NCBI GenBank assembly: GCA_947177415.1 | Contig: CAMWUK010000005.1 | Location: forward strand, 1,290-65,289 | Direction of reading: 5' to 3' | DNA from: an uncultured Clostridiaceae bacterium | GTDB lineage: Bacteria > Bacillota > Clostridia > Lachnospirales > Lachnospiraceae | DNA length: 64,000 nt | Part shown: piece after piece, positions 1 through 64,000 of the stretch | Numbering within the stretch: position 1 is the stretch's first letter | Layout of the letters: every line of letters starts with the position of its first letter | The notes under the pieces: generated by a model | The model's input: the letters and a program-made list of their open reading frames with translations, nothing else | What the model was told of the DNA's origin: nothing | Databases searched by the model: none | Program-made: the position numbers and the translations under genes

Positions 1-14
1 ATCCCACCATTGGA

Positions 15-99
15 GTAACTGTTCAGAACCATGAACAGTTACGTTTAAGCCCATAATAATTCGCCTTCAGCGAAAGGGCTTAAACATTGTAAAATTTAT
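15..99 (+). mobile_element. MITE-like element, family A, right-truncated copy
   Basis: Hairpin GTAACTGTTCAGAACCATGAACAGTTAC (15-42) followed by stem-loop GTTTAAGCCC...GGGCTTAAAC (43-85). Near-identical to the first ~85 nt of the copies at 7712 and 31286. Confidence 0.8.
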
Positions 100-276
100 A
101 GGAAGTGGGTTTGCCCTTACATTGTCAACTGCGAAAAAAATATTTTTTAGATTTTCTTGTCAAGAATATTGATTGTTTCAAATACCCAATATTTTCTCTT
201 ATATACCGAGATAAAGTATATCCCCCATGAAGATATACCTCATGAAAAGCAATCCATACTGGCAGCAACGTGGCAA

Positions 277-876
277 TCATAAAAAAACTCTCAATGCCTG
301 GTCAAACCACCCATTTTCGATATGACTAAGTGTATAAGACTGGAACATAATATGTGGCAGTTCATCATTCAACATCTGTGCACAGATCTCTTTAAGTGCA
401 GGAGATGCTGTACATCGGGATAATGCATCATAGTAAGTCAGTGCAATTATTTCTGCAGTTACCAGTACTGTGATTTCACACTTTATCCCTCCAAGTTGTC
501 TCAATCTGCGAAAGCATCTATCCAAAAAAGTGCTGTCTTTAGACTGCACATCATGATAATCCATATATTTTTTCAGATATGCCGAATGCCAGTTCTCCTC
601 TTTCACAAACTGTCGCATAGCTTCTATGTAATCTTCCTCATGATTCTTATAAGCAAAATCTTCAACTACACGCATAAGAAAATTACCGTTGGAGGCTTCC
701 CCTTTCTGGAATGCTTGGATCGACGGAAAAATCAGCTTCTTTTCTACTTCCGTAAGATCCTTTTCTCTGGAAAAATCTATCTGAAGCCTTTTTCTGTCGT
801 TCGCAATAAAATATTTTTTCCATGCCTTATAATTAAAACGATTCATCTTTGAATGTGTGATATTAACCATATTCAT
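277..876 (-). CDS. Ferritin-like (diiron-carboxylate type) hypothetical protein
   Basis: 199-aa helical ORF with two ExxH motifs (EENWH, DELPH). AGGAAAGGA RBS lies just upstream of the ATG. Confidence 0.55.
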   Translation of the reverse strand: MNMVNITHSKMNRFNYKAWKKYFIANDRKRLQIDFSREKDLTEVEKKLIFPSIQAFQKGEASNGNFLMRVVEDFAYKNHEEDYIEAMRQFVKEENWHSAYLKKYMDYHDVQSKDSTFLDRCFRRLRQLGGIKCEITVLVTAEIIALTYYDALSRCTASPALKEICAQMLNDELPHIMFQSYTLSHIENGWFDQALRVFL

Positions 877-1065
877 TTTCCTTTCCTTGGTGTTAATACA
901 ATATCTCCTTTTTAAAAAAATGTTGCTGTATCATTTATTTTGCTATTACAAGCTGTGAACGAAAACAATATTTTTTACTACACCCTGTTGTACCAAACAC
1001 CAAACTTATACATACATAAACATAATTATTCTCTTTACCTTTTTCATGTCTTTCTCCTTCACCTA

Positions 1066-1566
1066 TTAACCTTTTTTAAATTCTAAAGCTACTTCTTCTT
1101 CAAGATTTATGGTTATCTTTTTTTTCCTTGCATCATATAAAAATGCCATATAGTTGACTGGCGAAATTCTTCCAAAAGAATAGGCATACACATCTTTTTC
1201 TACCTCCACAGACACACTTTTGTCAATCTCTGCCTCTTTTTCGCAAAACAAAGCATTCAAGTCTACACTTTCAGATAATTCCTTCTTTTCTTCTTCTGTC
1301 ATCTCACCATTATGTAAATTTTCATAGGCAGTATAGTGCTCTACAACCCAATTCTTATAGTAAAAATTTAAATCCACTTGAAAAAACTGTGCCTTTCCAT
1401 CCTTTACTTCAATATAAGCATCCGGATATTCCTTTGAATTCTGCACATAATATCTGCCATCTGAGACTGTAGAATCATAAGAAAAAAATACCAGCCAAAC
1501 CACAGGAAGAACTATAACAATACTGCACAGCAATAATATAATTATATTTCTTTTTTTCTTTGTCAT
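1066..1566 (-). CDS. Hypothetical membrane-anchored protein
   Basis: 166-aa ORF with N-terminal KKKR followed by a hydrophobic segment (IIILLLCSIVIVLPVVWLVFF). No recognisable domain. Confidence 0.55.
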   Translation of the reverse strand: MTKKKRNIIILLLCSIVIVLPVVWLVFFSYDSTVSDGRYYVQNSKEYPDAYIEVKDGKAQFFQVDLNFYYKNWVVEHYTAYENLHNGEMTEEEKKELSESVDLNALFCEKEAEIDKSVSVEVEKDVYAYSFGRISPVNYMAFLYDARKKKITINLEEEVALEFKKG

Positions 1567-1723
1567 TTTCTATATCCCTTCATCATTATTTATGTAATTT
1601 CGTTATACAACTTTTGTATTATATATTATTTTTTCGGTTCACTGGTTCCTTGTGCCACTATGAATGTAGCTGATATTTTGTTTTTATGTAATAACATTAT
1701 AAATTGGAATTCATTGCATAAAT

Positions 1724-2149
1724 TTAATCCTTATAATAGTTCAACATATACTCATAAATATTTTCGGTCTGTTCTTCATCTCCCCATGATAAGGGGTCAT
1801 CAGCATAACATAAAGTAAAGAATGGTTCTTTGTCTTGAATATTTCCTGGCAGGCTTTCCCACAAATTATACATTAGATTAGCAAAACTCTTTATATCAGA
1901 ACAATTTTTATAGCACACCTTTAACTTGCTCATTAAAATTCTACCAAACTGTTCGTAGCCAAGAGCATCATAGTCAATATATGTCCTTATATAGGTTATA
2001 GCTTTTTTTATATCCGTTTCCCATTCCAAATACAGTAAGTCATCATTTTCAAGGTTATCAAGGAATAATTCATCAATTCTTTTGTTATACTCGTCTTCTG
2101 TCACCATTCCTTCATATAACAAAAACGCAAAAACCAATAATTCCTCCAT
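1724..2149 (-). CDS. Hypothetical acidic cytoplasmic protein
   Basis: 141-aa ORF with coding-like composition. No recognisable motif. Confidence 0.5.
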   Translation of the reverse strand: MEELLVFAFLLYEGMVTEDEYNKRIDELFLDNLENDDLLYLEWETDIKKAITYIRTYIDYDALGYEQFGRILMSKLKVCYKNCSDIKSFANLMYNLWESLPGNIQDKEPFFTLCYADDPLSWGDEEQTENIYEYMLNYYKD

Positions 2150-2230
2150 GATTGTGTCCCCCCAACCAGAATTTCTTGTTGCTTATCTGTCTAAAATCCA
2201 TACATCATTGATTTTAAAAAGGTCAAACAC

Positions 2231-2902
2231 TTAATTTGACCATATACAAAGTTTTTCAAGTCCTCTGAGTTTTTCCAAACCATCAAGCCTATCCAATCTC
2301 ACCTCTCCGACTTCCAAAACCCGGAGTTTGGGTAACATCTGCAAAAATGCCAGATTGTGAATCTCTGTCTCACAAGACATCAACCGTACTACTTCCAAAT
2401 TTGTCAAATATGCAAAATCCTCTGGAACAAGTATACCATAATCATAGGTTTCTTCATCTCTCTCAAGTCCCTCAAAATCACTGTCCTCAGCATTATAAAA
2501 TTTGATACTGCTTTCAAAATCCTTCATAGCCTGTTTAGCAGCCTTCTCATCCATCACAGTTCCATCATTATCTGATTGCTGAACCTCAGATTCTTCTTCA
2601 TCAAGAAGTGTCCTCTTGATAGAAATAACTTTACGGTCTCCCCAATCTTCTATATCTATAAACTCTCCAATATCATGGTATTTTCCTGTGTCTGATAAAC
2701 AGCAGCACCACCACTCATCTCCTGCATCTGAAAAGTCAAACCTAGGCGGTACATCTTTGCTAAATCCCAACAAATATTCATGTGTCGTACTTACAAACAG
2801 ATATTTGATAACACTGAGGTCTTCTTTCGTAATCTCCCCCTCAATCCCCAAATAATCTCTAATACCTCTCTCCAACCAACGTGACTGAAATTGAATTTCC
2901 AT
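2231..2902 (-). CDS. Hypothetical protein with C-terminal leucine-rich repeats
   Basis: 223-aa ORF. C-terminus has LxxLxxL periodicity (LTNLEVVRL..LPKLRVLEV..LDGLEKLRGLEKLCI). Confidence 0.55.
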   Translation of the reverse strand: MEIQFQSRWLERGIRDYLGIEGEITKEDLSVIKYLFVSTTHEYLLGFSKDVPPRFDFSDAGDEWWCCCLSDTGKYHDIGEFIDIEDWGDRKVISIKRTLLDEEESEVQQSDNDGTVMDEKAAKQAMKDFESSIKFYNAEDSDFEGLERDEETYDYGILVPEDFAYLTNLEVVRLMSCETEIHNLAFLQMLPKLRVLEVGEVRLDRLDGLEKLRGLEKLCIWSN

Positions 2903-3153
2903 ATTCTGGTTCCTCCTTTGCTCAAATTCGTATTTATCTTTGACTGTATTATACTACATTTACCTAGCAAAAGGAATAAATTTTGAAGAAACAATTCCGC
3001 CTTTTTTATTGTATCTACAGACGATTTCTGCTATAATAATTTTGATTTTTTGTTCCTTAAACAAATTTCTTGTATGGTCTTAAGGAGTAGTTTTTAATCC
3101 TTTGGGTTTCTTTATAAAGAACAGCAGTTTAGAATTGATAAGGAGATATAGTT

Positions 3154-6100
3154 ATGCATAACATTCAAAAAGATAAAAAGATGTTTTCAAGTGTCGGAGG
3201 CAATCGGGGAAAGGACTCGTTGCAGTCTGTAAACAGAGCATACATAAAAAGACTCGTTGCATTTATGATATGCTTAATCCTCGTCTTTCATAATTTCATA
3301 ACAGTAGCAGCCGCTGATGATGGGCAGTCCAATAACCGGACGGTTAAAGCCGGTATCTTCTACTTCGAGGGTTATCACATGAAGGATGAGGAAGGAAAAC
3401 TGACTGGTTATGGTATGGAATTTCTTGACATGGTCTCCGAATATTCCCATCTGAATTTCCAGTACACGGGCTATGACAACTCCTGGAGTGACATGCTTAC
3501 TATGCTGGAAAACGGTGAAATAGACATGGTAACCTCTGCCCGGAGGACTACAGAACGGGAGGAGAGTTTCGCCTTTTCTCTCCCTATCGGCAGAAACAGA
3601 ACCATTCTCTCGGTCCGGTCCGATAATACACAGCTACACAGCGGTGATTACAAAACTTATAATGGAATGACGGTGGGACAGCTGGCAGGAAGCAGTCAGA
3701 ACCAGAGTCTGGTGGAATTTGCAGAGGAAAAGGGATTTTCCTACCAGACAAAGGAATATAATGATTCCGATGCCCTTGTGACCGCTTTGCAGGATGGCAA
3801 GATTGATGCAATCCTTTCCAGCGATTTGAGAAAAGCGAAAAATGAAAAAACGCTGGAAATTATTCAGGAGGATAACTTTTACGCAATTGTCCGAAAAGAC
3901 GATACGGAGCTGCTTAACGAAATCAACTATGCCATTGAGCAGATGGATCAGAATGAGGGTGACTGGAAAAATGTGTTGTATTACCGCTACTACGGTCCGG
4001 TTTATTCCTCTGCACTCACCTTTACAGAGCGCGAGAAGGCATACATTCAGGAGGTGGTCTCCGGAGAAAAAAAGATTACCATAACCGCCTTTGGCAACAG
4101 AGAACCCTATTCCTATGTGAAGGACGGAGAATTAAAGGGTATTCTGCCGGATTATTTTGCCTGTGTTATGGAGATGGCTGGACTGCCTTATGAAATCGTG
4201 ATACCGAAGGACAGAGAGGACTATAATACCATGGTAGACACCAACAGCGTGGATGTGGTTATTGACAGGCTCAGCTCCAGTGCTATCATGGAGGAAGCCT
4301 CTTACCATGGGTTCAATACGGATGCCTATATGACAACAGGCGTGGCAAGGGTAACACGACAAGATTTCGCTGGAGACATTAAAACGATTGCCGTATCGGA
4401 TTCACAAAGCGGTGCTTTGATTTCGCAGAAGCTTTATGGAGATTTTGAAATTTTGAATTATTCCACCAGAGAGGCTGCGATGCAGGCTGTTCTGAACCAT
4501 GAGGTGGACGCTGCCTATGTATATGCCTATACGGCACAGTTGTTTGTGAACCGTGACACCACCAATTCCCTATACTACAGCATAGCGAACGATATGGACA
4601 TAGACTTCCGGATGTATGTCCGTGACAGTGCGGATCATGAGCTGATTACCATCCTGAACAAATGTATCCAGCAGATGTCAGATGACATGCTGAATCAATT
4701 GGTTTTAAAACATACTTCCTATACCATTGAGGATTTGAATCTTCTGCAATATATGCAGGCCAATCCGAAGATCATGCTCATCATGGTTCTGGCAACCGCC
4801 CTGATTATCTGCGTCATTCTGGTGCTCTATCTGCAGGGACGGTGGAGCAGGAAGCTTCTGGACACCACAGAACAATCAAATAGGGCGATGAAGGAGCAGC
4901 TTGCCATTGTGGAAACATTAAGCCGTGATTATACGAATGTTTTTGCCATCAATGAGGAGTGTGGCACCGCCAGAATTATTAAATTGGAAGGTTATGTAAC
5001 AGAAGGACTGAAAAAGGATTCTAAGGAAGAGCAGCCCTATGCCCCGATTTTGAACCAGTATATCCAGAATCGTGTCCATCCGGAGGATCAGGAGTATCTC
5101 ACACAGGCTCTTTCTCTGGACAAAGTCAGGGAGCAGATAGCCTCAAATGGGGAATACACAGGCAGCTACCGTATACAGGCAGACGGGGAAAACCATCATT
5201 TCCAATATACCTATATAAAGGTTGGAGAAAGCGATCTTAAGAAGGACAGTTTTATCCTTGCGGGATTCCGCAATATTGACGAGATGATCCGCAAGGAGCA
5301 GGAGCAGAAGGCAGTTCTGGAGGAAGCTCTGGCACAGGCTCAGTATGCCAACAATGCAAAGACTACCTTCCTCAACAATATGTCCCACGATATCCGCACA
5401 CCTATGAATGCCATCATTGGCTTTACCTCCTTGGCGGTAACCCATATTGATAACAAAACGCAGGTGCAGGACTATCTGGGGAAGATCATGACCTCTGGCA
5501 ACCATCTGTTGAGCCTGATTAACGATGTTCTGGATATGAGCCGCATCGAGAGCGGCAAGGTTAAAATAGAGGAAAAAGAAGCCAGTCTTCCGGAGATCAT
5601 GCACGATTTGAAGACTATCGTCCAGACTGACGTGAGAGCAAAGCAACTGGAATTCTACATTGATACTCTGGGTGTGGAAAACGAGACGATTATCTGTGAC
5701 AAACTCCGCCTGAATCAGGTGCTTCTGAATATTATGAGCAATGCCATGAAATACACAAAACCCGGCGGAATGGTCAGCGTCCGTGTTCTCCAGACCTCCG
5801 AAGCACAGGAGGGCTATGCTTCATACGAGTTCCGGATTAAGGATACTGGTATCGGCATGAGCCGCGAATTTCTAAAACACGTTTTCGAGCCTTTTGAGCG
5901 GGAACAGACAGCCACCGTAAGCGGCATTCAGGGAACTGGTCTGGGTCTTGCCATCACAAAAAACATTGTGGACATGATGGGCGGCACAATCACAGTGGAC
6001 AGTGAGGAGGGAAAAGGGTCGGAATTTACCGTAACTTTCCGTTTCCGGACTGCTGACAGCCCCGTGAAGTCCCAGCGGCTGGAACAACTGGCGGATCTTA

Positions 6101-6891
6101 GGGCACTGGTGGTAGATGATGACGTGAATACCTGCGTCAGTGTAAGTAAGATGCTCTCCGCCATTGGTATGAATCCCGACTGGACGACCTTGGGAAAGGA
6201 GGCTGTTATCCGCACAGAGTTCGCATTGGAGCAGAACGAGCCTTACAGTGCGTATATCATAGACTGGCTGATGCCGGATATGAACGGCATAGAGCTTGTT
6301 CGAAGAATCCGCAAGGTAATCGGAGATATGACACCTATTATCATACTGACTGCCTACGACTGGGCGGACATTGAGAAGGAGGCCAGAGAGGCTGGCGTCA
6401 CGGCATTCTGCTCCAAGCCAATCTTCCCCTCAGAGCTGCGGGAGGTTTTGGCGGCACCCTACATGGAACAGGAAAGTACAAAGGAAACAGACTCGTCGGA
6501 GCTTCGCTTTGATGGCAAGAAAATCCTGCTGGTGGAGGATATTGAGATGAATCAGGAGATTGCCCGGGCGATTCTGGAGGCTGTAGGATTTCTTATTGAT
6601 ACGGCGGATGATGGAAGCATAGCCGTAGAGCAGATAAAGGAGTTGCCTGCGGATACGTACGATTTAATACTGATGGATGTCCAGATGCCTATTATGAACG
6701 GCTATCAGGCCACAAGAGCCATTCGGGCACTGGATGATCCTGTCAAGGCGGCGATTCCTATTGTGGCGATGACTGCCAATGCTTTTGAGGAGGATCGGAA
6801 GGAAGCCATGGATGCCGGAATGAATGGATATGTGGCAAAGCCTATTGACATAGAAAAATTGATGCAGACACTGGAAGATATTTTGAAATAA
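3154..6891 (+). CDS. Hybrid sensor histidine kinase/response regulator with two extracytoplasmic solute-binding-type domains
   Basis: 1245 aa with AAGGAG RBS. Two PBPb-like repeats precede a TM segment (IMLIMVLATALIICVILVLYL). H-box FLNNMSHDIRTPMNAIIG; HATPase G-boxes (DTGIGM, GTGLGLAI). Two receiver domains (VVDDD..DWLMPDMNG; LLVEDIE..LMDVQMPIMNG). Confidence 0.9.
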   Translation: MHNIQKDKKMFSSVGGNRGKDSLQSVNRAYIKRLVAFMICLILVFHNFITVAAADDGQSNNRTVKAGIFYFEGYHMKDEEGKLTGYGMEFLDMVSEYSHLNFQYTGYDNSWSDMLTMLENGEIDMVTSARRTTEREESFAFSLPIGRNRTILSVRSDNTQLHSGDYKTYNGMTVGQLAGSSQNQSLVEFAEEKGFSYQTKEYNDSDALVTALQDGKIDAILSSDLRKAKNEKTLEIIQEDNFYAIVRKDDTELLNEINYAIEQMDQNEGDWKNVLYYRYYGPVYSSALTFTEREKAYIQEVVSGEKKITITAFGNREPYSYVKDGELKGILPDYFACVMEMAGLPYEIVIPKDREDYNTMVDTNSVDVVIDRLSSSAIMEEASYHGFNTDAYMTTGVARVTRQDFAGDIKTIAVSDSQSGALISQKLYGDFEILNYSTREAAMQAVLNHEVDAAYVYAYTAQLFVNRDTTNSLYYSIANDMDIDFRMYVRDSADHELITILNKCIQQMSDDMLNQLVLKHTSYTIEDLNLLQYMQANPKIMLIMVLATALIICVILVLYLQGRWSRKLLDTTEQSNRAMKEQLAIVETLSRDYTNVFAINEECGTARIIKLEGYVTEGLKKDSKEEQPYAPILNQYIQNRVHPEDQEYLTQALSLDKVREQIASNGEYTGSYRIQADGENHHFQYTYIKVGESDLKKDSFILAGFRNIDEMIRKEQEQKAVLEEALAQAQYANNAKTTFLNNMSHDIRTPMNAIIGFTSLAVTHIDNKTQVQDYLGKIMTSGNHLLSLINDVLDMSRIESGKVKIEEKEASLPEIMHDLKTIVQTDVRAKQLEFYIDTLGVENETIICDKLRLNQVLLNIMSNAMKYTKPGGMVSVRVLQTSEAQEGYASYEFRIKDTGIGMSREFLKHVFEPFEREQTATVSGIQGTGLGLAITKNIVDMMGGTITVDSEEGKGSEFTVTFRFRTADSPVKSQRLEQLADLRALVVDDDVNTCVSVSKMLSAIGMNPDWTTLGKEAVIRTEFALEQNEPYSAYIIDWLMPDMNGIELVRRIRKVIGDMTPIIILTAYDWADIEKEAREAGVTAFCSKPIFPSELREVLAAPYMEQESTKETDSSELRFDGKKILLVEDIEMNQEIARAILEAVGFLIDTADDGSIAVEQIKELPADTYDLILMDVQMPIMNGYQATRAIRALDDPVKAAIPIVAMTANAFEEDRKEAMDAGMNGYVAKPIDIEKLMQTLEDILK

Positions 6892-6913
6892 GGAAGCCCT
6901 GAGTAGCAGTCCG

Positions 6914-6964
6914 CAAAAAAATTTTCCCTTGTAAATGCCCAGCAAGGACAAATACAAGGGAAAA
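6914..6964 (-). terminator. Rho-independent terminator between convergent genes
   Basis: 12-bp perfect stem TTTTCCCTTGTA (6922-6933) / TACAAGGGAAAA (6953-6964). On the minus strand it is followed by a T7 run (plus-strand A run 6915-6921). Confidence 0.7.
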
Positions 6965-7003
6965 TAATACATAACATAAGGTTTTAGGAATGACTTTTTA
7001 TCA

Positions 7004-7678
7004 TTATATATGTTTCATCTTTAACTCTTCCATATTGTGGACTTCCTGTTGTTCTTTTGAATTAATAGCAGTCACTATTTTTCCAATTGTCCTTGCAATA
7101 TATCCTACCAAAAGAGCTGCGATTAAAGTTCCTTCTCTGATACCATTCAACTGTTGTGCAAAGGCAAAGGATAGGATAGCTGCTATGACCGACATAGATA
7201 CATCAAACACAATTTTCGTAACCCCAAATTCAAATTTCCATGTAACACAAACTGCTCTCACAAAAGATTCTCCTGGCAGCATAGCCACATCTGCCAACAC
7301 TTCTAAGTATACACCAAACCCTAAAATAAAACATCCTGCAAGAAGTACAAATATCTTTATTCCATAAAGTTGTGGATTCATATCTTTTAGCAGCACCATA
7401 GTAAAATCAATAAAATATCCAAAGGCTATGGAAATAGGAATTTGCAGAATATGTTCTAACTTAAAGTTTTTTCGCAAAATAAGTAATTGTAGTAAAATTA
7501 ATAATACACTAAAAAATATAGTAAAATTACCAAGTGTAAATGGGAAATTTAAACTTAATACATAAGGAATAGAAGAAATTGGTGAAGTACCAAGATTTGC
7601 TTTTGTTACAAAACTAACTCCTAAAGAATTAATAAAAAGTCCGACTAAAAAAATAAGATAACGCTTTAATTTATCCAT
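7004..7678 (-). CDS. YczE/YitT-like integral membrane protein
   Basis: 224 aa, multi-TM. N-terminus (LVGLFINSLGVSFVTKANLGTSPISSIPYVLS) resembles the YczE/DUF6198 family as I recall it. GGAGGA RBS 8 nt upstream. Confidence 0.6.
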   Translation of the reverse strand: MDKLKRYLIFLVGLFINSLGVSFVTKANLGTSPISSIPYVLSLNFPFTLGNFTIFFSVLLILLQLLILRKNFKLEHILQIPISIAFGYFIDFTMVLLKDMNPQLYGIKIFVLLAGCFILGFGVYLEVLADVAMLPGESFVRAVCVTWKFEFGVTKIVFDVSMSVIAAILSFAFAQQLNGIREGTLIAALLVGYIARTIGKIVTAINSKEQQEVHNMEELKMKHI

Positions 7679-7711
7679 GATTTTATTCCTCCATACTATT
7701 CATATTTTCTT

Positions 7712-7846
7712 GTAACTGTTCAGAACCATGAACAGTTACATTTAAGCCCATAATTATTCGCCTTCGGCGAAGGGGCTTAAACATTGCAAAATTTACTTTT
7801 TCTTACGAAACAAGCAGTAAATGCTTGTTTCTACCTAAATAGTTAC
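7712..7846 (+). mobile_element. MITE-like element, family A, full length
   Basis: TIRs GTAACTGTTCAG / CTAAATAGTTAC. Three internal hairpin modules. Perfect 8-bp direct repeat ATTTTCTT at 7704-7711 and 7847-7854. Confidence 0.85.
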
Positions 7847-8251
7847 ATTTTCTTTTATTTTTTGAAATAACTTTAAAAATACTTCCTGTTCTGTCTTAGA
7901 TATCCCAGAAAACGCCTGCTCTTCAATATGTAAAAAACCTTGTTCCACAGATTCTGCCAGTTCCTTACCATAAGATGTCAGAAAAACATAGAGAGAACGT
8001 CTATTTCCATCTTTCATTCGACGCTCTACCATCTTTTTTTCCTCCATGCGGTTTAAAAGAACGGTAAGGGAACCAGGTTCAATATAACAGGCTTTGGCAA
8101 TTTCTTTCTGGCTTATGCCATCATGATCTCTTAAGTAATCCAGAATCTTTGGCTGCCCTATGGTCAGTTCTGTATCTTTCAGCTCTGTCAATAGAGATTT
8201 GTGAACCATCGCCTGATTTGCCATTAATAAATAGTGAAACGATTGTTCCAT
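7835..8251 (-). CDS. MarR family transcriptional regulator
   Basis: Winged-helix region LTIGQPKILDYLRDHDGISQKEIAKACYIEPGSLTVLLNRMEEKKMVERR. Start moved to the ATG at 8251, which has an AGGAGG RBS 9 nt upstream. The last 3 codons and the stop lie inside the MITE. Confidence 0.85.
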   Translation of the reverse strand: MEQSFHYLLMANQAMVHKSLLTELKDTELTIGQPKILDYLRDHDGISQKEIAKACYIEPGSLTVLLNRMEEKKMVERRMKDGNRRSLYVFLTSYGKELAESVEQGFLHIEEQAFSGISKTEQEVFLKLFQKIKENVTI

Positions 8252-8362
8252 TTCTGTATGCCCTCCTTTGTTTGAATTCAAATTGTTATAATTCTAACAA
8301 ATATTATAGGCACACTGTATAGAAATGTCAATTGTTTTTTGGAGGTATGTTTATTTCTTATT

Positions 8363-8905
8363 TCAAAAGTCTTTTAAAAATTCTTTAGCTTCTTCACACC
8401 ACTCCAAATATGTATGATATGTTTTTATACCAAACTGCACAGTAAGTAAATAATATTTATGCGTATTATCATCATGAACGATTTCTTTCAAAGTGCTTTC
8501 TGCTCTTAAAAGGTATTGCATTTCCATTTCAATCTTTTCCTGAAATGCCTCAATGTGCGATATTGCCTGCGACACATCTTGTTCGTTTCCAAAAAATATT
8601 TTAAGCAAAGTTTCATAACGGATTTCATCTTTCTCAACAGGCACTTTCAACCATTCTTTTAAATATCTTCGACCATCATCTGTTATAGTATATAACAACT
8701 TATTTCTCTTATTTTCTGTACACTCTCTTTTGGTAGCTAATCCTCGGTTAACTAAATCACCCAATGTCGGATATATGCTGCCGTAGCTTGCACCCCAAAA
8801 ATATTTTAATGTTGTGTCCATCCGTTTTTTTATCTCATATCCTGTCAGTTCTTCATGACTTAATAAACCCAAAATTACACAATCAAGCTTTTTTTCCGTT
8901 GCCAT
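8363..8905 (-). CDS. PadR family transcriptional regulator
   Basis: LDCVILGLLSHEELTGYEIKKRM...GSIYPTLGDLVNRGL is the PadR winged-helix signature. ATG at 8905 preferred over the TTG at 8926. Confidence 0.85.
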   Translation of the reverse strand: MATEKKLDCVILGLLSHEELTGYEIKKRMDTTLKYFWGASYGSIYPTLGDLVNRGLATKRECTENKRNKLLYTITDDGRRYLKEWLKVPVEKDEIRYETLLKIFFGNEQDVSQAISHIEAFQEKIEMEMQYLLRAESTLKEIVHDDNTHKYYLLTVQFGIKTYHTYLEWCEEAKEFLKDF

Positions 8906-9647
8906 TATTATTCCCCTTTCTTTCAATCATTTCATAAGATAGGACATTTCGTGGACAGTTATCAATGCAGGCTCCACATTGGATACACTCTGGATTTTTA
9001 ATCTGTCCTTCCTTTATTGTGTTTACAACGTCTATTCCCATCGGACAAGCCTTACTACATTTTCCACAAGAAATACACATATCTTTCTCTTTAACCTTAA
9101 TATGCAATCCTGGCAAATTTAAAAGCCTGCGAAGTTTTATTCCAAGTACCATAAATGGAGCCATCCAACAAAAATAATGGCAGAAAATCCGCTTTCCAAA
9201 TATAACCGATGGCATAAAAATTAAACATACAATACCATAATAGATGATATAACTCTGAATAGAGGACACTGAAATTCCATTTTCGGTTTCAAATAAAAAA
9301 TCTATTGTTACAACTTTTTCACTATGTAAATAGCAGAAAATAACTACAGATAACCAAACAACCCATATTATGTACTTGATATTATTCTTCCAACCTTGTT
9401 TCGGCTTTTTTTCGTTAATTTCAAAACTACATTCCTGTAATCCTGCTGCCGGACAAAGGTAAGCACAAAATAACCGCCCAAATGGAATGGAAAGTAAAAA
9501 CATCAATACAAATACAATAAAACTTCCATTGATTATCCCATTTAATCCTGCATTTATAATTAAGGCAGGACTGAAATAATAGAGTGTAATTGGAAATAGC
9601 AATAATGATATTATTATACACAACCTTCTAATCTTTTGTCTTTTCAT
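8883..9647 (-). CDS. Membrane-bound 4Fe-4S cluster-binding protein
   Basis: 254 aa, several TM segments. Two CxxCxxCxxxCP motifs (CISCGKCSKACP, CIQCGACIDNCP). AGGAGG RBS. Confidence 0.8.
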   Translation of the reverse strand: MKRQKIRRLCIIISLLLFPITLYYFSPALIINAGLNGIINGSFIVFVLMFLLSIPFGRLFCAYLCPAAGLQECSFEINEKKPKQGWKNNIKYIIWVVWLSVVIFCYLHSEKVVTIDFLFETENGISVSSIQSYIIYYGIVCLIFMPSVIFGKRIFCHYFCWMAPFMVLGIKLRRLLNLPGLHIKVKEKDMCISCGKCSKACPMGIDVVNTIKEGQIKNPECIQCGACIDNCPRNVLSYEMIERKGNNNGNGKKA

Positions 9648-9658
9648 GATAACCTCCT

Positions 9659-9708
9659 ATATATCAGATTGATATATTTATGTTATATCAGTCTGATATA
9701 TTTGTCAA
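9659..9708 (-). promoter_or_regulatory. Two palindromic operator candidates and a -35 box upstream of the 4Fe-4S/PadR operon
   Basis: ATATATCAGATTGATATAT (9659-9677) and TATATCAGTCTGATATA (9684-9700) share half-sites TATATCAG/CTGATATA. TTGACA on the minus strand at 9703-9708. Confidence 0.5.
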
Positions 9709-9829
9709 TATAAATCTAACATATATTTTGAGAAAACGATAAAAACATTAAAGCACCTGCCACATGACTATATCTTTCAGTCAGCAGCAAGTGCTTATAT
9801 GTTCCATATAAAATTACAAAAATTCTACT

Positions 9830-9990
9830 AGTGTACTGTCTCATTCATTTTCAACTAAATGACGCAGAATGAATTTTCACTCTGCAAGGCGACTGAACGA
9901 GGCGATACGATGGCGTCGTTGAGTGAAGCCAACATAGCAGATGGAAATTCAGACAAGTTATTTGGTGAAATGTGAATTATACAGTACGCT
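9830..9990. repeat. ~160-bp imperfect long palindrome with 10-bp terminal inverted repeats
   Basis: AGTGTACTGT (9830-9839) pairs with ACAGTACGCT (9981-9990). Internal arms also pair (TCATTCATTTTCAAC with GGTGAAATGTGAATTA). Single copy in this window. Confidence 0.5.
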
Positions 9991-10023
9991 AACCTCTGTA
10001 ACTGGATAAACTTTTATGTATCC

Positions 10024-10533
10024 TCAATTATTCATGTTATATATTATTCCCTCTAGTCTCAACAATTCTACTTTTTTCTCCAATCCTCCTGCATATCCAG
10101 TGAGATTACCATTTGCCCCTACCACTCTATGGCATGGCACAATAATAGAAATGGGGTTATGTCCTACTGCACCTCCAACCGCCTGTGCCGACATTCTGCT
10201 TATACCTCGTTTTTTCGCAATTTGTTTTGCAATCTCTCCATAAGTAGTTACTTCACCATAAGGAATTCCCATTAAAATATCCCATACTTCTTTGCGAAAT
10301 TCACTTCCCTTTAGAGAGATAGCAGGTGTAAAATCTGGCTCTATCCCACTAAAATAAATATCCAGCCATCTGGCAGTCTCATCAAAAATTGGCAAAGATT
10401 TTTTTATAGAATCTTCTGGAACCTCACTTTCATAGTATTTTTGCCTTTTAAATACTAAGCTGGTTAGAGTTGTTCCATCACTTACCATTATCATTTCTCC
10501 AAGTGGAGCATCATAACATTTCTGAAAATACAT
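10024..10533 (-). CDS. ogt: Methylated-DNA--protein-cysteine methyltransferase
   Basis: Active-site motif IIVPCHRVVG and HTH region GEVTTYGEIAKQI. ATG at 10533 has an AAGAGGTG RBS. Confidence 0.9.
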   Translation of the reverse strand: MYFQKCYDAPLGEMIMVSDGTTLTSLVFKRQKYYESEVPEDSIKKSLPIFDETARWLDIYFSGIEPDFTPAISLKGSEFRKEVWDILMGIPYGEVTTYGEIAKQIAKKRGISRMSAQAVGGAVGHNPISIIVPCHRVVGANGNLTGYAGGLEKKVELLRLEGIIYNMNN

Positions 10534-10552
10534 GCTTACACCTCTTTTTTCT

Positions 10553-12250
10553 CTATCCAATCAGCACTGTGCTTCCCTCAAAAGCAAAACCATAACAATG
10601 TATTCTCTCTTTTGGAATTCCTTTTGCAATTAAATCTGTGGCATAGCCTTTTTCTTCAATCTGTGTTAAGGCAGCATTGACTGTATCTTCCAGAGTATTT
10701 TCCCGCTTAGGTTTGTGTACCTTAAATTCCAAAATAATGGCATTCTGTCCACTTTCCAATGGTTCTAAGATTACATCATAACGACCGAAACCACTTTCCC
10801 GATTAGAAGTCAGCAGATAACGGTCACGGAGATCCACCAGCAATCCTAATACAAATCCATGGTAAAAACGTTCTGGCTGCTGCTTTTGGGAAGGATGTGT
10901 TCCTGTGTCAAAACTGCTAAAGATTTGTACTGCCACATCATTCATATATTCATTCATGGCATCCAAATCACCCTGTAGTAATGCTTTAATAAAGTTATTA
11001 TAGGAAGTTTTAGATGCCTTTGCAAACCAGCCTTTTATCATATTCCGAAACATAAGATAAACTTCTTTATTTGTAATCTGAAGCTCATAGGAGCAAATTC
11101 CTGAATCTAAATCCTGATCCACATTTTGCACTTTCAAATATCCGCTGGCAACAAAAAGACTCCAGATAGCATCCTCCTCTTCATCTAAGGCACTAAACAC
11201 AATCTGTTCATCCACTTCTGTAATAAAAGAATTGCCTTTTAGCAAATCCTCCATAATCATCTTTACATCCTGGCTGCCATTGCGGATTAGTTTCCCAACC
11301 AGACTATTGGAACTGGTATTCGCCCAGTAAGCTGCAAACTTCTTTTTATCCAGAAAATTAATAATAGACCATGGATTATAAATGTCCATTATGCTTCCAA
11401 AAGTAAAACCATCATACCATTTTTTCACATCTTCTTTTTTATCTGATAAGCCATACTGCTCCAAGGCTTTGAAAACCTCCTGCTCCGTAAAACCAAAACA
11501 GTCTGCATACTTTTCAGAAGTAGTGGTAACTACTTCAAGGTTATTCAAATCAGAAAAAATGGATTCTTTGCTCACTCTGGTAATCCCTGTCATAATGGCA
11601 CGATCCAAATAGGGGTTGGTCTTAAATGTGGAGTTAAACAAGCTTTGCATAAAAGAAACCAACTCTTCCCAATAACCTTTCGTATATGCTTCCTGCATAG
11701 GGGTATCGTATTCATCTAAAAGGATGATAACTTTTTTTCCATAATGTTTAGAAAGATAACAGGATAACCGGTGCAGGGACATGCAAGCAAGTGTATCATC
11801 CATCTTCTCTTTTTGTTCTATGGTTTCCCTAATATAAAATTTTTCATTTTCCGAAATCAAACCGCTATCAAGCAGGTTATTATAGAAATCATATAGATCT
11901 GCAATCATTCTGCATATATTTTCTCTTGTGTGGTTAAAACTTTCCTCTTTTATATTGGCAAAAGAAATACTAATTACAGGATAAGTCCCCTGTAATTCCC
12001 AGTACTTCTCCTCATTCCAGATAGAAAGTCCCTGAAATAACTCTCCCATTCCTTCATAATGGACAGAGAAAAATTGTTCCACCATGCTCATGTTCAAAGT
12101 TTTTCCAAAACGGCGTGGGCGTGTAATTAAAGTGACTATGTCCCCAGATTCCCACCATTCTTTTATAAAATTGGTTTTATCTATATAGAAATAATCTTTT
12201 GCCCGAAGTTCCCCAAAATTCTGTACACCTATGGCAACTGTTTTTGGCAT
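10553..12250 (-). CDS. AAA-ATPase-like domain protein with C-terminal PD-(D/E)XK-type nuclease domain
   Basis: N-terminus FGELRAKDYFYIDKTNFIKEW...ITRPRRFGKTLNMSM matches the predicted AAA-ATPase family. C-terminus GFGRYDVILEP...ILEFK matches the associated nuclease domain, from recollection. Start at ATG 12250 after a GGAGG RBS. Confidence 0.75.
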   Translation of the reverse strand: MPKTVAIGVQNFGELRAKDYFYIDKTNFIKEWWESGDIVTLITRPRRFGKTLNMSMVEQFFSVHYEGMGELFQGLSIWNEEKYWELQGTYPVISISFANIKEESFNHTRENICRMIADLYDFYNNLLDSGLISENEKFYIRETIEQKEKMDDTLACMSLHRLSCYLSKHYGKKVIILLDEYDTPMQEAYTKGYWEELVSFMQSLFNSTFKTNPYLDRAIMTGITRVSKESIFSDLNNLEVVTTTSEKYADCFGFTEQEVFKALEQYGLSDKKEDVKKWYDGFTFGSIMDIYNPWSIINFLDKKKFAAYWANTSSNSLVGKLIRNGSQDVKMIMEDLLKGNSFITEVDEQIVFSALDEEEDAIWSLFVASGYLKVQNVDQDLDSGICSYELQITNKEVYLMFRNMIKGWFAKASKTSYNNFIKALLQGDLDAMNEYMNDVAVQIFSSFDTGTHPSQKQQPERFYHGFVLGLLVDLRDRYLLTSNRESGFGRYDVILEPLESGQNAIILEFKVHKPKRENTLEDTVNAALTQIEEKGYATDLIAKGIPKERIHCYGFAFEGSTVLIG

Positions 12251-12343
12251 GCTGCCGCCTCCCATTTATCATATTTTCTTTTTATTGTATCAAATCCCTA
12301 CAAACGAAACAAGGGAAATTTGGTTTAATGACATTCTTATCCC

Positions 12344-12419
12344 TTGACTTATTATAGATATTAAATTATAATAAAGAAACAGTTGTTGCACAATATTTGA
12401 TGCATAACAATTGTTTCTT
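12344..12419 (+). promoter_or_regulatory. Consensus-like promoter plus inverted-repeat operator upstream of the TetR gene
   Basis: TTGACT (12344-12349), 17-nt spacer, TATAAT (12367-12372). Then AAGAAACAGTTGTT (12374-12387) pairs with AACAATTGTTTCTT (12406-12419), 13/14 complementary. Confidence 0.65.
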
Positions 12420-12436
12420 GAAAGGAGTTAATAAAA

Positions 12437-13018
12437 ATGCCACCGAAATTCAAATTCACCAGAGCTGACATTACAAAAGCTGCTTTGGATGTAACACGTG
12501 AAAAAGGAATATCTGGACTTACAGCCAGAGAGTTGGCTGCAAAACTGGGATGTTCTGTTAAGCCAATTTTCGGACAATTTCAAAATATGGAAGAAGTACA
12601 ACAGGAAGTGTTAGCTTCAGCAAATGACCTGTATCAAAGTTATTTGCAAGAAGATATACCAAGTGGGAAATACCCACCATATAAAGCAAGCGGTATGTCG
12701 TACATTCGTTTTGCAAAAGAGGAAAAAGAACTTTTCAAACTTCTCTTTATGCGTGACCGTTCCGGTGAAAAGATAGAAGAAAATAAAAAAGAAATAGAAC
12801 CACTTCTTGAGCTGATTGAAAAGAATATAGGACTTAGCAAAGAAGAGGCTTATCTGTTTCACTTGGAAATGTGGCTCTATGTTCATGGAATTGCAACAAT
12901 GATTGCAACTTCCTATCTGGATTGGGATATAGAATTTATCAGCAAGGTTTTGACTGATGCGTATATGGGATTGAAAAGCCATTACTGTGGAGAGGAGAAA
13001 AACAATGGAAGCAATTAA
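12437..13018 (+). CDS. TetR/AcrR family transcriptional regulator
   Basis: N-terminal HTH ITKAALDVTREKGISGLTARELAAKLGCSVKPIF. AAAGGAG RBS. Confidence 0.85.
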   Translation: MPPKFKFTRADITKAALDVTREKGISGLTARELAAKLGCSVKPIFGQFQNMEEVQQEVLASANDLYQSYLQEDIPSGKYPPYKASGMSYIRFAKEEKELFKLLFMRDRSGEKIEENKKEIEPLLELIEKNIGLSKEEAYLFHLEMWLYVHGIATMIATSYLDWDIEFISKVLTDAYMGLKSHYCGEEKNNGSN

Positions 13019-13733
13019 AACAATTGGGCTAATGAAAAAATATAAAGACTTAACTGCAGTTGACAGCCTTGACTTAGTTGTGGAACAGGGAGAACTATTT
13101 TCCTTGCTTGGTGTCAATGGTGCGGGAAAAACAACCACAATAAAAATGCTTTCCTGCCTAACGAAACCGTCCAGTGGGGATGCAAAACTTCTTGGCAACA
13201 GCATTGTGCAGGACACAGCCCAAGTAAAAAATATTATTGGCGTATCCCCACAGGAGACAGCAGTTGCACCGAATCTTACTGTGAAAGAAAATCTGGAACT
13301 GATGTGTGGCGTTCATGGTTTTTCAAAAGAAAAGAGGAAAGTCAAGACAACGGAACTTTCCGAACAATTCGACTTGAATCAAATACTTAACAAAAAGGCT
13401 GGAAAACTGTCAGGCGGCTGGCAGCGAAGATTGAGTATTGCTATGGCTCTTATCAGTGAACCAAAGATCCTGTTTCTTGACGAGCCGACTTTAGGTTTAG
13501 ATGTGCTTGCCAGAAGTGATTTATGGGACACTATTCGTTCCCTTAAGGGTAAGATTACCATAATACTTACCACCCACTATATGGAAGAAGCAGAGGCTCT
13601 CTCTGACCGTATTGGTATAATGAGAGACGGAAAACTCCTTGCACTTGGAACGGCACACGAATTGAAAGAAAAGGCTGGAACTGACAAATTTGAAGATGCT
13701 TTTGTGGCGATTGTAAAGGGGGCTTTAAGATGA
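13005..13733 (+). CDS. ABC transporter ATP-binding protein
   Basis: Walker A GVNGAGKTT, signature LSGGWQRR, Walker B ILFLDEP. ATG at 13005 follows a GGAGAGGAG RBS. Confidence 0.9.
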   Translation: MEAIKTIGLMKKYKDLTAVDSLDLVVEQGELFSLLGVNGAGKTTTIKMLSCLTKPSSGDAKLLGNSIVQDTAQVKNIIGVSPQETAVAPNLTVKENLELMCGVHGFSKEKRKVKTTELSEQFDLNQILNKKAGKLSGGWQRRLSIAMALISEPKILFLDEPTLGLDVLARSDLWDTIRSLKGKITIILTTHYMEEAEALSDRIGIMRDGKLLALGTAHELKEKAGTDKFEDAFVAIVKGALR

Positions 13734-14461
13734 GATTACTAACTTTTTCAGGAAGAACAGCAAAAGAAATACTGCGTGACCCTTTAAATTTAGGATTTGG
13801 TTTGGGGTTCCCCCTTATATTGATATTCTTGCTTTCTGCAATACAGGCAAATGTACCTGTCAGTTTGTTTGAAATTGAGAGCCTTACCCCTGGCATTACC
13901 GTCTTTGGGCTCTCTTTTATGACACTGTTTGCTGCCACTTTAATTGCAAAGGACAGAGAAAGTGCTTTGCTGCAGCGGCTATATACAACTCCGCTTACAG
14001 CATTAGATTTCATTTTTGGATATGTCTTGCCAATTTTGCCTATTGTGGTAGCACAAAGTGTGATTTGCTATGTTGTGGCAATCCTGCTTGGTCTACCTGT
14101 TACGGTAACAATTGTATATGCAGTGCTTTTTATTATCCCTATATCTTTATTCTTTATTGCTTTGGGTCTGCTCTGTGGCAGTGTATTTGGTGTGAAACAG
14201 GTGGGCGGCATTTGTGGGGCATTGCTTACTAATCTAACTGCATGGCTTTCTGGTGTATGGTTTGACCTCAATCTTGTAGGGGGTGCTTTTAAGAAAATTG
14301 CAAACGCTTTGCCTTTTGTTCATGCTGTAGAACTGGAGAGAGCCGTATTAAAGGGAAATTATGCAGATATATTTCCACACATCTATTGGGTACTTGGCTA
14401 TACCATTGTTGCCGTTATTGTAGCGGTGCTGCTCTTTTTACGGCAGATGAAAAGACAATAA
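13730..14461 (+). CDS. ABC-2 type transporter permease
   Basis: 243 aa, 6 predicted TM segments. ATGA overlap with the upstream ATPase gene. Confidence 0.8.
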   Translation: MRLLTFSGRTAKEILRDPLNLGFGLGFPLILIFLLSAIQANVPVSLFEIESLTPGITVFGLSFMTLFAATLIAKDRESALLQRLYTTPLTALDFIFGYVLPILPIVVAQSVICYVVAILLGLPVTVTIVYAVLFIIPISLFFIALGLLCGSVFGVKQVGGICGALLTNLTAWLSGVWFDLNLVGGAFKKIANALPFVHAVELERAVLKGNYADIFPHIYWVLGYTIVAVIVAVLLFLRQMKRQ

Positions 14462-14476
14462 TCCATATAAAGGAAT

Positions 14477-14526
14477 TTGACATTTCCACAAATAACCTTT
14501 ATAATTTTATTACATCTGTAAGATTT
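14477..14526 (+). promoter_or_regulatory. Consensus promoter plus BlaI/MecI-type operator upstream of blaI-blaR1
   Basis: TTGACA (14477-14482), 17-nt spacer, TATAAT (14500-14505). Followed immediately by ATTACATCTGTAAGATTT (14509-14526), which contains a TACA/TGTA dyad. Confidence 0.7.
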
Positions 14527-14528
14527 CC

Positions 14529-14560
14529 GTACTGTAAGCACCACAGTTGTGAACAGTAAC
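14529..14560. repeat. Degenerate copy of the family-B terminal hairpin module
   Basis: GTACTGTAAGCACCACAGTTGTGAACAGTAAC resembles GTTACTGTTTGCACTGTAGGCGTGAACAGTAAC at 59304-59336. Confidence 0.4.
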
Positions 14561-14579
14561 AAGATTTAAGGAGGAAACT

Positions 14580-14966
14580 ATGAAGGTTTTACCACAAATT
14601 TCTGAGGCTGAATATGAAATTATGAAAGTTGTATGGAAACATGCACCAATTAATACGAATGAAATAACAGAGAAATTAACCCAAACTACAACTTGGCGTC
14701 CTAAAACAATACAGACTTTGATAAAACGTCTTGTAACGAAAGGTGTTCTTTCTTATGAAAAACAAGGCAGAGTATTTGTATATACTCCTCAGGTTAAAGA
14801 AAACGACTATGTTGGTCAAGAAAGTAATTCTTTTCTAAAGCGTTTTTATAATGGAAATATTACAACCATGCTATCTGCATACATAGAAAATGATAAACTG
14901 TCTGAAAAAGAAATAGACACTCTCCGTTCCCTTCTCTCTAAAAAGTCAAAAAAAGGAGGCAATTAA
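14580..14966 (+). CDS. blaI: BlaI/MecI/CopY family transcriptional repressor
   Basis: 128 aa. ISEAEYEIMKVVW...TTWRPKTIQTLIKRLVTKGVLSYEKQGRVFVYTP is the penicillinase-repressor signature. AAGGAGG RBS. Confidence 0.9.
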   Translation: MKVLPQISEAEYEIMKVVWKHAPINTNEITEKLTQTTTWRPKTIQTLIKRLVTKGVLSYEKQGRVFVYTPQVKENDYVGQESNSFLKRFYNGNITTMLSAYIENDKLSEKEIDTLRSLLSKKSKKGGN

Positions 14967-14967
14967 C

Positions 14968-16764
14968 ATGACTGGTTTTATAATACGCTTTTTTATATGC
15001 AACCTTTTTATCAGTGTTATTGTCGTAATCCTTTTGGTAGCCAAACAGATATTCAAAAATAATTTGTCTGCCCGCATGCAGTATAATTTGTGGTTTTTCT
15101 TTCTAGGACTGTTAGCAGTTCCTTTCATACCATTACGTCTAATTGGATTTCCACAGATATTTTCACTCCTTGAAATTCTAAAAAACTTCTCTGCATCAAA
15201 TGCTGAAACTGTTATAGAAAAATCTTCCAATGCAAATTTAATTGGAGCAGCAAACTGGATGAATGACTTTACTCTATCTGTCAGCATAGAAACACCTTCC
15301 AGGATTGGATTAATATTAACTGGAATATGGATTTTAGGTATTGTTGTAATGATTCTGCTGCTGGTAAAAATGTCCCTTCATCTACATATTTTGAAAAATT
15401 CTGCTCTTCCCCTTCAAAATCCGAAAGTTCGCAGGCTATACAATAATTGTTTAGATGAAATGAAAATAAAAAAACATATTCCAGTTTACAGTACTGCTTT
15501 TTTGAAATCTCCTATTATTATGGGTCTTTTTAAACCATGTATTTATCTGCCAATCCACCTGATATCAGACTATAATGCTACAGACCTGCGGTATATGTTA
15601 CTTCACGAACTACAGCATTACAAACACAGGGATGTTCTGGCAGGTTATATAATGAATGTTGCAAGCATGTTCTATTGGTTTAACCCTTTTGTTTGGCATG
15701 CACTAAAAGAAATGGGCAACGACAGGGAAATTGCTTGTGACACTGCTGTTTTGAGTATGCTTGAGGAAGATTCTTATGAAGATTATGGCAATACTCTAAT
15801 TAACTTTACGGAAAAATTGTCTTTATTCCCCTTTCCCTATATCTCTAAACTTAGCGGAAACAAAAAACAGATAAACCGTCGTATTATCAACATTGCCTCC
15901 TACGAAAAGCCATCATTTGGAAAAAAGTTAAAAAATATTATTTCATCTGGGATAATTGCCATTATGCTTTTAAGCCTTACTCCGATATTATCCACTTATG
16001 CAGCAGATGGAAACCATTACCAATGGAAATCTTACTCCAAGAATATTTCCATAGTGGACTTATCAACATTTTTTCATGGATATGAGGGCAGTTTTGTTCT
16101 ATACAACTTAGAAAGCAATACATGGAGCATATATAATATGGAGTATGCCACTTTAAGGATATCACCAAACTCTACATACAAAATTTATAATGCACTATTT
16201 GGATTGGAAGAAGGTATTATTACACCAGAAAACTCATTTATAGCTTGGGATAAAACAAATTATCCCATTAAAGCATGGAACACAGACCAGAACCTGGATT
16301 CTGCCATGCAGTTCTCCGTCAATTGGTATTTTCAGTCAATTGACAGACAGCTTGGTACATCTGCTGTAAAACACTACATACAGGAAACCGGATATGGAAA
16401 TGAGAACATATATGCAGATTTATCCTCTTATTGGATGCAGTCCTCCTTAAAAATTTCCCCTGTAGAACAAGTGGAACTTTTAACAAAATTATTTACAAAT
16501 GATCTGGATTTTGCACCAGAAAATATTAACACAGTAAAAAATTCTCTTCATATATTATCTACTAAGCATGGAGATTTTTATGGAAAAACGGGCACAGGTC
16601 AAGTAAATGAAAAAAATGTAAATGGATGGTTTGTTGGATGCATTACAAACAATGATAATACATATTTCTTTTCCACTAATATCCAATCTTCTGATAATGC
16701 TACAGGAAGCATGGCATCAGAAATTTCCTTGTCTATTTTATCTGATATGAATATATGGAAATAA
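14968..16764 (+). CDS. blaR1: BlaR1/MecR1-type beta-lactam sensor-transducer
   Basis: M56 zinc-protease motif LLHELQHYKHRD. C-terminal penicillin-binding sensor domain with STYK (SxxK) and KTGTG motifs. Confidence 0.9.
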   Translation: MTGFIIRFFICNLFISVIVVILLVAKQIFKNNLSARMQYNLWFFFLGLLAVPFIPLRLIGFPQIFSLLEILKNFSASNAETVIEKSSNANLIGAANWMNDFTLSVSIETPSRIGLILTGIWILGIVVMILLLVKMSLHLHILKNSALPLQNPKVRRLYNNCLDEMKIKKHIPVYSTAFLKSPIIMGLFKPCIYLPIHLISDYNATDLRYMLLHELQHYKHRDVLAGYIMNVASMFYWFNPFVWHALKEMGNDREIACDTAVLSMLEEDSYEDYGNTLINFTEKLSLFPFPYISKLSGNKKQINRRIINIASYEKPSFGKKLKNIISSGIIAIMLLSLTPILSTYAADGNHYQWKSYSKNISIVDLSTFFHGYEGSFVLYNLESNTWSIYNMEYATLRISPNSTYKIYNALFGLEEGIITPENSFIAWDKTNYPIKAWNTDQNLDSAMQFSVNWYFQSIDRQLGTSAVKHYIQETGYGNENIYADLSSYWMQSSLKISPVEQVELLTKLFTNDLDFAPENINTVKNSLHILSTKHGDFYGKTGTGQVNEKNVNGWFVGCITNNDNTYFFSTNIQSSDNATGSMASEISLSILSDMNIWK

Positions 16765-16783
16765 TCAAGGATTGCGAAATGGT

Positions 16784-17515
16784 TCACTTGATGATATGAA
16801 CTCTTGTTCCTTTCTTTTCGTACTCCTTAATCACCTTTAGTGTTACTGGAATAATACACAAGCGGACGCTTTCACCGTATGCAAAGTATGGATACACTCC
16901 AATTTCATTTTGATAATATAAGTCACTGGGAGGATTATCACTGTGAAAACCTTTCTCATTTGGAAATATATTGTCATACGCCAGTTTATTTATTTTTTTA
17001 TATAGCTGTGTGATTTTTTCTTTTGTTAGATTAGGGAAAAATACCTTTAAAGTATAAAAACAAATCTCTTCATATTTTTCATACATTATATCAGAATAAC
17101 TGTGATCATCAAAGTTTATTATTAATTCTTTAACAGAGTCTTCGCCCTCTGGTGTATAAATTGTAATTGTTGGAAGAGTCCATACTTTTTTATCTGTTTT
17201 AAATTCATAATAAATGTCACCCTTATGTTTTCCGAAATTCTGCACAAACGAACTCCATTCTGAATATGGCTGTAAATAATGAACACCTTTATCATTCCAA
17301 TAGTATTTATTATAACAACTAATAAAATCGTTAATGGAGATAGAAAATTTCAGATAATCATTTTTATTATCTTGTGCTTTAATCATTAGTGTAGAAATTT
17401 CTTCCTTTTTGATAGAAGTTTCACTTGTATAACCCTTATATAAAAATACCACATACCCTATTAAAACTAGTAATATGGTTACAAGAATAATTGTTTTTTT
17501 ATTCACCTGCTTCAC
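16784..17515 (-). CDS. Hypothetical membrane-anchored protein
   Basis: 243-aa ORF with an N-terminal TM segment (IILVTILLVLIGYVVFL). No known motif. Confidence 0.55.
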   Translation of the reverse strand: MKQVNKKTIILVTILLVLIGYVVFLYKGYTSETSIKKEEISTLMIKAQDNKNDYLKFSISINDFISCYNKYYWNDKGVHYLQPYSEWSSFVQNFGKHKGDIYYEFKTDKKVWTLPTITIYTPEGEDSVKELIINFDDHSYSDIMYEKYEEICFYTLKVFFPNLTKEKITQLYKKINKLAYDNIFPNEKGFHSDNPPSDLYYQNEIGVYPYFAYGESVRLCIIPVTLKVIKEYEKKGTRVHIIK

Positions 17516-17523
17516 CTTCCTAA

Positions 17524-18834
17524 TCAGTCACCAATTTGATTCAAATTAGCAGATATATTCTGAATCCCATTCTCCAAAATCTTGTTTCCTAAATACTTAA
17601 ATCCTCCATTTTTATTAAACTTAATGATAAGTTCATGGGTTATAGCAGCATCATCACATAAAACCATTTCACATACAGCATCTACAGTTAATGTGACTGT
17701 GCCATTCTTATTTTCTTTTATTTTCGTAACCTCAGGTACAGAAGTTCCAATAAAAGATGGTATATAGTTAAAACATCCTGCTTCTCCCCATGTATAAATC
17801 TGTTTTCCTTCATCAAATGTTACATATTTTTGTAGCTGTTTTGCTGTTATTGGAAGATATTCCATAATCACACACTCAAATTCTTTTTTGGGTATTCCTT
17901 CTGGATAACTCTCTGCAGGAAATTCCTTCTGATATTTCATTTCATACAGATACCTATACATTCCCTTGTAATCTAATTTCTCCATGTGTTTATCATCCCA
18001 ATCTGAATTTAAAAGATTATGCCCTTGATATCCCAATCCTTTTACACATTTTTTTGACATCTCACGATGTTGTTCGTTCATTGGCTTTACTCTCACTAAA
18101 TAGCTCCCGTCAACCATTTCACTAACTTCTGGCAAATCTGGCACACATAAATTATAGCAGAACCAGCCTTTCTTTGTATATCTCCACTCCTTTATTCTGG
18201 TATAGGAACTATAGGTAATCTCTGGTTTATTTTCCTTATCCCATATCGCACTTGTGCTTAAAACATACATATCTGTCCCATTAAAAATATATTTCATTCT
18301 ATTTATCCCACCATCAGAACGAATTTCGTATATTACTTTTTGGCTGCTTTTATTTCCCTGACATTTTTTTAGAAAATCTTCCATATCCTTACAATTTTCC
18401 ATGTTGGAATATGTCACAGCTGTCGTAACAGGGCATCTTGTTTCTTTCAGTTTATCCTGCATCTTTAAAACCGTGTCATCCGAAAGAACAACATTAGATG
18501 TCTCCCCTTTTTTTGCATATTTATAAATATCAGAAATAAGGTCCATCACTTTTTTACAATCCCTTTCTGCTTCTTTCCTTTCTCCATCATCAATTGGGAG
18601 ATTATATCCTTTTTCCAGTTGTTCTTGTTCTTCTTTTGAGTTATTCTGTTTTGAAGCCAGCTCCTCACTATCATTTTCTGGAATATGTATCTTTGTCTGG
18701 GGTACATTGCTACACCCTGCAATCCCAGATAAAACAAGAATACATGCCGCACACAAATACCTTCCTAAGTTTCTGCTAATTGTTACCAAACCATTCTTCC
18801 AAAACCTGTTTATCTTTTTCAACAACATAACCAC
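17524..18834 (-). CDS. Putative lipoprotein, unknown function
   Basis: 436 aa with a lipobox-like LSGIAGC. The 5' end overlaps the PBP gene by ~59 nt, so the true start is uncertain. Confidence 0.6.
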   Translation of the reverse strand: MVMLLKKINRFWKNGLVTISRNLGRYLCAACILVLSGIAGCSNVPQTKIHIPENDSEELASKQNNSKEEQEQLEKGYNLPIDDGERKEAERDCKKVMDLISDIYKYAKKGETSNVVLSDDTVLKMQDKLKETRCPVTTAVTYSNMENCKDMEDFLKKCQGNKSSQKVIYEIRSDGGINRMKYIFNGTDMYVLSTSAIWDKENKPEITYSSYTRIKEWRYTKKGWFCYNLCVPDLPEVSEMVDGSYLVRVKPMNEQHREMSKKCVKGLGYQGHNLLNSDWDDKHMEKLDYKGMYRYLYEMKYQKEFPAESYPEGIPKKEFECVIMEYLPITAKQLQKYVTFDEGKQIYTWGEAGCFNYIPSFIGTSVPEVTKIKENKNGTVTLTVDAVCEMVLCDDAAITHELIIKFNKNGGFKYLGNKILENGIQNISANLNQIGD

Positions 18835-20896
18835 TGCCTCCTCTCCCTTTTACATCTTCTACCATGCTAACAATTAAAATCGGATGTTTCATCATTTTCT
18901 CTGTAGTAAAAATAGAAAACCAACCTAATTCCGTACCAGAAGTATCCTCTTTTGATGCTTTAATCTCTGCTGTTCCTGTTTTACCTGCTAAAACCATATC
19001 TTTCCGATGAGCTGCATATCCTGTTCCATGAGAATCATTCACAACTTTTTTCATTCCTTCTAATACTCTGTCTGCCACATCACTAGAAAATGCATCTGGA
19101 ATCCAATACTCAGCTACAGCTTTCTTCTGATAGGTTAAATACGGTTTGATAACTTTTCCCTTGTTACAGAAAGCTGAATAAATGCATGCTAAATGTAATG
19201 GATTTATCAAAATCTGCCCCTGTCCATAACCACTATCTGCTAACTGTATTTCTGTTTCTATTTTTTTTGTATTGGAATACTTTGACTCTGCCATTCGTAT
19301 TTCAAATGGCAGTTCTTCACAGAATCCCAGCTTAGTCAAAAAATTCTGCATCTGTTCTTTTCCTATTTTCAATGCAGCTTTTGCAAAATAGATATTATCA
19401 GAATAAATCAATGCATTTTCTAAAGTAACTGGCTCATAAGCATGAAGTGTTGTTACATGGTATGCCCCCCATGATGCATCCTTCTGCCAACTTAAACCTA
19501 CATTTCCATAATCTTCTGTTGGATTAATTTTTCCTGTTTCCAAGCCAATTGCAGCGATAATAGGTTTGAATGTAGAACCGGGACACCACACCTGTCGGAA
19601 ACGGTTATACATGGGTTTATTCTCATCCTCATTTATCGCCTTCCATTGTTTATTAGATAACCCCATAATAAAATCGTTATTATTATAAGATGGTGTGCTG
19701 ACAAGAGCCAGCACTTCTCCTGTATAGGGATTCATGGCTACCGAGCAGCTTTTGTCCTCTTTAAACTTTTCATATAATACGGTCTGAAAATCTGCATCAA
19801 TAGTCAGTTTTATATCCTTGCCATGCTGTACTGTTACACTTGCCAATTCCTCTTTCTCAATCCCATCTGCATCTACAATATAAATTCTACATCCATTCTC
19901 CCCTTTTAGTTCCTTTTCAAATAAACCCTCCATTCCACTGCTGCCAATTACACTATTTGCAGTATAACCTTCTCCCTTGTGTTCTTCCAAATCCTCTGCT
20001 GTAACATTTTTTACATATCCTATCAAATGTGCTGCCACATCTCTCAAAGGATACTCCCGCACATTAGTTTCAGTTATTATCACTCCCGGAATCTCCAGCA
20101 TCTTTTCTTGCCTTTCCTTTTCCTTTAGCACTTCTTTATCTGGATTTATAGATAATAACTCTATCTCTTCCACTTTGGGAATTGTTTTAATCGGTACAAA
20201 AGAATCTTTCTTTATCCACTTTGCCGCCAACTTTTTCTCAATTATTTTTGGTTCAATCTCCAGTAATTTACCTAATTTCTGAATTGCAGTCTTTGTATCT
20301 TCCAGTTTACCTGGAATAATTCCAACCGAAGATGCAATACCTTTTCCTGCAAGAACACGTCCTTTTCTGTCCAGAATTTCACCTCGTCTTGCCTCTATGA
20401 CAGACACTTTGACCTTATCTGTAGAACATAGCTCTGGAAAAATTAAAGAATCCTCCCAAACTAATTTATAGCCATCTTCACCTTCTAAAAAAAATGCTTC
20501 ATTTTCAAAACTAATACTTCCTGCAACGGTATCAAAAGAAGTCTGGTATGTTACAGCTTTTTTCTCTTGACTATACTCAAGAATGTCAATTGTCATATTT
20601 TTTATTTCTATGCCCTCATAAATAGCTGAATTACGTTTTATAAAATCTTCTTGGCTGATATTTCCCGATGCCTCCATTGCTAACATGGCATACATCTTCT
20701 CATATTTCTGTTCAGGAATGTAATTCATATATACAATTAGAAGTTCTTCAGGTGTTCTTCCATTCTCTTTTTTATCCAAAAAAGCAACTTTACTTATGAC
20801 AACACCCAATACCATTATCCCTAAAATAATAGCTGCAATACATAAATATTTAATTCTTTTTTTCAAATTCCACATTCCTTTCCTTTTTATCATCAA
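18776..20896 (-). CDS. PBP2a/MecA-like class B penicillin-binding transpeptidase
   Basis: Motifs STFK (SxxK), SDN (SxN) and KTGTAE (KTG). N-terminal TM anchor and an NTF2-like region. Start is ambiguous: TTG 20896, ATG 20893, or ATG 20875 (the last has an AAGGAAAGGA RBS). Confidence 0.85.
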   Translation of the reverse strand: MMIKRKGMWNLKKRIKYLCIAAIILGIMVLGVVISKVAFLDKKENGRTPEELLIVYMNYIPEQKYEKMYAMLAMEASGNISQEDFIKRNSAIYEGIEIKNMTIDILEYSQEKKAVTYQTSFDTVAGSISFENEAFFLEGEDGYKLVWEDSLIFPELCSTDKVKVSVIEARRGEILDRKGRVLAGKGIASSVGIIPGKLEDTKTAIQKLGKLLEIEPKIIEKKLAAKWIKKDSFVPIKTIPKVEEIELLSINPDKEVLKEKERQEKMLEIPGVIITETNVREYPLRDVAAHLIGYVKNVTAEDLEEHKGEGYTANSVIGSSGMEGLFEKELKGENGCRIYIVDADGIEKEELASVTVQHGKDIKLTIDADFQTVLYEKFKEDKSCSVAMNPYTGEVLALVSTPSYNNNDFIMGLSNKQWKAINEDENKPMYNRFRQVWCPGSTFKPIIAAIGLETGKINPTEDYGNVGLSWQKDASWGAYHVTTLHAYEPVTLENALIYSDNIYFAKAALKIGKEQMQNFLTKLGFCEELPFEIRMAESKYSNTKKIETEIQLADSGYGQGQILINPLHLACIYSAFCNKGKVIKPYLTYQKKAVAEYWIPDAFSSDVADRVLEGMKKVVNDSHGTGYAAHRKDMVLAGKTGTAEIKASKEDTSGTELGWFSIFTTEKMMKHPILIVSMVEDVKGRGGSGYVVEKDKQVLEEWFGNN

Positions 20897-21105
20897 TAGA
20901 TAATTGCGAAACTCTCATTAACTTAAATTATTTTGTGCAGATTTACATATCATAAGCAAGGTGCTTTCGAGACCGTCGGTACTTAGGTGCTGTTTTTTAG
21001 CACCTTATGTACCGTTACGGTTGAGAGCAGTGAAAACGTGCCTTGCGTTGATATGTGAACATTGCACAAAAACTCTATGAGTAAATTGAGTTTCGCAAAT
21101 GCCTA
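20897..21105 (+). mobile_element. MITE-like element, family C (209 bp)
   Basis: Terminal inverted repeats TAGATAATTGCGAAACTC / GAGTTTCGCAAATGCCTA. 10-bp direct repeat TTATCATCAA at 20887-20896 and 21106-21115. About 93% identical to the reverse complement of 52581-52788. Confidence 0.85.
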
Positions 21106-21149
21106 TTATCATCAATTGACCTATTAAGCATATATTCTCCTATTTAACT

Positions 21150-21230
21150 ATTACACTTGTAGGATTTATGCACAGAAAATTGACTTTTAAGTCTTACATA
21201 AATATTACACCTGTAAGATTTAAAAGTCAA
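21150..21230 (-). promoter_or_regulatory. Promoter with two BlaI-type operators upstream of the PBP2a-like gene
   Basis: Minus-strand TTGACT (21225-21230), 17-nt spacer, TAATAT (21202-21207). Operators ATTACACCTGTAAGATTT (21204-21221) and ATTACACTTGTAGGATTT (21150-21167) match the blaI operator at 14509-14526. Confidence 0.6.
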
Positions 21231-21242
21231 GTTACTTATCAA

Positions 21243-21452
21243 CTAATCAAAATAAAACAAATCTTCAAATTTCTTATCCAATGCAATACATAAAATCAAT
21301 GCCAGTTTTGCTGTAGGATTAAATTGTCCTGTCTCTATGGAGCTAATGGTATTTCTTGATACCCCCACCATTTCTGCAAGCTGTGCCTGTGACAAGCCTT
21401 TTTCTTTTCTAGCATCTTTTAAATGATTTTTTAATACTAAACTATCTTCCAT
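21243..21452 (-). CDS. XRE family helix-turn-helix transcriptional regulator
   Basis: 69 aa. LSQAQLAEMVGVSRNTISSIETGQFNPT is a typical Cro/C1 HTH. Confidence 0.85.
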   Translation of the reverse strand: MEDSLVLKNHLKDARKEKGLSQAQLAEMVGVSRNTISSIETGQFNPTAKLALILCIALDKKFEDLFYFD

Positions 21453-21455
21453 ACT

Positions 21456-21767
21456 TTAGTGTCCTCCTAAAAACCGGATAATTGCAAATATTCCTATAAG
21501 CAAAGTAATAACTGCCCATATCAAGTATTGTTTATCTTTTGTCTTTATAAAGCGGTAAGATTGCCCCGCACAAGCCGATAAACCTACGGTTGCACATAAA
21601 TCCATTGTAGGAAGCCCTTGTTCTTCACGAACCCATGCAAAAATTGCTGCAACAACAACCATTGTAATATATGTCCATCTCATGGATTTGTCCCTTACCT
21701 GTAATTGGAATTCGTCACATCCTTCATTTTCTTTCCTGCTTTTTGCTAAAATTTCTTCTTTGTTCAT
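21456..21767 (-). CDS. Small membrane protein co-transcribed with the XRE regulator
   Basis: Two TM segments. ATG at 21767 preceded by an AAAGGTGA RBS. 3-nt gap to the XRE gene. Confidence 0.6.
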   Translation of the reverse strand: MNKEEILAKSRKENEGCDEFQLQVRDKSMRWTYITMVVVAAIFAWVREEQGLPTMDLCATVGLSACAGQSYRFIKTKDKQYLIWAVITLLIGIFAIIRFLGGH

Positions 21768-22027
21768 AAATTTCACCTTTCCTTCCACAAACACATCTGT
21801 GTCTGTTTAAATCTTAATTAACTTTTGCTTTCTTAGATATTATACCAATGCCAAGTTTACTTGTCAACACTTTTTGCAAAGTTTTCTTTGCAAAAAAAGA
21901 GAGTGTTTTTGTACACTCCCTTTTGCTGCTTACTATGAATGTGTAAGGTAACTTTTTAATCCATTCGGAAATGGTAGATTTTACAACATTATATTCACTT
22001 TCTAATTCAGAAATGGAATACTATGTT

Positions 22028-22756
22028 TTAATTTAACAGATATGTAATTGGTATGATGATCCAGCCAGCCGCTTCTAAAAATACTGCAAACCAATAGCTA
22101 AGACGATGTAGTATTGCTCTACTGCTGCGAGTGGCGGAGATTGTTAAATGTCCCAATACAATCATAATACAATTTGGCATAAAGTTATGTGTTAAGTAAT
22201 TGTTCTCATACATTTCAAAAGATATTGGCAGAAATAGAGCAACAATTAGTACTAAAATATTATGTAGTTGATACATTTTTTGTTTTATTGATAAAGGTTC
22301 GTTAATAGTATCAATCGCAATATCTGCCAAAATGATATCTGAATTTTTTTGTGTCTTTGCATGTAAAATTAATGCTGGTTTTCCGCTTGGCGGCATTGTA
22401 GAGATGATGTAACCTTTTCCGTGATACATCAGACAGTAACTCAGTTGTATAGCTGGAGTTCCCGTTCTGTCAATTACTTCAACTTCATAGCTCCCAGCGG
22501 GTATATGCAGAACCTCTTCTGTCTGTCGGTTACGTGTACAAATTGTCCATATAAGAAGACAGAACCAAATGCCTGAGAGAAATCCAAGTAAAATACTAAG
22601 GGCAGCTTCTATATCCCATAAAGCAAAAGCTGACAGACCAAATCCGGCAGTCAGAAGTATTAGCATCAAATACTTTCTAATAGGAATCAGCCATTCTGCC
22701 TTCGCTATGATACAAGCATAACCTAAAACAATTAATTGATATCCAATAATCCCCAT
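22028..22756 (-). CDS. Hypothetical integral membrane protein
   Basis: 242 aa, multiple TM segments around a central soluble region. Confidence 0.55.
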   Translation of the reverse strand: MGIIGYQLIVLGYACIIAKAEWLIPIRKYLMLILLTAGFGLSAFALWDIEAALSILLGFLSGIWFCLLIWTICTRNRQTEEVLHIPAGSYEVEVIDRTGTPAIQLSYCLMYHGKGYIISTMPPSGKPALILHAKTQKNSDIILADIAIDTINEPLSIKQKMYQLHNILVLIVALFLPISFEMYENNYLTHNFMPNCIMIVLGHLTISATRSSRAILHRLSYWFAVFLEAAGWIIIPITYLLN

Positions 22757-23027
22757 TTTTTATTCCTTTCTTTTCTAGAATACAAAATCGGTAAGAATGC
22801 AAGAAAGTAACCGCCCTCGCCAAAGTACAGTTACTTTCTAGTTTTTACCAGGATTTAATTTATCAGCCTTTAATCATCCAAAATTTAGACTCAAACCCGT
22901 CAACGGATAATTGCTTGTTATTATATAGTTCATTATAAACCAATACCAGTAATATTTCAACAGAAATTTTATATCAATATCCCTCATTTACAACCATTTA
23001 CAACCTTCCACTTTCCATCCTCATAAC

Positions 23028-25064
23028 TCAATTCGAGGGTATCATTTCGGCGATAATCAAGTCGTCTAAATCTCCTATTTTATCAAGCATTTTCCAAAAT
23101 TTATCATTAGCTGTTTTCCCATATTTATAATACTTATCTTCCACTGTTCTATAAACAGAACATCTATTTAATGCCGGATATAACATTCCAGAAATTCCAT
23201 CTTCTCTTAAAAGATACATAGGGTTAAAAAATGAATATTGTTCACAATATGCATATGGTTCATAAAATGAACTTGCATCTTTTATTTCTTCTATTGGATT
23301 AGAAAAATGTTCTTCCAGCCATTTTAAATCGTTGGCATTAGTTATTTTGTACTCTCTTCCTTTTATATACATAACGGCTTCTTTTAAATCATGTATATCT
23401 TCTGGCTTAAATGGCATTGTATCCTTATAAGGTGATTTCATAAAAATAGGTATTACTGGTCCATAATTTTCAAAATATGCCAAATCACCAATACAACCAA
23501 AGCTTCCCTCCAAAACAATTTCCTTTTTCTTTCCATTACTTGTATATATAATTGTATCCTCTGCCTCATTTACCTTTCGATATAGAGGGATGTTTTTCAA
23601 GTTATAAGATTCTTTACTTAATCTATTCCCATTTATATCATAGACATACATTTCATCTTTTCCTACACAATGAAGATATATTGTTTCTCCATCTTCTGAT
23701 ACAGAAATCTCACAAGCATTATCTCCTTGGGTCTTATTACATCCGATTGGCTTTAAATCTACCAAACGGAAAACTTCCTCTTTGGTTCTATCATAAACAA
23801 ATAAACCAAAGTATCCTGCAAATATTAATTTTTTATCATCTGCATAATAAAGCCTGGCACCATCTGCACCTGTTGTAGCTGTCAGATCTAATACAGGCTC
23901 TGAAACGGTGATTTGATTTGTTTTCTCTGTTGTCTTTTCTTTTGTTTGATTTTTCAAGGATACGGTTGATGCAGTATCTGCTCCGCCAATTATACTATCT
24001 GTGGTATTTTCTTTTACTCCACAACCAGTAAAGGTGACTGCTGTTCCAACTCCTACAGCAACTGCTAACAATAAAAATTTACTTTTTTGATAATTTTTCT
24101 TCATTCTAATTTCCTCCATTCTTTTTTTCATTTCTTTTTTTCCATTATGTACTGCCGTTACAGGACAAAGCATGGAAACTCTTTTACTGTGTATGGCTAC
24201 ATGCAATAACATTTCCCCATAAGCAATTCGTTCATGATAACTTTTCTGTTCCAATACCCCTTCATCACAGGCAAATTCTGCATCTTGTTTGGATATTTTT
24301 GCTGCCACCCAAATCAAAGGGTCAAACCAATAGATACTGACAATGATACATCGCCAAAGAGACCAAATATGATCTAAATGCTTATAATGCATTTGTTCAT
24401 GTTCTAATACCTGCTGCATATCTGATTTAGAAAGATTTACTACAATATTATCCGGTATATAAATAGCCGGCTTGCATACCCCAAACAAACATGGTGTAGA
24501 TACTTTATTTGTTTGATATACAACCAGTTTTCCCTTCTGGTATTTTAATATAGGTTTGCGGTCATTTTTAAGTGTTTTATTAAATCTTAGATTGGAATAT
24601 AGAAGAATTGCAAAACATAAAAACACTCCCAAAATCCATATTCGCATCACCCATACTAATCTAGATGTTTTTGTAGTCTGTGTTTCTTTCACCTCTGTTT
24701 TTCCAGCCTTTTCTGACTTTTTGCTTGTGATATTATCCTGTTTCACTTTCTGTTTTTCTATTTCCCCATCTGCTTTTGTATTATCTGTAAACTGCTCCCC
24801 CATTCTATTTTCTTTTTCAATTTTATTTCCTTCAATATTTCCCTTTTTTTGCAGTGTTGAAATCCCTTGCAATTGGCGGACACCATTCATAATGCTAAAA
24901 GAAGAATTCACAAAATTTAGTGGAAAACAAAATCGCAGAAAGACAATCAGCCATAAGCCATAAATAAATTTATGTTTTACCTTTCCTCTAAAATACTTTC
25001 GGATTGCTATAATAAACAAAATTAAGATAGAAGATGTAATGAAAAACTCTATTATTCTGTCCAT
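23028..25064 (-). CDS. M56 (BlaR1-like) peptidase family sensor with a non-PBP extracytoplasmic domain
   Basis: 678 aa. HExxH motif LEHEQMHYKHLDH. The C-terminal ~330 aa has no SxxK or KTG motifs and looks beta-rich. Confidence 0.8.
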   Translation of the reverse strand: MDRIIEFFITSSILILFIIAIRKYFRGKVKHKFIYGLWLIVFLRFCFPLNFVNSSFSIMNGVRQLQGISTLQKKGNIEGNKIEKENRMGEQFTDNTKADGEIEKQKVKQDNITSKKSEKAGKTEVKETQTTKTSRLVWVMRIWILGVFLCFAILLYSNLRFNKTLKNDRKPILKYQKGKLVVYQTNKVSTPCLFGVCKPAIYIPDNIVVNLSKSDMQQVLEHEQMHYKHLDHIWSLWRCIIVSIYWFDPLIWVAAKISKQDAEFACDEGVLEQKSYHERIAYGEMLLHVAIHSKRVSMLCPVTAVHNGKKEMKKRMEEIRMKKNYQKSKFLLLAVAVGVGTAVTFTGCGVKENTTDSIIGGADTASTVSLKNQTKEKTTEKTNQITVSEPVLDLTATTGADGARLYYADDKKLIFAGYFGLFVYDRTKEEVFRLVDLKPIGCNKTQGDNACEISVSEDGETIYLHCVGKDEMYVYDINGNRLSKESYNLKNIPLYRKVNEAEDTIIYTSNGKKKEIVLEGSFGCIGDLAYFENYGPVIPIFMKSPYKDTMPFKPEDIHDLKEAVMYIKGREYKITNANDLKWLEEHFSNPIEEIKDASSFYEPYAYCEQYSFFNPMYLLREDGISGMLYPALNRCSVYRTVEDKYYKYGKTANDKFWKMLDKIGDLDDLIIAEMIPSN

Positions 25065-25076
25065 AAACTCTCCCTC

Positions 25077-25460
25077 CTATTTATTCTTTGCCTGATGTAA
25101 AATTTTCTCCAATTCCTCAATATCACTCTCACTAAGACTTCCTTGCTCCATTAAAGTACTCATCATCATCCCTACACTACCATCAAAAATTCTCTTTAAA
25201 AAATTTTTCGTTTCCGGAACAATGACTTCTTCTTTTTTTATAAGAGTATAGAAAAGTTTTGTTTTGCCTTGTAACTTATAACTTATGAGTTCTTTCTCTG
25301 TCATACGGCGTACCATAGTGGCACAAGTACTTTTACTCCAGCCAATACTTTCTTTTAATTCGCTTACTAAATCCATAAGAGATTGTGGTTCCTTCTCCCA
25401 TAATGCTTTCATCACATACCATTCTTTATTGGTTATTTGAATACTTTCTTTTAATTTCAT
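25077..25460 (-). CDS. BlaI/MecI/CopY family transcriptional repressor (second copy)
   Basis: ITNKEWYVMKALWE...WSKSTCATMVRRMTEKELISYKLQGKTKLFY. ATG at 25460 with an AAGGAG RBS 8 nt upstream. Confidence 0.85.
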   Translation of the reverse strand: MKLKESIQITNKEWYVMKALWEKEPQSLMDLVSELKESIGWSKSTCATMVRRMTEKELISYKLQGKTKLFYTLIKKEEVIVPETKNFLKRIFDGSVGMMMSTLMEQGSLSESDIEELEKILHQAKNK

Positions 25461-25477
25461 GAGGTTCACTCCTTTTT

Positions 25478-25526
25478 GGTTTATTTTGTAAACCTATAAT
25501 AACATGTCTGGTTTAAATTGTCAACC
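25478..25526 (-). promoter_or_regulatory. Promoter flanked by two related dyads upstream of the second blaI-like gene
   Basis: Minus-strand TTGACA (25519-25524), 17-nt spacer, TATTAT (25496-25501). Dyad GGTTTATTTTGTAAACC (25478-25494) and related GGTTTAAATTGTCAACC (25510-25526). Confidence 0.55.
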
Positions 25527-25604
25527 AAAAAAAGAGAATCCAATGTCTTGGATTCCCTTATATCCTTCATGCAATCTATAAATCCTTATTTGATTCGATT
25601 GTTT

Positions 25605-25670
25605 CGTTACAGTTCACATCTACGATGCAAACTGTAACAGAATCCAGCCTATTTGTAATTCGCCTTTGGC
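25605..25670 (-). repeat. Family-B element, truncated copy
   Basis: CGTTACAGTTCACATCTACGATGCAAACTGTAACAGAATCCAGCCTATTTGTAATTCGCCTTTGGC matches the reverse complement of 45175-45240. Confidence 0.7.
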
Positions 25671-25685
25671 ATAATTATACTAAAA

Positions 25686-26279
25686 TTATATGGTCACTGG
25701 ACACTCAAAACGTATTTTTTCTGGATAATACTGCAATACAATATAGAATTTACGCTGATCAATATTTCTCCATTGCTCATCTGTGAAGTGTGTATCATTC
25801 ATTATCATTGGTAATAAGATTTTTCTGCTTTCGTCAGCTTTCATTTTTATCCTTAAACCTTCCAAATCTGGATTCATAAGATATGCTAACTCTAAATCAA
25901 ATTGATTCCCCCATGCACCAGATTCAAATGCAATATTTTCTAAAGCTACTATACTCTCATCATCCGCTGTCTTGGTAACTGTTAATTCTAAAATTCCCAC
26001 CCGCATTTTTGAGGCGGGATATGCATTTCCTTTTTCATCCGTAAGATACACATATTCTGGATACATTTTATAGATGTTTGTGCCATCTCCCCATTGCCAA
26101 TCAGAAAAAGTAATTCTGTAGTTACCAGCCTCTATGGATTCGTTGAAACTATAAGTTTTTACCTGCGGGCTGGGATAACAAGCATTTATCCAGTATAATC
26201 TATATCCTATACCTCCAATAAGAAGAATTGCAGCCAGAACCATTCCTATTATTTTTATACGGTGTTTTCTCCCTGTCAT
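25686..26279 (-). CDS. Hypothetical membrane-anchored extracytoplasmic protein
   Basis: 197 aa, N-terminal TM segment (IIGMVLAAILLIGGIGY), beta-rich remainder. Confidence 0.55.
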   Translation of the reverse strand: MTGRKHRIKIIGMVLAAILLIGGIGYRLYWINACYPSPQVKTYSFNESIEAGNYRITFSDWQWGDGTNIYKMYPEYVYLTDEKGNAYPASKMRVGILELTVTKTADDESIVALENIAFESGAWGNQFDLELAYLMNPDLEGLRIKMKADESRKILLPMIMNDTHFTDEQWRNIDQRKFYIVLQYYPEKIRFECPVTI

Positions 26280-26313
26280 TGTCTATCCATCTCCTTTCAT
26301 AATAGAGAAAATT

Positions 26314-26448
26314 GTAACTCTTTAAATAGAAACACGCATTTACTGCGTGTTTCGTAAGAAGAAGTAAATTTTGTAATGTTTAAGCCCCTTCGCCAAAGGC
26401 GAATTATTATGGGCTTAAACGTAACTGTTCATGGTTCTGAACAGTTAC
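26314..26448 (-). mobile_element. MITE-like element, family A, full length
   Basis: Reverse complement of the 7712/31286 copies. 8-bp direct repeat AGAAAATT (26306-26313) / AGAAAATC (26449-26456), 7/8 identical. Supplies the last 13 codons and the stop of the ABC ATPase. Confidence 0.85.
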
Positions 26449-27072
26449 AGAAAATCTGCCATTTTCAACACGGTAAATACAATCTGATAATGTTTCCAAC
26501 TCTTCTCTATCATGACATGCCAACAATATCAGGCATCCCTTTTCCCGTTGCTCACAAATGATTTGCTGTACCAACTGGCATCCACTTTCATCCAATCCAT
26601 TAAACGGTTCATCCAAAAGAAGGAGTGATGGCTTTTCCATAATAGCACATGCAATCCCCAGCCTTTGACGCATTCCAAGGGAATATTTTCTAACTTTTCG
26701 TTTGTCCTTTGCATTAAGCCCAACCTGTTCTAATACCCTTTTAATATCTGATGAGGTAATTTCTCTGCGAATGGATGCCAGCAGCCGCAGATTTTCATAT
26801 CCTGTCCGTTCTGGAAGAAAAACTGGTGTCTCCAGAAGCATTCCCATGTTTTTGGGAAAAGAAATGTCCTTCCCAATCATCATACCATCTATTTCAATTG
26901 TGCCATTTGTAGGAGAAATTAGTCCGCAAATTGCCCTCATCAACATGGTCTTTCCAGAACCATTCTTCCCTAATAAACCATATACTGTACCCCCTTCCAA
27001 GGTCATATTGACATCATTAAGCACTGTAGAATCTTGTATCTTCTTTGATACATGAGTAATTGTAAGTTTCAT
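26407..27072 (-). CDS. ABC transporter ATP-binding protein
   Basis: Walker A GKNGSGKTM, signature YSLGMRQR, Walker B LLLLDEP. The C-terminal VTVQNHEQLRLSP is encoded by the MITE. Confidence 0.9.
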   Translation of the reverse strand: MKLTITHVSKKIQDSTVLNDVNMTLEGGTVYGLLGKNGSGKTMLMRAICGLISPTNGTIEIDGMMIGKDISFPKNMGMLLETPVFLPERTGYENLRLLASIRREITSSDIKRVLEQVGLNAKDKRKVRKYSLGMRQRLGIACAIMEKPSLLLLDEPFNGLDESGCQLVQQIICEQREKGCLILLACHDREELETLSDCIYRVENGRFSVTVQNHEQLRLSP

Positions 27073-27074
27073 TG

Positions 27075-27866
27075 TTATTCTCCTCCTTGTAACTGAAATG
27101 TATCTTTACGCTTAAAACATAGCGTTCCAGCCGTAACGGCTATTATCATTAGCAACATACAGCTTATCAAACAATTTTGCGGTGATATAGATAAAACACC
27201 AGAAGTAAAATCCTGTCTTTTTAACATTGCATAATTGCCCAGAAATGCAGGATTCATACAATATGCAGATGCAATAAGATAAGCAAACATTATAAAAAGC
27301 GATATTACAGGCTGTATAAATAATGATAATATAGCTTCTGTTATACACAATGCTATGGAAACCAACAAAGGCATTCCCCACCAATAAAGAATTATTTTTG
27401 TTAGATTTAGTCCTGTTATATCAATTTCAAATATCTCCATCATTACATCTGGCGAAATCGAAAAACTTCCTGTGAACACACTCCCTATTACTAATACAAG
27501 GACAAGTAACAGATAGTAGCTTATTACAGTAGAAATAATCCACATCATTTTACTAAACAGCCAATATTCCTTCCGTCCTGACCGGATAATAGCCTGCCCC
27601 CCATTGTATGTCAGTTCATTTACCGGGTAAAAATTAACCAGAAACAGTAAAAATCCATGAAAAGTCAACCATTGTGTAGACAATTGAAGTTCATACTGCC
27701 CTTCGAACAAAGAAGTAAATCTCCCTAAAACCCCCGTATTTCCTGCCAAAATACAATAATATATCTGCAATAACAGGGCAAACAGCCATTTCCATTGGTT
27801 TCTTTGAAATCCATTGCTTAAATCATAAAAGAAAAGTGCTTTAAACTGTCTGCATTTTAATCTCAT
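27075..27866 (-). CDS. Multi-pass membrane protein, putative ABC-2-like permease component (paralog 1)
   Basis: 263 aa. First 36 aa are identical to the adjacent paralog. Confidence 0.65.
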   Translation of the reverse strand: MRLKCRQFKALFFYDLSNGFQRNQWKWLFALLLQIYYCILAGNTGVLGRFTSLFEGQYELQLSTQWLTFHGFLLFLVNFYPVNELTYNGGQAIIRSGRKEYWLFSKMMWIISTVISYYLLLVLVLVIGSVFTGSFSISPDVMMEIFEIDITGLNLTKIILYWWGMPLLVSIALCITEAILSLFIQPVISLFIMFAYLIASAYCMNPAFLGNYAMLKRQDFTSGVLSISPQNCLISCMLLMIIAVTAGTLCFKRKDTFQLQGGE

Positions 27867-27872
27867 ATCAGT

Positions 27873-28721
27873 TTACTCTCCTCCTTGTAACTGGAATATA
27901 TCTTTATGTTTAAAATATAGCGTTCCTACCGTAATTACAATAATTATTAGAAACATACAACTTATCAAACAATTTTGCAGGGATATAGATAAATTCCCTG
28001 AAATAAAATCCTGTCTCAATAGCATTGCATAATTTCCCAAAAATATTGGTTTCATCCAAAATACAGAGGTAATAAGATACGCAAGCATTACAAAAAATGA
28101 TATTACAGGCTGTATAAATAATGATAATATAGCTTCTGTTATACACAATGCTATGGAAACCATCAAAGGCATCCCCCACCAATAAAGAATAATTTCTGTT
28201 TGACTTAACCCTGTTAAATCAATTCCAAATATATCCATCATTGCATTTGGAGAGATCCAAAAACTACCTGTTGAAAAACCATTTGCAGATAGACTAAATA
28301 TTACTAATATGATAGCAAGCAACATATAGTAACTTACTACTGTTGAAATAACCCACATCATTTTGCTTAACAGCCAGTATTTTCTTTTGCCTGACCGGAT
28401 AAAAGCCTGTCCTCCGTTGTATGTAAGTTCATTGACAGGATAAAAGTCAACCATAAACAGTAAATACGCATGAAAAACCAACCATTGTGTAGGCAGCTCA
28501 AATTCTGTTTCAAACTGATACTCGGTAATTCCTTTAAATAAGAAGGTAAGCCGCTCCAAAACCCCCATATTCATTTCAGAAAATGCCCCCATCTGCCCTG
28601 CCAAAATGCAAAAATATATTTGTAACAACAGGGCAAACAACCATTTCCATTGGTTTCTTTGAAATCCATTGCTTAAATCATAAAAGAAAAGTGCCTTAAA
28701 CTGTCTGCATTTTAATCTCAT
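27873..28721 (-). CDS. Multi-pass membrane protein, putative ABC-2-like permease component (paralog 2)
   Basis: 282 aa. Tandem duplicate of 27075-27866, with near-identical termini and a divergent middle. Confidence 0.65.
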   Translation of the reverse strand: MRLKCRQFKALFFYDLSNGFQRNQWKWLFALLLQIYFCILAGQMGAFSEMNMGVLERLTFLFKGITEYQFETEFELPTQWLVFHAYLLFMVDFYPVNELTYNGGQAFIRSGKRKYWLLSKMMWVISTVVSYYMLLAIILVIFSLSANGFSTGSFWISPNAMMDIFGIDLTGLSQTEIILYWWGMPLMVSIALCITEAILSLFIQPVISFFVMLAYLITSVFWMKPIFLGNYAMLLRQDFISGNLSISLQNCLISCMFLIIIVITVGTLYFKHKDIFQLQGGE

Positions 28722-29548
28722 ATCAATCCCATCTCCTGTTTTTTAGAGCGATGCAAAACCATTATACCAACAACTAACATGAATGCTGCCTCACCAATTA
28801 TCCATGACCACTCTATCGGAAAATACTGGGTAGGCCGCAAAAAACCAGCAGGACACATACTGCTAAACAATAATGCTCCATCTTCACCTTTTATAGTTGT
28901 ACCTATACAATAAAGAAAGAAATAAATTAGAAATGGCACAATTTTCACAATAAAATGGTTTCTCAAATAGTTTGCTGCTACAAAGGAAAGTGTAGTGAAT
29001 AATCCCAAAAAAATTCCATCTATTACGATGTAAATTATTACATACAAGAGTGGATGCATATAAAAATATTCTGCCATACACTCAGTACCTCCAATCGCCG
29101 ACAAACTCAATCCCCTTTGCGGGCAGGTTGCCGGAAGTACTAAATTGGTCAATATAAAATCAAATAGCAAAGGCAGGATAGCTACGACTGCTCCACTGAT
29201 AAAAGTAACTAAATATTTTACACGTATATATGCCTTCTGCCCATGCCGCACAATCGCCTGATTTCCATATCCGGTTGTTTGGTCAAATAGCCAGGTAGAG
29301 CCGTATGGCAAAGCTGTGAGAAGGGGAAGCAACATAAAGTAAATGTTAGGTTGAAGAGAATAGTTCTCCCCACCCATCCACTTATTAAAAGAGGATAGCG
29401 GATACTCACCCATACCAACATACATACGAATTGGCCAAACATATTCCCAAAAATGCCAGACACTGATAGCACAGCCAATCAGCAATGCAATTACCATATA
29501 ACGGTTACAAAATGCCCTCTTCATTTCTAATTTAAAATAATACTTCAT
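28718..29548 (-). CDS. ABC-2-type membrane protein
   Basis: 276 aa, 6 TM segments. 4-nt overlaps with both neighbouring genes. Confidence 0.65.
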   Translation of the reverse strand: MKYYFKLEMKRAFCNRYMVIALLIGCAISVWHFWEYVWPIRMYVGMGEYPLSSFNKWMGGENYSLQPNIYFMLLPLLTALPYGSTWLFDQTTGYGNQAIVRHGQKAYIRVKYLVTFISGAVVAILPLLFDFILTNLVLPATCPQRGLSLSAIGGTECMAEYFYMHPLLYVIIYIVIDGIFLGLFTTLSFVAANYLRNHFIVKIVPFLIYFFLYCIGTTIKGEDGALLFSSMCPAGFLRPTQYFPIEWSWIIGEAAFMLVVGIMVLHRSKKQEMGLI

Positions 29549-30270
29549 TTCTTACCTGCCTCCAATCCCAAATCAATATATAAACTTTCTTCTGCCGATG
29601 TACCATCCCACATTGGTGTATAATACAAAGACCAGGTTAATTTAGGATCATAATCATCCTCGCCTGTACAATACCAACCCACTTCTCTTGTCACAGATTC
29701 ATTTGGTCCTAACTTCCAATGATGTTTTTCATCTTCTCTTCCTTTTGTCCATAATTTATCAAGATAAGCAAGCTCGCTACCATATTGAAGAACTTCCTTT
29801 TCCGAACTAATACTAAGAATACCTCCACCATTAAGATGAAATTCTATTTCCTTATCTGTGGTATTTGTGTACTTTATTGTCATAAAAATATACTGCTCCT
29901 CTCCACTAAGATTTCCTTCTTTATCTACTTTAATCCAGTCATTCAATGCTTTCAAATTTTCCAGTTTACGATTACCAAACGACTGTGTACGCTCTACCTT
30001 TTGAACAGAATAAGAAATTCCATTATAGGTAATTGTATCTGAACTTTTTAAGAGATTTTCAGTTTTTGTGTATTCTGGGTCAATATAGTCAACATGTGGT
30101 TTTGGATCTGCCTGCCCAGAAGGTTTGGCAGTTCTATCTGTGGTTGATTCTGGTTCTTGAACCAATCCTCCCTGCATATTTTCCGTTTTGGCAGGCTCAC
30201 CATTACATCCCACCAAAACAATACTAATAATAAATGTAATTATTTGAATAAACGCAATCCGTCTCTTCAT
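29545..30270 (-). CDS. Putative lipoprotein
   Basis: Lipobox IVLVGCNG. 241 aa. First gene of the ABC operon. Confidence 0.7.
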   Translation of the reverse strand: MKRRIAFIQIITFIISIVLVGCNGEPAKTENMQGGLVQEPESTTDRTAKPSGQADPKPHVDYIDPEYTKTENLLKSSDTITYNGISYSVQKVERTQSFGNRKLENLKALNDWIKVDKEGNLSGEEQYIFMTIKYTNTTDKEIEFHLNGGGILSISSEKEVLQYGSELAYLDKLWTKGREDEKHHWKLGPNESVTREVGWYCTGEDDYDPKLTWSLYYTPMWDGTSAEESLYIDLGLEAGKK

Positions 30271-30404
30271 TACAGCACCTCCATTACTTTTTACATTAGT
30301 TTAAAACTCCTGCTTACATAAAATCCCCCAAAAAATGCAAAAAAAATGCAAAAATCATTTTTTTGATTTTTACATTTTCTTTCAATCGTATTTATAGGTT
30401 AACA

Positions 30405-31268
30405 TCACTCAATTCCATTTCGGAAGCCACAAAAACTTTGTTCCACAGCATCATAATATAAAACAAAATAACTTTTCTCCATAATATAAACGAGTGCAGC
30501 AGTTTTATTATCTGAATATACCTGCCACTTCCCATAAGAACAACAATCCAGCAGTGAAACGTCTCTTTTATTCCCTTCTTCTTTTTTATTCTTTGGTAAA
30601 AGCGTATAATATAAGCCGTTTATTTGATTTCTATATTCTGTACATCCCTTATAAAACTGATCGATTTTATGTAGGTATGACTGCAAATAGGAATCCTCTG
30701 TATCTGCATACTTTTTTAACACTTCCTCTGCGGTTTTCAATTCCTGTGCAGATGGTTTTGACTGGTTTTCACAATAAAGCAAAATGGGAAGATAGTTTTT
30801 CATTGCAATAGACAGGGAATAGATAGTATTATCTTTTTTCATCTCTGTATCTAAAATATAATATTCTGGCGAATCCTTTACAACAGAAAGGGTATTCCAA
30901 TAAGATTCTTCGTAAGCGAAACCAGCCAGCTCAAACAGCCGACCATAAAAACTTTGACCAGGCTGGTTACTAACTTCTGTCATTTCGCTTATATCTTGGT
31001 CGCGTTCACCAAAGCCATACCTACTATCAGCTTTATAACTTTCTATTTCTATTTTTGAAAGCTGTCTGGTTTCTTCAAACAATGGAAACTGCAAAGATTC
31101 CATAAAACGCTTTGGTTCTGTTCTAAGTTCTTCTGGTAGTGCTGTTTGTTCATCTATAATGGATGGCACATCAACAAAGATAGAATATAAAAATGGTAAT
31201 CCTATAGTTCCGGATACAATTATCAACATAGCCAGTAATGTTGTTATGCAAAGAGATCTTTTCGTCAT
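30405..31268 (-). CDS. Hypothetical membrane-anchored protein
   Basis: Start moved to ATG 31268 (MTKRSLCITTLLAMLIIV), which has a GGGAG RBS. The 30 upstream codons of the tracked ORF are a translation of the MITE. Confidence 0.6.
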   Translation of the reverse strand: MTKRSLCITTLLAMLIIVSGTIGLPFLYSIFVDVPSIIDEQTALPEELRTEPKRFMESLQFPLFEETRQLSKIEIESYKADSRYGFGERDQDISEMTEVSNQPGQSFYGRLFELAGFAYEESYWNTLSVVKDSPEYYILDTEMKKDNTIYSLSIAMKNYLPILLYCENQSKPSAQELKTAEEVLKKYADTEDSYLQSYLHKIDQFYKGCTEYRNQINGLYYTLLPKNKKEEGNKRDVSLLDCCSYGKWQVYSDNKTAALVYIMEKSYFVLYYDAVEQSFCGFRNGIE

Positions 31269-31285
31269 GTAATGCTCCCTTCCTT

Positions 31286-31420
31286 GTAACTGTTCAGAAG
31301 CATGAACAGTTACGTTTAAGCCCATGAATATTCGCCTTCGGCGAAGGGGCTTAAACATTGTAAAATTTACTTTTTCTTACGAAACACGCAGTAAATGCGT
31401 GTTTCTACCTGAATAGTTAC
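31286..31420 (+). mobile_element. MITE-like element, family A, full length
   Basis: TIRs GTAACTGTTCAG / CTGAATAGTTAC. 8-bp direct repeat CCTTCCTT (31278-31285) / CTTTCCTT (31421-31428), 7/8 identical. The TIR supplies the kinase stop codon. Confidence 0.85.
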
Positions 31421-32814
31421 CTTTCCTTTAATAGCGGAAAAGTAAGTGACACCTTAGTTCCACACTTTTCCTTGCTTTCTATTTCAAATTTTCCGTGATG
31501 TGCTTCTGTAATCGCTTTACATAATGACAGACCAATACCTGCTCCCCCGGCACTTCGGGAACGAGCCTTGTCCACCATATAAAACGCCTCCGTTACATGT
31601 GCAAGCTGTTCTTGTGGTATTCCTATTCCATAGTCTTGCACACGAAGTACAGCCTTCCCTCTTTTTTCTTCCAAAAATATATCAATAGGCTGCTCTGGAA
31701 AAGATGCTTTGTTTGCATTATCCAGTAAATTCAAAATAAGGGACGTAAGCAAAATACTGTCTGCATTAATCATCACCGCTTTCATGTTGCATTGCAGGAA
31801 ACATTGATGCTCTTCACAAATTGGTGAAAAAGTTGCTATTGCTTTCTCTACTAATTCCTTAAGATCAACAGGCTGTAATTGCAATTCCGTTTCCTGCAAA
31901 GAAATCAGTTCCATAAGCTTTTGGGAAAGTAATCTCAGCCGCTTGGCTTCAGCAGCAATAATAGAGGCATACTCTCTACATTCATCCTCTGTAATATCAC
32001 TTTTAATTTTTAATATATCAGCAAATCCAAGAATTGAAGTCAGTGGTGTTTTAAGTTCATGTGTCATATTTGCAATAAAAGTTTCCCTGCTTTTGGAAAT
32101 TTCTTCAATTCTACTAATATTGGCTTCAATTTGTGCAGACATGGCATTCATGTGTTCTGATAATTCTGTGATTTCATCATGACCTTTTATAGCAATCCGG
32201 TTCTGGTATTCGCCGTTGGCAATCCGTTTTGTCATGGTTTCCAAGTGTTTTAATGGTTGTGTCAATATTAAACTGGCTACAAGTAATGCTACCGCCATAC
32301 AAAAAGAAACAACGCCTCCAAACCACTGACTAAATACAAGATCTTTTTCAAATTGAACAAGCAAACTAGAAATATTAGAAATAACCGTAATCCGGTAAAA
32401 ATGTCCCTCCCAAAATACAGTCGTATCTGCCTCAATCAAAGATTGCTCTTTTCTATCATTTATGAATGTCATTTGGAATTTATCTGCATCCTTCGGGAGC
32501 TGCTTCACAGAATCATGCCTAACTGCAATGGGAGTTATCTTAATTTCACAATCCGAAAATAAATCATCCGTTTTCTCTGACAGCAAGTCCATAATCTCCT
32601 GTTCCGTTAATACAAAATATCCTGTCTGCTCTTTTTCATTTTGTACACTTCTCTCCAGTTCTGATACTACAGCTTCACAAACTGCTTGTGCTTTTTCTTT
32701 GGCTAAAATAAGGCTGTTTTTATGTTCACGGATCATAAGTATGTAAGAAACACTATTAACAGCCAATATGGCAAGAAAAAGAGTTAGTAAGAAAAATTTT
32801 TGCCAGAGTTTCAT
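31417..32814 (-). CDS. Sensor histidine kinase
   Basis: Two TM segments, HAMP, H-box MTHELKTPLTSILGFADIL, G-boxes DYGIGI and GGAGIGLSL. Confidence 0.9.
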   Translation of the reverse strand: MKLWQKFFLLTLFLAILAVNSVSYILMIREHKNSLILAKEKAQAVCEAVVSELERSVQNEKEQTGYFVLTEQEIMDLLSEKTDDLFSDCEIKITPIAVRHDSVKQLPKDADKFQMTFINDRKEQSLIEADTTVFWEGHFYRITVISNISSLLVQFEKDLVFSQWFGGVVSFCMAVALLVASLILTQPLKHLETMTKRIANGEYQNRIAIKGHDEITELSEHMNAMSAQIEANISRIEEISKSRETFIANMTHELKTPLTSILGFADILKIKSDITEDECREYASIIAAEAKRLRLLSQKLMELISLQETELQLQPVDLKELVEKAIATFSPICEEHQCFLQCNMKAVMINADSILLTSLILNLLDNANKASFPEQPIDIFLEEKRGKAVLRVQDYGIGIPQEQLAHVTEAFYMVDKARSRSAGGAGIGLSLCKAITEAHHGKFEIESKEKCGTKVSLTFPLLKER

Positions 32815-32818
32815 TCTA

Positions 32819-33475
32819 TCACTCCATTCCCAGCAGCTTATAGCCGTATTTTGGTACAGTAACCAATAGTCCTTGAAGATTTAACTTTCTTCTCACTTGC
32901 TGTACATGGGTATCTACTGTTCTTGTTTCTCCCTCATACTGATAACCCCAAATTGTTGCAAGTAACGTTTCTCTAGAAATTACAATGTCCTGATGCTGAA
33001 TAAAGAAAGATAACACATCAAATTCTTTTGGCGTGAGTGTAACAAGCATCCCATCCTTTGTTATGGTATGTTTTTCAATATTCATACTTATATTTCCGTA
33101 CTCAAGAACATCCAAAGTTTTTTTATACCGCTTCATTACCAAATCAATTCTTGCCAATAACTCTAGCGTCTCGAATGGTTTTACAATATAATCCTCAGCT
33201 CCGGATTTCAGACCACGCACTTTGCTTGTGACATCCTGCATGGCAGTAAGATAGATAACTGGCACACCACAGTTCTTGATCTTTTCCATAACTTCAAATC
33301 CATCCATTTCTGGAAGCATAATATCCAGTAAAACCAAATCATAGTAACTACTTGTTACCCTCTCCACTGCACTCTTGCCATCCATACAGATTTCACTTTC
33401 ATAATTTCCAACACTTAAACAGGTTTGAATGTATTTTGCAATATTTACATCATCTTCAACAATTAATATTTTCAT
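32819..33475 (-). CDS. OmpR/PhoB family response regulator
   Basis: Receiver (ILIVEDD...LLDIMLPEMDG...KP) plus winged-helix output (LTPKEFDVL...TVDTHVQQVRRKL). Confidence 0.9.
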   Translation of the reverse strand: MKILIVEDDVNIAKYIQTCLSVGNYESEICMDGKSAVERVTSSYYDLVLLDIMLPEMDGFEVMEKIKNCGVPVIYLTAMQDVTSKVRGLKSGAEDYIVKPFETLELLARIDLVMKRYKKTLDVLEYGNISMNIEKHTITKDGMLVTLTPKEFDVLSFFIQHQDIVISRETLLATIWGYQYEGETRTVDTHVQQVRRKLNLQGLLVTVPKYGYKLLGME

Positions 33476-33485
33476 AAGAAATCCT

Positions 33486-33651
33486 TTCTGTAATATTAGC
33501 CTTGAAAAATTTATTCCAACATTTCTATCTATTATCAGGAGTTCTACTTCCAGACATTCTTTTTTCTTTTTCCCTGAAAAGCATTACTACCTTTTATAGT
33601 ATACTTGATTTATTACTGGTTTTCCATTTTACTTTTGCTTTGCCACACATT
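33486..33651 (+). repeat. Copy 1 of a duplicated ~166-bp non-coding segment
   Basis: About 85-90% identical to 34007-34123 plus 34271-34314. Abuts the response-regulator start codon. Confidence 0.75.
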
Positions 33652-33825
33652 CCATTCCATGTATTGCTTTCACTTTAATCAGCCCTTTCACTGGTATGGT
33701 GAAACTGATTATATCAGTGAAACTTTTTTGTGTCAACTCTATATCTCTCACTAATACTTCTTCTATAAGCGAAAATATATTCTTCTTACATTTATCCACA
33801 AAATCCAGATTAAATGTTGTTTATG

Positions 33826-33962
33826 AGTAACTATTCAGGTAGAAACACGCATTTACTGCGTGTTTACGTAGCAAAATGTAAATTTTGATTGTTCTAAGCC
33901 CTTCGCTGAAGGCGAATTATCATGGGCTCAGAACATAACTGTTCATGGTTCTGAACAGTTAT
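33826..33962 (-). mobile_element. MITE-like element, family A, diverged full-length copy
   Basis: GTAACTATTCAGG...CTGAACAGTTAT. Perfect 8-bp direct repeat GTTTATGA at 33818-33825 and 33963-33970. The module stem has compensatory changes. Confidence 0.8.
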
Positions 33963-34006
33963 GTTTATGAATAATTAACCTCTTGTGGAAGCTCCTGTAT
34001 ATATTG

Positions 34007-34314
34007 CACTACCGCCTTTTCTGTAATATTAGCCTTAAAAAATTTATTCCTACCTTTCTATCCATCACCATGAGTTCCACTTCCAAACATTCTTTTTTCC
34101 TGAAAAGCATTCCTACCTTTTATAGTATGCTTGCGTAAATCCCACTAGAAATTGCAAAAACAATGTATTCACCACTTTACAACTCTTTAATAAAAAACAT
34201 AGCATATTCACCAATTGCAATATGAGAAATTTGCTAGGAAATACAAAAGAAAGAAATAGTTAATATGTATGATTTATTACTGGTTTTCCATTTTACTTTT
34301 GTTTTGCCATACAT
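34007..34314 (+). repeat. Copy 2 of the duplicated segment, interrupted by ~147 bp
   Basis: Matches 33486-33651 in two blocks (34007-34123 and 34271-34314). Unrelated sequence fills 34124-34270. Confidence 0.7.
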
Positions 34315-34424
34315 ACCTTTTAATTTTAACTGATAAGTCTGCTTTATATTGTTATAACTATAACTACAAAAAAGACAGGGTAACTTCATTTTAAAGTTCC
34401 TGTCTTATTTAAGTCTTTTTTACG

Positions 34425-34464
34425 GTCTGCACAGCAGAGTGTGCAGACCTACCTGAACTGTTAC
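34425..34464 (+). repeat. Partial MITE end (family D-like hairpin plus TIR)
   Basis: GTCTGCACAGCAGAGTGTGCAGACCTACCTGAACTGTTAC parallels 48914-48954. Confidence 0.6.
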
Positions 34465-34475
34465 AATAATTTCAT

Positions 34476-34784
34476 TCAAACAGGCTGCAAAACCTTGACT
34501 GCCTTCACTTCCTCTACTGTCAATCCTGAACATTGTGCAATCTCTTCCAATGTCAATTTACCATTGTTTAACAGATTTTTTGCAATCTCTATTCGCTCTT
34601 CTCTCATTTCCTTTGCAACAATATCTTCTACAATCTTACACATAGAACTTTGTCCCTCCTTATCTGTCTTGAAATATCTGGCACGGTTTGCCAATTCTAT
34701 ATAATTCATATCTTCGGGATTCGTACAACTGAAGTCATGCATCAGTTTTCCAAGTGGTGTGTTATCTTTAATTTCTCCATTCAC
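34476..34784 (-). pseudogene. C-terminal remnant of an Rpn-type (PD-(D/E)XK putative transposase) family gene
   Basis: 102-aa ORF. LGKLMHDFSCTNPEDMNY...YFKTDKEGQSSMCKIVED...GKLTLEEIAQCSGLTVEEVK resembles the C-terminal third of ~300-aa clostridial Rpn-family proteins, from recollection. The N-terminal nuclease domain is absent. Confidence 0.45.
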
Positions 34785-35014
34785 ATATATAATATGTGCA
34801 TCATCTCCAAAAAGCTCTCCTGTTTCTTCAATTCTTCTATGCTATTCTTAATAATACAATGAAATTCATAAACAAATTCATAGAGAGTTAAAGGCAAAAA
34901 ACAAAATTCTTTATTAAGTATTATCATGTACGAAATCATCATTGAGATAACTCCTGCTATTGCCATAAGTTTAATCATTTTCACTTTAAGATTCATAACA
35001 ACGTATTTCTCCAA
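34781..35014 (-). CDS. Possible small hydrophobic protein
   Basis: 77-codon ORF with a TTG start 2 nt after the upstream stop. One TM-like segment (LMAIAGVISMMISYMIIL). Weak support. Confidence 0.3.
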   Translation of the reverse strand: MEKYVVMNLKVKMIKLMAIAGVISMMISYMIILNKEFCFLPLTLYEFVYEFHCIIKNSIEELKKQESFLEMMHILYM

Positions 35015-35016
35015 CT

Positions 35017-36411
35017 TTAATAAATATTATCCATATCAAAACCCAACTGCATCCTTGTTAGAAGATCATCCATAGTTGGATAAAACTCTTGTATATAATT
35101 ATATAAATCCATATAATTTATATATATTTTTCTAAAATCATCAAGATTGAAATCTATGTCTATTAAATACCTGGAAAAAGAAGAATCTGTCCCTTCGTTA
35201 TAATGGATAAATGATGTTAAATTCCATAGATATTCAAAAACCTGCTCTTCTAGATATGGCTCTATCAGCTCTAACAATTTTATCAAATCATGCGTATCAA
35301 TCCTTTTTACATAGTTTTGCACTTCCTCCTGTGTATTCAGAATTTGTTTTTTCAAGTCTTCATTAACAAAAATTAATTTATATGCTAATTCCACACTTTG
35401 TCTAAAATTCATAAATACGGGAAAATACAAACCATATAATTTAGTATCAACCTTTCTCTGCTCAATCATTTTATTTCCCATGCATAAACATTTCAATTTT
35501 GCTATTTCTTGATTAATCCTTTCCTCTTCACCTAATGTAATGTGAGTAAAAAATATTTCAGATAGTATTTGGGTAGCATACTTATAATTTCTATACTGAT
35601 AATAAAACGGCATTGCAGAATTGAATAATAAACCATCATACAAAATCAATGACACATTACGTCCTGCCATATTATCAAAATACGAATTTTTTACATTGTC
35701 ATCTTTTTTATAAAGTTTTTCGCTTTTATCTAAAAACTTACTTCTATTCTTCTGTATATATTGGGATAATTCACAAATGTTACTAAGTATTTTTAATCCG
35801 TTTTTCAATTCTTCTCTGTATAAATTATTTGGATTAATTCTTTTTTCTACATCTCTACGTAAAATCTCAAATTTGTCTTCATATTCTGTAATAGATTTCT
35901 TTTTGTATTTGCAGATATTGCTAAATAACCTAATATTGAATCTGGTAATCGCATATCTTTCAGCCCAACAGTTATCCATATTGCATTTTGCAAAATCTAG
36001 CAAATCAAGATATGTACTTTTTTTCTTTTCTATATAATCTTTAAACTCAAAGTTAAAATTATATCTTTTCACTTCCCTTACTTTACCCTTTAATTTTCCT
36101 GAACGGTTATTTTGATAATATACTTCATCATCAAATAATTCGACAATGTAAATGTATCTAACACTTTCTCCAAAAGAAAGAATTTGTCTGCCATGGAATA
36201 AACCTAATATATTAAACTCTTTTCTTTTCTCAGTAGGTGTTGGTTCAAGTGTTTCACGATTTGAATACACAAAAAAGAACATATCATTCTTATCTTCTAT
36301 ATCTGCAAAAAAAATTCTATTATAAATGGCTACATCATTTTTTATTTCCCTACCTGTTGCCTTATAACAAACAGCATCATAATCTTTCTTTTCTATAGAA
36401 ATATCAATCAA
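35017..36411 (-). CDS. Unknown 464-aa protein, last large gene of the candidate defence operon
   Basis: Long uninterrupted ORF in very AT-rich DNA. TTG start with an AGGGAG RBS 9 nt upstream. No motif I can assign; no Walker A. Confidence 0.7.
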   Translation of the reverse strand: MIDISIEKKDYDAVCYKATGREIKNDVAIYNRIFFADIEDKNDMFFFVYSNRETLEPTPTEKRKEFNILGLFHGRQILSFGESVRYIYIVELFDDEVYYQNNRSGKLKGKVREVKRYNFNFEFKDYIEKKKSTYLDLLDFAKCNMDNCWAERYAITRFNIRLFSNICKYKKKSITEYEDKFEILRRDVEKRINPNNLYREELKNGLKILSNICELSQYIQKNRSKFLDKSEKLYKKDDNVKNSYFDNMAGRNVSLILYDGLLFNSAMPFYYQYRNYKYATQILSEIFFTHITLGEEERINQEIAKLKCLCMGNKMIEQRKVDTKLYGLYFPVFMNFRQSVELAYKLIFVNEDLKKQILNTQEEVQNYVKRIDTHDLIKLLELIEPYLEEQVFEYLWNLTSFIHYNEGTDSSFSRYLIDIDFNLDDFRKIYINYMDLYNYIQEFYPTMDDLLTRMQLGFDMDNIY

Positions 36412-36470
36412 AACTCTTCACTCCCTCTGTCTTTTTAATTACTAAAACCATCATCATTAATCAACCCATC

Positions 36471-39400
36471 TTACATTTTCTTTATATGCTCCTCAATAAA
36501 ATCTACTTCTTCTTCTGACAAACCATACTTTTCATAAAGCTGTCTATCAATTTCATCAATTGACTTACTCCAATCAATATCCGATGTAGACTTAAAATTC
36601 TGCATAGGGATATTTCCCCATGTATCTCTGGGGTTATCTTGTGTAACTTTTAAAGTTCCTAGCATAGTCCTTGCAAATTTTGTTTTTATATATTTTAATA
36701 ATGCCTCTGCCTCATCACGATTAGAAAACTTTCCAATACTTAAAAAAGTCACTGTATGCCCCATAGCAGGTTCTCCTATAACCGGTGTTGAGAGAACTTC
36801 CCCTAATGCCCCTGTCCCATTTGATTTTGCTACAAACACTTTATAATAATCAAAATTATCAGGTACTTTCAAATATTTCTTCTTTATCCATCTTTCAATA
36901 CGTTTATTATTATTTCTGCCAAATACTTTTGCATATTCATCATCTGGTTTGTTTTCTAAAAACAATTCTGGAAATACATCAAATACATTTGAACCTACAT
37001 CATATTTGTGTCCTTGACTTTGTCTATCCTGTACCCATTTATTCTCACTATATAATTCATCTGTCAAATGATACAAATCTCTGGGATACACCATTTCTGA
37101 AAAAGAAACAAAATTATCTGTTATTACCTTATTCATTATTGAATATACTTCCGGATAAACTGTAAATGTTCCTATCTTTCCAAACTCCTGATTCGAATCC
37201 CACATTGACACAGTAATACCGCCTTTAACATCAACACTTGGAAATACTTCTCTACTATCCATCCAATAATCTACAACTTTAAAATGTTCATCATTTAGAA
37301 TTTTCTTATTCCAATCCTTTGGAGTCTTTCCTGCATTAAAAAGAAACCTTCCTGGATGAATAAAGGTACCTAAACCACATATTGAACGTGCTGCATCTAT
37401 AAACAAATGATATATAGGATTAGAACCTTTTCCATCTCCTTGGTTTGTTAATTGATATGGTGGATTTCCCACAACTGCATCAAATTTCATCTCGCCATCT
37501 CCAATCTTCCAATAACTTTCTTTTATGACTTTTTTCACAAAATTATCTGGCTTATTCTTAAGCATATTAATTAGATTTTCAAAATAATGAGCATTTACTT
37601 TATATTCCTTAAAACCTGCCAGTGTTCTTTTTGTAATCTGCTTTGCCATTGGTGTCTTACAAATAACAAAAACATTATTTTCTACTGTTTCCTTCCATAT
37701 CTCATCCTCAAGTGTAACAGTAATATCTAGCTCTGTATATTCCTTTCGTCTTGCTCTATATATGCTATAAGCAACATATAATGGATATAATCCTGTTTTG
37801 GAATTTATCTCTAAAATCCTTGCCTTTTTATTTACCAGCGTATCTCTTGTCACTCTCTCATGCTCTACAAAGACAGGCTCTCCATCTATTCTTTTGTTAT
37901 TTTCATCATAAAATGTGTATCCGCCTAAGCAATCTCTCATGTGCATATTAACTACACGCCATGGTGTCAATACTGTCTCCTTATCTGGATTCTTGAAACA
38001 AGAAAACAAATCTGCAATTTTCTGAACCCTCTCTGTTGGTGGCAAACGGTCTGCTGAAACTACCGTGTTCCGAATTTTCCGTCCGGCTTCTACAAAGATT
38101 TCTGGGTCATAATATTTCATAAACTCCCGAAACATTTCCTTGGTAACACCATTGGGCATAAATTCATCCCATGATGCTGTGTCCACAATTTCATCATCAA
38201 GAAACATGTCTAATGTAAAATCCTCATTGATATCTATATTTGCTCCATAAATTAAAAGCGGCATACGAATAGACACTGCTCTTAATATGGAAATAGCTAT
38301 GTTTCTTTGCTCTTTTTTCTTCTTAACTTTCTCATAAAAGGCTTGCTCTTCTGGTGTGCGTTGCTTTTTTGGTTTTCCCTCTATTTTTTGAATTTCTTCA
38401 TATTCTTCTTCTGTAAATCCTTGTGCATTAATGTCTATGTCCTTTGACTTTGGTGCGGCTTTCGAAGTTCCAACCTGTTTTTTTAAGTTCTCAAATTTCT
38501 TCCAATCAACATCATCCAACTTCAACAACTCATCATTGTATAAGTTGACATCATCAAATCCATTTTTCACTGCCTTTTCTGCATACGCACGCTTTAACTG
38601 TTGCAATAACTTATTTGTGTTATATGATTTCATTCTTGTTCCATCTATAGAAATCACAGGACAATAATTCAAAAATTCTCCCATAATCCTTTTTCCTGCT
38701 TCTTGGGTTTTTCCTGCTTTTGTGGAAAGTGTAGCATATTCTGCCACCATTTTTAATGTTCTGTCAGGAGCAAAATCAAAAACATAACAATGCGTTTTTA
38801 TTTTTCCATCTTTGTTACATGGCGATTGCACTCGGAAAATCGTCTGTAAATAATTTGCGGCAGATGTAGAATACGAACCAGCTAACATCAGCACTGCTGT
38901 CCATTCACGGACAGTCACCCCTGTAGTTAGTTTTCCACAGGACAATGTTATCGTGTAGCCATCTTCTCCAGCATCTGCAATTGCTTTCTTTACCTTACTG
39001 AGTGCTTCATCAGACTTTTCTTCCTCATCACCTTCTCCTGCCACATTGACAATTTCGAACATGCCACTTCCAAATACAGGATGATTCCTCATCATCTTAC
39101 TAAGTGCCTTTGCCTCTTTTACTCCTGGCACCATCCATAAAGAATGTTTAAACAATTCACGATACTCTTCCCTAGCATAAGGATAACAGCTTTCTTCATC
39201 TTCCTTTGTAATCAGATTCAAAAAACTCATCACATCATTTTTATGTACAAAATCTCCAATTTGCACATTTCCCGATATCTGCTTATGGTCACTCTTTATA
39301 TCTCCTGTCCATGTCCGAAAAAACTCCCGGAAATTAAATGCCCTATCTTCCAATTCAACATATTGGTCACTTTTAATCAATTTGCCCAAATCATATGTAT

Positions 39401-40505
39401 ATATTTTCATTTCTGGCAGTTCTTCATACGGATTAGAATCTCCAAAATGTGTTTTATTCCATTCTTTTTTTGCTGTTTGCTCCATTACATAATCCCATGT
39501 ATAAATATTATCTTCATACTGTTCCAAACGGTTAAATGGTGTTCCTGATAATTCTAACACTTTTGTCACATGGCTACTATCCCGTTTTTCCAATGCCGCA
39601 CGAACATTTTCACCCAATTCTGTGTTTGTTCCCTCGTGAGCTTCATCAATTATGATAAAATCCCAGTCTAAATTAAACACTTCATTATTTTTATCAAATT
39701 TACCACCCACTGCACTGGAACCACGCAAATCTTGCATTGAAGCAAAATAAATAAATTTCTTTCCTGACCTTTCTAACTCTATCACCGAATTTCCCTTGCT
39801 CCTTGAGCCATAAAGATATCCATCTTCTTTTCTAAATATCTTGTCAAAATCTTCATACCAGCCATCGTCAACAACCGGGCGATGTGTAATAATTATAGTT
39901 TTATGGAAATCCGCTTCTTTTACCACCTGCAAAGCAGATAAGGTTTTTCCAAAACGCATTTTAGCATTCCATAACATGGTATTTGTTGTTTTAAATTGCA
40001 TTAGCGTTTTTTTGATAGCCTCTTTTTGTTCCGGGCGAAATTGAATTTGTAATGTTACAACTTCTGATGTTCCTGCAAGATTATTATGACAATCCTTTAC
40101 TGCCTGAATTGCTCTTTTTACAGTGTTCAAATCAACTTTAAACCATTCTTGTCCAGTTGAATCTTGAAATCTGTGTTTTTTATATCCAGAATTTTCCAAC
40201 ACACGATGTACCTCATGATCTGAAAACGCCTGTAAAATCAATACACCATCTTCTTTTTTTACTGTTTTAATTGCTAATTCCGTATAAATTGGATTTGATG
40301 ACAATCCCAGAGTATTTGTATACTCCTTTATTCTTTCTTTTGCAGCCTGATTTAATTCATGACAACAGGCAGGTAACTGTTCAGGTGTCCTGTCTGTATT
40401 TATAGATGCTTTCCCCACCTTCAACATCCCTTTATGGTGTTCATCCTTCACTTCATACACATAAACAATATTATATTCAAATGAATTTAGAAATGCTTTG
40501 TCCAT
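36471..40505 (-). CDS. Fusion protein: T5orf172/GIY-YIG-like domain, SF2 (ResIII/DEAH) helicase, gamma-class N6-adenine DNA methyltransferase with C-terminal TRD
   Basis: 1344 aa. N-terminus: IVYVYEV..GMLKVGKAS..HRVLEN..QEWFKVDLNTVKRAI. Helicase: RFGKTL (motif I), IIIDEAHEG (II), LSGTP (III), GKLTTGVTV (V), QTIFRVQSP (VI). MTase: VLTPWRVVNMHM (X), ILEINSKTGLYPLY (degenerate I), VVGNPPYQ (IV). Confidence 0.85.
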   Translation of the reverse strand: MDKAFLNSFEYNIVYVYEVKDEHHKGMLKVGKASINTDRTPEQLPACCHELNQAAKERIKEYTNTLGLSSNPIYTELAIKTVKKEDGVLILQAFSDHEVHRVLENSGYKKHRFQDSTGQEWFKVDLNTVKRAIQAVKDCHNNLAGTSEVVTLQIQFRPEQKEAIKKTLMQFKTTNTMLWNAKMRFGKTLSALQVVKEADFHKTIIITHRPVVDDGWYEDFDKIFRKEDGYLYGSRSKGNSVIELERSGKKFIYFASMQDLRGSSAVGGKFDKNNEVFNLDWDFIIIDEAHEGTNTELGENVRAALEKRDSSHVTKVLELSGTPFNRLEQYEDNIYTWDYVMEQTAKKEWNKTHFGDSNPYEELPEMKIYTYDLGKLIKSDQYVELEDRAFNFREFFRTWTGDIKSDHKQISGNVQIGDFVHKNDVMSFLNLITKEDEESCYPYAREEYRELFKHSLWMVPGVKEAKALSKMMRNHPVFGSGMFEIVNVAGEGDEEEKSDEALSKVKKAIADAGEDGYTITLSCGKLTTGVTVREWTAVLMLAGSYSTSAANYLQTIFRVQSPCNKDGKIKTHCYVFDFAPDRTLKMVAEYATLSTKAGKTQEAGKRIMGEFLNYCPVISIDGTRMKSYNTNKLLQQLKRAYAEKAVKNGFDDVNLYNDELLKLDDVDWKKFENLKKQVGTSKAAPKSKDIDINAQGFTEEEYEEIQKIEGKPKKQRTPEEQAFYEKVKKKKEQRNIAISILRAVSIRMPLLIYGANIDINEDFTLDMFLDDEIVDTASWDEFMPNGVTKEMFREFMKYYDPEIFVEAGRKIRNTVVSADRLPPTERVQKIADLFSCFKNPDKETVLTPWRVVNMHMRDCLGGYTFYDENNKRIDGEPVFVEHERVTRDTLVNKKARILEINSKTGLYPLYVAYSIYRARRKEYTELDITVTLEDEIWKETVENNVFVICKTPMAKQITKRTLAGFKEYKVNAHYFENLINMLKNKPDNFVKKVIKESYWKIGDGEMKFDAVVGNPPYQLTNQGDGKGSNPIYHLFIDAARSICGLGTFIHPGRFLFNAGKTPKDWNKKILNDEHFKVVDYWMDSREVFPSVDVKGGITVSMWDSNQEFGKIGTFTVYPEVYSIMNKVITDNFVSFSEMVYPRDLYHLTDELYSENKWVQDRQSQGHKYDVGSNVFDVFPELFLENKPDDEYAKVFGRNNNKRIERWIKKKYLKVPDNFDYYKVFVAKSNGTGALGEVLSTPVIGEPAMGHTVTFLSIGKFSNRDEAEALLKYIKTKFARTMLGTLKVTQDNPRDTWGNIPMQNFKSTSDIDWSKSIDEIDRQLYEKYGLSEEEVDFIEEHIKKM

Positions 40506-40506
40506 A

Positions 40507-41478
40507 TTATTCCGCTCCTCTCACAAGCGAATGATATGATAATGATTCATTCGCCCTCCAATCTTTAATCATACAATAAGGGGCTATTATCTCTAGTTCC
40601 TCTTCAAATGTCCCATATTCTTCTTCCACTTCTATAAAGTCAAATATATTCATTTGATGCCTTTGTTTTTTTACTGCACCAAATGGAATTGTCATTGTAA
40701 GCCCATCCATTTGCCACAAATTCCATGCAATAATATTAGCAACTTCCTTTAATTGCTTTAATTCAGGCTCACAATCAAATTTGTATTTCATATTATCAAT
40801 AAAAGTATATAAAATATTTTCTCTTGCTAACAAAAGATTATCACCTTGATACTCATATCCATACACACTCTGCACTGCCCGTACTGCCCATTTCAACCAT
40901 TCATCTTTATTATCTGTATTTTCATTTATAACTCTAAATTTTCTATCTAGCAAACCAATACGTCTATGTACTGGCAACATCTTTCCTGTGACTACGTCAT
41001 ATCTGCTTACAAGATAGGGTGCTTCCCCACAGGATATTTCCATTCTCCTTGCATCAACATAGTCTTTCCATGTCTTCCCCTTTTTTTCTGAAAAAACAAT
41101 CTTTTTTACGCTATTATGCCAATTTTTCTCGGTTTCAATATTAAATACATTTTTTCTTCCAAACCAACGTTCATCTATCAAGTTATTTTGCTCATTACAA
41201 ATCCATGATGGTGTAAATACTTCTGCTTTATCTTTAGTTCGGTTACTTTGACTTGTTTTTGCCTTTGCCACACGGGGTTGTATCACTTTGCTATGTATTC
41301 CTGTAATATTTGAAAGAGTAATCTCATCCTGTTCATCAAATCCATCTCCCAACTCCTTATAATCCTTTGTTGCCCAAATAATATTATGCCTTGTTGTTTT
41401 ATCTTTCAACAAACGACTTAAAACTTCTCTTCCAAATTGCAGGATGACATCCTCGCTAATATCTATACTTTCACTCAT
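40507..41478 (-). CDS. Methyltransferase-fold-like protein lacking the catalytic (D/N)PP(Y/F/W) motif
   Basis: 323 aa. AEVFTPSWICNEQNN (motif X-like), EISCGEAPYLVSRYD (motif I-like), VYGYEYQGDNLLLARENIL. No PP dipeptide anywhere. Its stop is 1 nt from the ATG of the 1344-aa gene. Confidence 0.7.
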   Translation of the reverse strand: MSESIDISEDVILQFGREVLSRLLKDKTTRHNIIWATKDYKELGDGFDEQDEITLSNITGIHSKVIQPRVAKAKTSQSNRTKDKAEVFTPSWICNEQNNLIDERWFGRKNVFNIETEKNWHNSVKKIVFSEKKGKTWKDYVDARRMEISCGEAPYLVSRYDVVTGKMLPVHRRIGLLDRKFRVINENTDNKDEWLKWAVRAVQSVYGYEYQGDNLLLARENILYTFIDNMKYKFDCEPELKQLKEVANIIAWNLWQMDGLTMTIPFGAVKKQRHQMNIFDFIEVEEEYGTFEEELEIIAPYCMIKDWRANESLSYHSLVRGAE

Positions 41479-41710
41479 TGAAATTTCACCGCCTACCTAT
41501 ATAAACGAAACTCTAACATAAATTTTAACATAAAAAGTCAGTTGAATAAAGCCAAATCTACTTTTGTATATTGGGGCAACCTCCTTCCTCCTCCTAATTC
41601 CATCCACTCTTTGTACCCATTCTAACAGCATTTCTTTTTTCAATTGTTCCATTAAACCTTTTTTATCAATCTGCAATATACAATCCCAATTATTAAAATT
41701 GAAAAAATCG

Positions 41711-41718
41711 TGTATAAT
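41711..41718 (+). promoter_or_regulatory. Extended -10 promoter element for the WYL regulator gene
   Basis: TGTATAAT lies ~95 nt upstream of ATG 41814, in the divergent intergenic region. Confidence 0.4.
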
Positions 41719-41813
41719 AGTTTTATGGAAAATGATACCATTACACAACACTTTCATTTATGGTGTTACCGCAACACAACATGATCATTTACTATAAGAG
41801 GAGGAGACAACAA

Positions 41814-42734
41814 ATGAAAACCGAACGTCTTTATGCTATAACAATATACCTTCTTAATCATGGAAGAACGTCTGCCAGTGAATTGGCGAGGTATTTTGAA
41901 GTATCTGTACGGACAATACAACGGGATATAGATTCTCTTTGCCTTTCAGGCATTCCTATCATTGCAGTTAATGGAGCAACAGGAGGATATGAAATATCTA
42001 ACGGATTTAAATTGGATAAAGAATTTGCTACCTCAGACGACTATTCTTATATTTTGACAGCACTACAAGGACTGATATCCGCTACCAACCATCCAACAGC
42101 AAAACATATATTGGAAAAAATACTTCATGTGTCAAACCCAAATGATAATGGTATTATTTTGGATTTTTCTGTTTTGCGTGAAGGAGATCAAACTACCCTG
42201 CAGATGCTGCAAACTGCTGTACTCGAAAAACATACTGTTAATTTTATATATACAAACAATAATAATGAAACCCGCACACACAGCGTAGAACCCATTGCTG
42301 TCCTTTACAGATGGTATGCATGGTATCTTCTTGCCTATTCTAAAATAAAAAATGATTACCGTACCTACAAACTTGTACGAATGAGAAATTTAGAAATTAC
42401 TGACATACCTTTTATAAAGGAACATGAGCCTGCAGATCTTATTTTGAAAATGACAGATAAAACAGACTGCCGTCAATATACAGATGTACTTGTTAAATGC
42501 AAAGAATCGGCAAAGGCACGGGTTATAGAATATTTAAACGGAACTATTATTGAGGAATCTGCAAATGGTTATTCTTTAATAAAACTGATAGTGGTTGAAA
42601 ATGAGCAATCTTGGATTGGAACGCTATTATCTTTAGGAGACAATGTAGAGATAGTTTCACCAGAAAGAATTCGTAATCGTGTAATAGAAGCTGCCACAAA
42701 AATTCTTTCTTTATATAACTGTTCAGAACTATGA
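41814..42734 (+). CDS. HTH-WYL domain transcriptional regulator (YafY/BrxR/CapW-like architecture)
   Basis: N-terminal HTH RLYAITIYLLNHGRTSASELARYFEVSVRTIQRDIDSL. WYL region VEPIAVLYRWYAWYLLAYS..YRTYKLVRM. GAGGAGG RBS before ATG 41814. Confidence 0.85.
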   Translation: MKTERLYAITIYLLNHGRTSASELARYFEVSVRTIQRDIDSLCLSGIPIIAVNGATGGYEISNGFKLDKEFATSDDYSYILTALQGLISATNHPTAKHILEKILHVSNPNDNGIILDFSVLREGDQTTLQMLQTAVLEKHTVNFIYTNNNNETRTHSVEPIAVLYRWYAWYLLAYSKIKNDYRTYKLVRMRNLEITDIPFIKEHEPADLILKMTDKTDCRQYTDVLVKCKESAKARVIEYLNGTIIEESANGYSLIKLIVVENEQSWIGTLLSLGDNVEIVSPERIRNRVIEAATKILSLYNCSEL

Positions 42735-42788
42735 CACTCTGTTGTCATATATGCTGTGTTATACTAGTAAAAAAAAGGAGGTGGCTAT

Positions 42789-43352
42789 ATGATTAGTCCA
42801 TACGAAAAATGTCCCATATATGAAAATGAAAACTATCTTTTAAGGTTTATTGAAGCTTCTGATGTGTCTGATTTGCTTTCTGTGTATTCTGACGAAAAGG
42901 CTGTACCCTTCTTCAACAGCGATAATTGTAATGGCAATTTCCACTGTACATTATTAGAACATGTACAGGGAATGATAGAAGCATGGCAATGGGAATATAA
43001 ACAAAAGGGATTTGTACGTTGGTCAATTATTGACAAAAAAATTCAGCATGCAATAGGAACCATTGAACTATTTAATCGTCATGCAGATGATTATTTTAAT
43101 GATTGTGGCATATTACGATTGGATTTAAGGAGTGATTATGAGCAAACCAAACATATCTTTGAAATATTGTCTCTTATCATCCCATCAACATTTGAACTAT
43201 TCAACTGTCAGATGATTGCAACAAAGGTTCCGAATTTTGCTTCTAATCGTAAATTGGCAGTAGAACAATTAGGTTTTACCGCTTCTATGGAAAAGTTGAT
43301 AGGTGGGCATGATGGGAAGATTTACACAGATTATTATGTCTTGAAAAAATAA
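42789..43352 (+). CDS. GNAT family N-acetyltransferase
   Basis: 187 aa. YLLRFIEASDVSDLLSVYSD...FVRWSIIDKK..AIGTIELFN resembles the RimJ/RimL-type GNAT fold. Confidence 0.7.
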   Translation: MISPYEKCPIYENENYLLRFIEASDVSDLLSVYSDEKAVPFFNSDNCNGNFHCTLLEHVQGMIEAWQWEYKQKGFVRWSIIDKKIQHAIGTIELFNRHADDYFNDCGILRLDLRSDYEQTKHIFEILSLIIPSTFELFNCQMIATKVPNFASNRKLAVEQLGFTASMEKLIGGHDGKIYTDYYVLKK

Positions 43353-43356
43353 TATA

Positions 43357-43408
43357 CCGAGATTATTGACGCCCTTAAGCATGAACTAAGTCTTATGTAA
43401 GACGAAAC
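43357..43408 (+). repeat. Short repeat (family E)
   Basis: About 39/45 identical to the reverse complement of 50567-50612. Confidence 0.55.
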
Positions 43409-43435
43409 TTGTATAACTGACAATAAATTTTAGTA

Positions 43436-43463
43436 GTAACTGTTCATAGTTCAGAACAGTTAC
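43436..43463. repeat. Bare TIR-TIR hairpin of the GTAAC family
   Basis: GTAACTGTTCATAGTTCAGAACAGTTAC, with a 10-bp stem. Confidence 0.7.
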
Positions 43464-43663
43464 TATTTTTTTACTTTATAGGAAAGTTCGTCCTATAAAG
43501 TAAAAACGCTCCGCTTAGGATGTGCACAGATGCGTAAGGAATATTGTTGCAAAAAAACATGCAACACGCATCTGGCACGCAAAGTGTGCAACCCCCTCAT
43601 GAATGAGCGGTTTAGGGGAGTTGATGTGGGCTTGCCCACTTTGTTCTTTTAAAGTACTTTTCT

Positions 43664-43701
43664 TTGTAACCATTGACACTACAACAAGTACAAAGTAAAA
43701 T
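43664..43701 (+). promoter_or_regulatory. Promoter with conserved motif upstream of the Rrf2 gene
   Basis: TTGTAACCATTGACACTACAACAAGTA contains TTGACA (43673-43678). 17-nt spacer, then TAAAAT (43696-43701). The motif recurs at 44358. Confidence 0.6.
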
Positions 43702-43758
43702 AAAAAGTACCTATTTATGATTAAAAACGGTTACACAAACAGAAAGGTGAAAGATTAT

Positions 43759-44199
43759 ATGCAAATTTCAAGTCGTTTTACATTGGCAATCCATATTTTT
43801 GCCTGCATAGATACTTTTGGAAATGAGTATAAAGTAACAAGTGATTTTCTTTCTAGAAGTACTAATGTAAATCCTGTTATTATAAGAAAAATCTTAGGTC
43901 AGTTAAAGGGAGCAGGTTTAATTGAGGTGGCACGGGGAACAGGTGGCACTACTGTTGCTAAACCATTAAAGGAGATTACTTTTTTAGATGTATACCATGC
44001 TGTGGAATGTATTGAAAATGGAAATTTATTTCATTTTCACGATAATCCAAATACTAACTGTCCTGTAGGTAGAAATATTCATCACGTTTTAGATGACAAG
44101 CTTCTTCGTGTACAATCATCTATGGAAAAAGAACTTGCCTCTATTACATTGGAAGATTTGAAGCAGGATATGGAAAAATATTTACATGATGAAATTTAA
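43759..44199 (+). CDS. Rrf2 family transcriptional regulator (YwnA-like)
   Basis: MQISSRFTLAIHIF...TSDFLSRSTNVNPVIIRKILGQLKGAGLIEVARGTGG. ATG 43759 with an AAGGTGA RBS. Confidence 0.85.
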   Translation: MQISSRFTLAIHIFACIDTFGNEYKVTSDFLSRSTNVNPVIIRKILGQLKGAGLIEVARGTGGTTVAKPLKEITFLDVYHAVECIENGNLFHFHDNPNTNCPVGRNIHHVLDDKLLRVQSSMEKELASITLEDLKQDMEKYLHDEI

Positions 44200-44305
44200 G
44201 AAAAATGAAAGTTGATTGCTACGCACTCCCACAATCACTAACTGTATGAGTATTCCGGACTGTCGCTCTACATACTCATACAGTTTGGCTGGACTTTCAG
44301 GGTAA

Positions 44306-44348
44306 ATCAAGGTATTAAGGATATTAATCTATAGTACCTTGATTTTTT
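44306..44348 (+). terminator. Putative rho-independent terminator after the Rrf2 gene
   Basis: ATCAAGGTA (44306-44314) pairs with TACCTTGAT (44335-44343), then TTTTT. The loop is long (~20 nt). Confidence 0.5.
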
Positions 44349-44357
44349 AATTTTCAG

Positions 44358-44395
44358 TTGTAACTATTGACATTACATCAAAGTAGTGATATAGT
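44358..44395 (+). promoter_or_regulatory. Promoter with the same conserved motif upstream of the oxidoreductase gene
   Basis: TTGTAACTATTGACATTACATCAAAGTA contains TTGACA (44367-44372). 17-nt spacer, then TATAGT (44390-44395). Confidence 0.6.
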
Positions 44396-44458
44396 AACAG
44401 TACGAGATGTAACAACAAATATTACAACAAAAAAATAAATTTTCAGGAGGTAATTATT

Positions 44459-45088
44459 ATGAAATTAGCAGTAGTATGTGCAAATGGGAAAGCAGGAAAA
44501 CTTATAACAAAAGAGGCAGTTGAAAGAGGACTTGATGTTACAGCTATCATAAGAGGCGATAACCAGTCACCTGCTCCAAAGTCCATAAGCAAGGATATTC
44601 TTGATATTAAGGCAGAGGATCTGGCAGGTTTTGATGTTGTCGTTGATGCTTTTGGTGCATGGACAGAGGAGATGCTTCCACTTCACAGTACTTCTCTCAA
44701 AGTATTGTGTGATGCCCTATCTGGTACAGATACAAGATTGGTAGTAGTCGGGGGTGCCGGAAGCCTTTATGTAAATCCCGAACACACTGCATGTGTGGCT
44801 GATGGTTCTGATTTCCCTGATGTGTTTAAACCCCTTGCATCAGCAATGGCAAAAGCATTAGGAGAACTTCGTAAGAGAACAGATGTAAAATGGACCTACA
44901 TTAGTCCTGCTGCTGACTTTCAGGCAGAAGGCGGACGCACTGGCAAATATATTCTTGCAGGAGAAGAATTCACTTTAAATGATAAAGGCGAAAGCATTAT
45001 CAGTTATGCCGATTACGCAATTGCTTTAGTGGACGAAGTTACGAAGGGTAATCACATTCAGGAGAGAATTTCTGTAGTTAGAAAGTAA
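44459..45088 (+). CDS. NAD(P)-binding oxidoreductase (YwnB/NmrA-like)
   Basis: N-terminal Rossmann motif MKLAVVCANGKAGKLI. 209 aa. AGGAGG RBS. Confidence 0.8.
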   Translation: MKLAVVCANGKAGKLITKEAVERGLDVTAIIRGDNQSPAPKSISKDILDIKAEDLAGFDVVVDAFGAWTEEMLPLHSTSLKVLCDALSGTDTRLVVVGGAGSLYVNPEHTACVADGSDFPDVFKPLASAMAKALGELRKRTDVKWTYISPAADFQAEGGRTGKYILAGEEFTLNDKGESIISYADYAIALVDEVTKGNHIQERISVVRK

Positions 45089-45095
45089 ATAAAAC

Positions 45096-45240
45096 GTTAC
45101 TGTTCACTCACAAGCTTGACACTTACTGTCAAGCTATGTGCCAAGAACATAGAGCAGCCAAGAATCCAGCCTTTTGCCAAAGGCGAATTACAAATAGGCT
45201 GGATTCCGTTACAGTTTGCACCGTAGGTGTGAACTGTAAC
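45096..45240 (+). mobile_element. MITE-like element, family B, full length
   Basis: Ends GTTACTGTTCAC / GTGAACTGTAAC. Internal hairpins AGCTTGACA..TGTCAAGCT and GAATCCAGCC..GGCTGGATTC. Other copies at 54685, 25605 and 59304. No clear TSD. Confidence 0.7.
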
Positions 45241-45266
45241 GAGTAATTTTGAAAAGAGGTTGATGA

Positions 45267-46166
45267 ATGATGAAATGGATTCGCAAAGAAAAAACAGCTA
45301 ATATCTCTTATGAAGAACAGATTAAAAGTGCAGCGGAACTTATAGAAAAATCAGAAGTCCTGCTGATTGGAGCTGGTGCCGGAGTTTCAACAGCAGCCGG
45401 ACTTACTTACAGCGGTAAACGTTTTACAGATAACTTTAGTGAATTTATTGAGAAATATGGTGCTATGTCTATGACAGATATGTATACCGCAGGCTTTTAT
45501 CCTTTTCCTACACAAGAAGCCAAATGGGGATATTGGTCAAAACACAGCATAATAAACCAATTCTTACCACCTGCTATGCCTCTATACAAGCAACTCTACA
45601 ACTTGTTCAAAGAGAAGGATTATTTTGTTCTGACCACAAATGTTGATCACCAATTCCAAAAGGCCGGTTTTGACAACAATCGTATCTTTGCAACACAAGG
45701 TGATTATGGGCTAATACAATGTGAAAAGGGATGCCATCCAAAAACTTATGATGCCGAAAATTTATTTTATCAAATGAACCAGGCAAGAACAGACTGTCTG
45801 ATTCCCTCTTATATGGTTCCCAAATGCCCCGTTTGTGGTGGCAACATGACAATGCACCTACGCTGTGACCAGTATTTTGTAGAAGATGAAAATTGGCATA
45901 AAGCAGCAAAAAATTATGGAAATTTTCTAAATAATATGAGAGATAAAAAAGGAGTATTACTGGAATTAGGTGTGGGATTTAACACCCCTGCTATTATTCG
46001 TTTTCCTTTTGAAAATATGGTACATGAGAACAGCAATTTGTCACTTATCCGTTTGAACCTAAAAGAAGCTGTTGTTCCTGAAAGCCTTGGAAACAGGGCA
46101 ATCGGCATAGATGCAGATATAGCAAAAGCAGTATCTGATTTATGTGCAGAATTTCGCAACCATTGA
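45267..46166 (+). CDS. SirTM-like (class M) sirtuin, putative protein ADP-ribosyltransferase
   Basis: GAGAGVSTAAGL, TTNVDHQF, and a Zn-ribbon (QCEKGC...CPVCGG). Gln sits where canonical sirtuins have the catalytic His (FATQGDYG). Confidence 0.75.
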   Translation: MMKWIRKEKTANISYEEQIKSAAELIEKSEVLLIGAGAGVSTAAGLTYSGKRFTDNFSEFIEKYGAMSMTDMYTAGFYPFPTQEAKWGYWSKHSIINQFLPPAMPLYKQLYNLFKEKDYFVLTTNVDHQFQKAGFDNNRIFATQGDYGLIQCEKGCHPKTYDAENLFYQMNQARTDCLIPSYMVPKCPVCGGNMTMHLRCDQYFVEDENWHKAAKNYGNFLNNMRDKKGVLLELGVGFNTPAIIRFPFENMVHENSNLSLIRLNLKEAVVPESLGNRAIGIDADIAKAVSDLCAEFRNH

Positions 46167-46198
46167 GAGAAGTTTTCATAAAAAAGGAGGATTGTGCT

Positions 46199-46987
46199 AT
46201 GACACATAGTGAGAAAAGACTATATCTGATTAAAGAATTATTATCCGAACTGCCCCAATATAGAAATATGAAAATCCCAGATAATATTGATGAACAGAAA
46301 AGACTTTTTAGAAGCCTTATGAACATTCGCCCTCCTCACCCAATAGAAACAGAATTTCTCAAAATACAGGACGAATATCTGGGTGAGGAAGTCTTAGAAA
46401 AAGGAATTACCGACAGTGCTGCTTTACCTGTATCCCCTGTTAATAACCGTCTTATTCTCTGGCGTGGTGACATTACCACATTAAAAGTTGATGCAATTGT
46501 AAATGCGGCGAATAGTGCTTTAAGGGGCTGTTTCGTGCCATGTCATTCCTGTGTGGATAACATTATTCACAGTGTTAGTGGTATACAACTTCGTTTGGCT
46601 TGTGATGAGATTATGACAAAGCAGGGACATGATGAACCGACAGGCAAAGCCAAAATTACACCTGCATTTAATCTGCCATGTAATTATGTGCTTCATACTG
46701 TTGGACCAATCGTATTAGGGCAGCTTACCAAAAATCATTGCAGGCAGTTGGCTGATTGCTACCTATCCTGTCTGAAGCTTGCTTCGAAAAGTAAATTAAA
46801 AAGTGTTGCCTTCTGCTGTATTTCCACAGGGGAATTTCACTTTCCGCAGGAAAAAGCTGCTGAAATCGCAATAAAAACAGTATCAGATTATTTACAGACA
46901 GATACGCAGATTGAAAAGGTGGTATTTAATGTTTTCAAGCAGGAAGATTATGACATTTACAAAAGGTTACTCACATATAGACATTAA
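46199..46987 (+). CDS. Macrodomain protein (protein-ADP-ribose hydrolase type)
   Basis: LWRGDITTLKVDAIVNAANSAL, VDNIIHSVSG, HTVGP, CCISTGEFHFP. ATG 46199 after an AAGGAGG RBS. Confidence 0.85.
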   Translation: MTHSEKRLYLIKELLSELPQYRNMKIPDNIDEQKRLFRSLMNIRPPHPIETEFLKIQDEYLGEEVLEKGITDSAALPVSPVNNRLILWRGDITTLKVDAIVNAANSALRGCFVPCHSCVDNIIHSVSGIQLRLACDEIMTKQGHDEPTGKAKITPAFNLPCNYVLHTVGPIVLGQLTKNHCRQLADCYLSCLKLASKSKLKSVAFCCISTGEFHFPQEKAAEIAIKTVSDYLQTDTQIEKVVFNVFKQEDYDIYKRLLTYRH

Positions 46988-47005
46988 TACCTGTCGAGTA
47001 ATGAT

Positions 47006-47677
47006 TTATATATGATGTTTTAATCTTTTATCTTCTATATAATATATTTTCTCACACTGTTCTGCAATTTTCTTATCATGGGTTACAATAATAATGCTTT
47101 TCCTTTGCTGATGGAGCTGATGCAAGTTTTTCATAACCTGCCTTGCATTCTCCTCATCTAAGGAGCCTGTGGGTTCATCTGCCAGCAATAATTGAGGATT
47201 TTGTATCATTGCTCTAGCAATTGCTACACGTTGCTGTTCCCCACCAGAAAGCTGGTTCACTTTTTTCTTCAACAAATCATAAATTTGAAATTTTTCAACC
47301 ATAGAAAGAACACTATCCCTAATTTTCGTTTTGGACTTGTGTGCTATGTACATAGGTGCTGCAATATTGTCAAAAACAGATAATCTCTGCAATAATCCAT
47401 AATCCTGCATGATAAATCCGATTTCCTGATTGCGTAACTTATTCCATTTGTTTTTCATTTTTATAATATCCTTATTCTTCCACAAATAATCTCCTTTATT
47501 AGGTGATTCTAACAATCCGATTATACGAAGCAGTGTAGATTTTCCAGAACCTGATTTTCCAAGAATAGCAACCATTTCTCCCTCTTCTAACGAAAAATCC
47601 AAATTTTCCAATACACTATCCCTCTGGCCTCCTCCACTATCATAAGTCTTTTCTATATTTTTAAGCCTAATTAACAT
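47006..47677 (-). CDS. ABC transporter ATP-binding protein (MacB/FtsE-like)
   Basis: Walker A GKSGSGKST, signature LSGGEQQR, Walker B LLLADEPTGSLD. Confidence 0.9.
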   Translation of the reverse strand: MLIRLKNIEKTYDSGGGQRDSVLENLDFSLEEGEMVAILGKSGSGKSTLLRIIGLLESPNKGDYLWKNKDIIKMKNKWNKLRNQEIGFIMQDYGLLQRLSVFDNIAAPMYIAHKSKTKIRDSVLSMVEKFQIYDLLKKKVNQLSGGEQQRVAIARAMIQNPQLLLADEPTGSLDEENARQVMKNLHQLHQQRKSIIIVTHDKKIAEQCEKIYYIEDKRLKHHI

Positions 47678-47699
47678 TTTATAAACCTCTTTTTTCCAT

Positions 47700-48797
47700 T
47701 CATGATTTATTTTTTTCTTCTAATTCTTTTAATGCAACTTCACATACAAATATCGTTACGACAAAATAAAGTAAACAGTATATTATATGAAAGATCATAA
47801 AAGCAGTTAAAATACTATTACTTTCTCCCATTGTCCCTGTTAAATGTAACAATATATAAAGTATAATCATAACAATTCCTAAATTAATTATATGTTGCAT
47901 ACACCAGATTTGTAATATACCTATTCTTCCTAATCCCAGCATCCGGTAAATCTGATATTCTTCTTTATTTCTTCTCAAATATATGTAAATTTGAATGCAT
48001 ACGCTAAACAGTGCGATTCCTACCAATATACTCATGTATAATATATTTCCAACTGTATTTTTTATTATTTCTTTTTTTCCATTACTTTTTGCTTTTTCTA
48101 ATGATGTTACTCTATATTTCTTCTTCAATATTTGCAAACAGTCCTGATTCTCCACATCAACAACCAGTTTATCTGCTTCTACACTACTTTCTTTCCCTGT
48201 CCAAGCAAGCAACTGCTTACTATTTGTCAACATAACACTTTTTCCTTTATTCATACTGGAAAATAAATTCTCTCCATCAGAACCAGTTAAATGGACAACT
48301 TTTCCTGGTTCACGTAAAATTCCTACAACGATTACTTTCTTTTCCTTTTTATCTTTCTTAAGTGTAATTTCATCTCCTGAATGGTATTCTTGTGCTATTT
48401 CTCCTCCTATAATCACTTCATTTTCTTTATCAGAAAACCATTGTCCTTCCTTTAATACATAATGTATTTTTTCCATTGTGGTATTTAAATATTCTAATGG
48501 TGGTGTACATATTACATCCTTTTCATCAACTGTTACCACACCATTCTTATACATATATCCAACACAATTCTCACCTACAATTTTCGTCACATCTTCTATA
48601 AACCGTTTTCCAGTCTGTCCATTTCCATCAATAAAAAATAAATTTTCCTCAAATGTAATATTTCCAAGCACTTTATTCTCATATATCATTTCTATCAAAA
48701 TATTATTTACAACACAAAGTACTATAATCATCTGCAAAACTAATAATATAGTATATGGTATATTAATAATATAGTTTTTTATGGCTAATCGTAGCAT
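47700..48797 (-). CDS. FtsX-like ABC transporter permease
   Basis: 365 aa: TM1, large extracytoplasmic domain, then 3 C-terminal TM segments. Confidence 0.75.
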   Translation of the reverse strand: MLRLAIKNYIINIPYTILLVLQMIIVLCVVNNILIEMIYENKVLGNITFEENLFFIDGNGQTGKRFIEDVTKIVGENCVGYMYKNGVVTVDEKDVICTPPLEYLNTTMEKIHYVLKEGQWFSDKENEVIIGGEIAQEYHSGDEITLKKDKKEKKVIVVGILREPGKVVHLTGSDGENLFSSMNKGKSVMLTNSKQLLAWTGKESSVEADKLVVDVENQDCLQILKKKYRVTSLEKAKSNGKKEIIKNTVGNILYMSILVGIALFSVCIQIYIYLRRNKEEYQIYRMLGLGRIGILQIWCMQHIINLGIVMIILYILLHLTGTMGESNSILTAFMIFHIIYCLLYFVVTIFVCEVALKELEEKNKS

Positions 48798-48818
48798 TTC
48801 TTTGTCCTCTTTATTGCT

Positions 48819-48954
48819 GTAACAGTTCAGCTGAGGGCTGTCCTGTTACGGCTCACAGCAAGCTAACACATGCAAATTGCTGTGAGCCACACTTAATTTA
48901 CACTTTCATACGTCCCTGCACAGCAAGGTGTGCAGGGACTACCTGAACTGTTAC
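48819..48954 (+). mobile_element. MITE-like element, family D (same TIR class, different interior)
   Basis: GTAACAGTTCAG ... CTGAACTGTTAC. Perfect 8-bp direct repeat TTATTGCT at 48811-48818 and 48955-48962. Internal hairpins GGCTCACAGCAA..TTGCTGTGAGCC and TCCCTGCACA..TGTGCAGGGA. Confidence 0.85.
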
Positions 48955-49452
48955 TTATTGCTTTCTTATATATATGCAAGTTATTGCTGTTAAAATAATT
49001 TGTAACTCTAATTGTATCAACATAGCTCCAACTATTAAATTTAATATCTCATATCCCCCAATAAGAAATATAAAAATCACTAATAAAAAAATCGCACACA
49101 TAGTAGATATTATCTGAAACAAAAAAACTTCTAACTGTAATGTCAATACAAGTATACTTTTTTTCACTCCAAGTCTGTATAGAATAGCCAAGTCTTCTTT
49201 CCGTTCTTCCAAACACTGCAACCATACAATGAAAAAACCTATTAAAATAGATAAAACTAACATCCCATACATACCACTCTTAACCCAATAAGTAAAGCTG
49301 CATTTTTTTATACTGTCCCCATAAAACAATAGAATAACTCCTGTTACTAATGTCAAACTCAATACATAGAAAAATCTTAATATTTTTTCCTTTTGCCAAA
49401 ATATTCTGTATGTATATAAACAAAAACTAATTGTGTTCCATTTTCTCTTCAT
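48955..49452 (-). CDS. Small FtsX-like four-TM membrane protein
   Basis: 165 aa, 4 TM segments. Its stop codon lies within the duplicated octamer. Confidence 0.5.
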   Translation of the reverse strand: MKRKWNTISFCLYTYRIFWQKEKILRFFYVLSLTLVTGVILLFYGDSIKKCSFTYWVKSGMYGMLVLSILIGFFIVWLQCLEERKEDLAILYRLGVKKSILVLTLQLEVFLFQIISTMCAIFLLVIFIFLIGGYEILNLIVGAMLIQLELQIILTAITCIYIRKQ

Positions 49453-49554
49453 TTTTTTACTTTACACTCCCAATAACAAACTAAATCCTTATTTACTTGC
49501 AGTATAAACCTTTATTTTTATGGCAATGAGGAATTAGTGTTTACCATGCCAGGC

Positions 49555-49597
49555 AAACAAAAAGTAGACAACTAACCTTTTCAAAATTAGTTGTCTA
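49555..49597 (-). terminator. Rho-independent terminator
   Basis: TAGACAACTAA (49565-49575) pairs with TTAGTTGTCTA (49587-49597). Followed on the minus strand by CTTTTTG. Confidence 0.7.
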
Positions 49598-49633
49598 TAA
49601 TCTGTTACCTACTGACAACAATAGGCGTTATCT

Positions 49634-50265
49634 CTAATTCCATATATTGTTTTCCTGTTTCTTTAGCCATGCCTGATGCATCTGCTCCATAGCACTTACA
49701 TATTTTTCACTGAGATTTGCCGATTCTAATGCATCTTTGATAATTTTGGCATATCCCCATTTTCTACCTACATCAATACGGTATTCTTCCCCATCTACAA
49801 AATATTCCACAGAATATACATCTATATATATAATAAACGGTTTTATCATAACTCTCTTTTTTCTTTCAACAATTTCTATACTACTGGCTTCTTTCATTGG
49901 AAAATGTATGGCCATGACCCGTATGTGCTCAAACCAAAAATATAATTTTCTCCAATCCATATTTTCTTTCCACATTGTTCCGCCTCATGAAATTCTTCCT
50001 CTAAATCTTCCATTGTCACTTCTGGGTGCTTTTGTAAATACTGGTTTATCCCTTTCATGAAACCTTTCCCCATTTTTTTTACAACAGTCCAAATACTACC
50101 ATAGATTATAACAATAAAACCTACACACATTCCTATAAAAAAAACAGTAACTTCCTGCTCCTCTGTATAAATTTCATAAATAACCCAAATCAATAAGGGT
50201 ATACCGATTACCATTAACGTAATAAAGCCTATTAATCCGCTGTTTTTTCTTAATTCTTTTTCCAT
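49634..50265 (-). pseudogene. Membrane protein gene split by a frameshift at an A5/T5 run
   Basis: Two same-strand ORFs (49894-50265 and 49634-49975) overlap by 82 nt. Adding one T at the run 49936-49940 fuses them (..IGENYIFWFEHIRVMAIHF..). Confidence 0.45.
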
Positions 50266-50566
50266 ACTTTTATCTATTCCCTTTCTCTTCTGTTGCTCTT
50301 CGTGAACAAGTCATAAATTTATAATTTACAAACCTATTGTATAAACTTTCTCTAACAATATGTTACTTTTTAATCTTACTACATTTTACTATTTCTGTCA
50401 ATTATATTATTATTGTTTTAATATTATATTCTAATCTCCAATTATTAACGTACTATATTACAAACCGCTGCTATCGCAGCTAGGAGCTGATTAACAACAT
50501 CACCTGTCTGCAATCATCGTCAAATGACCTATTAGGCATGACTAAGTCATTATTTGCAAGCCTTCG

Positions 50567-50612
50567 GTTTACATAAGACTTAGTTTATGCTTAAGACCGT
50601 GAATAATCCCGA
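50567..50612 (-). repeat. Short repeat (family E), inverted copy
   Basis: Its reverse complement matches 43357-43402. Confidence 0.55.
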
Positions 50613-50685
50613 CTAATTAATGTTATTTATAATAGTAAAAAGGCATTGCATTATACACACAACACCTTTTTATGAATCTGTATTC

Positions 50686-52020
50686 TTAATAATGATACTT
50701 TCTCCTCATAGCCAATAAGAAAAAAACTGTTACGACCGCAGCCATCAATTCAGCAGCAACAATAGAAAACCATATTCCATTGATTCCCCAAACCAGCGGA
50801 AAAATCAATACTGCTGCAACTTGAAACACCAAAGTCCGCAAAAATGAAATTAATGCTGACACAAAACCATTGTTAAGGGCAGTGAAGAAAGATGAGCCAT
50901 AAATTGCAATTCCTGCAAAAAGAAAAGAAAAAGAAAAAATAACAAAACTGTGTAAAGTTAAGTTCAAAAGTTTTGAATCATATCCAACAAAGATTATAGC
51001 AAGAGGTTTTGCCAGACTTTCAGCAGCAACCAGCATTACCACAGAAAATATACCAATAATAATAAGGCTCTTTTTTAGCAGGCTTTTCAATTCATTATGG
51101 TTTTCTGCACCATAGTGATATCCAATAATAGGTGCAGTGCCTACAGAATAACCAATAAAAGCAGCCAGAAATACCAAATTGACATACATCAATACACCGT
51201 ATGCTGCAACACCATCCTGCCCTGCATATCTCATTAGCTGACCATTGTATAGCATACTTACAATGGACATGGAAATATTCGACATCAGTTCTGAAGATCC
51301 ATTGGTACAGGCTTTTAATAAAGCCTTGCCTTCAAATTTTGTTTTTGTCAACCGCAAGAGACTGGAATTGGTGCGAAAAAAATAAACCAACGGAATAATT
51401 CCACCTACACATTGACTGATAGCGGTGGCTGCAGCCGCACCTGGAAGTCCAAGAGAAAATATTGCTACCAAGAGAGCATCCATTAACATATTGGTGATAC
51501 CTGCTGCAATCGTAACAATAAGACCAATGTGTGGTTTCCCTGCTGTTACAAAAAAACTCTGAAATTCATATTGTAATATAAATGCTGGAAGTGCAAGAAG
51601 AATAATCCTTCCATAAGTAACACAATCCTCTAGCATTGTACCTTCTGCTCCCAGAAAAGCAGCAACAGGACGAAGAAAGAAAATACCTAACACAGCAATA
51701 ATAATTCCCAAAACCGCTGACACATACACAAACAAAGAAAATAATCTCTTTGCCTTATCATCATTCCCTTCGCCCATTGTTTTAGCAATTAATGCACTAC
51801 CTCCTGTACCAAACATAAAACCCACAGCACCAAGAATCATCAAAAAGGGCATAATAAAATTGACAGCAGCAAAAGATGTCTTACCCACATAGTTTGAAAC
51901 AAAATATCCATCCACTACACCATAAATAGACGTAAATATCATCATGATAATAGATGGTAATGTAAAATGAAGCAGCATTTTATATGTGAACCGATCGGAT
52001 AACCGAATACTCATTGTCAT
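50686..52020 (-). CDS. MATE family efflux transporter
   Basis: 444 aa, 12 TM segments, typical MATE N-terminus (FTLPSIIMMIFTSIYGVVDGYFVSNYVG). Confidence 0.9.
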   Translation of the reverse strand: MTMSIRLSDRFTYKMLLHFTLPSIIMMIFTSIYGVVDGYFVSNYVGKTSFAAVNFIMPFLMILGAVGFMFGTGGSALIAKTMGEGNDDKAKRLFSLFVYVSAVLGIIIAVLGIFFLRPVAAFLGAEGTMLEDCVTYGRIILLALPAFILQYEFQSFFVTAGKPHIGLIVTIAAGITNMLMDALLVAIFSLGLPGAAAATAISQCVGGIIPLVYFFRTNSSLLRLTKTKFEGKALLKACTNGSSELMSNISMSIVSMLYNGQLMRYAGQDGVAAYGVLMYVNLVFLAAFIGYSVGTAPIIGYHYGAENHNELKSLLKKSLIIIGIFSVVMLVAAESLAKPLAIIFVGYDSKLLNLTLHSFVIFSFSFLFAGIAIYGSSFFTALNNGFVSALISFLRTLVFQVAAVLIFPLVWGINGIWFSIVAAELMAAVVTVFFLLAMRRKYHY

Positions 52021-52454
52021 ATCTCCTTTATCTTATTTTTGAAGGAAGAAAGATATCTTTCTGTGAGTGCAAAGTAACTTCTTCGCTCCTCTTCTGTCCA
52101 AGAGGCAAAAATATCATTTTCAATTTTTATTACTTTAAAAACAGTATCTTTCACTAATAGTTTGCCTTTTTCTGTAAGATATATCCTTTTCTTCCTGCCA
52201 GAAAATGTCTCCAAATACACAACTTCTTCACTTTCCAGCTTGCGGAGTGCAGAGTTGATGGTCTGTTTACTGATACCTGACAATTTGGTAATATCACTTA
52301 AGAGACATTCCTCTCCATTATTACATACCGTATATAGAATCAACATTGCACTATCCGATAAACCAAGTTTCAGTGCCACTTCATGATAAGCAGCATCAAT
52401 TTCATTGGTTAAATAATTAAATCGCTTCAACTCGTCTTCTAAATAGTTTGTCAT
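52017..52454 (-). CDS. MarR family transcriptional regulator
   Basis: LSDITKLSGISKQTINSALRKLESEEVVYLE. 4-nt overlap with the MATE gene. Confidence 0.85.
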   Translation of the reverse strand: MTNYLEDELKRFNYLTNEIDAAYHEVALKLGLSDSAMLILYTVCNNGEECLLSDITKLSGISKQTINSALRKLESEEVVYLETFSGRKKRIYLTEKGKLLVKDTVFKVIKIENDIFASWTEEERRSYFALTERYLSSFKNKIKEI

Positions 52455-52580
52455 AAATCACCTCTATAAGTACGAAATCATACCAGAGATTATAGTACGA
52501 TTTCGTACTTATGTCAAGATACAGTTGAATAAAACAAAATAAAATGATACAATACATATATGTAACTTTTATACTATACA

Positions 52581-52788
52581 TAGGCATTTGCGAAACTCAA
52601 TTTACTCATAGAGTTTTTGTGCAATGTTCACATATCAACGCAAGGCACGTTTCCACTGCTCTCAACCGTAACGGTACATAAAGTGCTAAAAAACAGCACC
52701 TAAGTACCGACGGTCTCGAAAGCACCCAGCTTTGATATGTAAATCTGCACAAAATAGTTTAAGTTAATGAGAGTTTCGCAATTATCTA
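52581..52788 (-). mobile_element. MITE-like element, family C, second copy
   Basis: Reverse complement of 20897-21105. 12-bp direct repeat TTATACTATACA at 52569-52580 and 52789-52800. Confidence 0.85.
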
Positions 52789-52821
52789 TTATACTATACA
52801 CAAAATGAGGAGGAAATCTGA

Positions 52822-53259
52822 GTGGAAAAATCACAAGAAATTTTAGAATTTGATAACTTTAATTTTAAACTGGCAATTATCCAAGTGCTAATGTATGACT
52901 TAGAAGTTTTGTCTCCATCCTTTGATATCTTTAATTTCGCGGAAGAATATGAAGGTGAGGAAATAGATACAGAAAGTTTTGATCCCATTGAACCAGCATT
53001 AGATTATTTCAAAGAACTGCCAATACCAAAAAGCTTAGCTGAAAAAGTGGAAGAAATCAGCATGGATGGTGGAAATGAAATTTTTTTGAATATCATTCCT
53101 CAATGGGATGGAGAAGATGAGTTTTTTGATTTATCCGATGTATCAGAAAGGGAACTGGCTCAGTTTCCTAACCTAAAGAAAGCAGTTATTATGAGTAACG
53201 AGTATGATAAAGTTTCTGAAATATTTATTCGTGCAGGCATAGAAGTGGAGGAATTATAG
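52822..53259 (+). CDS. Hypothetical acidic protein
   Basis: 145 aa. GTG start 8 nt after an AGGAGG RBS. Followed by a terminator. Confidence 0.6.
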   Translation: MEKSQEILEFDNFNFKLAIIQVLMYDLEVLSPSFDIFNFAEEYEGEEIDTESFDPIEPALDYFKELPIPKSLAEKVEEISMDGGNEIFLNIIPQWDGEDEFFDLSDVSERELAQFPNLKKAVIMSNEYDKVSEIFIRAGIEVEEL

Positions 53260-53274
53260 TATACTAAAGAAGAA

Positions 53275-53313
53275 AGACAACTAATCCATATTGGCTTAGT
53301 TGTCTCTCTTTTT
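53275..53313 (+). terminator. Rho-independent terminator
   Basis: AGACAACTAA (53275-53284) pairs with TTAGTTGTCT (53296-53305), then CTCTTTTTC. Confidence 0.75.
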
Positions 53314-53336
53314 CTGTATAAACACATTGTAACTGT

Positions 53337-53996
53337 TCAATCTAAAAATCTATAAATCTCTATTGGCGATGCTGCAAAATTTTCTGCCCCTTGTTTCATT
53401 AAATATGCCCTGTCACGGAATCCCCATTCCACACATATCATCTTTATTCCAGCATTTTTTGCAGTCTCAATATCCACTTCAGAATCTCCCACATACACCG
53501 CATTTTCCTTGTTTATTTGCAGCTTATCAAGGACTTCCAGAACACTATCGGGATATGGCTTTCTCCGAATTCCTTTCCGTTCTCCCACTACATATTCAAA
53601 CTTTCCTGAAAAATATGTTTCACATAACTCTTGCACTGCAAAGTCTGCCTTATTGGATACCACTGCCAAATGGTATTTTTTATTTTGAAGCTCACCAAGC
53701 AGCTCTAAAATTCCATCATAAGGTCTTGTTTTATCTGCACAATGTTTTTCATAATGTTCTTTAAAATCCGCAAATACCTTATCTACTATAGTATCTTTAC
53801 ATCCTTCTGGTACTGCACGATCTATTAGTTTTTTAATGCCATTGCCCACAAAACTTCTGACCTCCTCCATTGTCCTTTGGGGAAGCTGATTGGCAACAAG
53901 AGCATAATTTGTGCTGTCTGCAAGATCTTCTAAAGTATTTAATATTGTTCCGTCCAAATCAAATATAATTAGTTCTGTTTTCATTTTAGTCTCCAT
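53337..53996 (-). CDS. HAD family hydrolase (phosphoglycolate phosphatase-like)
   Basis: Motif I FDLDGTILNT, motif II VVSNK, motif III/IV K...GDSEVD. An alternative start at ATG 53984 has a GGAGA RBS. Confidence 0.85.
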   Translation of the reverse strand: METKMKTELIIFDLDGTILNTLEDLADSTNYALVANQLPQRTMEEVRSFVGNGIKKLIDRAVPEGCKDTIVDKVFADFKEHYEKHCADKTRPYDGILELLGELQNKKYHLAVVSNKADFAVQELCETYFSGKFEYVVGERKGIRRKPYPDSVLEVLDKLQINKENAVYVGDSEVDIETAKNAGIKMICVEWGFRDRAYLMKQGAENFAASPIEIYRFLD

Positions 53997-54008
53997 ATAT
54001 ATTTAATC

Positions 54009-54036
54009 GTAACTGTTCAGAACCATGAACAGTTAC
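54009..54036. repeat. Bare TIR-TIR hairpin of the GTAAC family
   Basis: GTAACTGTTCAGAACCATGAACAGTTAC, identical to module A of family A. Confidence 0.75.
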
Positions 54037-54047
54037 ATCCCAGTTAC

Positions 54048-54554
54048 TTATTCATATAATTCTTTTCTTAGTTTTTCACCAATCCCAGCCATTTCTTTCA
54101 TCTCTTCCTCATCTACCATTTCACTCAAATCATAATCAAGTGGTGCAGCAGAAAAATCTTTGAGAGCCTTATTGATAAGCTGATGCTCCTCTGGTGTGGC
54201 TGTGATACGAATCATGCCATTTTCAAGGTCTTCCTCTTCACATAATTCGCACAAATCAACACTTCCACTAACCTTACACTCCAACAGTAAGGCAGCGATG
54301 TTCATAATAAGGTCAATTGCATAGTAGAATTCCATATATGGTTCATCATAATCCGACTCTACATTTGCCAAAACAACTGTCAAAGGTTCCTCATGTTGAC
54401 GAAAATCACCATTTAGTTTGTCCAATCCGATATCAGAAAATATCTCCTCTAAAGAAATCTCTTCTTTTTGTTTTTCTTTTAAATATTCCAAAAATGTCAA
54501 ACTGTCATCTGTACCAAAGATGTAACCCGAATCCAAATATTTTGTAATATACAT
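54048..54554 (-). CDS. Hypothetical acidic protein
   Basis: 168-aa ORF, no recognisable motif. Confidence 0.5.
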   Translation of the reverse strand: MYITKYLDSGYIFGTDDSLTFLEYLKEKQKEEISLEEIFSDIGLDKLNGDFRQHEEPLTVVLANVESDYDEPYMEFYYAIDLIMNIAALLLECKVSGSVDLCELCEEEDLENGMIRITATPEEHQLINKALKDFSAAPLDYDLSEMVDEEEMKEMAGIGEKLRKELYE

Positions 54555-54684
54555 ATATATTCCTCCATTCTAGTCTTCTATTATGTACTCTTTTATTCGC
54601 AAAAAACTAACAATTTTCTCTATTCTACCACATGTATTTGGATTATTCAACTATTTACAGAATTCCATTCGTCTGATATTATGT

Positions 54685-54802
54685 GTTACATTACTGTTCA
54701 CTCACAAGCTTAACACTTGCTATCAAGCTATGTGCCAAGAATGTAAAACAAGCAAGAATCCAGCCTTTCGCTGAAGGCGAATTATAATAGGCTGGATTCC
54801 GG
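54685..54802 (+). repeat. Family-B element, right-truncated copy
   Basis: About 85% identical to 45096-45206. Lacks the terminal hairpin module. Confidence 0.7.
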
Positions 54803-54810
54803 GTTTCTTC

Positions 54811-55707
54811 CTAGTCCAAATCGTCGTTCAGTAATGGATTAATTTCAAACATATTCACAATCTTTTGCTCTTGGTCAAAGGATATCTTGACCAAATCTCC
54901 ATTCTCTGTTTCGCAATGAAATAAAACAGATGGTCTATTTATCGGCATCATCTTCTGCATTACCCCATAACATTTTTCCACTTTTCCTAATTGCAATTTT
55001 TCCTGAATAAATGTTTTTGCCAAAGGATAGTAAATATCTTCTGCCGATTCTAACTCTTGGCTATAAGTTTTCAGTTGGCTGTTTTCAACATTACAAAAAT
55101 CACTATATGCAAGAACCTCACCTGTGACGGCATTTAATTTCATTGTGTAGGTATGCTTTGCATCCTCTGAATCATTAATAAAGTAAATATAATAGTATCG
55201 GATTCCATAATACTTTCTATTATCTATCACAGCTTTATCAATAATTTCATTTATGAAATCATTTTTTTCTAAAGAAATCTGAATTGTTGTTGCATTAGAA
55301 AGATCATTTTTCCCATAATCCAGCAAAGTATCCCTCGCAATAAGTATCGCATCACCAATACTCAAATCGCTCTCTTGTTCCTCTATGCCATCTTTTGTAT
55401 ACCAAATGTTGTACCCATTCCAGAGAATCTGGTGTCCCCATTCATCCTCTTCTTCATATTTTGCACTCTCGGGAATATAAATTCCTTTTCCTTCTAGCAG
55501 TACCTTTGGTTCTGTTTCTTTTTCAACATCCGCTCTTATGGCTGTTCCCGAAACACTCTCTCCTGTATCCGGCACTTTTCTTTCTATTGTGCTAACCTGC
55601 CTGCTTGCCTGTACTTGTGACATTTGATATTGCAATGCTCCTGTACCAACACTAACGAGTGCTCCAGCTGCCAAAAGAATTCCTAAAGTTGTTTTTTTCT
55701 TTACCAT
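54811..55707 (-). CDS. Hypothetical secreted protein
   Basis: Signal-like N-terminus MVKKKTTLGILLAAGALVSVGTGAL. 298 aa. Confidence 0.6.
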   Translation of the reverse strand: MVKKKTTLGILLAAGALVSVGTGALQYQMSQVQASRQVSTIERKVPDTGESVSGTAIRADVEKETEPKVLLEGKGIYIPESAKYEEEDEWGHQILWNGYNIWYTKDGIEEQESDLSIGDAILIARDTLLDYGKNDLSNATTIQISLEKNDFINEIIDKAVIDNRKYYGIRYYYIYFINDSEDAKHTYTMKLNAVTGEVLAYSDFCNVENSQLKTYSQELESAEDIYYPLAKTFIQEKLQLGKVEKCYGVMQKMMPINRPSVLFHCETENGDLVKISFDQEQKIVNMFEINPLLNDDLD

Positions 55708-55846
55708 TTTTGGTTCCCCTTTCTTCTACACTCCAAATATACATTTGCCTTTGTTTACGACATACTTATCATATCATGGCAGTATAACGTTTCTGTATTC
55801 TATCAGTAAACAAATGGGAAACAAATGTAAAACTTTTGGTAACCGT

Positions 55847-57268
55847 TCAGCCGGAGACTGACCTATTACAAAACTGCACCACCACTGTTGTTCCTTTTCC
55901 TGTTTCAGAAAAAAATGTCATTGTCCCTTCATGTTCCTGCACTATCTGCTGACACAAAGATAAACCAAGTCCGCTTCGTCCTTCCTTTCTCCCTCTTGCC
56001 CTATCCGCACGGTAAAATGGCTCTGTAATTCTATCCATTTGTTCCTTTGTCATACCACATCCATTGTCCTGTACGCAGATTTTTGTTTCTGTTTCCGTTC
56101 CGGTTACTGTTATGGAAACAGTCCCTGTGTCTCCGCAGGCAAAGATACTGTTACTGACCAGATTAAAAAGCAGACTTTGAAGCAGCAATTCATTTCCATA
56201 TAAATCTTCCACTTGGCTATGGCACAAAAGTTGCACTCCTGCATCCCTGCAATGCTTCTGTGTCTGTTTCTGTAAAACCGAAAACAGCCCTGCCACAGCT
56301 ATTTTCTTTTTTTCAATGCTGTATGTACGAAGTTTCGCCATATCCAAAAGCGTATAAGACAAATGAAGCAAACGGTCACTTTCCTCCATAATAATACCCA
56401 TGCATTCTAACATTTCATCATACGGTACATTCCCCTTTTCTACATATTCTGCATAACCATAAATGCTCGTAAGCGGACTTTTTAATTCATGGGCAAAGTT
56501 ATCTGCAAACTGTTGTTTTGCCTTTGCTTCGCCCTGTATATGAAGCATATCCATCTGAATGTGTTCTGCCATTTCATTAAAATGCTCCCCAAGAGTAGCA
56601 ATATCATCCGTTCCCTTTGGATATACACGGCTATCCAGATTTCCTCCTGCCATATCGTCTACAGCTTTTGTCAGCAGCCGGATAGGATGCATCATTCTGC
56701 GAAGCACAAAAAATAGCAATACTGCAAGCCCTAAGGAAAATGCTACACTGATGATGATATACTGCTTTTCTAATGTACCCCAAGTATCCTGAAGTTTTGT
56801 CAATGGCTTTTCATATCGGATGTAATAAATTTCTTCACCCTCATATAAAATCCCTTCAACCTGCATCTGTTTTACCCCATTTTCAGTAGATATCACCATC
56901 TGATATTCATCCACTTCCCCTGCTGCCTGTTCAGACACTTTTTCTTGTTCCAGTCTTTCTGGATAAATATAACTTTTACTATCCCATACAGTTAGTGCAA
57001 TCTTCTGTTTTGTATAATAATTTTCATAAACTTCCAACACACTCTTCATTTGTGAGAGCTTCAATCTATCCTTTTTTTCTAACTCAGTAAAATTTCTATA
57101 AATTCCTTCTGTAAGCATATAAAATTCCGTTTCTGCCTGCTGCTGCTCTAAGATAATATCCTTATTGTAGGTCATTTGGAACACCAAATAGATTCCGCAG
57201 TCTAACAGCACCACAAATATAGCGATTGTAATCAAATATATCTTCTGCCATAGTTTCATCCATGCCAC
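55847..57268 (-). CDS. Sensor histidine kinase
   Basis: TM, extracytoplasmic loop, TM, HAMP. H-box FAHELKSPLTSIYGYAEY. G-boxes DNGCGM and GLGLSL. Confidence 0.9.
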   Translation of the reverse strand: MAWMKLWQKIYLITIAIFVVLLDCGIYLVFQMTYNKDIILEQQQAETEFYMLTEGIYRNFTELEKKDRLKLSQMKSVLEVYENYYTKQKIALTVWDSKSYIYPERLEQEKVSEQAAGEVDEYQMVISTENGVKQMQVEGILYEGEEIYYIRYEKPLTKLQDTWGTLEKQYIIISVAFSLGLAVLLFFVLRRMMHPIRLLTKAVDDMAGGNLDSRVYPKGTDDIATLGEHFNEMAEHIQMDMLHIQGEAKAKQQFADNFAHELKSPLTSIYGYAEYVEKGNVPYDEMLECMGIIMEESDRLLHLSYTLLDMAKLRTYSIEKKKIAVAGLFSVLQKQTQKHCRDAGVQLLCHSQVEDLYGNELLLQSLLFNLVSNSIFACGDTGTVSITVTGTETETKICVQDNGCGMTKEQMDRITEPFYRADRARGRKEGRSGLGLSLCQQIVQEHEGTMTFFSETGKGTTVVVQFCNRSVSG

Positions 57269-57271
57269 CTT

Positions 57272-57916
57272 TTATCCTTCTAAACGATATCCCAGCTTCG
57301 TAATCGTTTTGATTTCCTTTTCCAGTCCAAGCTTTTTTCGAAGCCTTTGCACATGCACATCTACAGTTTTTGTTTCCCCCTCATAATCATACCCCCAAGC
57401 AGCTTCCAGCAATTTTTCCCTTGATAGTGCGATGTTCCTGTTTCGAATAAATACCTCTAATAAATTATACTCTTGTGGTGCTAATACAATTTCTTTTCCA
57501 TCCAGTGTTACGTTTCTCTTTTTTACATCCACCCTGATTCTTCCAACCGAAATAATTTCCTCTTTCTGAATACGACGCAGAACCACATTTACTCTGGCGA
57601 TTAGCTCTAGCATCTCAAAAGGCTTTACAATATAATCTTCCGCACCAAGGGAAAGTCCATTCAGCTTATCCTCCAATTGCCCTTTTGCGGTCACAAAAAT
57701 TACTGGTGTATCCTCCACCAGCTTAATCAAGTCAAACCCGGAAATTTCAGGCAACATGACATCTAATAAAACCAAATCAAAATGCTCTTTTTTAAAAGTG
57801 CAAAGTCCTTCCTGCCCATCATAACAACAACAACCGTCATGCCCGACTAGACTTAAATTACGTCGTATCAAATCGCTAATATGCCTGTCATCTTCTATGA
57901 TTAAAATTTTTGCCAT
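57272..57916 (-). CDS. OmpR/PhoB family response regulator
   Basis: ILIIEDD..LLDVMLPEISG..KP receiver plus a winged-helix output domain. Confidence 0.9.
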   Translation of the reverse strand: MAKILIIEDDRHISDLIRRNLSLVGHDGCCCYDGQEGLCTFKKEHFDLVLLDVMLPEISGFDLIKLVEDTPVIFVTAKGQLEDKLNGLSLGAEDYIVKPFEMLELIARVNVVLRRIQKEEIISVGRIRVDVKKRNVTLDGKEIVLAPQEYNLLEVFIRNRNIALSREKLLEAAWGYDYEGETKTVDVHVQRLRKKLGLEKEIKTITKLGYRLEG

Positions 57917-58009
57917 TGTTTTTCCTCGCTTTCCTAAGCATATACTTTCTGTTTTATTATATTATGCCAAAAGAAAGTAACGAATCAGTAAACAAATCTG
58001 CATCCCTCT

Positions 58010-58702
58010 TCATAATAATTTTGAAAATATAGATGCACCTATTACGGTCAATATACCTGCTACGGCTATTGATAAACTACTCATTGCTCCTTCAATTTCT
58101 CCCATCTCCATAGCTTTGGCAGTTCCTATAGCATGAGAAGATGAACCTATTGCCACTCCCTTCGCAATAGGCTCTGTTATCCGGAACAATTTACACACTG
58201 GTTCTGCCAGAATATTTCCCAACACTCCTGTAATTACAATTACTGCTACCGTGATGGTGACATATCCTCCAAGTTCTTCTGAAACTCCCATTCCAATTGC
58301 TGTTGTAATAGATTTGGGAAGCAATGTGACATACTCTTTATGAGACAATCCCATAAGAAGAGATAACAGGAAAACTGTCAATAAACTTGCTAATACTCCT
58401 GAAGTAATCCCAATAATTACTGCCTTTAAATTCTTTTTTAAAAGAGTAAGCTGTTCATATAATGGGATTGCCAGACACACAGTAGCAGGAGTCAAAAACC
58501 AGCTTATATATTTTGCTCCCTCATAATAAATATCATAATCTACCTTACCTATCACAAGTACAAGAATTGTTACAACAACAGAAACCAGCAAAGGATTTAA
58601 AATTGCAATAGCAAATTTTTTTCTTAAATACACTCCTAACATATAGGCAAGCAAACTAACCACAACTCCTGCGTATACTGATGTTGTAAAAAAATCATTC
58701 AT
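58010..58702 (-). CDS. lrgB: LrgB/CidB family membrane protein
   Basis: Multi-TM. AAGGAGG RBS before ATG 58702. 8-nt overlap with lrgA. Confidence 0.85.
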   Translation of the reverse strand: MNDFFTTSVYAGVVVSLLAYMLGVYLRKKFAIAILNPLLVSVVVTILVLVIGKVDYDIYYEGAKYISWFLTPATVCLAIPLYEQLTLLKKNLKAVIIGITSGVLASLLTVFLLSLLMGLSHKEYVTLLPKSITTAIGMGVSEELGGYVTITVAVIVITGVLGNILAEPVCKLFRITEPIAKGVAIGSSSHAIGTAKAMEMGEIEGAMSSLSIAVAGILTVIGASIFSKLL

Positions 58703-59066
58703 TTTCTGTAAATCCTCCTTGTTTACTATGTTTGATAACAAACTGGGTTACACGGCCTCCAAATGCCATTACCATTACTAAAGAAACTATGGTAATTACA
58801 CTAACCGGAATCAGCATCGGTTTTAACACTCCCCAAGAAGACATCAGACCTACACCTGCAGGTATAAACATAATTGGCATAATTTCAATTAAAAATTTAC
58901 CAGCATCCTTTATATCCTCTAACTTTAATATACCAGTAAACAACAACACAAATAATAAAACCATCCCATAAATGCTAGCTGGAATGGGCAATGGTAAAAT
59001 GATATTGAGTACCTCTCCAATAAAAGAAATAATCAAAATAATAAAAAATTGTTTTAAATATTTCAT
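58695..59066 (-). CDS. lrgA: CidA/LrgA family holin-like protein
   Basis: 123 aa, 4 TM segments. MKYLKQFFIILIISFIGEVL is a typical LrgA N-terminus. Confidence 0.8.
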   Translation of the reverse strand: MKYLKQFFIILIISFIGEVLNIILPLPIPASIYGMVLLFVLLFTGILKLEDIKDAGKFLIEIMPIMFIPAGVGLMSSWGVLKPMLIPVSVITIVSLVMVMAFGGRVTQFVIKHSKQGGFTENE

Positions 59067-59111
59067 GAATAATTACCTCTTTCAAATTGATTCTGCTTTT
59101 TAATATCAATT

Positions 59112-59231
59112 GTAACTGTTCAGAACCCCTCATTCGGATTTTTCCAGAATATACATAATATCAATAATTTCCCACAATGGCTGGTAAAAATCCTCATGTG
59201 GATATCACTTTTGCAGGTTCTGAATAGTTAC
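59112..59231 (+). mobile_element. MITE-like element with GTAAC-family TIRs and a unique interior
   Basis: GTAACTGTTCAGAACC ... GGTTCTGAATAGTTAC (16-bp TIR, 15/16). Direct repeat TATCAATT (59104-59111) / TATCAGTT (59232-59239), 7/8 identical. Confidence 0.75.
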
Positions 59232-59303
59232 TATCAGTTTATAAAATTTCTTTTATAATTACAAGTCTATAAAAATAACATTTTTGTGTATAGTGTATAT
59301 ATA

Positions 59304-59336
59304 GTTACTGTTTGCACTGTAGGCGTGAACAGTAAC
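59304..59336. repeat. Isolated family-B terminal hairpin module
   Basis: GTTACTGTTTGCACTGTAGGCGTGAACAGTAAC; compare 45208-45240. Confidence 0.65.
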
Positions 59337-59529
59337 TATATATTAAGGTTTATTATACCCTTATACAAACTCTATTTATTCATATCCTATATTTCACAAC
59401 TAAGGCTTTGCATAAATTCCTAATAAATATTATAATGAATTAGAACCTTGCAGCAGAGTGCAAAGTTCTGCCTAAAAAGAGTGAATATATAGAAACATGT
59501 AGATAAGGTGGTAAATAGAGGAGATTATT

Positions 59530-61671
59530 ATGAAAGCTAAAAAGAAAAATAAAAACAGAAAAACCGCACTAATGACCATAGCTATTATTGTAATTGGTGC
59601 GGTTTCTATGGGTTACATCAAATTATTGGACTGGACTGTTTCTATGAACATTTTATCTAATGTTCAGGAAATTGCGGATCATGACAGTTATTCTGTTTAT
59701 GAATTTCTGAAAAACGAATGGTCAGATTTATTATATATGTATAATGAACTAAAAGATTATCATAGTTCCACGAAAAAAGAACTCATAAAAAACCTAAATA
59801 TAAAATGTACAGAAAGTCTATATGAAAATATGTATTTAATGACAGATAATGGGAAACTGTACTCAGCAAAATTTCTCATTTCAGATGCAAAGAGTTTTGG
59901 GTTGCAGGACTTATTCAGCGAAGGGGAGGATACCGTTGCTGTCTGCTTTGATGATAAAAACTCTTTAGTGGAAAGGCAACAAGAACTCTTACTAATGGGA
60001 GTAAAGGGTGAACCCATCAAGGTGAATGGACTTACCTTTGTTGCACTAGTGGCAGCAACAGATATTGGTGTTATTCAGGAAAATTTTAATGCAGAAGCTT
60101 TTTATGGGAAAGGATACAGTTCTGTAATTGACACAAATGGACAATTTGTGGTTAATATTAAACATACTTCTTCTTTAAACCAGCGTATTAATTTTTTCTC
60201 ACATATATTTACAGAAGGCAGTGCATTTAGTATGGATACAGACACCATTTACAATAATGTACAAAAAGGCGAAACCTTTACATTTGAGTACACAGATAAA
60301 AATAATATTAAGCAGGTTGTATATCTCGAGCCTTTACAGTCAACAAACTGGTATTTTGTTATGGAATTACAGCGTTCTGTTTTTACAGCACAAAACCAGG
60401 TTCTTTTGTTACTAAGTCTTGGCTTACTGATAATTGTAATATTTATTTTATTGACTGTAATTTTTGTATTAAACAAGTCCTCACAAAAAATGATTATGTT
60501 GGAAGCATCTGCACAAGCTAAAACCGAATTTTTATCTAACATGAGCCATCAAATCAGAACACCACTTAATGGATTGATTGGATTAAATCACTTGATGCAT
60601 AGACACATAACAGACCAAAATAAAATGAAAGAATATCTTTCAAAATCCCAGCATACAGCAAACTATTTACTTTCACTTATCAATGATATTTTGGATATAT
60701 CAAAGCTACAATCCGCGAAAATAGAATTAGCAAACAAACCAGTGGATTTGGAAATTTTATTAGATGATGTCTGGACCATGCAACATGATAACTTTACAAA
60801 TCATAATATAGATTTCCAAATGGAGAAAGATATCATTGCTCCTGTTATTGTTGGTGACGAAGCCCACATTAAACACATCTTAATGAATATTCTTGGAAAT
60901 GCAATAAAATTTACTTCTGCTAATGGTCAAATCACCTTGACTGCCACCCAGCAGAAAGAGAACGGAAATAAAGTTGCTACTACCATAAAAATAGCTGATA
61001 CAGGTTGTGGGATGTCGAAAGAATTTTTAGAACATATTTGGGATAGTTTCTCTCAAGAACATCCTTCTAACACCAAAGAACTAAAAGGTACAGGTCTTGG
61101 AATGGCTATTTCAAAACTACTTATAGATGCTATGGGTGGCGAAATTACAGCAGAAAGTGAACTTGGTACTGGTAGTACCTTTACTGTGGTTTTGCATTCA
61201 CAAATTGCAGAAGAACAACCAACAGAATCAACATACCAAAAAGCACTCCCTGAAACGGAAACAGAAAGCAATGACTTTATAGAAGAAAAAACCATTCATG
61301 TTTTGCTTGCGGAAGATATCGAAATAAATGCAGTAATCTTAATAGAGATTCTTGAACAGGAGGGTTATGTTGTTACCCATGCGGAAAATGGAAAAATAGC
61401 AGTGGAATTATTTTTCAACTCAAAACCATACGAATTTGATATTATTCTAATGGATATGAATATGCCAATTATGGATGGCTGCCAGGCTTCCCATGCTATA
61501 AGGGAGCTGGATCGTCCTGATGCAAAATCGGTTACAATTTGTGCTTGTACTGCTAATACTTTTAAAGAAGACAGAGATAGGGCGGCAGAAAGTGGTATGA
61601 ATGATTTTCTATCAAAACCAATTGATGTTAAGTTGCTTCTAAAAAAAATAGAAGGTCTAAAGCAATGCTAA
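59530..61671 (+). CDS. Hybrid sensor histidine kinase/response regulator with a Cache-like extracytoplasmic domain
   Basis: 713 aa. H-box FLSNMSHQIRTPLNGLIG. G-boxes DTGCGM and GTGLGMAI. C-terminal receiver (LLAEDIE...LMDMNMPIMDG...KP). Confidence 0.9.
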   Translation: MKAKKKNKNRKTALMTIAIIVIGAVSMGYIKLLDWTVSMNILSNVQEIADHDSYSVYEFLKNEWSDLLYMYNELKDYHSSTKKELIKNLNIKCTESLYENMYLMTDNGKLYSAKFLISDAKSFGLQDLFSEGEDTVAVCFDDKNSLVERQQELLLMGVKGEPIKVNGLTFVALVAATDIGVIQENFNAEAFYGKGYSSVIDTNGQFVVNIKHTSSLNQRINFFSHIFTEGSAFSMDTDTIYNNVQKGETFTFEYTDKNNIKQVVYLEPLQSTNWYFVMELQRSVFTAQNQVLLLLSLGLLIIVIFILLTVIFVLNKSSQKMIMLEASAQAKTEFLSNMSHQIRTPLNGLIGLNHLMHRHITDQNKMKEYLSKSQHTANYLLSLINDILDISKLQSAKIELANKPVDLEILLDDVWTMQHDNFTNHNIDFQMEKDIIAPVIVGDEAHIKHILMNILGNAIKFTSANGQITLTATQQKENGNKVATTIKIADTGCGMSKEFLEHIWDSFSQEHPSNTKELKGTGLGMAISKLLIDAMGGEITAESELGTGSTFTVVLHSQIAEEQPTESTYQKALPETETESNDFIEEKTIHVLLAEDIEINAVILIEILEQEGYVVTHAENGKIAVELFFNSKPYEFDIILMDMNMPIMDGCQASHAIRELDRPDAKSVTICACTANTFKEDRDRAAESGMNDFLSKPIDVKLLLKKIEGLKQC

Positions 61672-61764
61672 ATGGAAATGATACAAAAGTTAGGATAGCA
61701 AAAGAAATTGATACCGATTGTAATACAATGATTGAAAAAGCTTATTCTAAAAGTAAGTTGCACA

Positions 61765-61818
61765 GTAACTATTCAGGTAGAAACATGCAGTAAATGCGTG
61801 TTTCTCCCTGACAATTAC
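61765..61818. repeat. Mini element: GTAAC-type TIR, family-A hairpin module C, degenerate TIR
   Basis: GTAACTATTCAGGTAGAAACATGCAGTAAATGCGTGTTTCTCCCTGACAATTAC. Confidence 0.6.
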
Positions 61819-61820
61819 AA

Positions 61821-62864
61821 TTATTTTTTAATTCTATCCGCAACCTTAGTAAATACCTCAAGTATTTTCGGATTAAAAGCACCACACTCTCCATCCACTA
61901 TCATTTGCACAGCCGTATCATGACTAAATGCTTTTTTATAACACCTCTCGGATGTAAGTGCATCATATACATCAGCAACGGAAACTACCTGTGCCCAAAT
62001 AGATATCTCATTACCACTTAACCCATCTGGATATCCCTTTCCATCCCAACGCTCATGGTGATGTCTGCAAATATCATAACTATACTTATAAATACCTTCA
62101 TCCATAATATCGGGTATAGTTTGAAGAATCTCACAGCCTTTTGTGGTGTGTTGTTTCATAACTTCAAATTCTTCCTTCGTAAGTCTGCCTGGCTTATTTA
62201 GAATGCTGTCTGGTATAGAAATCTTTCCTACATCATGAAGGGTAGATGACCTGGATATTTTATCAATCTCACTTTCTGGCAAATGATATTCAGGATATGT
62301 ATCACTCACTTCTTTCATCAAAATGCTTGTAAGTCCAGAAATACGTTTTACATGTTCTCCAGACTCACCATCTCTAAATTCTATAACTGCAGCAAGTGTT
62401 TCTATCATTGACTGGTTTAACCGGTCTAATCGTTCAACCTGCTCTTTTACAATAATTTCCAATTGATTTCTGTGAGCGTATAATTCCACAACATTGCTAA
62501 TTCTACACTTGAGGAAGTGTGGCATAAACGGTTTACGAATAACATCAATTGCACCTAAATTATACCCCTCTGTCAACTTCTTTTCGCTATCTGCGGCAGT
62601 TATCAAAAATACTGGAATTCTGTTTATCTTTTTACTTCTGTTCATTTCTTCCAGTACCTGCAATCCATCCATTTCAGGCATAAGTAAATCAAGCAGTACT
62701 GCTGAAATTTCTAGTTTGCTATTAATAATTTCCATTGCCTGCACCCCATTGCAAGCCTCCATTATCTCATATTCATCTTTAAATATCTCTGCTAAAATCG
62801 TCCGGTTGATTTCAACATCATCTACAATCAATATCGTTTTTTTCTTATTCATCTGAACTTTCAT
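61821..62864 (-). CDS. Response regulator with an HD-GYP output domain (c-di-GMP phosphodiesterase type)
   Basis: Receiver (ILIVDDVE..LLDLLMPEMDG..KP). HD (TLHDVGKISIP) and HHERWDGKGYPDGL motifs. ATG 62864 after a GGAGGAG RBS. Confidence 0.85.
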   Translation of the reverse strand: MKVQMNKKKTILIVDDVEINRTILAEIFKDEYEIMEACNGVQAMEIINSKLEISAVLLDLLMPEMDGLQVLEEMNRSKKINRIPVFLITAADSEKKLTEGYNLGAIDVIRKPFMPHFLKCRISNVVELYAHRNQLEIIVKEQVERLDRLNQSMIETLAAVIEFRDGESGEHVKRISGLTSILMKEVSDTYPEYHLPESEIDKISRSSTLHDVGKISIPDSILNKPGRLTKEEFEVMKQHTTKGCEILQTIPDIMDEGIYKYSYDICRHHHERWDGKGYPDGLSGNEISIWAQVVSVADVYDALTSERCYKKAFSHDTAVQMIVDGECGAFNPKILEVFTKVADRIKK

Positions 62865-62914
62865 GATAATGACTCCTCCAAAAATTGCACCAAATATTGT
62901 ATGCAACAGATGCT

Positions 62915-63274
62915 TTATTTATGGTATTTTTTTATACAATCTATAATATCATTTTGAACTGGCAAGATCTTCTCAAGAATTAGTTTTGCCTGTTCTGGCT
63001 GTTTTGCCCGTAACAAGTTCACAATCTCAGTATATGCTTCATAAATCGGGTTAATTGACAAATTTCCTGCTGCCCCCTTAATTGCATGGGTTTTTTCTAT
63101 AATATCATCATATTCATTACAGTCAAAATCAGTATCAACTGCCATATCATTCATCAAATCTAAAAATTTCATCAACATTTTCTCATAAAGAGAAGCATTT
63201 CCTAAAAAGCGTTCGATTGCCTCTTCCACATTCACATCTTTTGCCTTTAATTCTTCTAATAAATCCATGAACAA
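62915..63274 (-). CDS. Hpt (histidine phosphotransfer) domain protein
   Basis: 119 aa, helical. HAIKGAAGNL (HxxKG) motif. Confidence 0.75.
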   Translation of the reverse strand: MFMDLLEELKAKDVNVEEAIERFLGNASLYEKMLMKFLDLMNDMAVDTDFDCNEYDDIIEKTHAIKGAAGNLSINPIYEAYTEIVNLLRAKQPEQAKLILEKILPVQNDIIDCIKKYHK

Positions 63275-63474
63275 TATCTCCCTTCTTTTCCTTTAGAATA
63301 CTGTTTTACAGTAATTACAAAAAGGCTTTGCCCTTAACAACAACATAAAATGGCTACTATAATTGCTATCTTGAACAACGCCTTTATAAATGTATAACTA
63401 TTCTTTATAAATTCTAATATAAATCCGTCTGTTTGTCAACAAACAAGTTATGATTCCACGCTAATACCATATAT

Positions 63475-63498
63475 GTGCAGACCTATCTGAATTGTTAC
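63475..63498 (+). repeat. Partial MITE end (TIR)
   Basis: GTGCAGACCTATCTGAATTGTTAC parallels 34441-34464 and 48931-48954. Its GTTAC contains the stop codon of the phosphoesterase gene. Confidence 0.5.
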
Positions 63499-64000
63499 CT
63501 GGCACTTTCCCTATTTCTCCTAAATATCTGATTATTTGCAACTAGCTCTGGGAAGGAAACAGGTGTATAATTATTGATACATGCTCCTGCATTTAAAGCC
63601 CTATCCAAATTTTTCATATATGCAAAGGCACCATCTGTTCTATTATGTATATGACCATAAATCTGATAAACATCTCCAAAAAAACCACTCCACTCAGCAA
63701 GAGGAAAATGTGACAATACAATATGTTTCTGGTTGTCTGTTATCTCTAATTGATACTCTGCCGAAGCAAAATATCCCATTGCTTGTTCGTCTTTCAGCAA
63801 CTTCTTATCATGATTACCTATGATTAAGTGCTTCTCTCCTGTCAACCTCTTCAAATACCAACTAAATGGTTTTTCATTTCTATAAGCAAAATCTCCTACA
63901 ATATACACCTGATCATTCTTTGTAACTCTTCTATTCCATGAATCTATCAAGAATCTGTCCATTTCATTCACATTAGCAAAGGGTCTGCTGTCAAAGTTAA
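63495..64000 (-). CDS. Metallophosphoesterase, 5'-truncated by the window edge
   Basis: GDFAYRN, IIGNHD and GHIHN motifs. The frame stays open from 63971 to position 64000 (..NFDSRPFANV..), so the true start lies outside the window. Confidence 0.75.
   Translation of the reverse strand, partial: NFDSRPFANVNEMDRFLIDSWNRRVTKNDQVYIVGDFAYRNEKPFSWYLKRLTGEKHLIIGNHDKKLLKDEQAMGYFASAEYQLEITDNQKHIVLSHFPLAEWSGFFGDVYQIYGHIHNRTDGAFAYMKNLDRALNAGACINNYTPVSFPELVANNQIFRRNRESAR

What the first reader, a model, noticed from the sequence alone, without database searches (positions are those of the whole stretch)
7704..7854. Dense superfamily of hairpin-rich MITE-like elements sharing the TIR GTAAC(T/A)GTTCAG and 8-bp target duplications
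Full-length ~135-bp family-A copies and their flanking 8-mers:
- 7712-7846: ATTTTCTT / ATTTTCTT.
- 26314-26448 (reverse complement): AGAAAATT / AGAAAATC.
- 31286-31420: CCTTCCTT / CTTTCCTT.
- 33826-33962 (reverse complement): GTTTATGA / GTTTATGA.
- 15-99 is a truncated copy.

The same TIR class and an 8-bp duplication also bound elements with unrelated interiors:
- 48819-48954: TTATTGCT / TTATTGCT.
- 59112-59231: TATCAATT / TATCAGTT.

Other related pieces are a mini element at 61765-61818, bare TIR-TIR hairpins at 43436-43463 and 54009-54036, and ends at 34425-34464 and 63475-63498.

Family B (45096-45240, 54685-54802, 25605-25670, 59304-59336) has the related ends GTTACTGTTCAC / GTGAACTGTAAC.

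That makes at least 10 copies in 64 kb. All are intergenic or at gene ends, and there is no transposase in the window.
Basis: seen in the sequence. Interest (0 to 1): 0.7.

Follow-up and report, generated by a model that had tools for sequence, protein, structure and literature searches.

The report
IS66-derived miniature transposons in gut Clostridia
The window is peppered with short, hairpin-rich, non-coding transposon relics (MITEs) whose 12-16-base ends and 8-base target duplications match a transposase-carrying insertion sequence of the IS66 family found in related gut bacteria, so this is a real but conceptually ordinary kind of mobile DNA.

Summary
GTAACWGTTCAG (1 mismatch allowed) occurs 27 times in the window against 0.5 expected. 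About 20 elements or fragments lie between genes or at gene ends. 8-bp flanking duplications are statistically solid: 64 of 152 end pairs match at 7/8 or better, against 0-1 in offset controls.

The MITE reading is supported, and I found the missing partner. Outside the window, 1.79-1.83-kb insertion sequences encode one DDE_Tnp_IS66 transposase. Their ends are GTAACTGTTCAGAACCCC or GTAACTATTCAGCACCCC, and they show perfect 8-bp duplications at 12 independent sites. This is the single-gene ISBst12-type architecture. The published ISDge4 has nearly the same ends.

A near-identical genome (97-98%) gives one filled-versus-empty site.

No autonomous copy was found in the window or in 394 kb of the related MAGs, so mobilisation in trans is inferred.

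Extras:
- 27-34-bp end-loop-end hairpins carry their own duplications.
- A hairpin next to one end is kept by compensatory changes.
- The Rfam "Clostridiales-1 RNA" lies inside long copies of the main family.

Verdict: new member of a known kind, moderate interest.

The parts
15..99 (+). Family-A MITE, truncated at its 3' side. It keeps the end-hairpin H1 and the middle hairpin H2 but lacks H3 and the right end.
   Evidence: Sequence read; repeat families D2 and D6.
7712..7846 (+). Family-A MITE, full length (135 bp). Layout: H1 (end + 4 nt + inverted end, 28 bp), H2, H3, right end. Target duplication ATTTTCTT / ATTTTCTT at 7704-7711 and 7847-7854. It supplies the last 3 codons and the stop of the MarR-family ORF 7835-8281(-).
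   Evidence: TSD 8/8; DNA fold -32 kcal/mol, z = -7.7.
14527..14560 (.). Family-B-type end-loop-end hairpin with a degenerate left arm, in the intergenic gap between 13730-14461(+) and 14580-14966(+).
   Evidence: Repeat family D12.
25606..25670 (-). Family-B fragment: the terminal hairpin GTTACAGTTCAC..GCAAACTGTAAC plus part of the interior.
26314..26448 (-). Family-A MITE, full length. Target duplication GATTTTCT / AATTTTCT (7/8). It encodes the last 13 residues (VTVQNHEQLRLSP) and the stop of the ABC-ATPase ORF 26407-27072(-).
31286..31420 (+). Family-A MITE, full length. Target duplication CCTTCCTT / CTTTCCTT (7/8). It lies between the histidine-kinase gene 31417-32814(-) and the next gene, whose likely start is the ATG at 31268.
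33827..33962 (-). Family-A MITE, full length (136 bp). Target duplication TCATAAAC / TCATAAAC (8/8).
34425..34464 (+). Right-end fragment of a family-C-type element: the hairpin next to the end (GGTCTGCACAG..TGTGCAGACC) followed by the end CTGAACTGTTAC.
   Evidence: alignment A3.
43436..43463 (.). Solo 28-bp end-loop-end hairpin with no flanking duplication.
44206..44299 (-). Internally deleted copy of the Rfam Clostridiales-1 RNA module. It is flanked by family-A interior motifs but has no ends, so it reads as a decayed long family-A MITE.
   Evidence: RF01699, 48.5 bits against a gathering score of 48.
45096..45240 (+). Family-B MITE, full length (145 bp), with ends GTTACTGTTCAC / GTGAACTGTAAC. 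This copy has no recognisable duplication.
   Evidence: family-B copies elsewhere have 8-bp duplications.
48819..48954 (+). Family-C MITE (136 bp) with perfect 12-bp ends GTAACAGTTCAG. Target duplication TTATTGCT / TTATTGCT (8/8). It abuts the stop of ORF 48955-49452(-).
54009..54036 (.). Solo 28-bp hairpin identical to H1 of family A, lying between two genes. No duplication.
54685..54802 (+). Family-B MITE lacking its right terminal hairpin.
   Evidence: Repeat family D7.
55839..55869 (.). Degenerate family-C-type end hairpin (GTAACCGTTCAGCCGGAGACTGACCTATTAC) at the 3' end of the histidine-kinase ORF 55847-57268(-).
57950..57960 (.). Empty site. The window has a single TCTGTTTT here. The 97-98% identical L020 has TCTCTTTT, then a 31-bp family-B hairpin, then TCTCTTTT.
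59112..59231 (+). Family-D MITE (120 bp). Target duplication TATCAATT / TATCAGTT, which is perfect in L020. Its left end GTAACTGTTCAGAACCCCTCATTC matches about 24 nt of the right end of the autonomous IS in L240/L244.
59304..59336 (.). Solo 33-bp family-B hairpin. Target duplication TATATATA / TATATATT, which is 8/8 in L020.
61765..61818 (-). Remnant of a family-A copy: right end plus H3, then a degenerate end. L020 has a full 135-bp copy at the same left junction, flanked by GTTGCACA x2, and different DNA beyond it.
63475..63498 (+). Family-C-type right-end fragment (..GTGCAGACCTATCTGAATTGTTAC) at the stop of ORF 63495-63971(-).

Best explanation
These are MITEs, that is, non-autonomous deletion or mosaic derivatives of a single-gene IS66-family insertion sequence (ISBst12-type architecture) that circulates in gut Lachnospiraceae and other Clostridia.

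**Shown**
- The elements are 27-300 bp long and non-coding.
- They end in the inverted 12-mer GTAACWRTTCAG. Family B uses the variant GTTACWGTTCAC.
- They are flanked by 8-bp, AT-rich direct duplications.
- They are multi-copy: at least 83 duplication-flanked copies in 458 kb.
- They nest into one another.
- One site is filled in one genome and empty in a 97-98% identical genome.
- 1.79-1.83-kb elements with the same ends (up to 16-18 nt identical: GTAACTGTTCAGAACCCC) carry one DDE_Tnp_IS66 transposase gene. They have perfect 8-bp duplications at 12 independent sites and interrupt genes.

**Inferred**
- The IS66-family DDE transposase, supplied in trans, binds the 12-16-bp ends, pairs two of them, and inserts the element into a target cut with an 8-bp stagger. 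Repair of the stagger makes the duplication.
- Any short DNA bracketed by two ends can be moved this way. That would explain several families with different interiors, and cargo such as the Clostridiales-1 RNA module.
- The hairpin next to the right end is conserved in structure but not in sequence, and the left end is often an end-loop-end hairpin. The hairpin next to the end is probably needed for transposition (binding of the transposase or a host factor), or it protects or terminates transcripts. Which of these applies is not known.

**Effects on the host seen here**: copies sit in short intergenic gaps, and some replace the last 3-13 codons of genes.
For: **Motif enrichment**: 27 hits against 0.48 expected.

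**8-bp duplications**
- 64 of 152 end pairs match at 7/8 or better, against 0-1 in offset controls.
- 33 of 41 testable full family-A copies match at 7/8 or better (one of the 42 abuts a locus edge).
- For family B, 16 of 49 pairs match, against 0 in controls.
- 83 duplication-flanked elements fall into at least 4 interior families plus solo hairpins.

**Insertion polymorphism**: L020 carries a 31-bp hairpin flanked by TCTCTTTT x2 where the window has one copy of the 8-mer and no hairpin.

**Autonomous partner**
- L240 645-2440 is 1796 bp, has GTAACTATTCAG at both ends, and is flanked by CTATGGCA x2. Its ORF matches PF03050 at E = 2.5e-39.
- Intact 478-491-aa homologues number more than 5,000. 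One is named "IS66 family transposase [Anaerostipes sp. 494a]". It scores 279.5 bits on NCBIfam transpos_IS66, against a cut-off of 180.
- Perfect 8-bp duplications flank the IS at AATAGAAG, ACTTAAAC, TTTTTATT, CAATCATT, GCTCGCTT, ACCGGATC, ACTTAAAT, AAATCATC, AGAAAATC, AAACTTTT and GAAACCTT.
- There is a single gene between the ends.
- The published ISDge4 (ISBst12 group) has ends GTGACTACTCAGCA / GTAACTGCTCAGCA, an 8-bp direct repeat, and a single 449-aa transposase ORF (PMC12898284).

**Hairpins**
- Family A folds as DNA with z = -7.7.
- In the hairpin next to the right end, 91% of cells are paired, 7 of 9 pairs show compensatory changes, and 0 of 500 shuffles reach the observed value.
Against: - No autonomous copy was found in the window or in 394 kb of the MITE-rich relatives. 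No MITEs were found in the DNA held around the IS copies. So the partner and the MITEs have not been seen in one genome. MAG binning tends to drop 1.8-kb repeat contigs, which makes this absence weakly informative.
- Only one filled-versus-empty comparison was possible. The few bases just downstream of that site also differ between the two genomes.
- Apart from family D's left end, similarity between the MITEs and the IS is limited to the terminal 12-16 nt.
- Transposition has not been shown experimentally for this IS clade or for these MITEs.
Confidence: 0.85

Rival explanations
1. These are REP/BIME-like structural palindromes, spread by a RAYT-type (IS200/IS605-like) tyrosine transposase or kept purely as host structural or regulatory motifs, rather than elements moved by a DDE transposase.
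For: The elements are hairpin-rich and intergenic. Many solo hairpins have no duplication, including the two in the window. The hairpin stems are kept by compensatory changes.
Against: Fixed 8-bp duplications flank most intact copies, and REPs make none. The ends are identical to those of an IS66-family DDE element. No Y1/RAYT gene was seen in the 40 window ORFs scanned.
Confidence: 0.03
2. The partner is the IS4/IS5-type transposase found next to a GTAAC end in L119, L236 and related contigs.
For: L119 1426-2108 is bounded by GTAAC ends and the duplication AAAAGATT x2, and it contains the N-terminal part of a DDE_Tnp_1-type transposase.
Against: That transposase belongs to an element with its own ends (CAATGTCATTTAGTTAA) and a duplication of about 10 bp. 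This is seen as a separate MITE in L056. In L236 a GTAAC-type MITE with its own duplication GATCTAAC x2 sits inside that IS. The two families are nested in each other and are not partners.
Confidence: 0.03
3. The 27-34-bp solo hairpins are not mobile units. They are remnants of full-length copies, left after deletion between the inner arm of the end-hairpin and the direct repeat formed by the other end. The original duplication stays in place.
For: The inner arm (ATGAACAGTTAC) and the right end (CTGAATAGTTAC) are 10/12 identical direct repeats. One solo (L032 3491) has a hybrid arm. Pairing two ends that are 4 bp apart in one transposase complex is sterically awkward (inference).
Against: - 24 solos carry duplications matching at 7/8 or better, and most have the pure inner-arm sequence.
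- Solos with duplications occur in four different genomes (titles).
- The L020 hairpin that is absent from the window would need an insertion followed by a deletion within about 2-3% divergence.
Confidence: 0.45
4. The elements have been co-opted. They persist because their transcripts or hairpins act for the host, as sRNA (the Clostridiales-1 module), RNA stabilisers, attenuators or protein-binding sites, with transposition only as the vehicle.
For: A curated Rfam structured-RNA family lies inside the long family-A copies. The hairpin next to the end shows compensatory changes across families. Copies are placed at gene ends.
Against: - No canonical terminator signature.
- Orientation relative to neighbouring genes is mixed in the window: two copies in each orientation beside minus-strand genes.
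- Both G-T and A-C mismatches occur in the stems, so no strand preference is detectable.
- No expression data.
Confidence: 0.2

Closest known systems
ISBst12 group of the IS66 family (for example ISDge4 of Deinococcus geothermalis, PMC12898284)
   Same: - A single transposase gene with a DDE_Tnp_IS66 domain and no tnpA or tnpB.
- Ends of the type GTAACTGNTCAG(C/A)A.
- An 8-bp target duplication.
- Length about 1.6-1.8 kb.
   Different: The window holds only non-coding 27-300-bp derivatives. The gut-Clostridia IS copies with matching ends are 38-44% identical to the relatives with ISDge4-type GTAACTGCTCAG ends recovered from other (non-gut) metagenome records. I found no paper in the held library that links MITEs to IS66 or ISBst12-type elements.
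Classical bacterial MITEs (Correia/CREE of Neisseria, RUP of Streptococcus pneumoniae, Nezha, Chunjie; review PMC10969869)
   Same: Short, non-coding, bounded by terminal inverted repeats, flanked by a fixed-length target duplication, multi-copy, intergenic, foldable into hairpins, variable in size, and accompanied by truncated relatives.
   Different: - The duplication is 8 bp and the ends are IS66-type. From my own knowledge, RUP and Correia duplicate TA.
- Several interior families share only the terminal 12 nt.
- One end is itself an end-loop-end hairpin, and this hairpin also occurs alone with its own duplication.
- A curated Rfam RNA motif travels as cargo.
REP/BIME elements with RAYT transposases
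   Same: Abundant intergenic palindromes, including solo hairpins of about 30 bp.
   Different: REPs have no target duplication and no terminal inverted repeats matching a DDE insertion sequence. They are associated with a Y1 transposase. The elements here have 8-bp duplications and IS66-type ends.
Rfam RF01699 Clostridiales-1 RNA (Weinberg et al. 2010, PMC2864571)
   Same: Full-length matches of 118-130 bits lie in related loci, and a borderline truncated match lies in the window at 44206-44299.
   Different: In these genomes the motif is not a free-standing gene. At least 5 of about 14 copies lie inside roughly 295-bp elements bounded by the GTAAC ends, and 3 of those 5 are flanked by 8-bp duplications. 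Others lie in a different MITE family or are stand-alone. The 2010 paper lists the motif only as "Clostridiales, human gut" and not cis-regulatory.

Membership tests
MITE (prokaryotic miniature inverted-repeat transposable element) | Short (under about 500 bp) and without coding capacity for a transposase | tested here: met
   Elements are 27-297 bp. tblastn with the partner transposases finds nothing in the window or in L001-L056.
MITE (prokaryotic miniature inverted-repeat transposable element) | Terminal inverted repeats | tested here: met
   GTAACWRTTCAG lies at both ends in inverted orientation. Family B uses GTTACWGTTCAC.
MITE (prokaryotic miniature inverted-repeat transposable element) | Target-site duplication of fixed length | tested here: met
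   The duplication is 8 bp. 64 of 152 pairs match at 7/8 or better, against 0-1 in offset controls, and no perfect duplication extends to 9 bp.
MITE (prokaryotic miniature inverted-repeat transposable element) | Many dispersed copies in one genome | tested here: met
   About 20 elements or fragments lie in the 64-kb window. 42 full family-A copies were recovered.
MITE (prokaryotic miniature inverted-repeat transposable element) | Ends and duplication length match those of an autonomous insertion sequence | tested here: met
   IS66-family elements of 1.79-1.83 kb have ends GTAACTGTTCAGAACCCC or GTAACTATTCAGCACCCC and 8-bp duplications at 12 sites.
MITE (prokaryotic miniature inverted-repeat transposable element) | Insertion polymorphism (filled versus empty sites) between close relatives | tested here: met
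   One site. L020 302-332 (hairpin plus TCTCTTTT x2) corresponds to window 57950-57960, which has a single 8-mer and no hairpin. This is the only comparison available, and a few neighbouring bases also differ.
MITE (prokaryotic miniature inverted-repeat transposable element) | Mobilisation in trans by the partner transposase | not testable with these tools
   This needs a transposition assay.
IS66 family, ISBst12-type (applies to the autonomous partner, not to the window elements) | Transposase with the IS66-family DDE domain | tested here: met
   PF03050 at E = 2.5e-39. NCBIfam NF033517 scores 279.5 bits against a cut-off of 180.
IS66 family, ISBst12-type (applies to the autonomous partner, not to the window elements) | 8-bp target duplication and ends beginning GTAA | tested here: met
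   That GTAA ends and an 8-bp duplication typify the whole IS66 family is from my own knowledge (Han et al. 2001, not read here).
IS66 family, ISBst12-type (applies to the autonomous partner, not to the window elements) | A single ORF, with no tnpA or tnpB accessory genes | tested here: met
   Only one called gene lies between the ends in L247-L263 and L345-L354.
IS66 family, ISBst12-type (applies to the autonomous partner, not to the window elements) | Partner present in the same genome as the MITEs | tested here: inconclusive
   No IS was found in the window plus 394 kb of MITE-rich relatives, and no MITEs were found beside the IS copies. Whole genomes could not be searched.
REP/BIME-RAYT system | No target duplication, and association with a Y1 (RAYT) transposase | tested here: not met
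   8-bp duplications are present. No such gene appears among the 40 window ORFs scanned.
Rfam RF01699 Clostridiales-1 RNA (for 44206-44299 and the long family-A copies) | Covariance-model score at or above the gathering threshold | tested here: met
   The window match scores 48.5 against a threshold of 48, which is borderline and comes from an internally deleted copy. L006, L031 and L047 score 96-130 bits.

The most novel reading that the evidence does not exclude
There are two linked readings.

1. The 27-34-bp end-loop-end hairpins, which are two 12-nt transposase sites and a 3-9-nt spacer, are themselves transposable. To my knowledge that would make them the smallest TIR-bounded mobile units described in bacteria. 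Family A would then be a composite built on such a unit.
2. The Rfam "Clostridiales-1 RNA" is not a conventional chromosomal sRNA gene. It is cargo, or the functional core, of IS66-type MITEs. That would explain its multi-copy, context-free distribution, and would mean a structured RNA is being spread by a transposase.
Probability: 0.35. Interest if true: 0.65.

Novelty: new member of a known kind. Interest (0 to 1): 0.5.

Why it matters
- **Annotation.** The result names a dense and apparently undescribed MITE superfamily in gut Clostridia and Lachnospiraceae, and ties it to a specific partner, a single-gene IS66-family element. The ends and the 8-bp duplication can be used directly to mask these repeats, to call strain-level insertion polymorphisms in metagenomes, and to correct gene ends. 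At least two ORFs in this window take their last codons and stop from a MITE.
- **IS66 biology.** Transposition of single-gene IS66-family elements is poorly characterised. Dozens of natural minimal substrates define the required end as about 12 nt plus an adjacent hairpin.
- **An Rfam family.** The results suggest that one Rfam "sRNA" family is mobile-element cargo, which changes how that motif should be studied.

Tried and rejected
- **IS4/IS5-type transposase as partner.** It lies next to a GTAAC end in L119 and L236. Rejected because it has its own ends (CAATGTCATTTAGTTAA) and a duplication of about 10 bp, and the two families are simply nested in each other.
- **BLAST of families A, B, C, D and the long A variant** against the plasmid and phage collections: no match.
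- **Literature search** for the 12-mer end in either orientation returned only unrelated primers. Searches for MITE + Lachnospiraceae, MITE + ISBst12 and MITE + IS66 found no described equivalent.
- **My own recollection** that the Chunjie MITE was linked to ISBst12 in Geobacillus was wrong. Chunjie is from Geobacter.
- **Direct search for long elements** bounded by these ends, with duplications, in the window and L001-L056: none. The one long repeat between loci is a contig overlap carrying rml genes.
- **Most viral-contig hits** to 16-mers of the end were coding-sequence coincidences (VTVQVE...) or a crAss-like phage gene.
- **Co-residence of IS and MITEs** on one contig: not found. Cluster look-ups gave no host names.
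- **Strand-specific (RNA-level) selection** judged from G-T versus A-C mismatches: too few events, and both kinds occur.
- **Intrinsic-terminator role:** the hairpins are not followed by T-runs.
Full report

Yes. The 12-mer GTAACWGTTCAG, allowing one mismatch, occurs 27 times in the 64-kb window. Dinucleotide-preserving shuffles give 0.48 on average, with a largest count of 3.

The host is a low-GC Firmicute of the Clostridia: Pfam finds BlaR1, MecA_N-type PBP and LrgB domains, and Rfam finds a Clostridiales-1 match.

Most loci come from one animal-gut MAG (Clostridiales bacterium Mgla_MAG_39-bin_2). Others come from a Lachnospiraceae MAG, a Eubacteriales MAG, a Ruminococcus MAG and Faecalicatena orotica DSM 1287. 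Window 57655-61672 is 97-98% identical to locus L020 of the first MAG, so that MAG is a very close relative of the source organism.

**2. Are the flanking duplications more than chance?**

I pooled the window with the 56 loci (458 kb).
- 152 pairs of inward-facing ends lie 20-400 bp apart. In 64 of them the 8 bases outside the two ends match at 7 or 8 positions. The same comparison offset by 8, 12 or 20 bp gives 0-1 such pairs.
- No perfect duplication extends to 9 bp.
- Of 42 full-length family-A copies recovered with a profile search, 25 have 8/8 and 8 have 7/8.
- Family B (ends GTTACWGTTCAC) behaves the same way: 16 of 49 pairs match, against 0 in controls. This includes a copy nested in another MITE with CATTACAT on both sides.
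- In total, 83 duplication-flanked elements fall into family A (36), family B (13), family C (about 6), family D (4) and 24 solo hairpins of 27-34 bp.
- The duplicated 8-mers are AT-rich, at 80-90% A+T in the central positions against 65% background, and show no consensus.

**3. Polymorphism**

The overlap with L020 allows one direct test.
- **Filled versus empty site.** L020 reads TCTCTTTT, then GTTACTGTTCCCACCTACAGTGAACAGTAAC, then TCTCTTTT. The window has a single TCTGTTTT and no hairpin. A few bases just downstream also differ, so the site is not perfectly clean.
- **Family-D copy.** The copy at 59112 is shared by both genomes, with a perfect duplication in L020 (TATCAGTT x2). L020 has an extra palindromic insert of about 60 bp inside it.
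- **Window 61765-61818.** The window holds a 54-bp remnant here. L020 holds a complete 135-bp family-A copy flanked by GTTGCACA x2, and the DNA beyond it differs. This marks a rearrangement breakpoint at the element.

**4. Anatomy**

Family A (135 bp) has four parts:
- H1, made of the 12-nt end, 4 nt, and the inverted end (28 bp in all);
- H2, a GC-rich nested hairpin;
- H3, a 9-10-bp stem with the loop AGTAAAT;
- the other end.

As single-stranded DNA it folds at -32 kcal/mol, with z = -7.7 against shuffles.

The hairpin next to the right end (H3) recurs in families A and C and in the diverged copies from other species, with different stem sequences. In an alignment of 21 distinct right ends:
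- 91% of cells are paired;
- 7 of 9 pairs show changes on both sides;
- no shuffle out of 500 reaches the observed covariation;
- slid controls pair only 18-56%.

Families A and C share one layout. Family D is different.

The hairpins are not followed by T-runs and do not look like intrinsic terminators. Mismatches in the stems include both G-T and A-C types, so no strand preference can be read from them.

**5. The autonomous partner**

Nothing longer than 300 bp is bounded by these ends in the 458 kb.

One false lead appeared first. A 683-bp element in a viral contig (L119) has GTAAC ends and AAAAGATT duplications, and it carries the start of an IS4/IS5-type transposase. That transposase belongs to a separate element with its own ends (CAATGTCATTTAGTTAA) and a duplication of about 10 bp. 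The two element families nest in each other.

Scanning viral contigs with extended end sequences then found L240 645-2440:
- it is 1796 bp long;
- GTAACTATTCAG lies at both ends;
- CTATGGCA lies on both sides;
- one frameshifted gene inside has a DUF6444 N-terminal region and a DDE_Tnp_IS66 domain (PF03050, E = 2.5e-39).

Intact homologues of 478-491 aa are very numerous, with more than 5,000 at E ≤ 1e-20. They typically sit on contigs of about 1.8 kb, as expected for a repeat that breaks assemblies. One is named "IS66 family transposase [Anaerostipes sp. 494a]", a Lachnospiraceae member. It scores 279.5 bits on NCBIfam transpos_IS66, against a cut-off of 180.

Reading the DNA around these genes gives elements of 1793-1833 bp with a single gene. 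Their ends are:
- GTAACTATTCAGCACCCC / GTA(A/T)CTATTCAGGACACCC in one subgroup;
- GTAACTGTTCAGAACCCC / GTA(A/T)CTGTTCAGA(A/G)CCC in another. The transposase of this subgroup is 62-63% identical to that of the first.

Perfect 8-bp duplications flank them at 12 independent sites. Several copies split recognisable genes, namely an N6/N4 methyltransferase and a SLFN/AlbA-type gene.

The second subgroup's first 16 nt, GTAACTGTTCAGAACC, are exactly the left end of families A and D. The left end of family D matches about 24 nt of the right end of the L240-type IS.

More distant relatives (38-44% identity), recovered from other (non-gut) metagenome records, keep ends of the type GTAACTGCTCAG or GTAACTACTCAG. 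A 2026 paper reports ISDge4 (ISBst12 group of IS66; one 449-aa transposase ORF) transposing with ends GTGACTACTCAGCA / GTAACTGCTCAGCA and an 8-bp direct repeat (PMC12898284).

The partner therefore meets the tested criteria for an IS66-family element of the single-gene ISBst12 type.

**6. Mechanism**

Shown:
- ends shared between the short elements and a transposase-bearing IS;
- the same duplication length;
- many copies, nesting, and one polymorphic site.

Inferred: the IS66-family DDE transposase acts in trans on any pair of inward-facing 12-16-nt ends and inserts the segment at an 8-bp staggered cut. This explains why families with different interiors share only the ends.

The role of the conserved hairpin next to the end is not known. 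Its conservation by compensatory change argues that it is needed, either for transposition or at the RNA level.

**7. What is not shown**

- No autonomous copy was found in the window or in the related MAG loci.
- No MITEs were found in the DNA held around the IS copies.
- The genome collection could be scanned only once, so whole genomes could not be checked.
- MAG binning usually discards 1.8-kb repeat contigs, so this absence says little.

**8. Solo hairpins**

Twenty-four hairpins of 27-34 bp, each just two ends and a short loop, carry duplications matching at 7/8 or better. They occur in four different genomes, and the polymorphic L020 site is one of them.

Two explanations remain open:
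- they move as such, which would make them remarkably small transposable units;
- they are remnants left by deletion between the inner arm of H1 and the other end, which are 10/12 identical direct repeats. One solo has a hybrid arm that fits this model.

I rate the two roughly equally.

**9. An unexpected link to Rfam**

The only Rfam match in the window is Clostridiales-1 RNA (RF01699) at 44206-44299. It is borderline, at 48.5 bits against a threshold of 48. It proved to be an internally deleted copy of a module that, in related loci, lies inside roughly 295-bp versions of family A.
- Full-length matches of 118-130 bits sit exactly between H2 and H3 of elements bounded by the GTAAC ends and flanked by duplications, for example L006 1131-1424 with TACACTAT x2.
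- About 14 copies are present in the 458 kb. At least 5 are inside such elements, 4 more have one end nearby (one of these lies in a different MITE family), and 3 stand alone.
- The 2010 paper that defined the motif lists it only as "Clostridiales, human gut" and not cis-regulatory.

**10. Effects on genes in the window**

Copies sit in intergenic gaps of tens of bases, or they overlap gene ends.
- The MITE at 26314-26448 encodes the last 13 residues and the stop of an ABC-ATPase ORF.
- The MITE at 7712-7846 encodes the last 3 residues and the stop of a MarR-family ORF.
- Orientation relative to neighbouring genes is mixed.

**11. Verdict**

It is a new member of a known kind: MITEs, here derived from single-gene IS66-family elements. 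I could find no description of this family or of IS66-derived MITEs in the held literature, but absence from that library is not proof.

Interest is moderate. The concept is ordinary. The density of copies, the identified partner, the tiny hairpin elements and the Rfam link make it a useful and testable system.

Noticed in passing
window 44206-44299 (-); L006 1217-1374, L031 7524-7681 and 3134-3300, L047 3370-3527 and 4331-4487: The Rfam Clostridiales-1 RNA (RF01699) lies inside roughly 295-bp variants of the family-A MITE, and inside one other MITE family. The window copy is a decayed fragment. The module is always bracketed by TTTAC..|TGAAAGT...ACTTTCA|TT.
   Followed up: partly
L056 6930-7141; L119 1442-2040; L235 and L236 left parts: A second, unrelated mobile family: an IS4/IS5-type element with ends CAATGTCATTTAGTTAA and a duplication of about 10 bp, plus its own MITE. 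Twice it is inserted immediately after the 16th base of a GTAAC-type end. In L236 it is itself interrupted by a GTAAC-type MITE.
   Followed up: partly
L002 5131-5275, L024 2994-3138, L032 5616-5757: Family-B copies are repeatedly inserted into the ends of other elements (duplications AACAGTTC, TTACTGTT, TGACAGTT). This hints at a target preference for the end sequence or for its hairpin.
   Followed up: no
window 33485-34320: Segments of about 45-80 bp are repeated at spacings of 526-664 bp with 87-93% identity (repeat families D10, D14 and D15). This lies in a 1-kb stretch with no ORF of 100 aa or more, and the family-A MITE at 33827-33962 sits between the two copies.
   Followed up: no
window 27075-28737: Two adjacent genes (27075-27866 and 27873-28721, minus strand) are tandem paralogues, 76-89% identical at the DNA level. 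Pfam gave no match for the first and the second was not scanned. They lie downstream of an ABC ATPase.
   Followed up: no
window 51069-51153 (+): ARAGORN calls an 85-nt tRNA-Arg(TCT) inside, and antisense to, the MatE-family ORF 50686-52020. It is probably a false positive.
   Followed up: no
window 14968-25064: Two BlaR1/M56-type sensor genes (14968-16764 and 23028-25064) lie near a PBP with a MecA_N NTF2-like N-terminal domain (18776-20896). This looks like a mec/bla-type beta-lactam sensing and resistance module in a gut Clostridium.
   Followed up: no
window 36471-40505 (-), 41760-42734 (+), 10553-12265 (-), 54048-54554 (-): Defence or accessory gene content: a 1344-aa fusion of T5orf172, ResIII helicase and Eco57I-type methylase; a WYL/HTH regulator; an AAA-ATPase_like + PDDEXK_9 protein; and an Imm68 immunity protein.
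   Followed up: no
L020 383-1242 versus window 57997-58009: The near-identical MAG carries about 860 bp that the window lacks (apparently coding; ORFs not checked). The window has about 12 unrelated bases in its place, right next to the polymorphic hairpin site.
   Followed up: no
L345/L346/L351 about 9662-11474; L347/L348/L350/L352/L354: The autonomous IS66-type element interrupts an N6/N4 DNA methyltransferase gene and a SLFN/AlbA_2-HATPase_c_4 gene. Both lie in integrase- and MobA-bearing islands that also carry JetABC/Wadjet-like genes, in pig and human gut metagenomes.
   Followed up: no

Follow-up and report, generated by a model that had tools for sequence, protein, structure and literature searches.

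A probable two-gene restriction-modification variant with a separate half-methyltransferase in an uncultured Clostridiaceae bacterium

Features of the locus

The window is a 64,000 nt stretch of DNA from an uncultured Clostridiaceae bacterium. Two adjacent genes on the minus strand encode proteins of 323 and 1344 aa and are followed by a 464 aa open reading frame. All open reading frame coordinates in an earlier annotation made from the letters alone (the sequence-only reading) were recovered when the frames were re-located in the window. The features are as follows.

33827–33961, no strand: MITE-like repeat at the left border (repeat copies in the window)
34018–34320, no strand: duplicate of non-coding segment 33485–33656 (two blocks, 85–92% identity)
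34476–34784, minus strand: truncated C-terminal fragment of an Rpn-family gene, putative transposase (NCBIfam TIGR01784, PHROG 3300)
34781–35014, minus strand: 77-codon open reading frame, doubtful gene (no family match)
35017–36411, minus strand: 464 aa protein, co-directional neighbor, cargo (no family match; synteny)
36471–40505, minus strand: 1344 aa single polypeptide, nuclease/SF2 motor/N6-adenine methyltransferase/target recognition (Pfam, PADLOC)
36474–36785, minus strand: its conserved C-terminal tail, aa 1241–1344, ending DIDWSKSIDEIDRQLYEKYGLSEEEVDFIEEHIKKM (sequence comparison)
36786–37175, minus strand: its variable segment, aa ~1111–1240, presumed target-recognition domain (77-sequence alignment)
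37176–37490, minus strand: its methyltransferase catalytic half, aa 1006–1110, starting MKFDAVVGNPPYQ (Pfam Eco57I, E-value = 3.6e-28)
37491–38003, minus strand: its "R-type" methyltransferase N-half-like module (N′), aa ~835–1005 (conservation, alignment to relatives)
38646–40046, minus strand: its SF2 helicase-like ATPase motor, aa ~154–620 (Pfam ResIII, E-value = 1e-15)
40098–40466, minus strand: its putative T5orf172 nuclease domain (GIY-YIG superfamily), aa 14–136 (Pfam PF10544)
40507–41478, minus strand: 323 aa half-methyltransferase gene (PADLOC MTase_II, motif alignment, synteny)
41814–42734, plus strand: HTH-WYL-WCX regulator (Pfam HTH_11, WYL, WCX)
42789–43352, plus strand: GNAT acetyltransferase, conserved partner of the WYL regulator (Pfam Acetyltransf_3, synteny)

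The TAA stop of the 323 aa gene (40509–40507) is 1 nt from the ATG of the 1344 aa gene (40505–40503), and a GAGGAG ribosome binding site at 40520–40515 precedes this ATG. The 464 aa gene follows after the 59 nt gap already noted, with a GAGGGAG ribosome binding site and a TTG start, and no terminator is predicted between it and the 1344 aa gene.

The left border carries the features that had been described there. The truncated Rpn-like gene aligns with positions 238–272 of 273 in TIGR01784 and with 276–311 of 313 in the PHROG 3300 transposase. The MITE copy at 33827–33961 has at least four others in the window (31287–31420, 7713–7846, 26314–26447 and 16–98; 86–89% identity). Segment 33485–33656, which is the upstream region of a response-regulator gene, is duplicated at 34018–34133 and 34261–34320. 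The description of the locus as an AT-rich island, however, does not hold. The GC content of the core pair is 34.3% vs 35.1% for the window (z = −0.2), and the comparator of about 50% at 4.2 kb comes from 3–7 kb, the single stretch of the window with outlying high GC (45.9%), which is filled by a 1245 aa hybrid sensor kinase gene. Low GC is seen only in the 464 aa (26.7%) and 77 aa (27.4%) open reading frames.

The conserved gene pair and its neighbors

A sample of 80 related loci was compared, in 76 of which the position of the 323 aa gene could be tested. In all 76, from six phyla, it lies immediately 5′ of the large gene, and the identities of the two proteins, taken pair by pair, correlate (r = 0.72). 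The conserved unit is these two genes. A relative of the 1344 aa protein is encoded in at least 564 species genomes, the family comprises more than 8000 clusters at 90% identity, and homologs are carried by 89 plasmids, lactococcal dairy plasmids among them. The earlier proposal of a tightly coupled defense module of restriction-modification type, with an atypical architecture, is supported by the 76/76 adjacency and by the domain matches.

The sequence-only reading had gone further and proposed a novel three-gene defense system, in which a methyltransferase-like protein, a helicase-methyltransferase, the 464 aa protein as effector and perhaps a small hydrophobic protein are controlled by a WYL regulator in the manner of BrxR/CapW. 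The co-directional genes, the short gap with its ribosome binding site and no predicted terminator between the second and third, and the adjacent, divergent WYL gene are in its favor. However, synteny contradicts it and leaves it extremely improbable: the 464 aa gene, the 77 aa open reading frame and the WYL gene are missing from all 80 loci that carry the pair, so that of the supposed co-occurrence of the trio and the WYL gene only the pair stands. Elsewhere the slot downstream of the pair is filled by unrelated cargo (TIR, DUF3644, DUF4357, SLFN/AlbA_2).

The 464 aa protein has no match in Pfam, NCBIfam, PADLOC or PHROG, and fold searches of PDB and BFVD with its AF2 model (pLDDT 82) return nothing significant. 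It has 37 homolog clusters. Five unrelated settings are seen for its homologs: within an ICE, within a prophage, and downstream of SNF2/DUF4391, of a DpnII-type REase or of an FtsH-like gene. The pair occurs in none of them. The 464 aa gene, with its prophage, ICE and further defense settings, is mobile cargo and not a conserved component of the restriction-modification module. The 77-codon open reading frame, suggested as a fourth gene, likewise shows no family match, and none of the 80 loci has a conserved counterpart of it; an 86 aa open reading frame (41497–41757) also has no conserved counterpart in related loci.

The regulator is divergent, as noted, and its start at 41814 has a strong AGGAGG ribosome binding site. 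Among 53 loci with WYL orthologs, a GNAT ortholog is next in 43 and restriction-modification genes are upstream in none, which tells against WYL control of the module. The WYL regulator is a resident neighbor paired with the GNAT gene and, like the 464 aa gene and the 77 aa open reading frame, lies outside the module. A controller-like Cro/C1-type HTH gene is directly upstream of the pair in 15/76 loci; the dedicated regulator of the pair, where present, is of this type and not WYL.

Domains of the two proteins and their relatives

A description of the 323 aa protein as a methyltransferase of no assignable family does not hold: the REBASE-derived PADLOC model MTase_II (PDLC03390) matches it over its full length (E-value = 5.6e-121). 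It displays motif X (AEVFTP), a variant motif I (EISCGEAPYL), the motif II acid (E209 in YGYEY) and motif III (D258 in WQMDG), and motifs X–III are invariant in a 36-sequence alignment of the family. Motif IV and a target-recognition domain are absent from the protein. As noted previously, it has no (N/D/S)PP(Y/F/W/H) motif, and a motif scan finds no NPPY-type motif in 36/36 family members. The protein is homologous (z ~10) to a 230 aa half-methyltransferase of pCV56A, a protein with motifs X, I, II and III in canonical form that covers no more than the first third of the N6_Mtase and MmeI_Mtase models. With the AF2 model (pLDDT 72.6) no fold match reaches significance; the weak ones are to BsaXI, PglX, LlaGI and DrdV. 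The 323 aa protein is the AdoMet-binding N-half (motifs X, I–III) of an Eco57I-type gamma-methyltransferase, without the catalytic half.

The predicted layout of the 1344 aa protein is Type ISP-like: a T5orf172/GIY-YIG-type nuclease, an SF2 motor, a gamma-class N6-adenine methyltransferase with NPPY, and a variable target-recognition segment. The domains called earlier are found by Pfam, i.e. T5orf172 at aa 14–136, ResIII at 154–324 and Eco57I methyltransferase at 943–1088. The PF10544 match (E-value = 6.7e-6) is over the gathering score, and residues Y15, K29, G31, R58, E76, H100 and E120 of this domain are invariant in a 17-sequence alignment. In other family branches its place is taken by DUF4145 or a separate Mrr nuclease. 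The motor motifs are intact (GKT 186, DEAH 287, SGTP 320, and QTIFRVQ 554 of the QxIFR type), and conservation peaks inside the motor at aa 521–560. The NPPY is at 1014–1017, as noted, and is kept in 77/77 orthologs. In the 77-sequence alignment the majority-residue fraction drops to 0.30–0.35 at 1121–1200 vs 0.6–0.8 elsewhere. PADLOC REase_MTase_IIG matches residues 890–1344, the C-terminal third only, and of the profile itself just the C-terminal third is covered.

Fused and split arrangements of the methyltransferase halves both exist. Relatives of about 650 aa consist of the 323 aa module and an NPPY half, the latter 33% identical to residues 1002–1344. This sister architecture has the 650 aa M protein, with a target-recognition domain, followed by a 1120 aa T5orf172-helicase (helicase-nuclease) R protein. 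The C-half of a 669 aa methyltransferase (P0290) also aligns with the catalytic half of the 1344 aa protein, and in P0311 (incomplete, 1125 aa) the 323 aa module is joined directly to residues 24–865 of the large protein. In jumbo phage PTm1, a 344 aa protein starting MKFDIIVGNPPYQ aligns from its residue 1 to 1006–1344 (E-value = 9e-37), a separate 335 aa homolog of the 323 aa protein comes after it, and no R gene is found beside these two genes. The tail at 1241–1344 is common to the stand-alone 650 aa methyltransferases and the phage C-half protein.

The N′ module carries KETVLTPWRVVNM (X-like) and ILEINSKTGLYPLY (I-like, without GxG). Its majority-residue fraction at aa 841–870 is 0.89, second to 0.90 at 541–570, and the lactococcal homolog also conserves the module. 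In the sister R protein, the equivalent module at the C-terminus shows homology to canonical half-methyltransferases (z = 6.4–7.5), but its link to N′ is marginal (z = 2.0–3.6), and hhalign gives no significant match of N′ to methyltransferase N-halves. N′ (the "K-T-G-L-Y" module) is probably a diverged second N-half and part of the restriction moiety, possibly with a role in docking or AdoMet sensing.

Because a well-conserved N′-like module precedes the NPPY, the large protein may be a self-sufficient Type ISP-like restriction-modification enzyme, and the 323 aa protein a non-catalytic regulatory or docking subunit that contributes no cofactor site, e.g. one that senses AdoMet or an assembly factor binding N′. 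The X-like and I-like motifs are among the most conserved residues of the large protein and lie 116–170 residues upstream of NPPY, the spacing expected of a complete gamma-methyltransferase, and both the window and sister architectures have two N-half modules per catalytic half. Self-sufficiency is nevertheless rather unlikely: N′ has neither the GxG loop nor the motif II acid, whereas a TaqI-like motif I, E209 and D258 are all retained in the 323 aa protein, and it is the 323 aa-type N-half that partners the NPPY half in the fused and phage versions.

Comparison with known systems and proposed mechanism

A PADLOC search detects no HsdS/HsdR, Res/Mod, BREX or DISARM partners, as had been stated, and of the three proteins the 323 and 1344 aa proteins match REBASE-derived restriction-modification models while the 464 aa protein does not. 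The locus had been called a candidate undescribed defense system. A published characterization of it was not found in the literature, nor was biochemical or methylome work on any family member, and the two-gene system is widespread and apparently uncharacterized. It is a restriction-modification variant and not a categorically new class of defense, as PADLOC restriction-modification models match and NCBI records carry restriction-modification names.

Type ISP enzymes (LlaGI, LlaBIII) resemble the large protein in having an N-terminal nuclease, an SF2 translocase, a gamma N6-adenine methyltransferase with NPPY and C-terminal target recognition, and homologs of the window protein are, like them, plasmid-borne in lactic acid bacteria. 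However, sequence comparison of the 1344 aa protein with the LlaGI and LlaBIII chains in PDB detects no similarity, the nuclease of the window protein is T5orf172/GIY-YIG-type and not Mrr PD-(D/E)xK, this protein carries the extra N-half-like module, and the single-gene Type ISP lacks the obligatory second gene for a half-methyltransferase. In Type IIG/IIL enzymes (Eco57I, MmeI, DrdV) and BREX PglX, as in the large protein, a target-recognition domain comes after an Eco57I-family catalytic domain, but Type IIG has no ATPase motor and cuts at a fixed distance. The Mod/Res logic of Type III is matched by the sister architecture (650 aa M, 1120 aa R), although Type III Mod is a beta-class methyltransferase and the Res nuclease a C-terminal PD-(D/E)xK; relative to Type III, the R polypeptide in the window has taken over the target-recognition domain and catalytic half. 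M.AquI and M.EcoHK31I (alpha/beta) are naturally split DNA methyltransferases and a precedent for two-polypeptide assembly, but are C5-cytosine enzymes. A split gamma-class adenine methyltransferase with its catalytic half fused to a restriction motor was not found described in the literature.

DnmA-YeeB-YeeC of B. subtilis and Vibrio crassostreae, compared by description only, has gamma N6-adenine methyltransferase, SF2 helicase and T5orf172 nuclease activities in common with the pair, but on three polypeptides, and its MmeI-like methyltransferase is complete, with no half-methyltransferase partner. That methyltransferase is related to Type IIL/IIG enzymes, and the cluster is found in defense islands (PMC9973331). 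In B. subtilis it gave no phage protection and no transformation barrier (PMC9973331), and for this reason activity of the window pair is not to be assumed. The pair may, as was concluded for B. subtilis dnmA-yeeB-yeeC, be a domesticated or relic system, inactive as defense here, whose methyltransferase is now epigenetic; its GC content at the host genome level agrees with this. Yet both open reading frames are intact with all catalytic motifs conserved, family members turn up in different phyla, on plasmids and in variable loci, a spread typical of mobile defense genes, defense-type cargo occupies neighboring slots, and in Vibrio the homologs of dnmA and yeeB do alter phage sensitivity (PMC9973331). 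A relic is improbable on these grounds.

The functional unit is probably a two-gene ATP-dependent restriction-modification system, with the 323 aa protein most likely a trans-acting, cofactor-binding partner. Because of its domain order, the large protein should act like a Type ISP enzyme. We infer that the C-terminal variable segment would recognize the DNA target and the NPPY domain methylate adenine there, marking self DNA; where the DNA is unmodified, translocation would fall to the SF2 motor and cutting to the N-terminal T5orf172/GIY-YIG-type nuclease. The 323 aa protein, translationally coupled upstream, would supply the cofactor-binding half to the catalytic/recognition half of the large protein, and protective methylation would therefore depend on it.

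Gene order and composition of the locus

The minus strand open reading frames of the locus are listed below. Their coordinates, as well as those of the divergent WYL regulator gene, agree with the sequence-only reading.

40507-41478, minus strand: 323-aa gene
36471-40505, minus strand: 1344-aa gene
35017-36411, minus strand: 464-aa gene, start codon TTG
34781-35014, minus strand: 77-aa open reading frame
34476-34784, minus strand: Rpn-like C-terminal fragment

The junction between the 323-aa and 1344-aa genes is also as first read, with the TAA stop codon (40509-40507) situated 1 nt from the ATG (40505-40503) and a GAGGAG sequence at positions 40520-40515. The 464-aa gene shows a GAGGGAG ribosome binding site ahead of its TTG start codon. 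A strong AGGAGG precedes the ATG of the WYL gene at position 41814, which favors the start first proposed over a longer open reading frame from position 41760. A promoter and terminator scan gave counts no different from the shuffled expectation and is thus uninformative.

The features described at the left border are real and consist of a MITE-like repeat (33827-33961), a segment (33485-33656) that is duplicated at 34018-34320, and the Rpn-like fragment. The repeat is a MITE/REP-like intergenic element of ~135 nt, with at least five copies in the 64 kb that share 86-89% identity (33827-33961, 31287-31420, 26314-26447, 7713-7846 and 16-98); shorter pieces are also found at 54.0, 54.8 and 61.8 kb of the window.

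The locus had been taken for an AT-rich island, but the two core genes have 34.3% GC vs. 35.1% for the window, and only the 464-aa gene, where GC reaches its minimum for the window, and the 77-aa open reading frame are AT-rich (~27%). The comparison value of ~50% GC at 4.2 kb sits within the single high-GC outlier of the window (45.9% over 3-7 kb). This stretch is filled by one gene for a 1245-aa hybrid sensor kinase (3154-6891, plus strand) that displays SBP_bac_3, HisKA, HATPase_c and two receiver domains. It is the window's real compositional outlier, and may have been acquired horizontally.

An Rfam match to the Clostridiales-1 sRNA, at the gathering threshold (48.5 bits vs. 48), is found at 44206-44299 on the minus strand between an Rrf2 regulator gene and a gene for an NAD-binding protein. 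At 45267-46987 (plus strand), adjacent overlapping genes encode a weak SIR2-family protein and a Macro-domain protein, a pair that we take to resemble known sirtuin/macrodomain ADP-ribosylation operons.

The conserved gene pair and its neighbors

The pairing of the 323-aa gene with the gene for the 1344-aa protein (the large protein) is obligate. In 76 of 80 retrieved loci, the 323-aa gene is found immediately upstream of the large gene on the same strand, and in the remaining four the contig ends 260 nt or less from the large gene, hence 76 loci are testable. A scan with an alignment of 1344-aa homologs against one genome per species showed relatives encoded in at least 564 species genomes, from Bacillota, Bacteroidota, Spirochaetota, Planctomycetota, Actinomycetota and Pseudomonadota. 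Each protein of the pair is represented by more than 8000 clusters at 90% identity. Relatives are also present on plasmids of dairy and gut bacteria, and distant plasmid versions of the large gene are likewise accompanied by a half-methyltransferase gene. The identities of the two proteins correlate pairwise across loci (r = 0.72).

Upstream of the 323-aa gene, a Cro/C1-type HTH gene (HTH_26) is found at 17-84 nt in 14 loci and at 375 nt in one more, a placement typical of R-M controller proteins. An 86-aa open reading frame upstream of the 323-aa gene was considered as a controller protein and ruled out; it is not an HTH protein and is not conserved.

The 464-aa gene, the 77-aa open reading frame, the WYL gene, the GNAT gene that follows it and the Rpn fragment are absent from all 80 loci, and the sole WYL-like open reading frame near a pair is weak and ~3 kb away (L041). 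No gene family recurs in the slot downstream of the pair among these loci, where the cargo varies and includes TIR, DUF3644, DUF4357 and Schlafen/AlbA_2 proteins. The pairing, the absence of the neighbors and the contexts in which the neighbors occur elsewhere thus define the conserved system as two genes. The three-gene system of the sequence-only reading is not borne out, as the 464-aa gene is missing from every pair locus and its own homologs lie in unrelated contexts.

The 464-aa family is small (37 clusters). Its homologs (L001-L006, L089-L094) are found in an ICE, next to the gene for a giant SNF2 protein, behind an FtsH-like protease, behind an SNF2/DUF4391 cluster, behind a DpnII-type REase, and within a prophage tail/lysis region. 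The 464-aa gene is independent mobile cargo. Genes of this type occur singly behind unrelated defense-type operons and also in prophage and ICE, and the protein is a candidate stand-alone defense or anti-defense factor. It had been called unassignable and remains so, with neither a family nor a fold match: a confident AF2 model (pLDDT 82) combines a beta domain at the N-terminus with a helical body, and a Foldseek search of PDB and BFVD gave just low-probability HEPN-like or DUF4116-like helical matches, with no fold assigned. The closest homolog (59% identity) is found in L089 (Logan SRR18357301 contig, 3660-9392), where it follows genes for an SNF2 helicase (1082 aa), a DUF4391 protein and a 102-aa protein. 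This group is another defense-like cluster, of uncharacterized function.

The divergent WYL gene had been read as a regulator of the BrxR/CapW type. Its orthologs, with 61-74% identity, are followed by a GNAT ortholog in 43 of 53 metagenomic loci (L095-L147), which is essentially every locus with sufficient downstream sequence, and R-M genes are found upstream of the WYL orthologs in none of the 53. As the WYL gene is also absent from the R-M loci, such control is not borne out. The WYL and GNAT genes are a resident unit which the pair happens to adjoin. The HTH-WYL-WCX regulator and the GNAT gene (41814-43352, plus strand) suggest a conserved two-gene, WYL-controlled acetyltransferase module. 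An empty-site comparison to bound an insertion was set aside, as the available relatives do not share the gene order upstream of the WYL gene.

A proposed split adenine methyltransferase

The 323-aa protein, named "restriction endonuclease subunit M" in NCBI records, gives no Pfam match but over its full length matches the REBASE-derived PADLOC model MTase_II PDLC03390 (E-value = 5.6e-121). Invariant motifs are AEVFTPSW.CN, E.SCGEAPYL, RIGLLDRK, YGYE.QGD and WN.WQMDG. The AdoMet motifs X and I-III are present in the family and are invariant or nearly so: AEVFTP, EISCGEAPYL, YGYE (E209) and WQMDG (D258). The lack of an NPPY-type motif, seen in the first reading, extends to the family, as catalytic motif IV, (N/D/S)PP(Y/F/W), is found in 0 of 36 members; in fused relatives, the NPPY half begins beyond the end of the 323-aa module. 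The conservation profile shows no variable domain that would represent a target-recognition domain, the lone low-conservation part being a linker (~281-320) that overlaps a region of pLDDT < 50 (259-301). A Foldseek search of PDB with the 323-aa model gave nothing significant, with weak thematic matches only (BsaXI, PglX, LlaGI and DrdV), nor did sequence searches against PDB with the three proteins and three family profiles.

Comparisons with relatives show the 323-aa protein as, by its predicted motifs, only the AdoMet-binding N-half of an Eco57I-type gamma-methyltransferase, because of a homolog with canonical motifs, fused relatives, and a phage in which the halves lie apart. The homolog is a 230-aa "N-6 DNA methylase" of plasmid pCV56A, separated by 1 nt from the downstream gene for a large-protein homolog with 45% identity. 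Its alignment with the 323-aa protein spans residues 80-265 of the latter (E-value = 1e-7, z ~10). It carries canonical motifs X (EVFTP), I (EPAAGDGNFL), II (YGIE) and III, and its matches to the N6_Mtase and MmeI_Mtase models are confined to the first third of each. The alignment places G151/A153/Y155, E209 and D258 of the 323-aa protein on motifs I, II and III.

An exhaustive profile search with the 323-aa family gave 2308 representatives, many of 630-710 aa. These consist of the entire 323-aa module followed by a sequence that starts MKFDFVIGNPPYQ; in P0290, a 669-aa fused relative, this continuation shares 33% identity with residues 1002-1344 of the large protein, C-terminal tail included. 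In the Tenacibaculum jumbo phage PTm1, gene 1 encodes a 344-aa protein that starts at MKFDIIVGNPPYQ and can be aligned over its full length to residues 1006-1344 of the large protein (E-value = 9e-37), gene 2 encodes a small HTH protein, and gene 3 a distinct 335-aa protein that is homologous to the 323-aa protein and lacks NPPY. No helicase-nuclease gene is present in this three-gene run.

4576-7008, Tenacibaculum phage PTm1 (NC_049340, L151): split methyltransferase halves flanking a small HTH gene

Thus fused and split arrangements both exist. The PTm1 pair is presumably a split self-protection methyltransferase, and since neither half could function alone, the arrangement argues that the halves would assemble in trans. 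The evidence from these relatives says that the 323-aa protein would be unable to methylate by itself.

The large protein displays the domains assigned to it at first reading, T5orf172 (14-136), ResIII (154-324) and Eco57I (943-1088, NPPY at 1014), in the order nuclease, SF2 motor, linker, methyltransferase and variable segment. In Pfam, the matches at the N-terminus are to T5orf172 and MUG113, both of the GIY-YIG superfamily, and there is none to Mrr_cat. The T5orf172 hallmark residues (Y15, K29/G31, R58, E76, H100 and E120) are invariant, which we take to fit an active nuclease. The SF2 motor is intact (ResIII E-value = 1e-15; GKT 186, DEAH 287, SGTP 320, QTIFRVQ 554) and NPPY is kept in 77 of 77 orthologs. 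In the 77-sequence alignment, conservation drops to 0.30-0.35 at residues 1121-1200 vs. 0.6-0.8 elsewhere, the signature of a target-recognition domain, a function that we infer for this segment from its variability only.

The nuclease module differs by branch. The window protein has T5orf172, the versions on lactococcal plasmids match DUF4145 weakly, and L. amylolyticus pL6-1 (L088, 4527-11358) carries Mrr as a gene of its own. In L088, the large gene is broken by an apparent frameshift and is followed by genes for a 227-aa protein of no assigned function, a 226-aa half-methyltransferase, and a separate Mrr_N + Mrr_cat endonuclease. L088 is a system variant with the nuclease and the half-methyltransferase downstream.

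From these features we infer that the pair is probably an ATP-dependent R-M system. The variable C-terminal segment of the large protein would recognize the target and its NPPY half (residues 1006-1110) would methylate adenine, while on unmodified DNA the large protein would translocate and cut in the manner of Type ISP. The 323-aa protein would be made first, from a gene coupled to the large gene, and would provide the competent AdoMet-binding half; modification is thus proposed to be set up together with restriction.

In the main alternative, methylation would need the large protein alone, by way of an internal N-half-like module (N', residues 835-1005), and the small protein would have a regulatory or docking role. 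N' is best seen against a sister architecture, in which complete methyltransferases of ~650 aa immediately precede a ~1120-aa T5orf172 + ResIII protein with 33% identity to residues 58-691 of the large protein. The C-terminus of this sister R protein reads as a methyltransferase N-half, with IFTPKKVVKEMV (X), FIDLYMKSGLY (I-like), VYGLAPTE (II-like) and LFDSL (III-like), and is homologous to canonical half-methyltransferases (z 6.4-7.5; 0 of 300 shuffles score as high). N' is a module in the equivalent position, contains KETVLTPWRVVNM and ILEINSKTGLYPLY, and is among the most conserved stretches of the large protein, with marginal similarity to the sister R module (z 2.0-3.6). In hhalign comparisons, the 800-1110 segment of the large protein against the sister R C-terminus was not significant, nor was the 323-aa family against the full large-protein family or this segment, the best match being motif X on motif X.

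The window-type layout is [N-half] + [nuclease-motor-N'-catalytic half-TRD] and the sister-type layout [N-half-catalytic half-TRD] + [nuclease-motor-N'], so that either has two N-type halves per one catalytic/recognition half. It is conceivable, but improbable in our estimate, that two AdoMet-binding-type halves alternate as partners of the NPPY + TRD half, one being the free 323-aa protein ("M-type") and the other the N' module attached to the motor ("R-type"), and that their mutually exclusive pairing would be a modification/restriction switch. If true, such alternation would link self-marking and attack in a manner new for R-M enzymes, and would explain both why the window and sister types have two N-halves per catalytic half and why the phage retains nothing but the M-type pair.

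Relation to known systems and significance

Type ISP enzymes, which combine an N-terminal Mrr nuclease (Mrr-like PD-(D/Q/E)xK), a translocase, a gamma-methyltransferase and a TRD in one polypeptide (PMC3874165), are the closest functional analogue of the pair. The large protein likewise has an SF2 ATPase/translocase domain behind the nuclease, and joins a gamma-class N6-adenine methyltransferase and a predicted C-terminal TRD in one polypeptide. However, its N-terminus is of the T5orf172/GIY-YIG type, not Mrr, and Type ISP is a single-gene system whereas here the half-methyltransferase gene accompanies the large gene in 76 of 76 testable loci. Searches of all PDB chains with phmmer and a 17-sequence profile gave no match of the large protein to LlaGI/LlaBIII. 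Type ISP enzymes translocate at the expense of ATP, and their cleavage depends on collision between head-to-head sites.

Type IIG enzymes have no NTP-dependent motor and cleave at a fixed distance, whereas the large protein has an intact SF2 ATPase; the PADLOC Type IIG model PDLC03626 matches its C-terminal third only (E-value = 5.9e-40; residues 890-1344, profile positions 893-1359). DnmA-YeeB-YeeC has the same three activities, but spread over three proteins; it gave no protection in B. subtilis, and dnmA and yeeB homologs affect phage sensitivity in Vibrio (PMC9973331).

PADLOC and Pfam searches with the seven locus proteins agree with the first reading in finding no HsdS/HsdR, Mod/Res, PglZ/BrxC/BrxL or DrmA/B/C. 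Membership in Hma, MADS, DISARM or BREX was ruled out, there being no PADLOC match to their signature proteins. The proposal of an undescribed defense system stands in that literature searches found neither this pair nor any split gamma-class adenine methyltransferase described, and the plasmid homologs are not specifically described in the lactococcal defensome papers. It does not stand as a departure from the R-M paradigm, as the pair is a genuine R-M module of two genes whose methyltransferase is split in an unusual way.

The family is very widespread and mis-annotated, and experimental characterization appears to be absent. In pipeline annotation, the small protein goes by the names "restriction endonuclease subunit M" or "Type II MTase"; its reading as half of a split adenine methyltransferase alters the assignment of methylome motifs to genes and bears on bypassing these systems in genetic work, for instance with Fusobacterium, Clostridium, Treponema and lactic acid bacteria. 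Neighborhood-based calls require caution, as here the co-directional and divergent neighbors of a defense operon are unrelated cargo and resident genes. The pair is a natural system in which to study the partition of modification and restriction between polypeptides.
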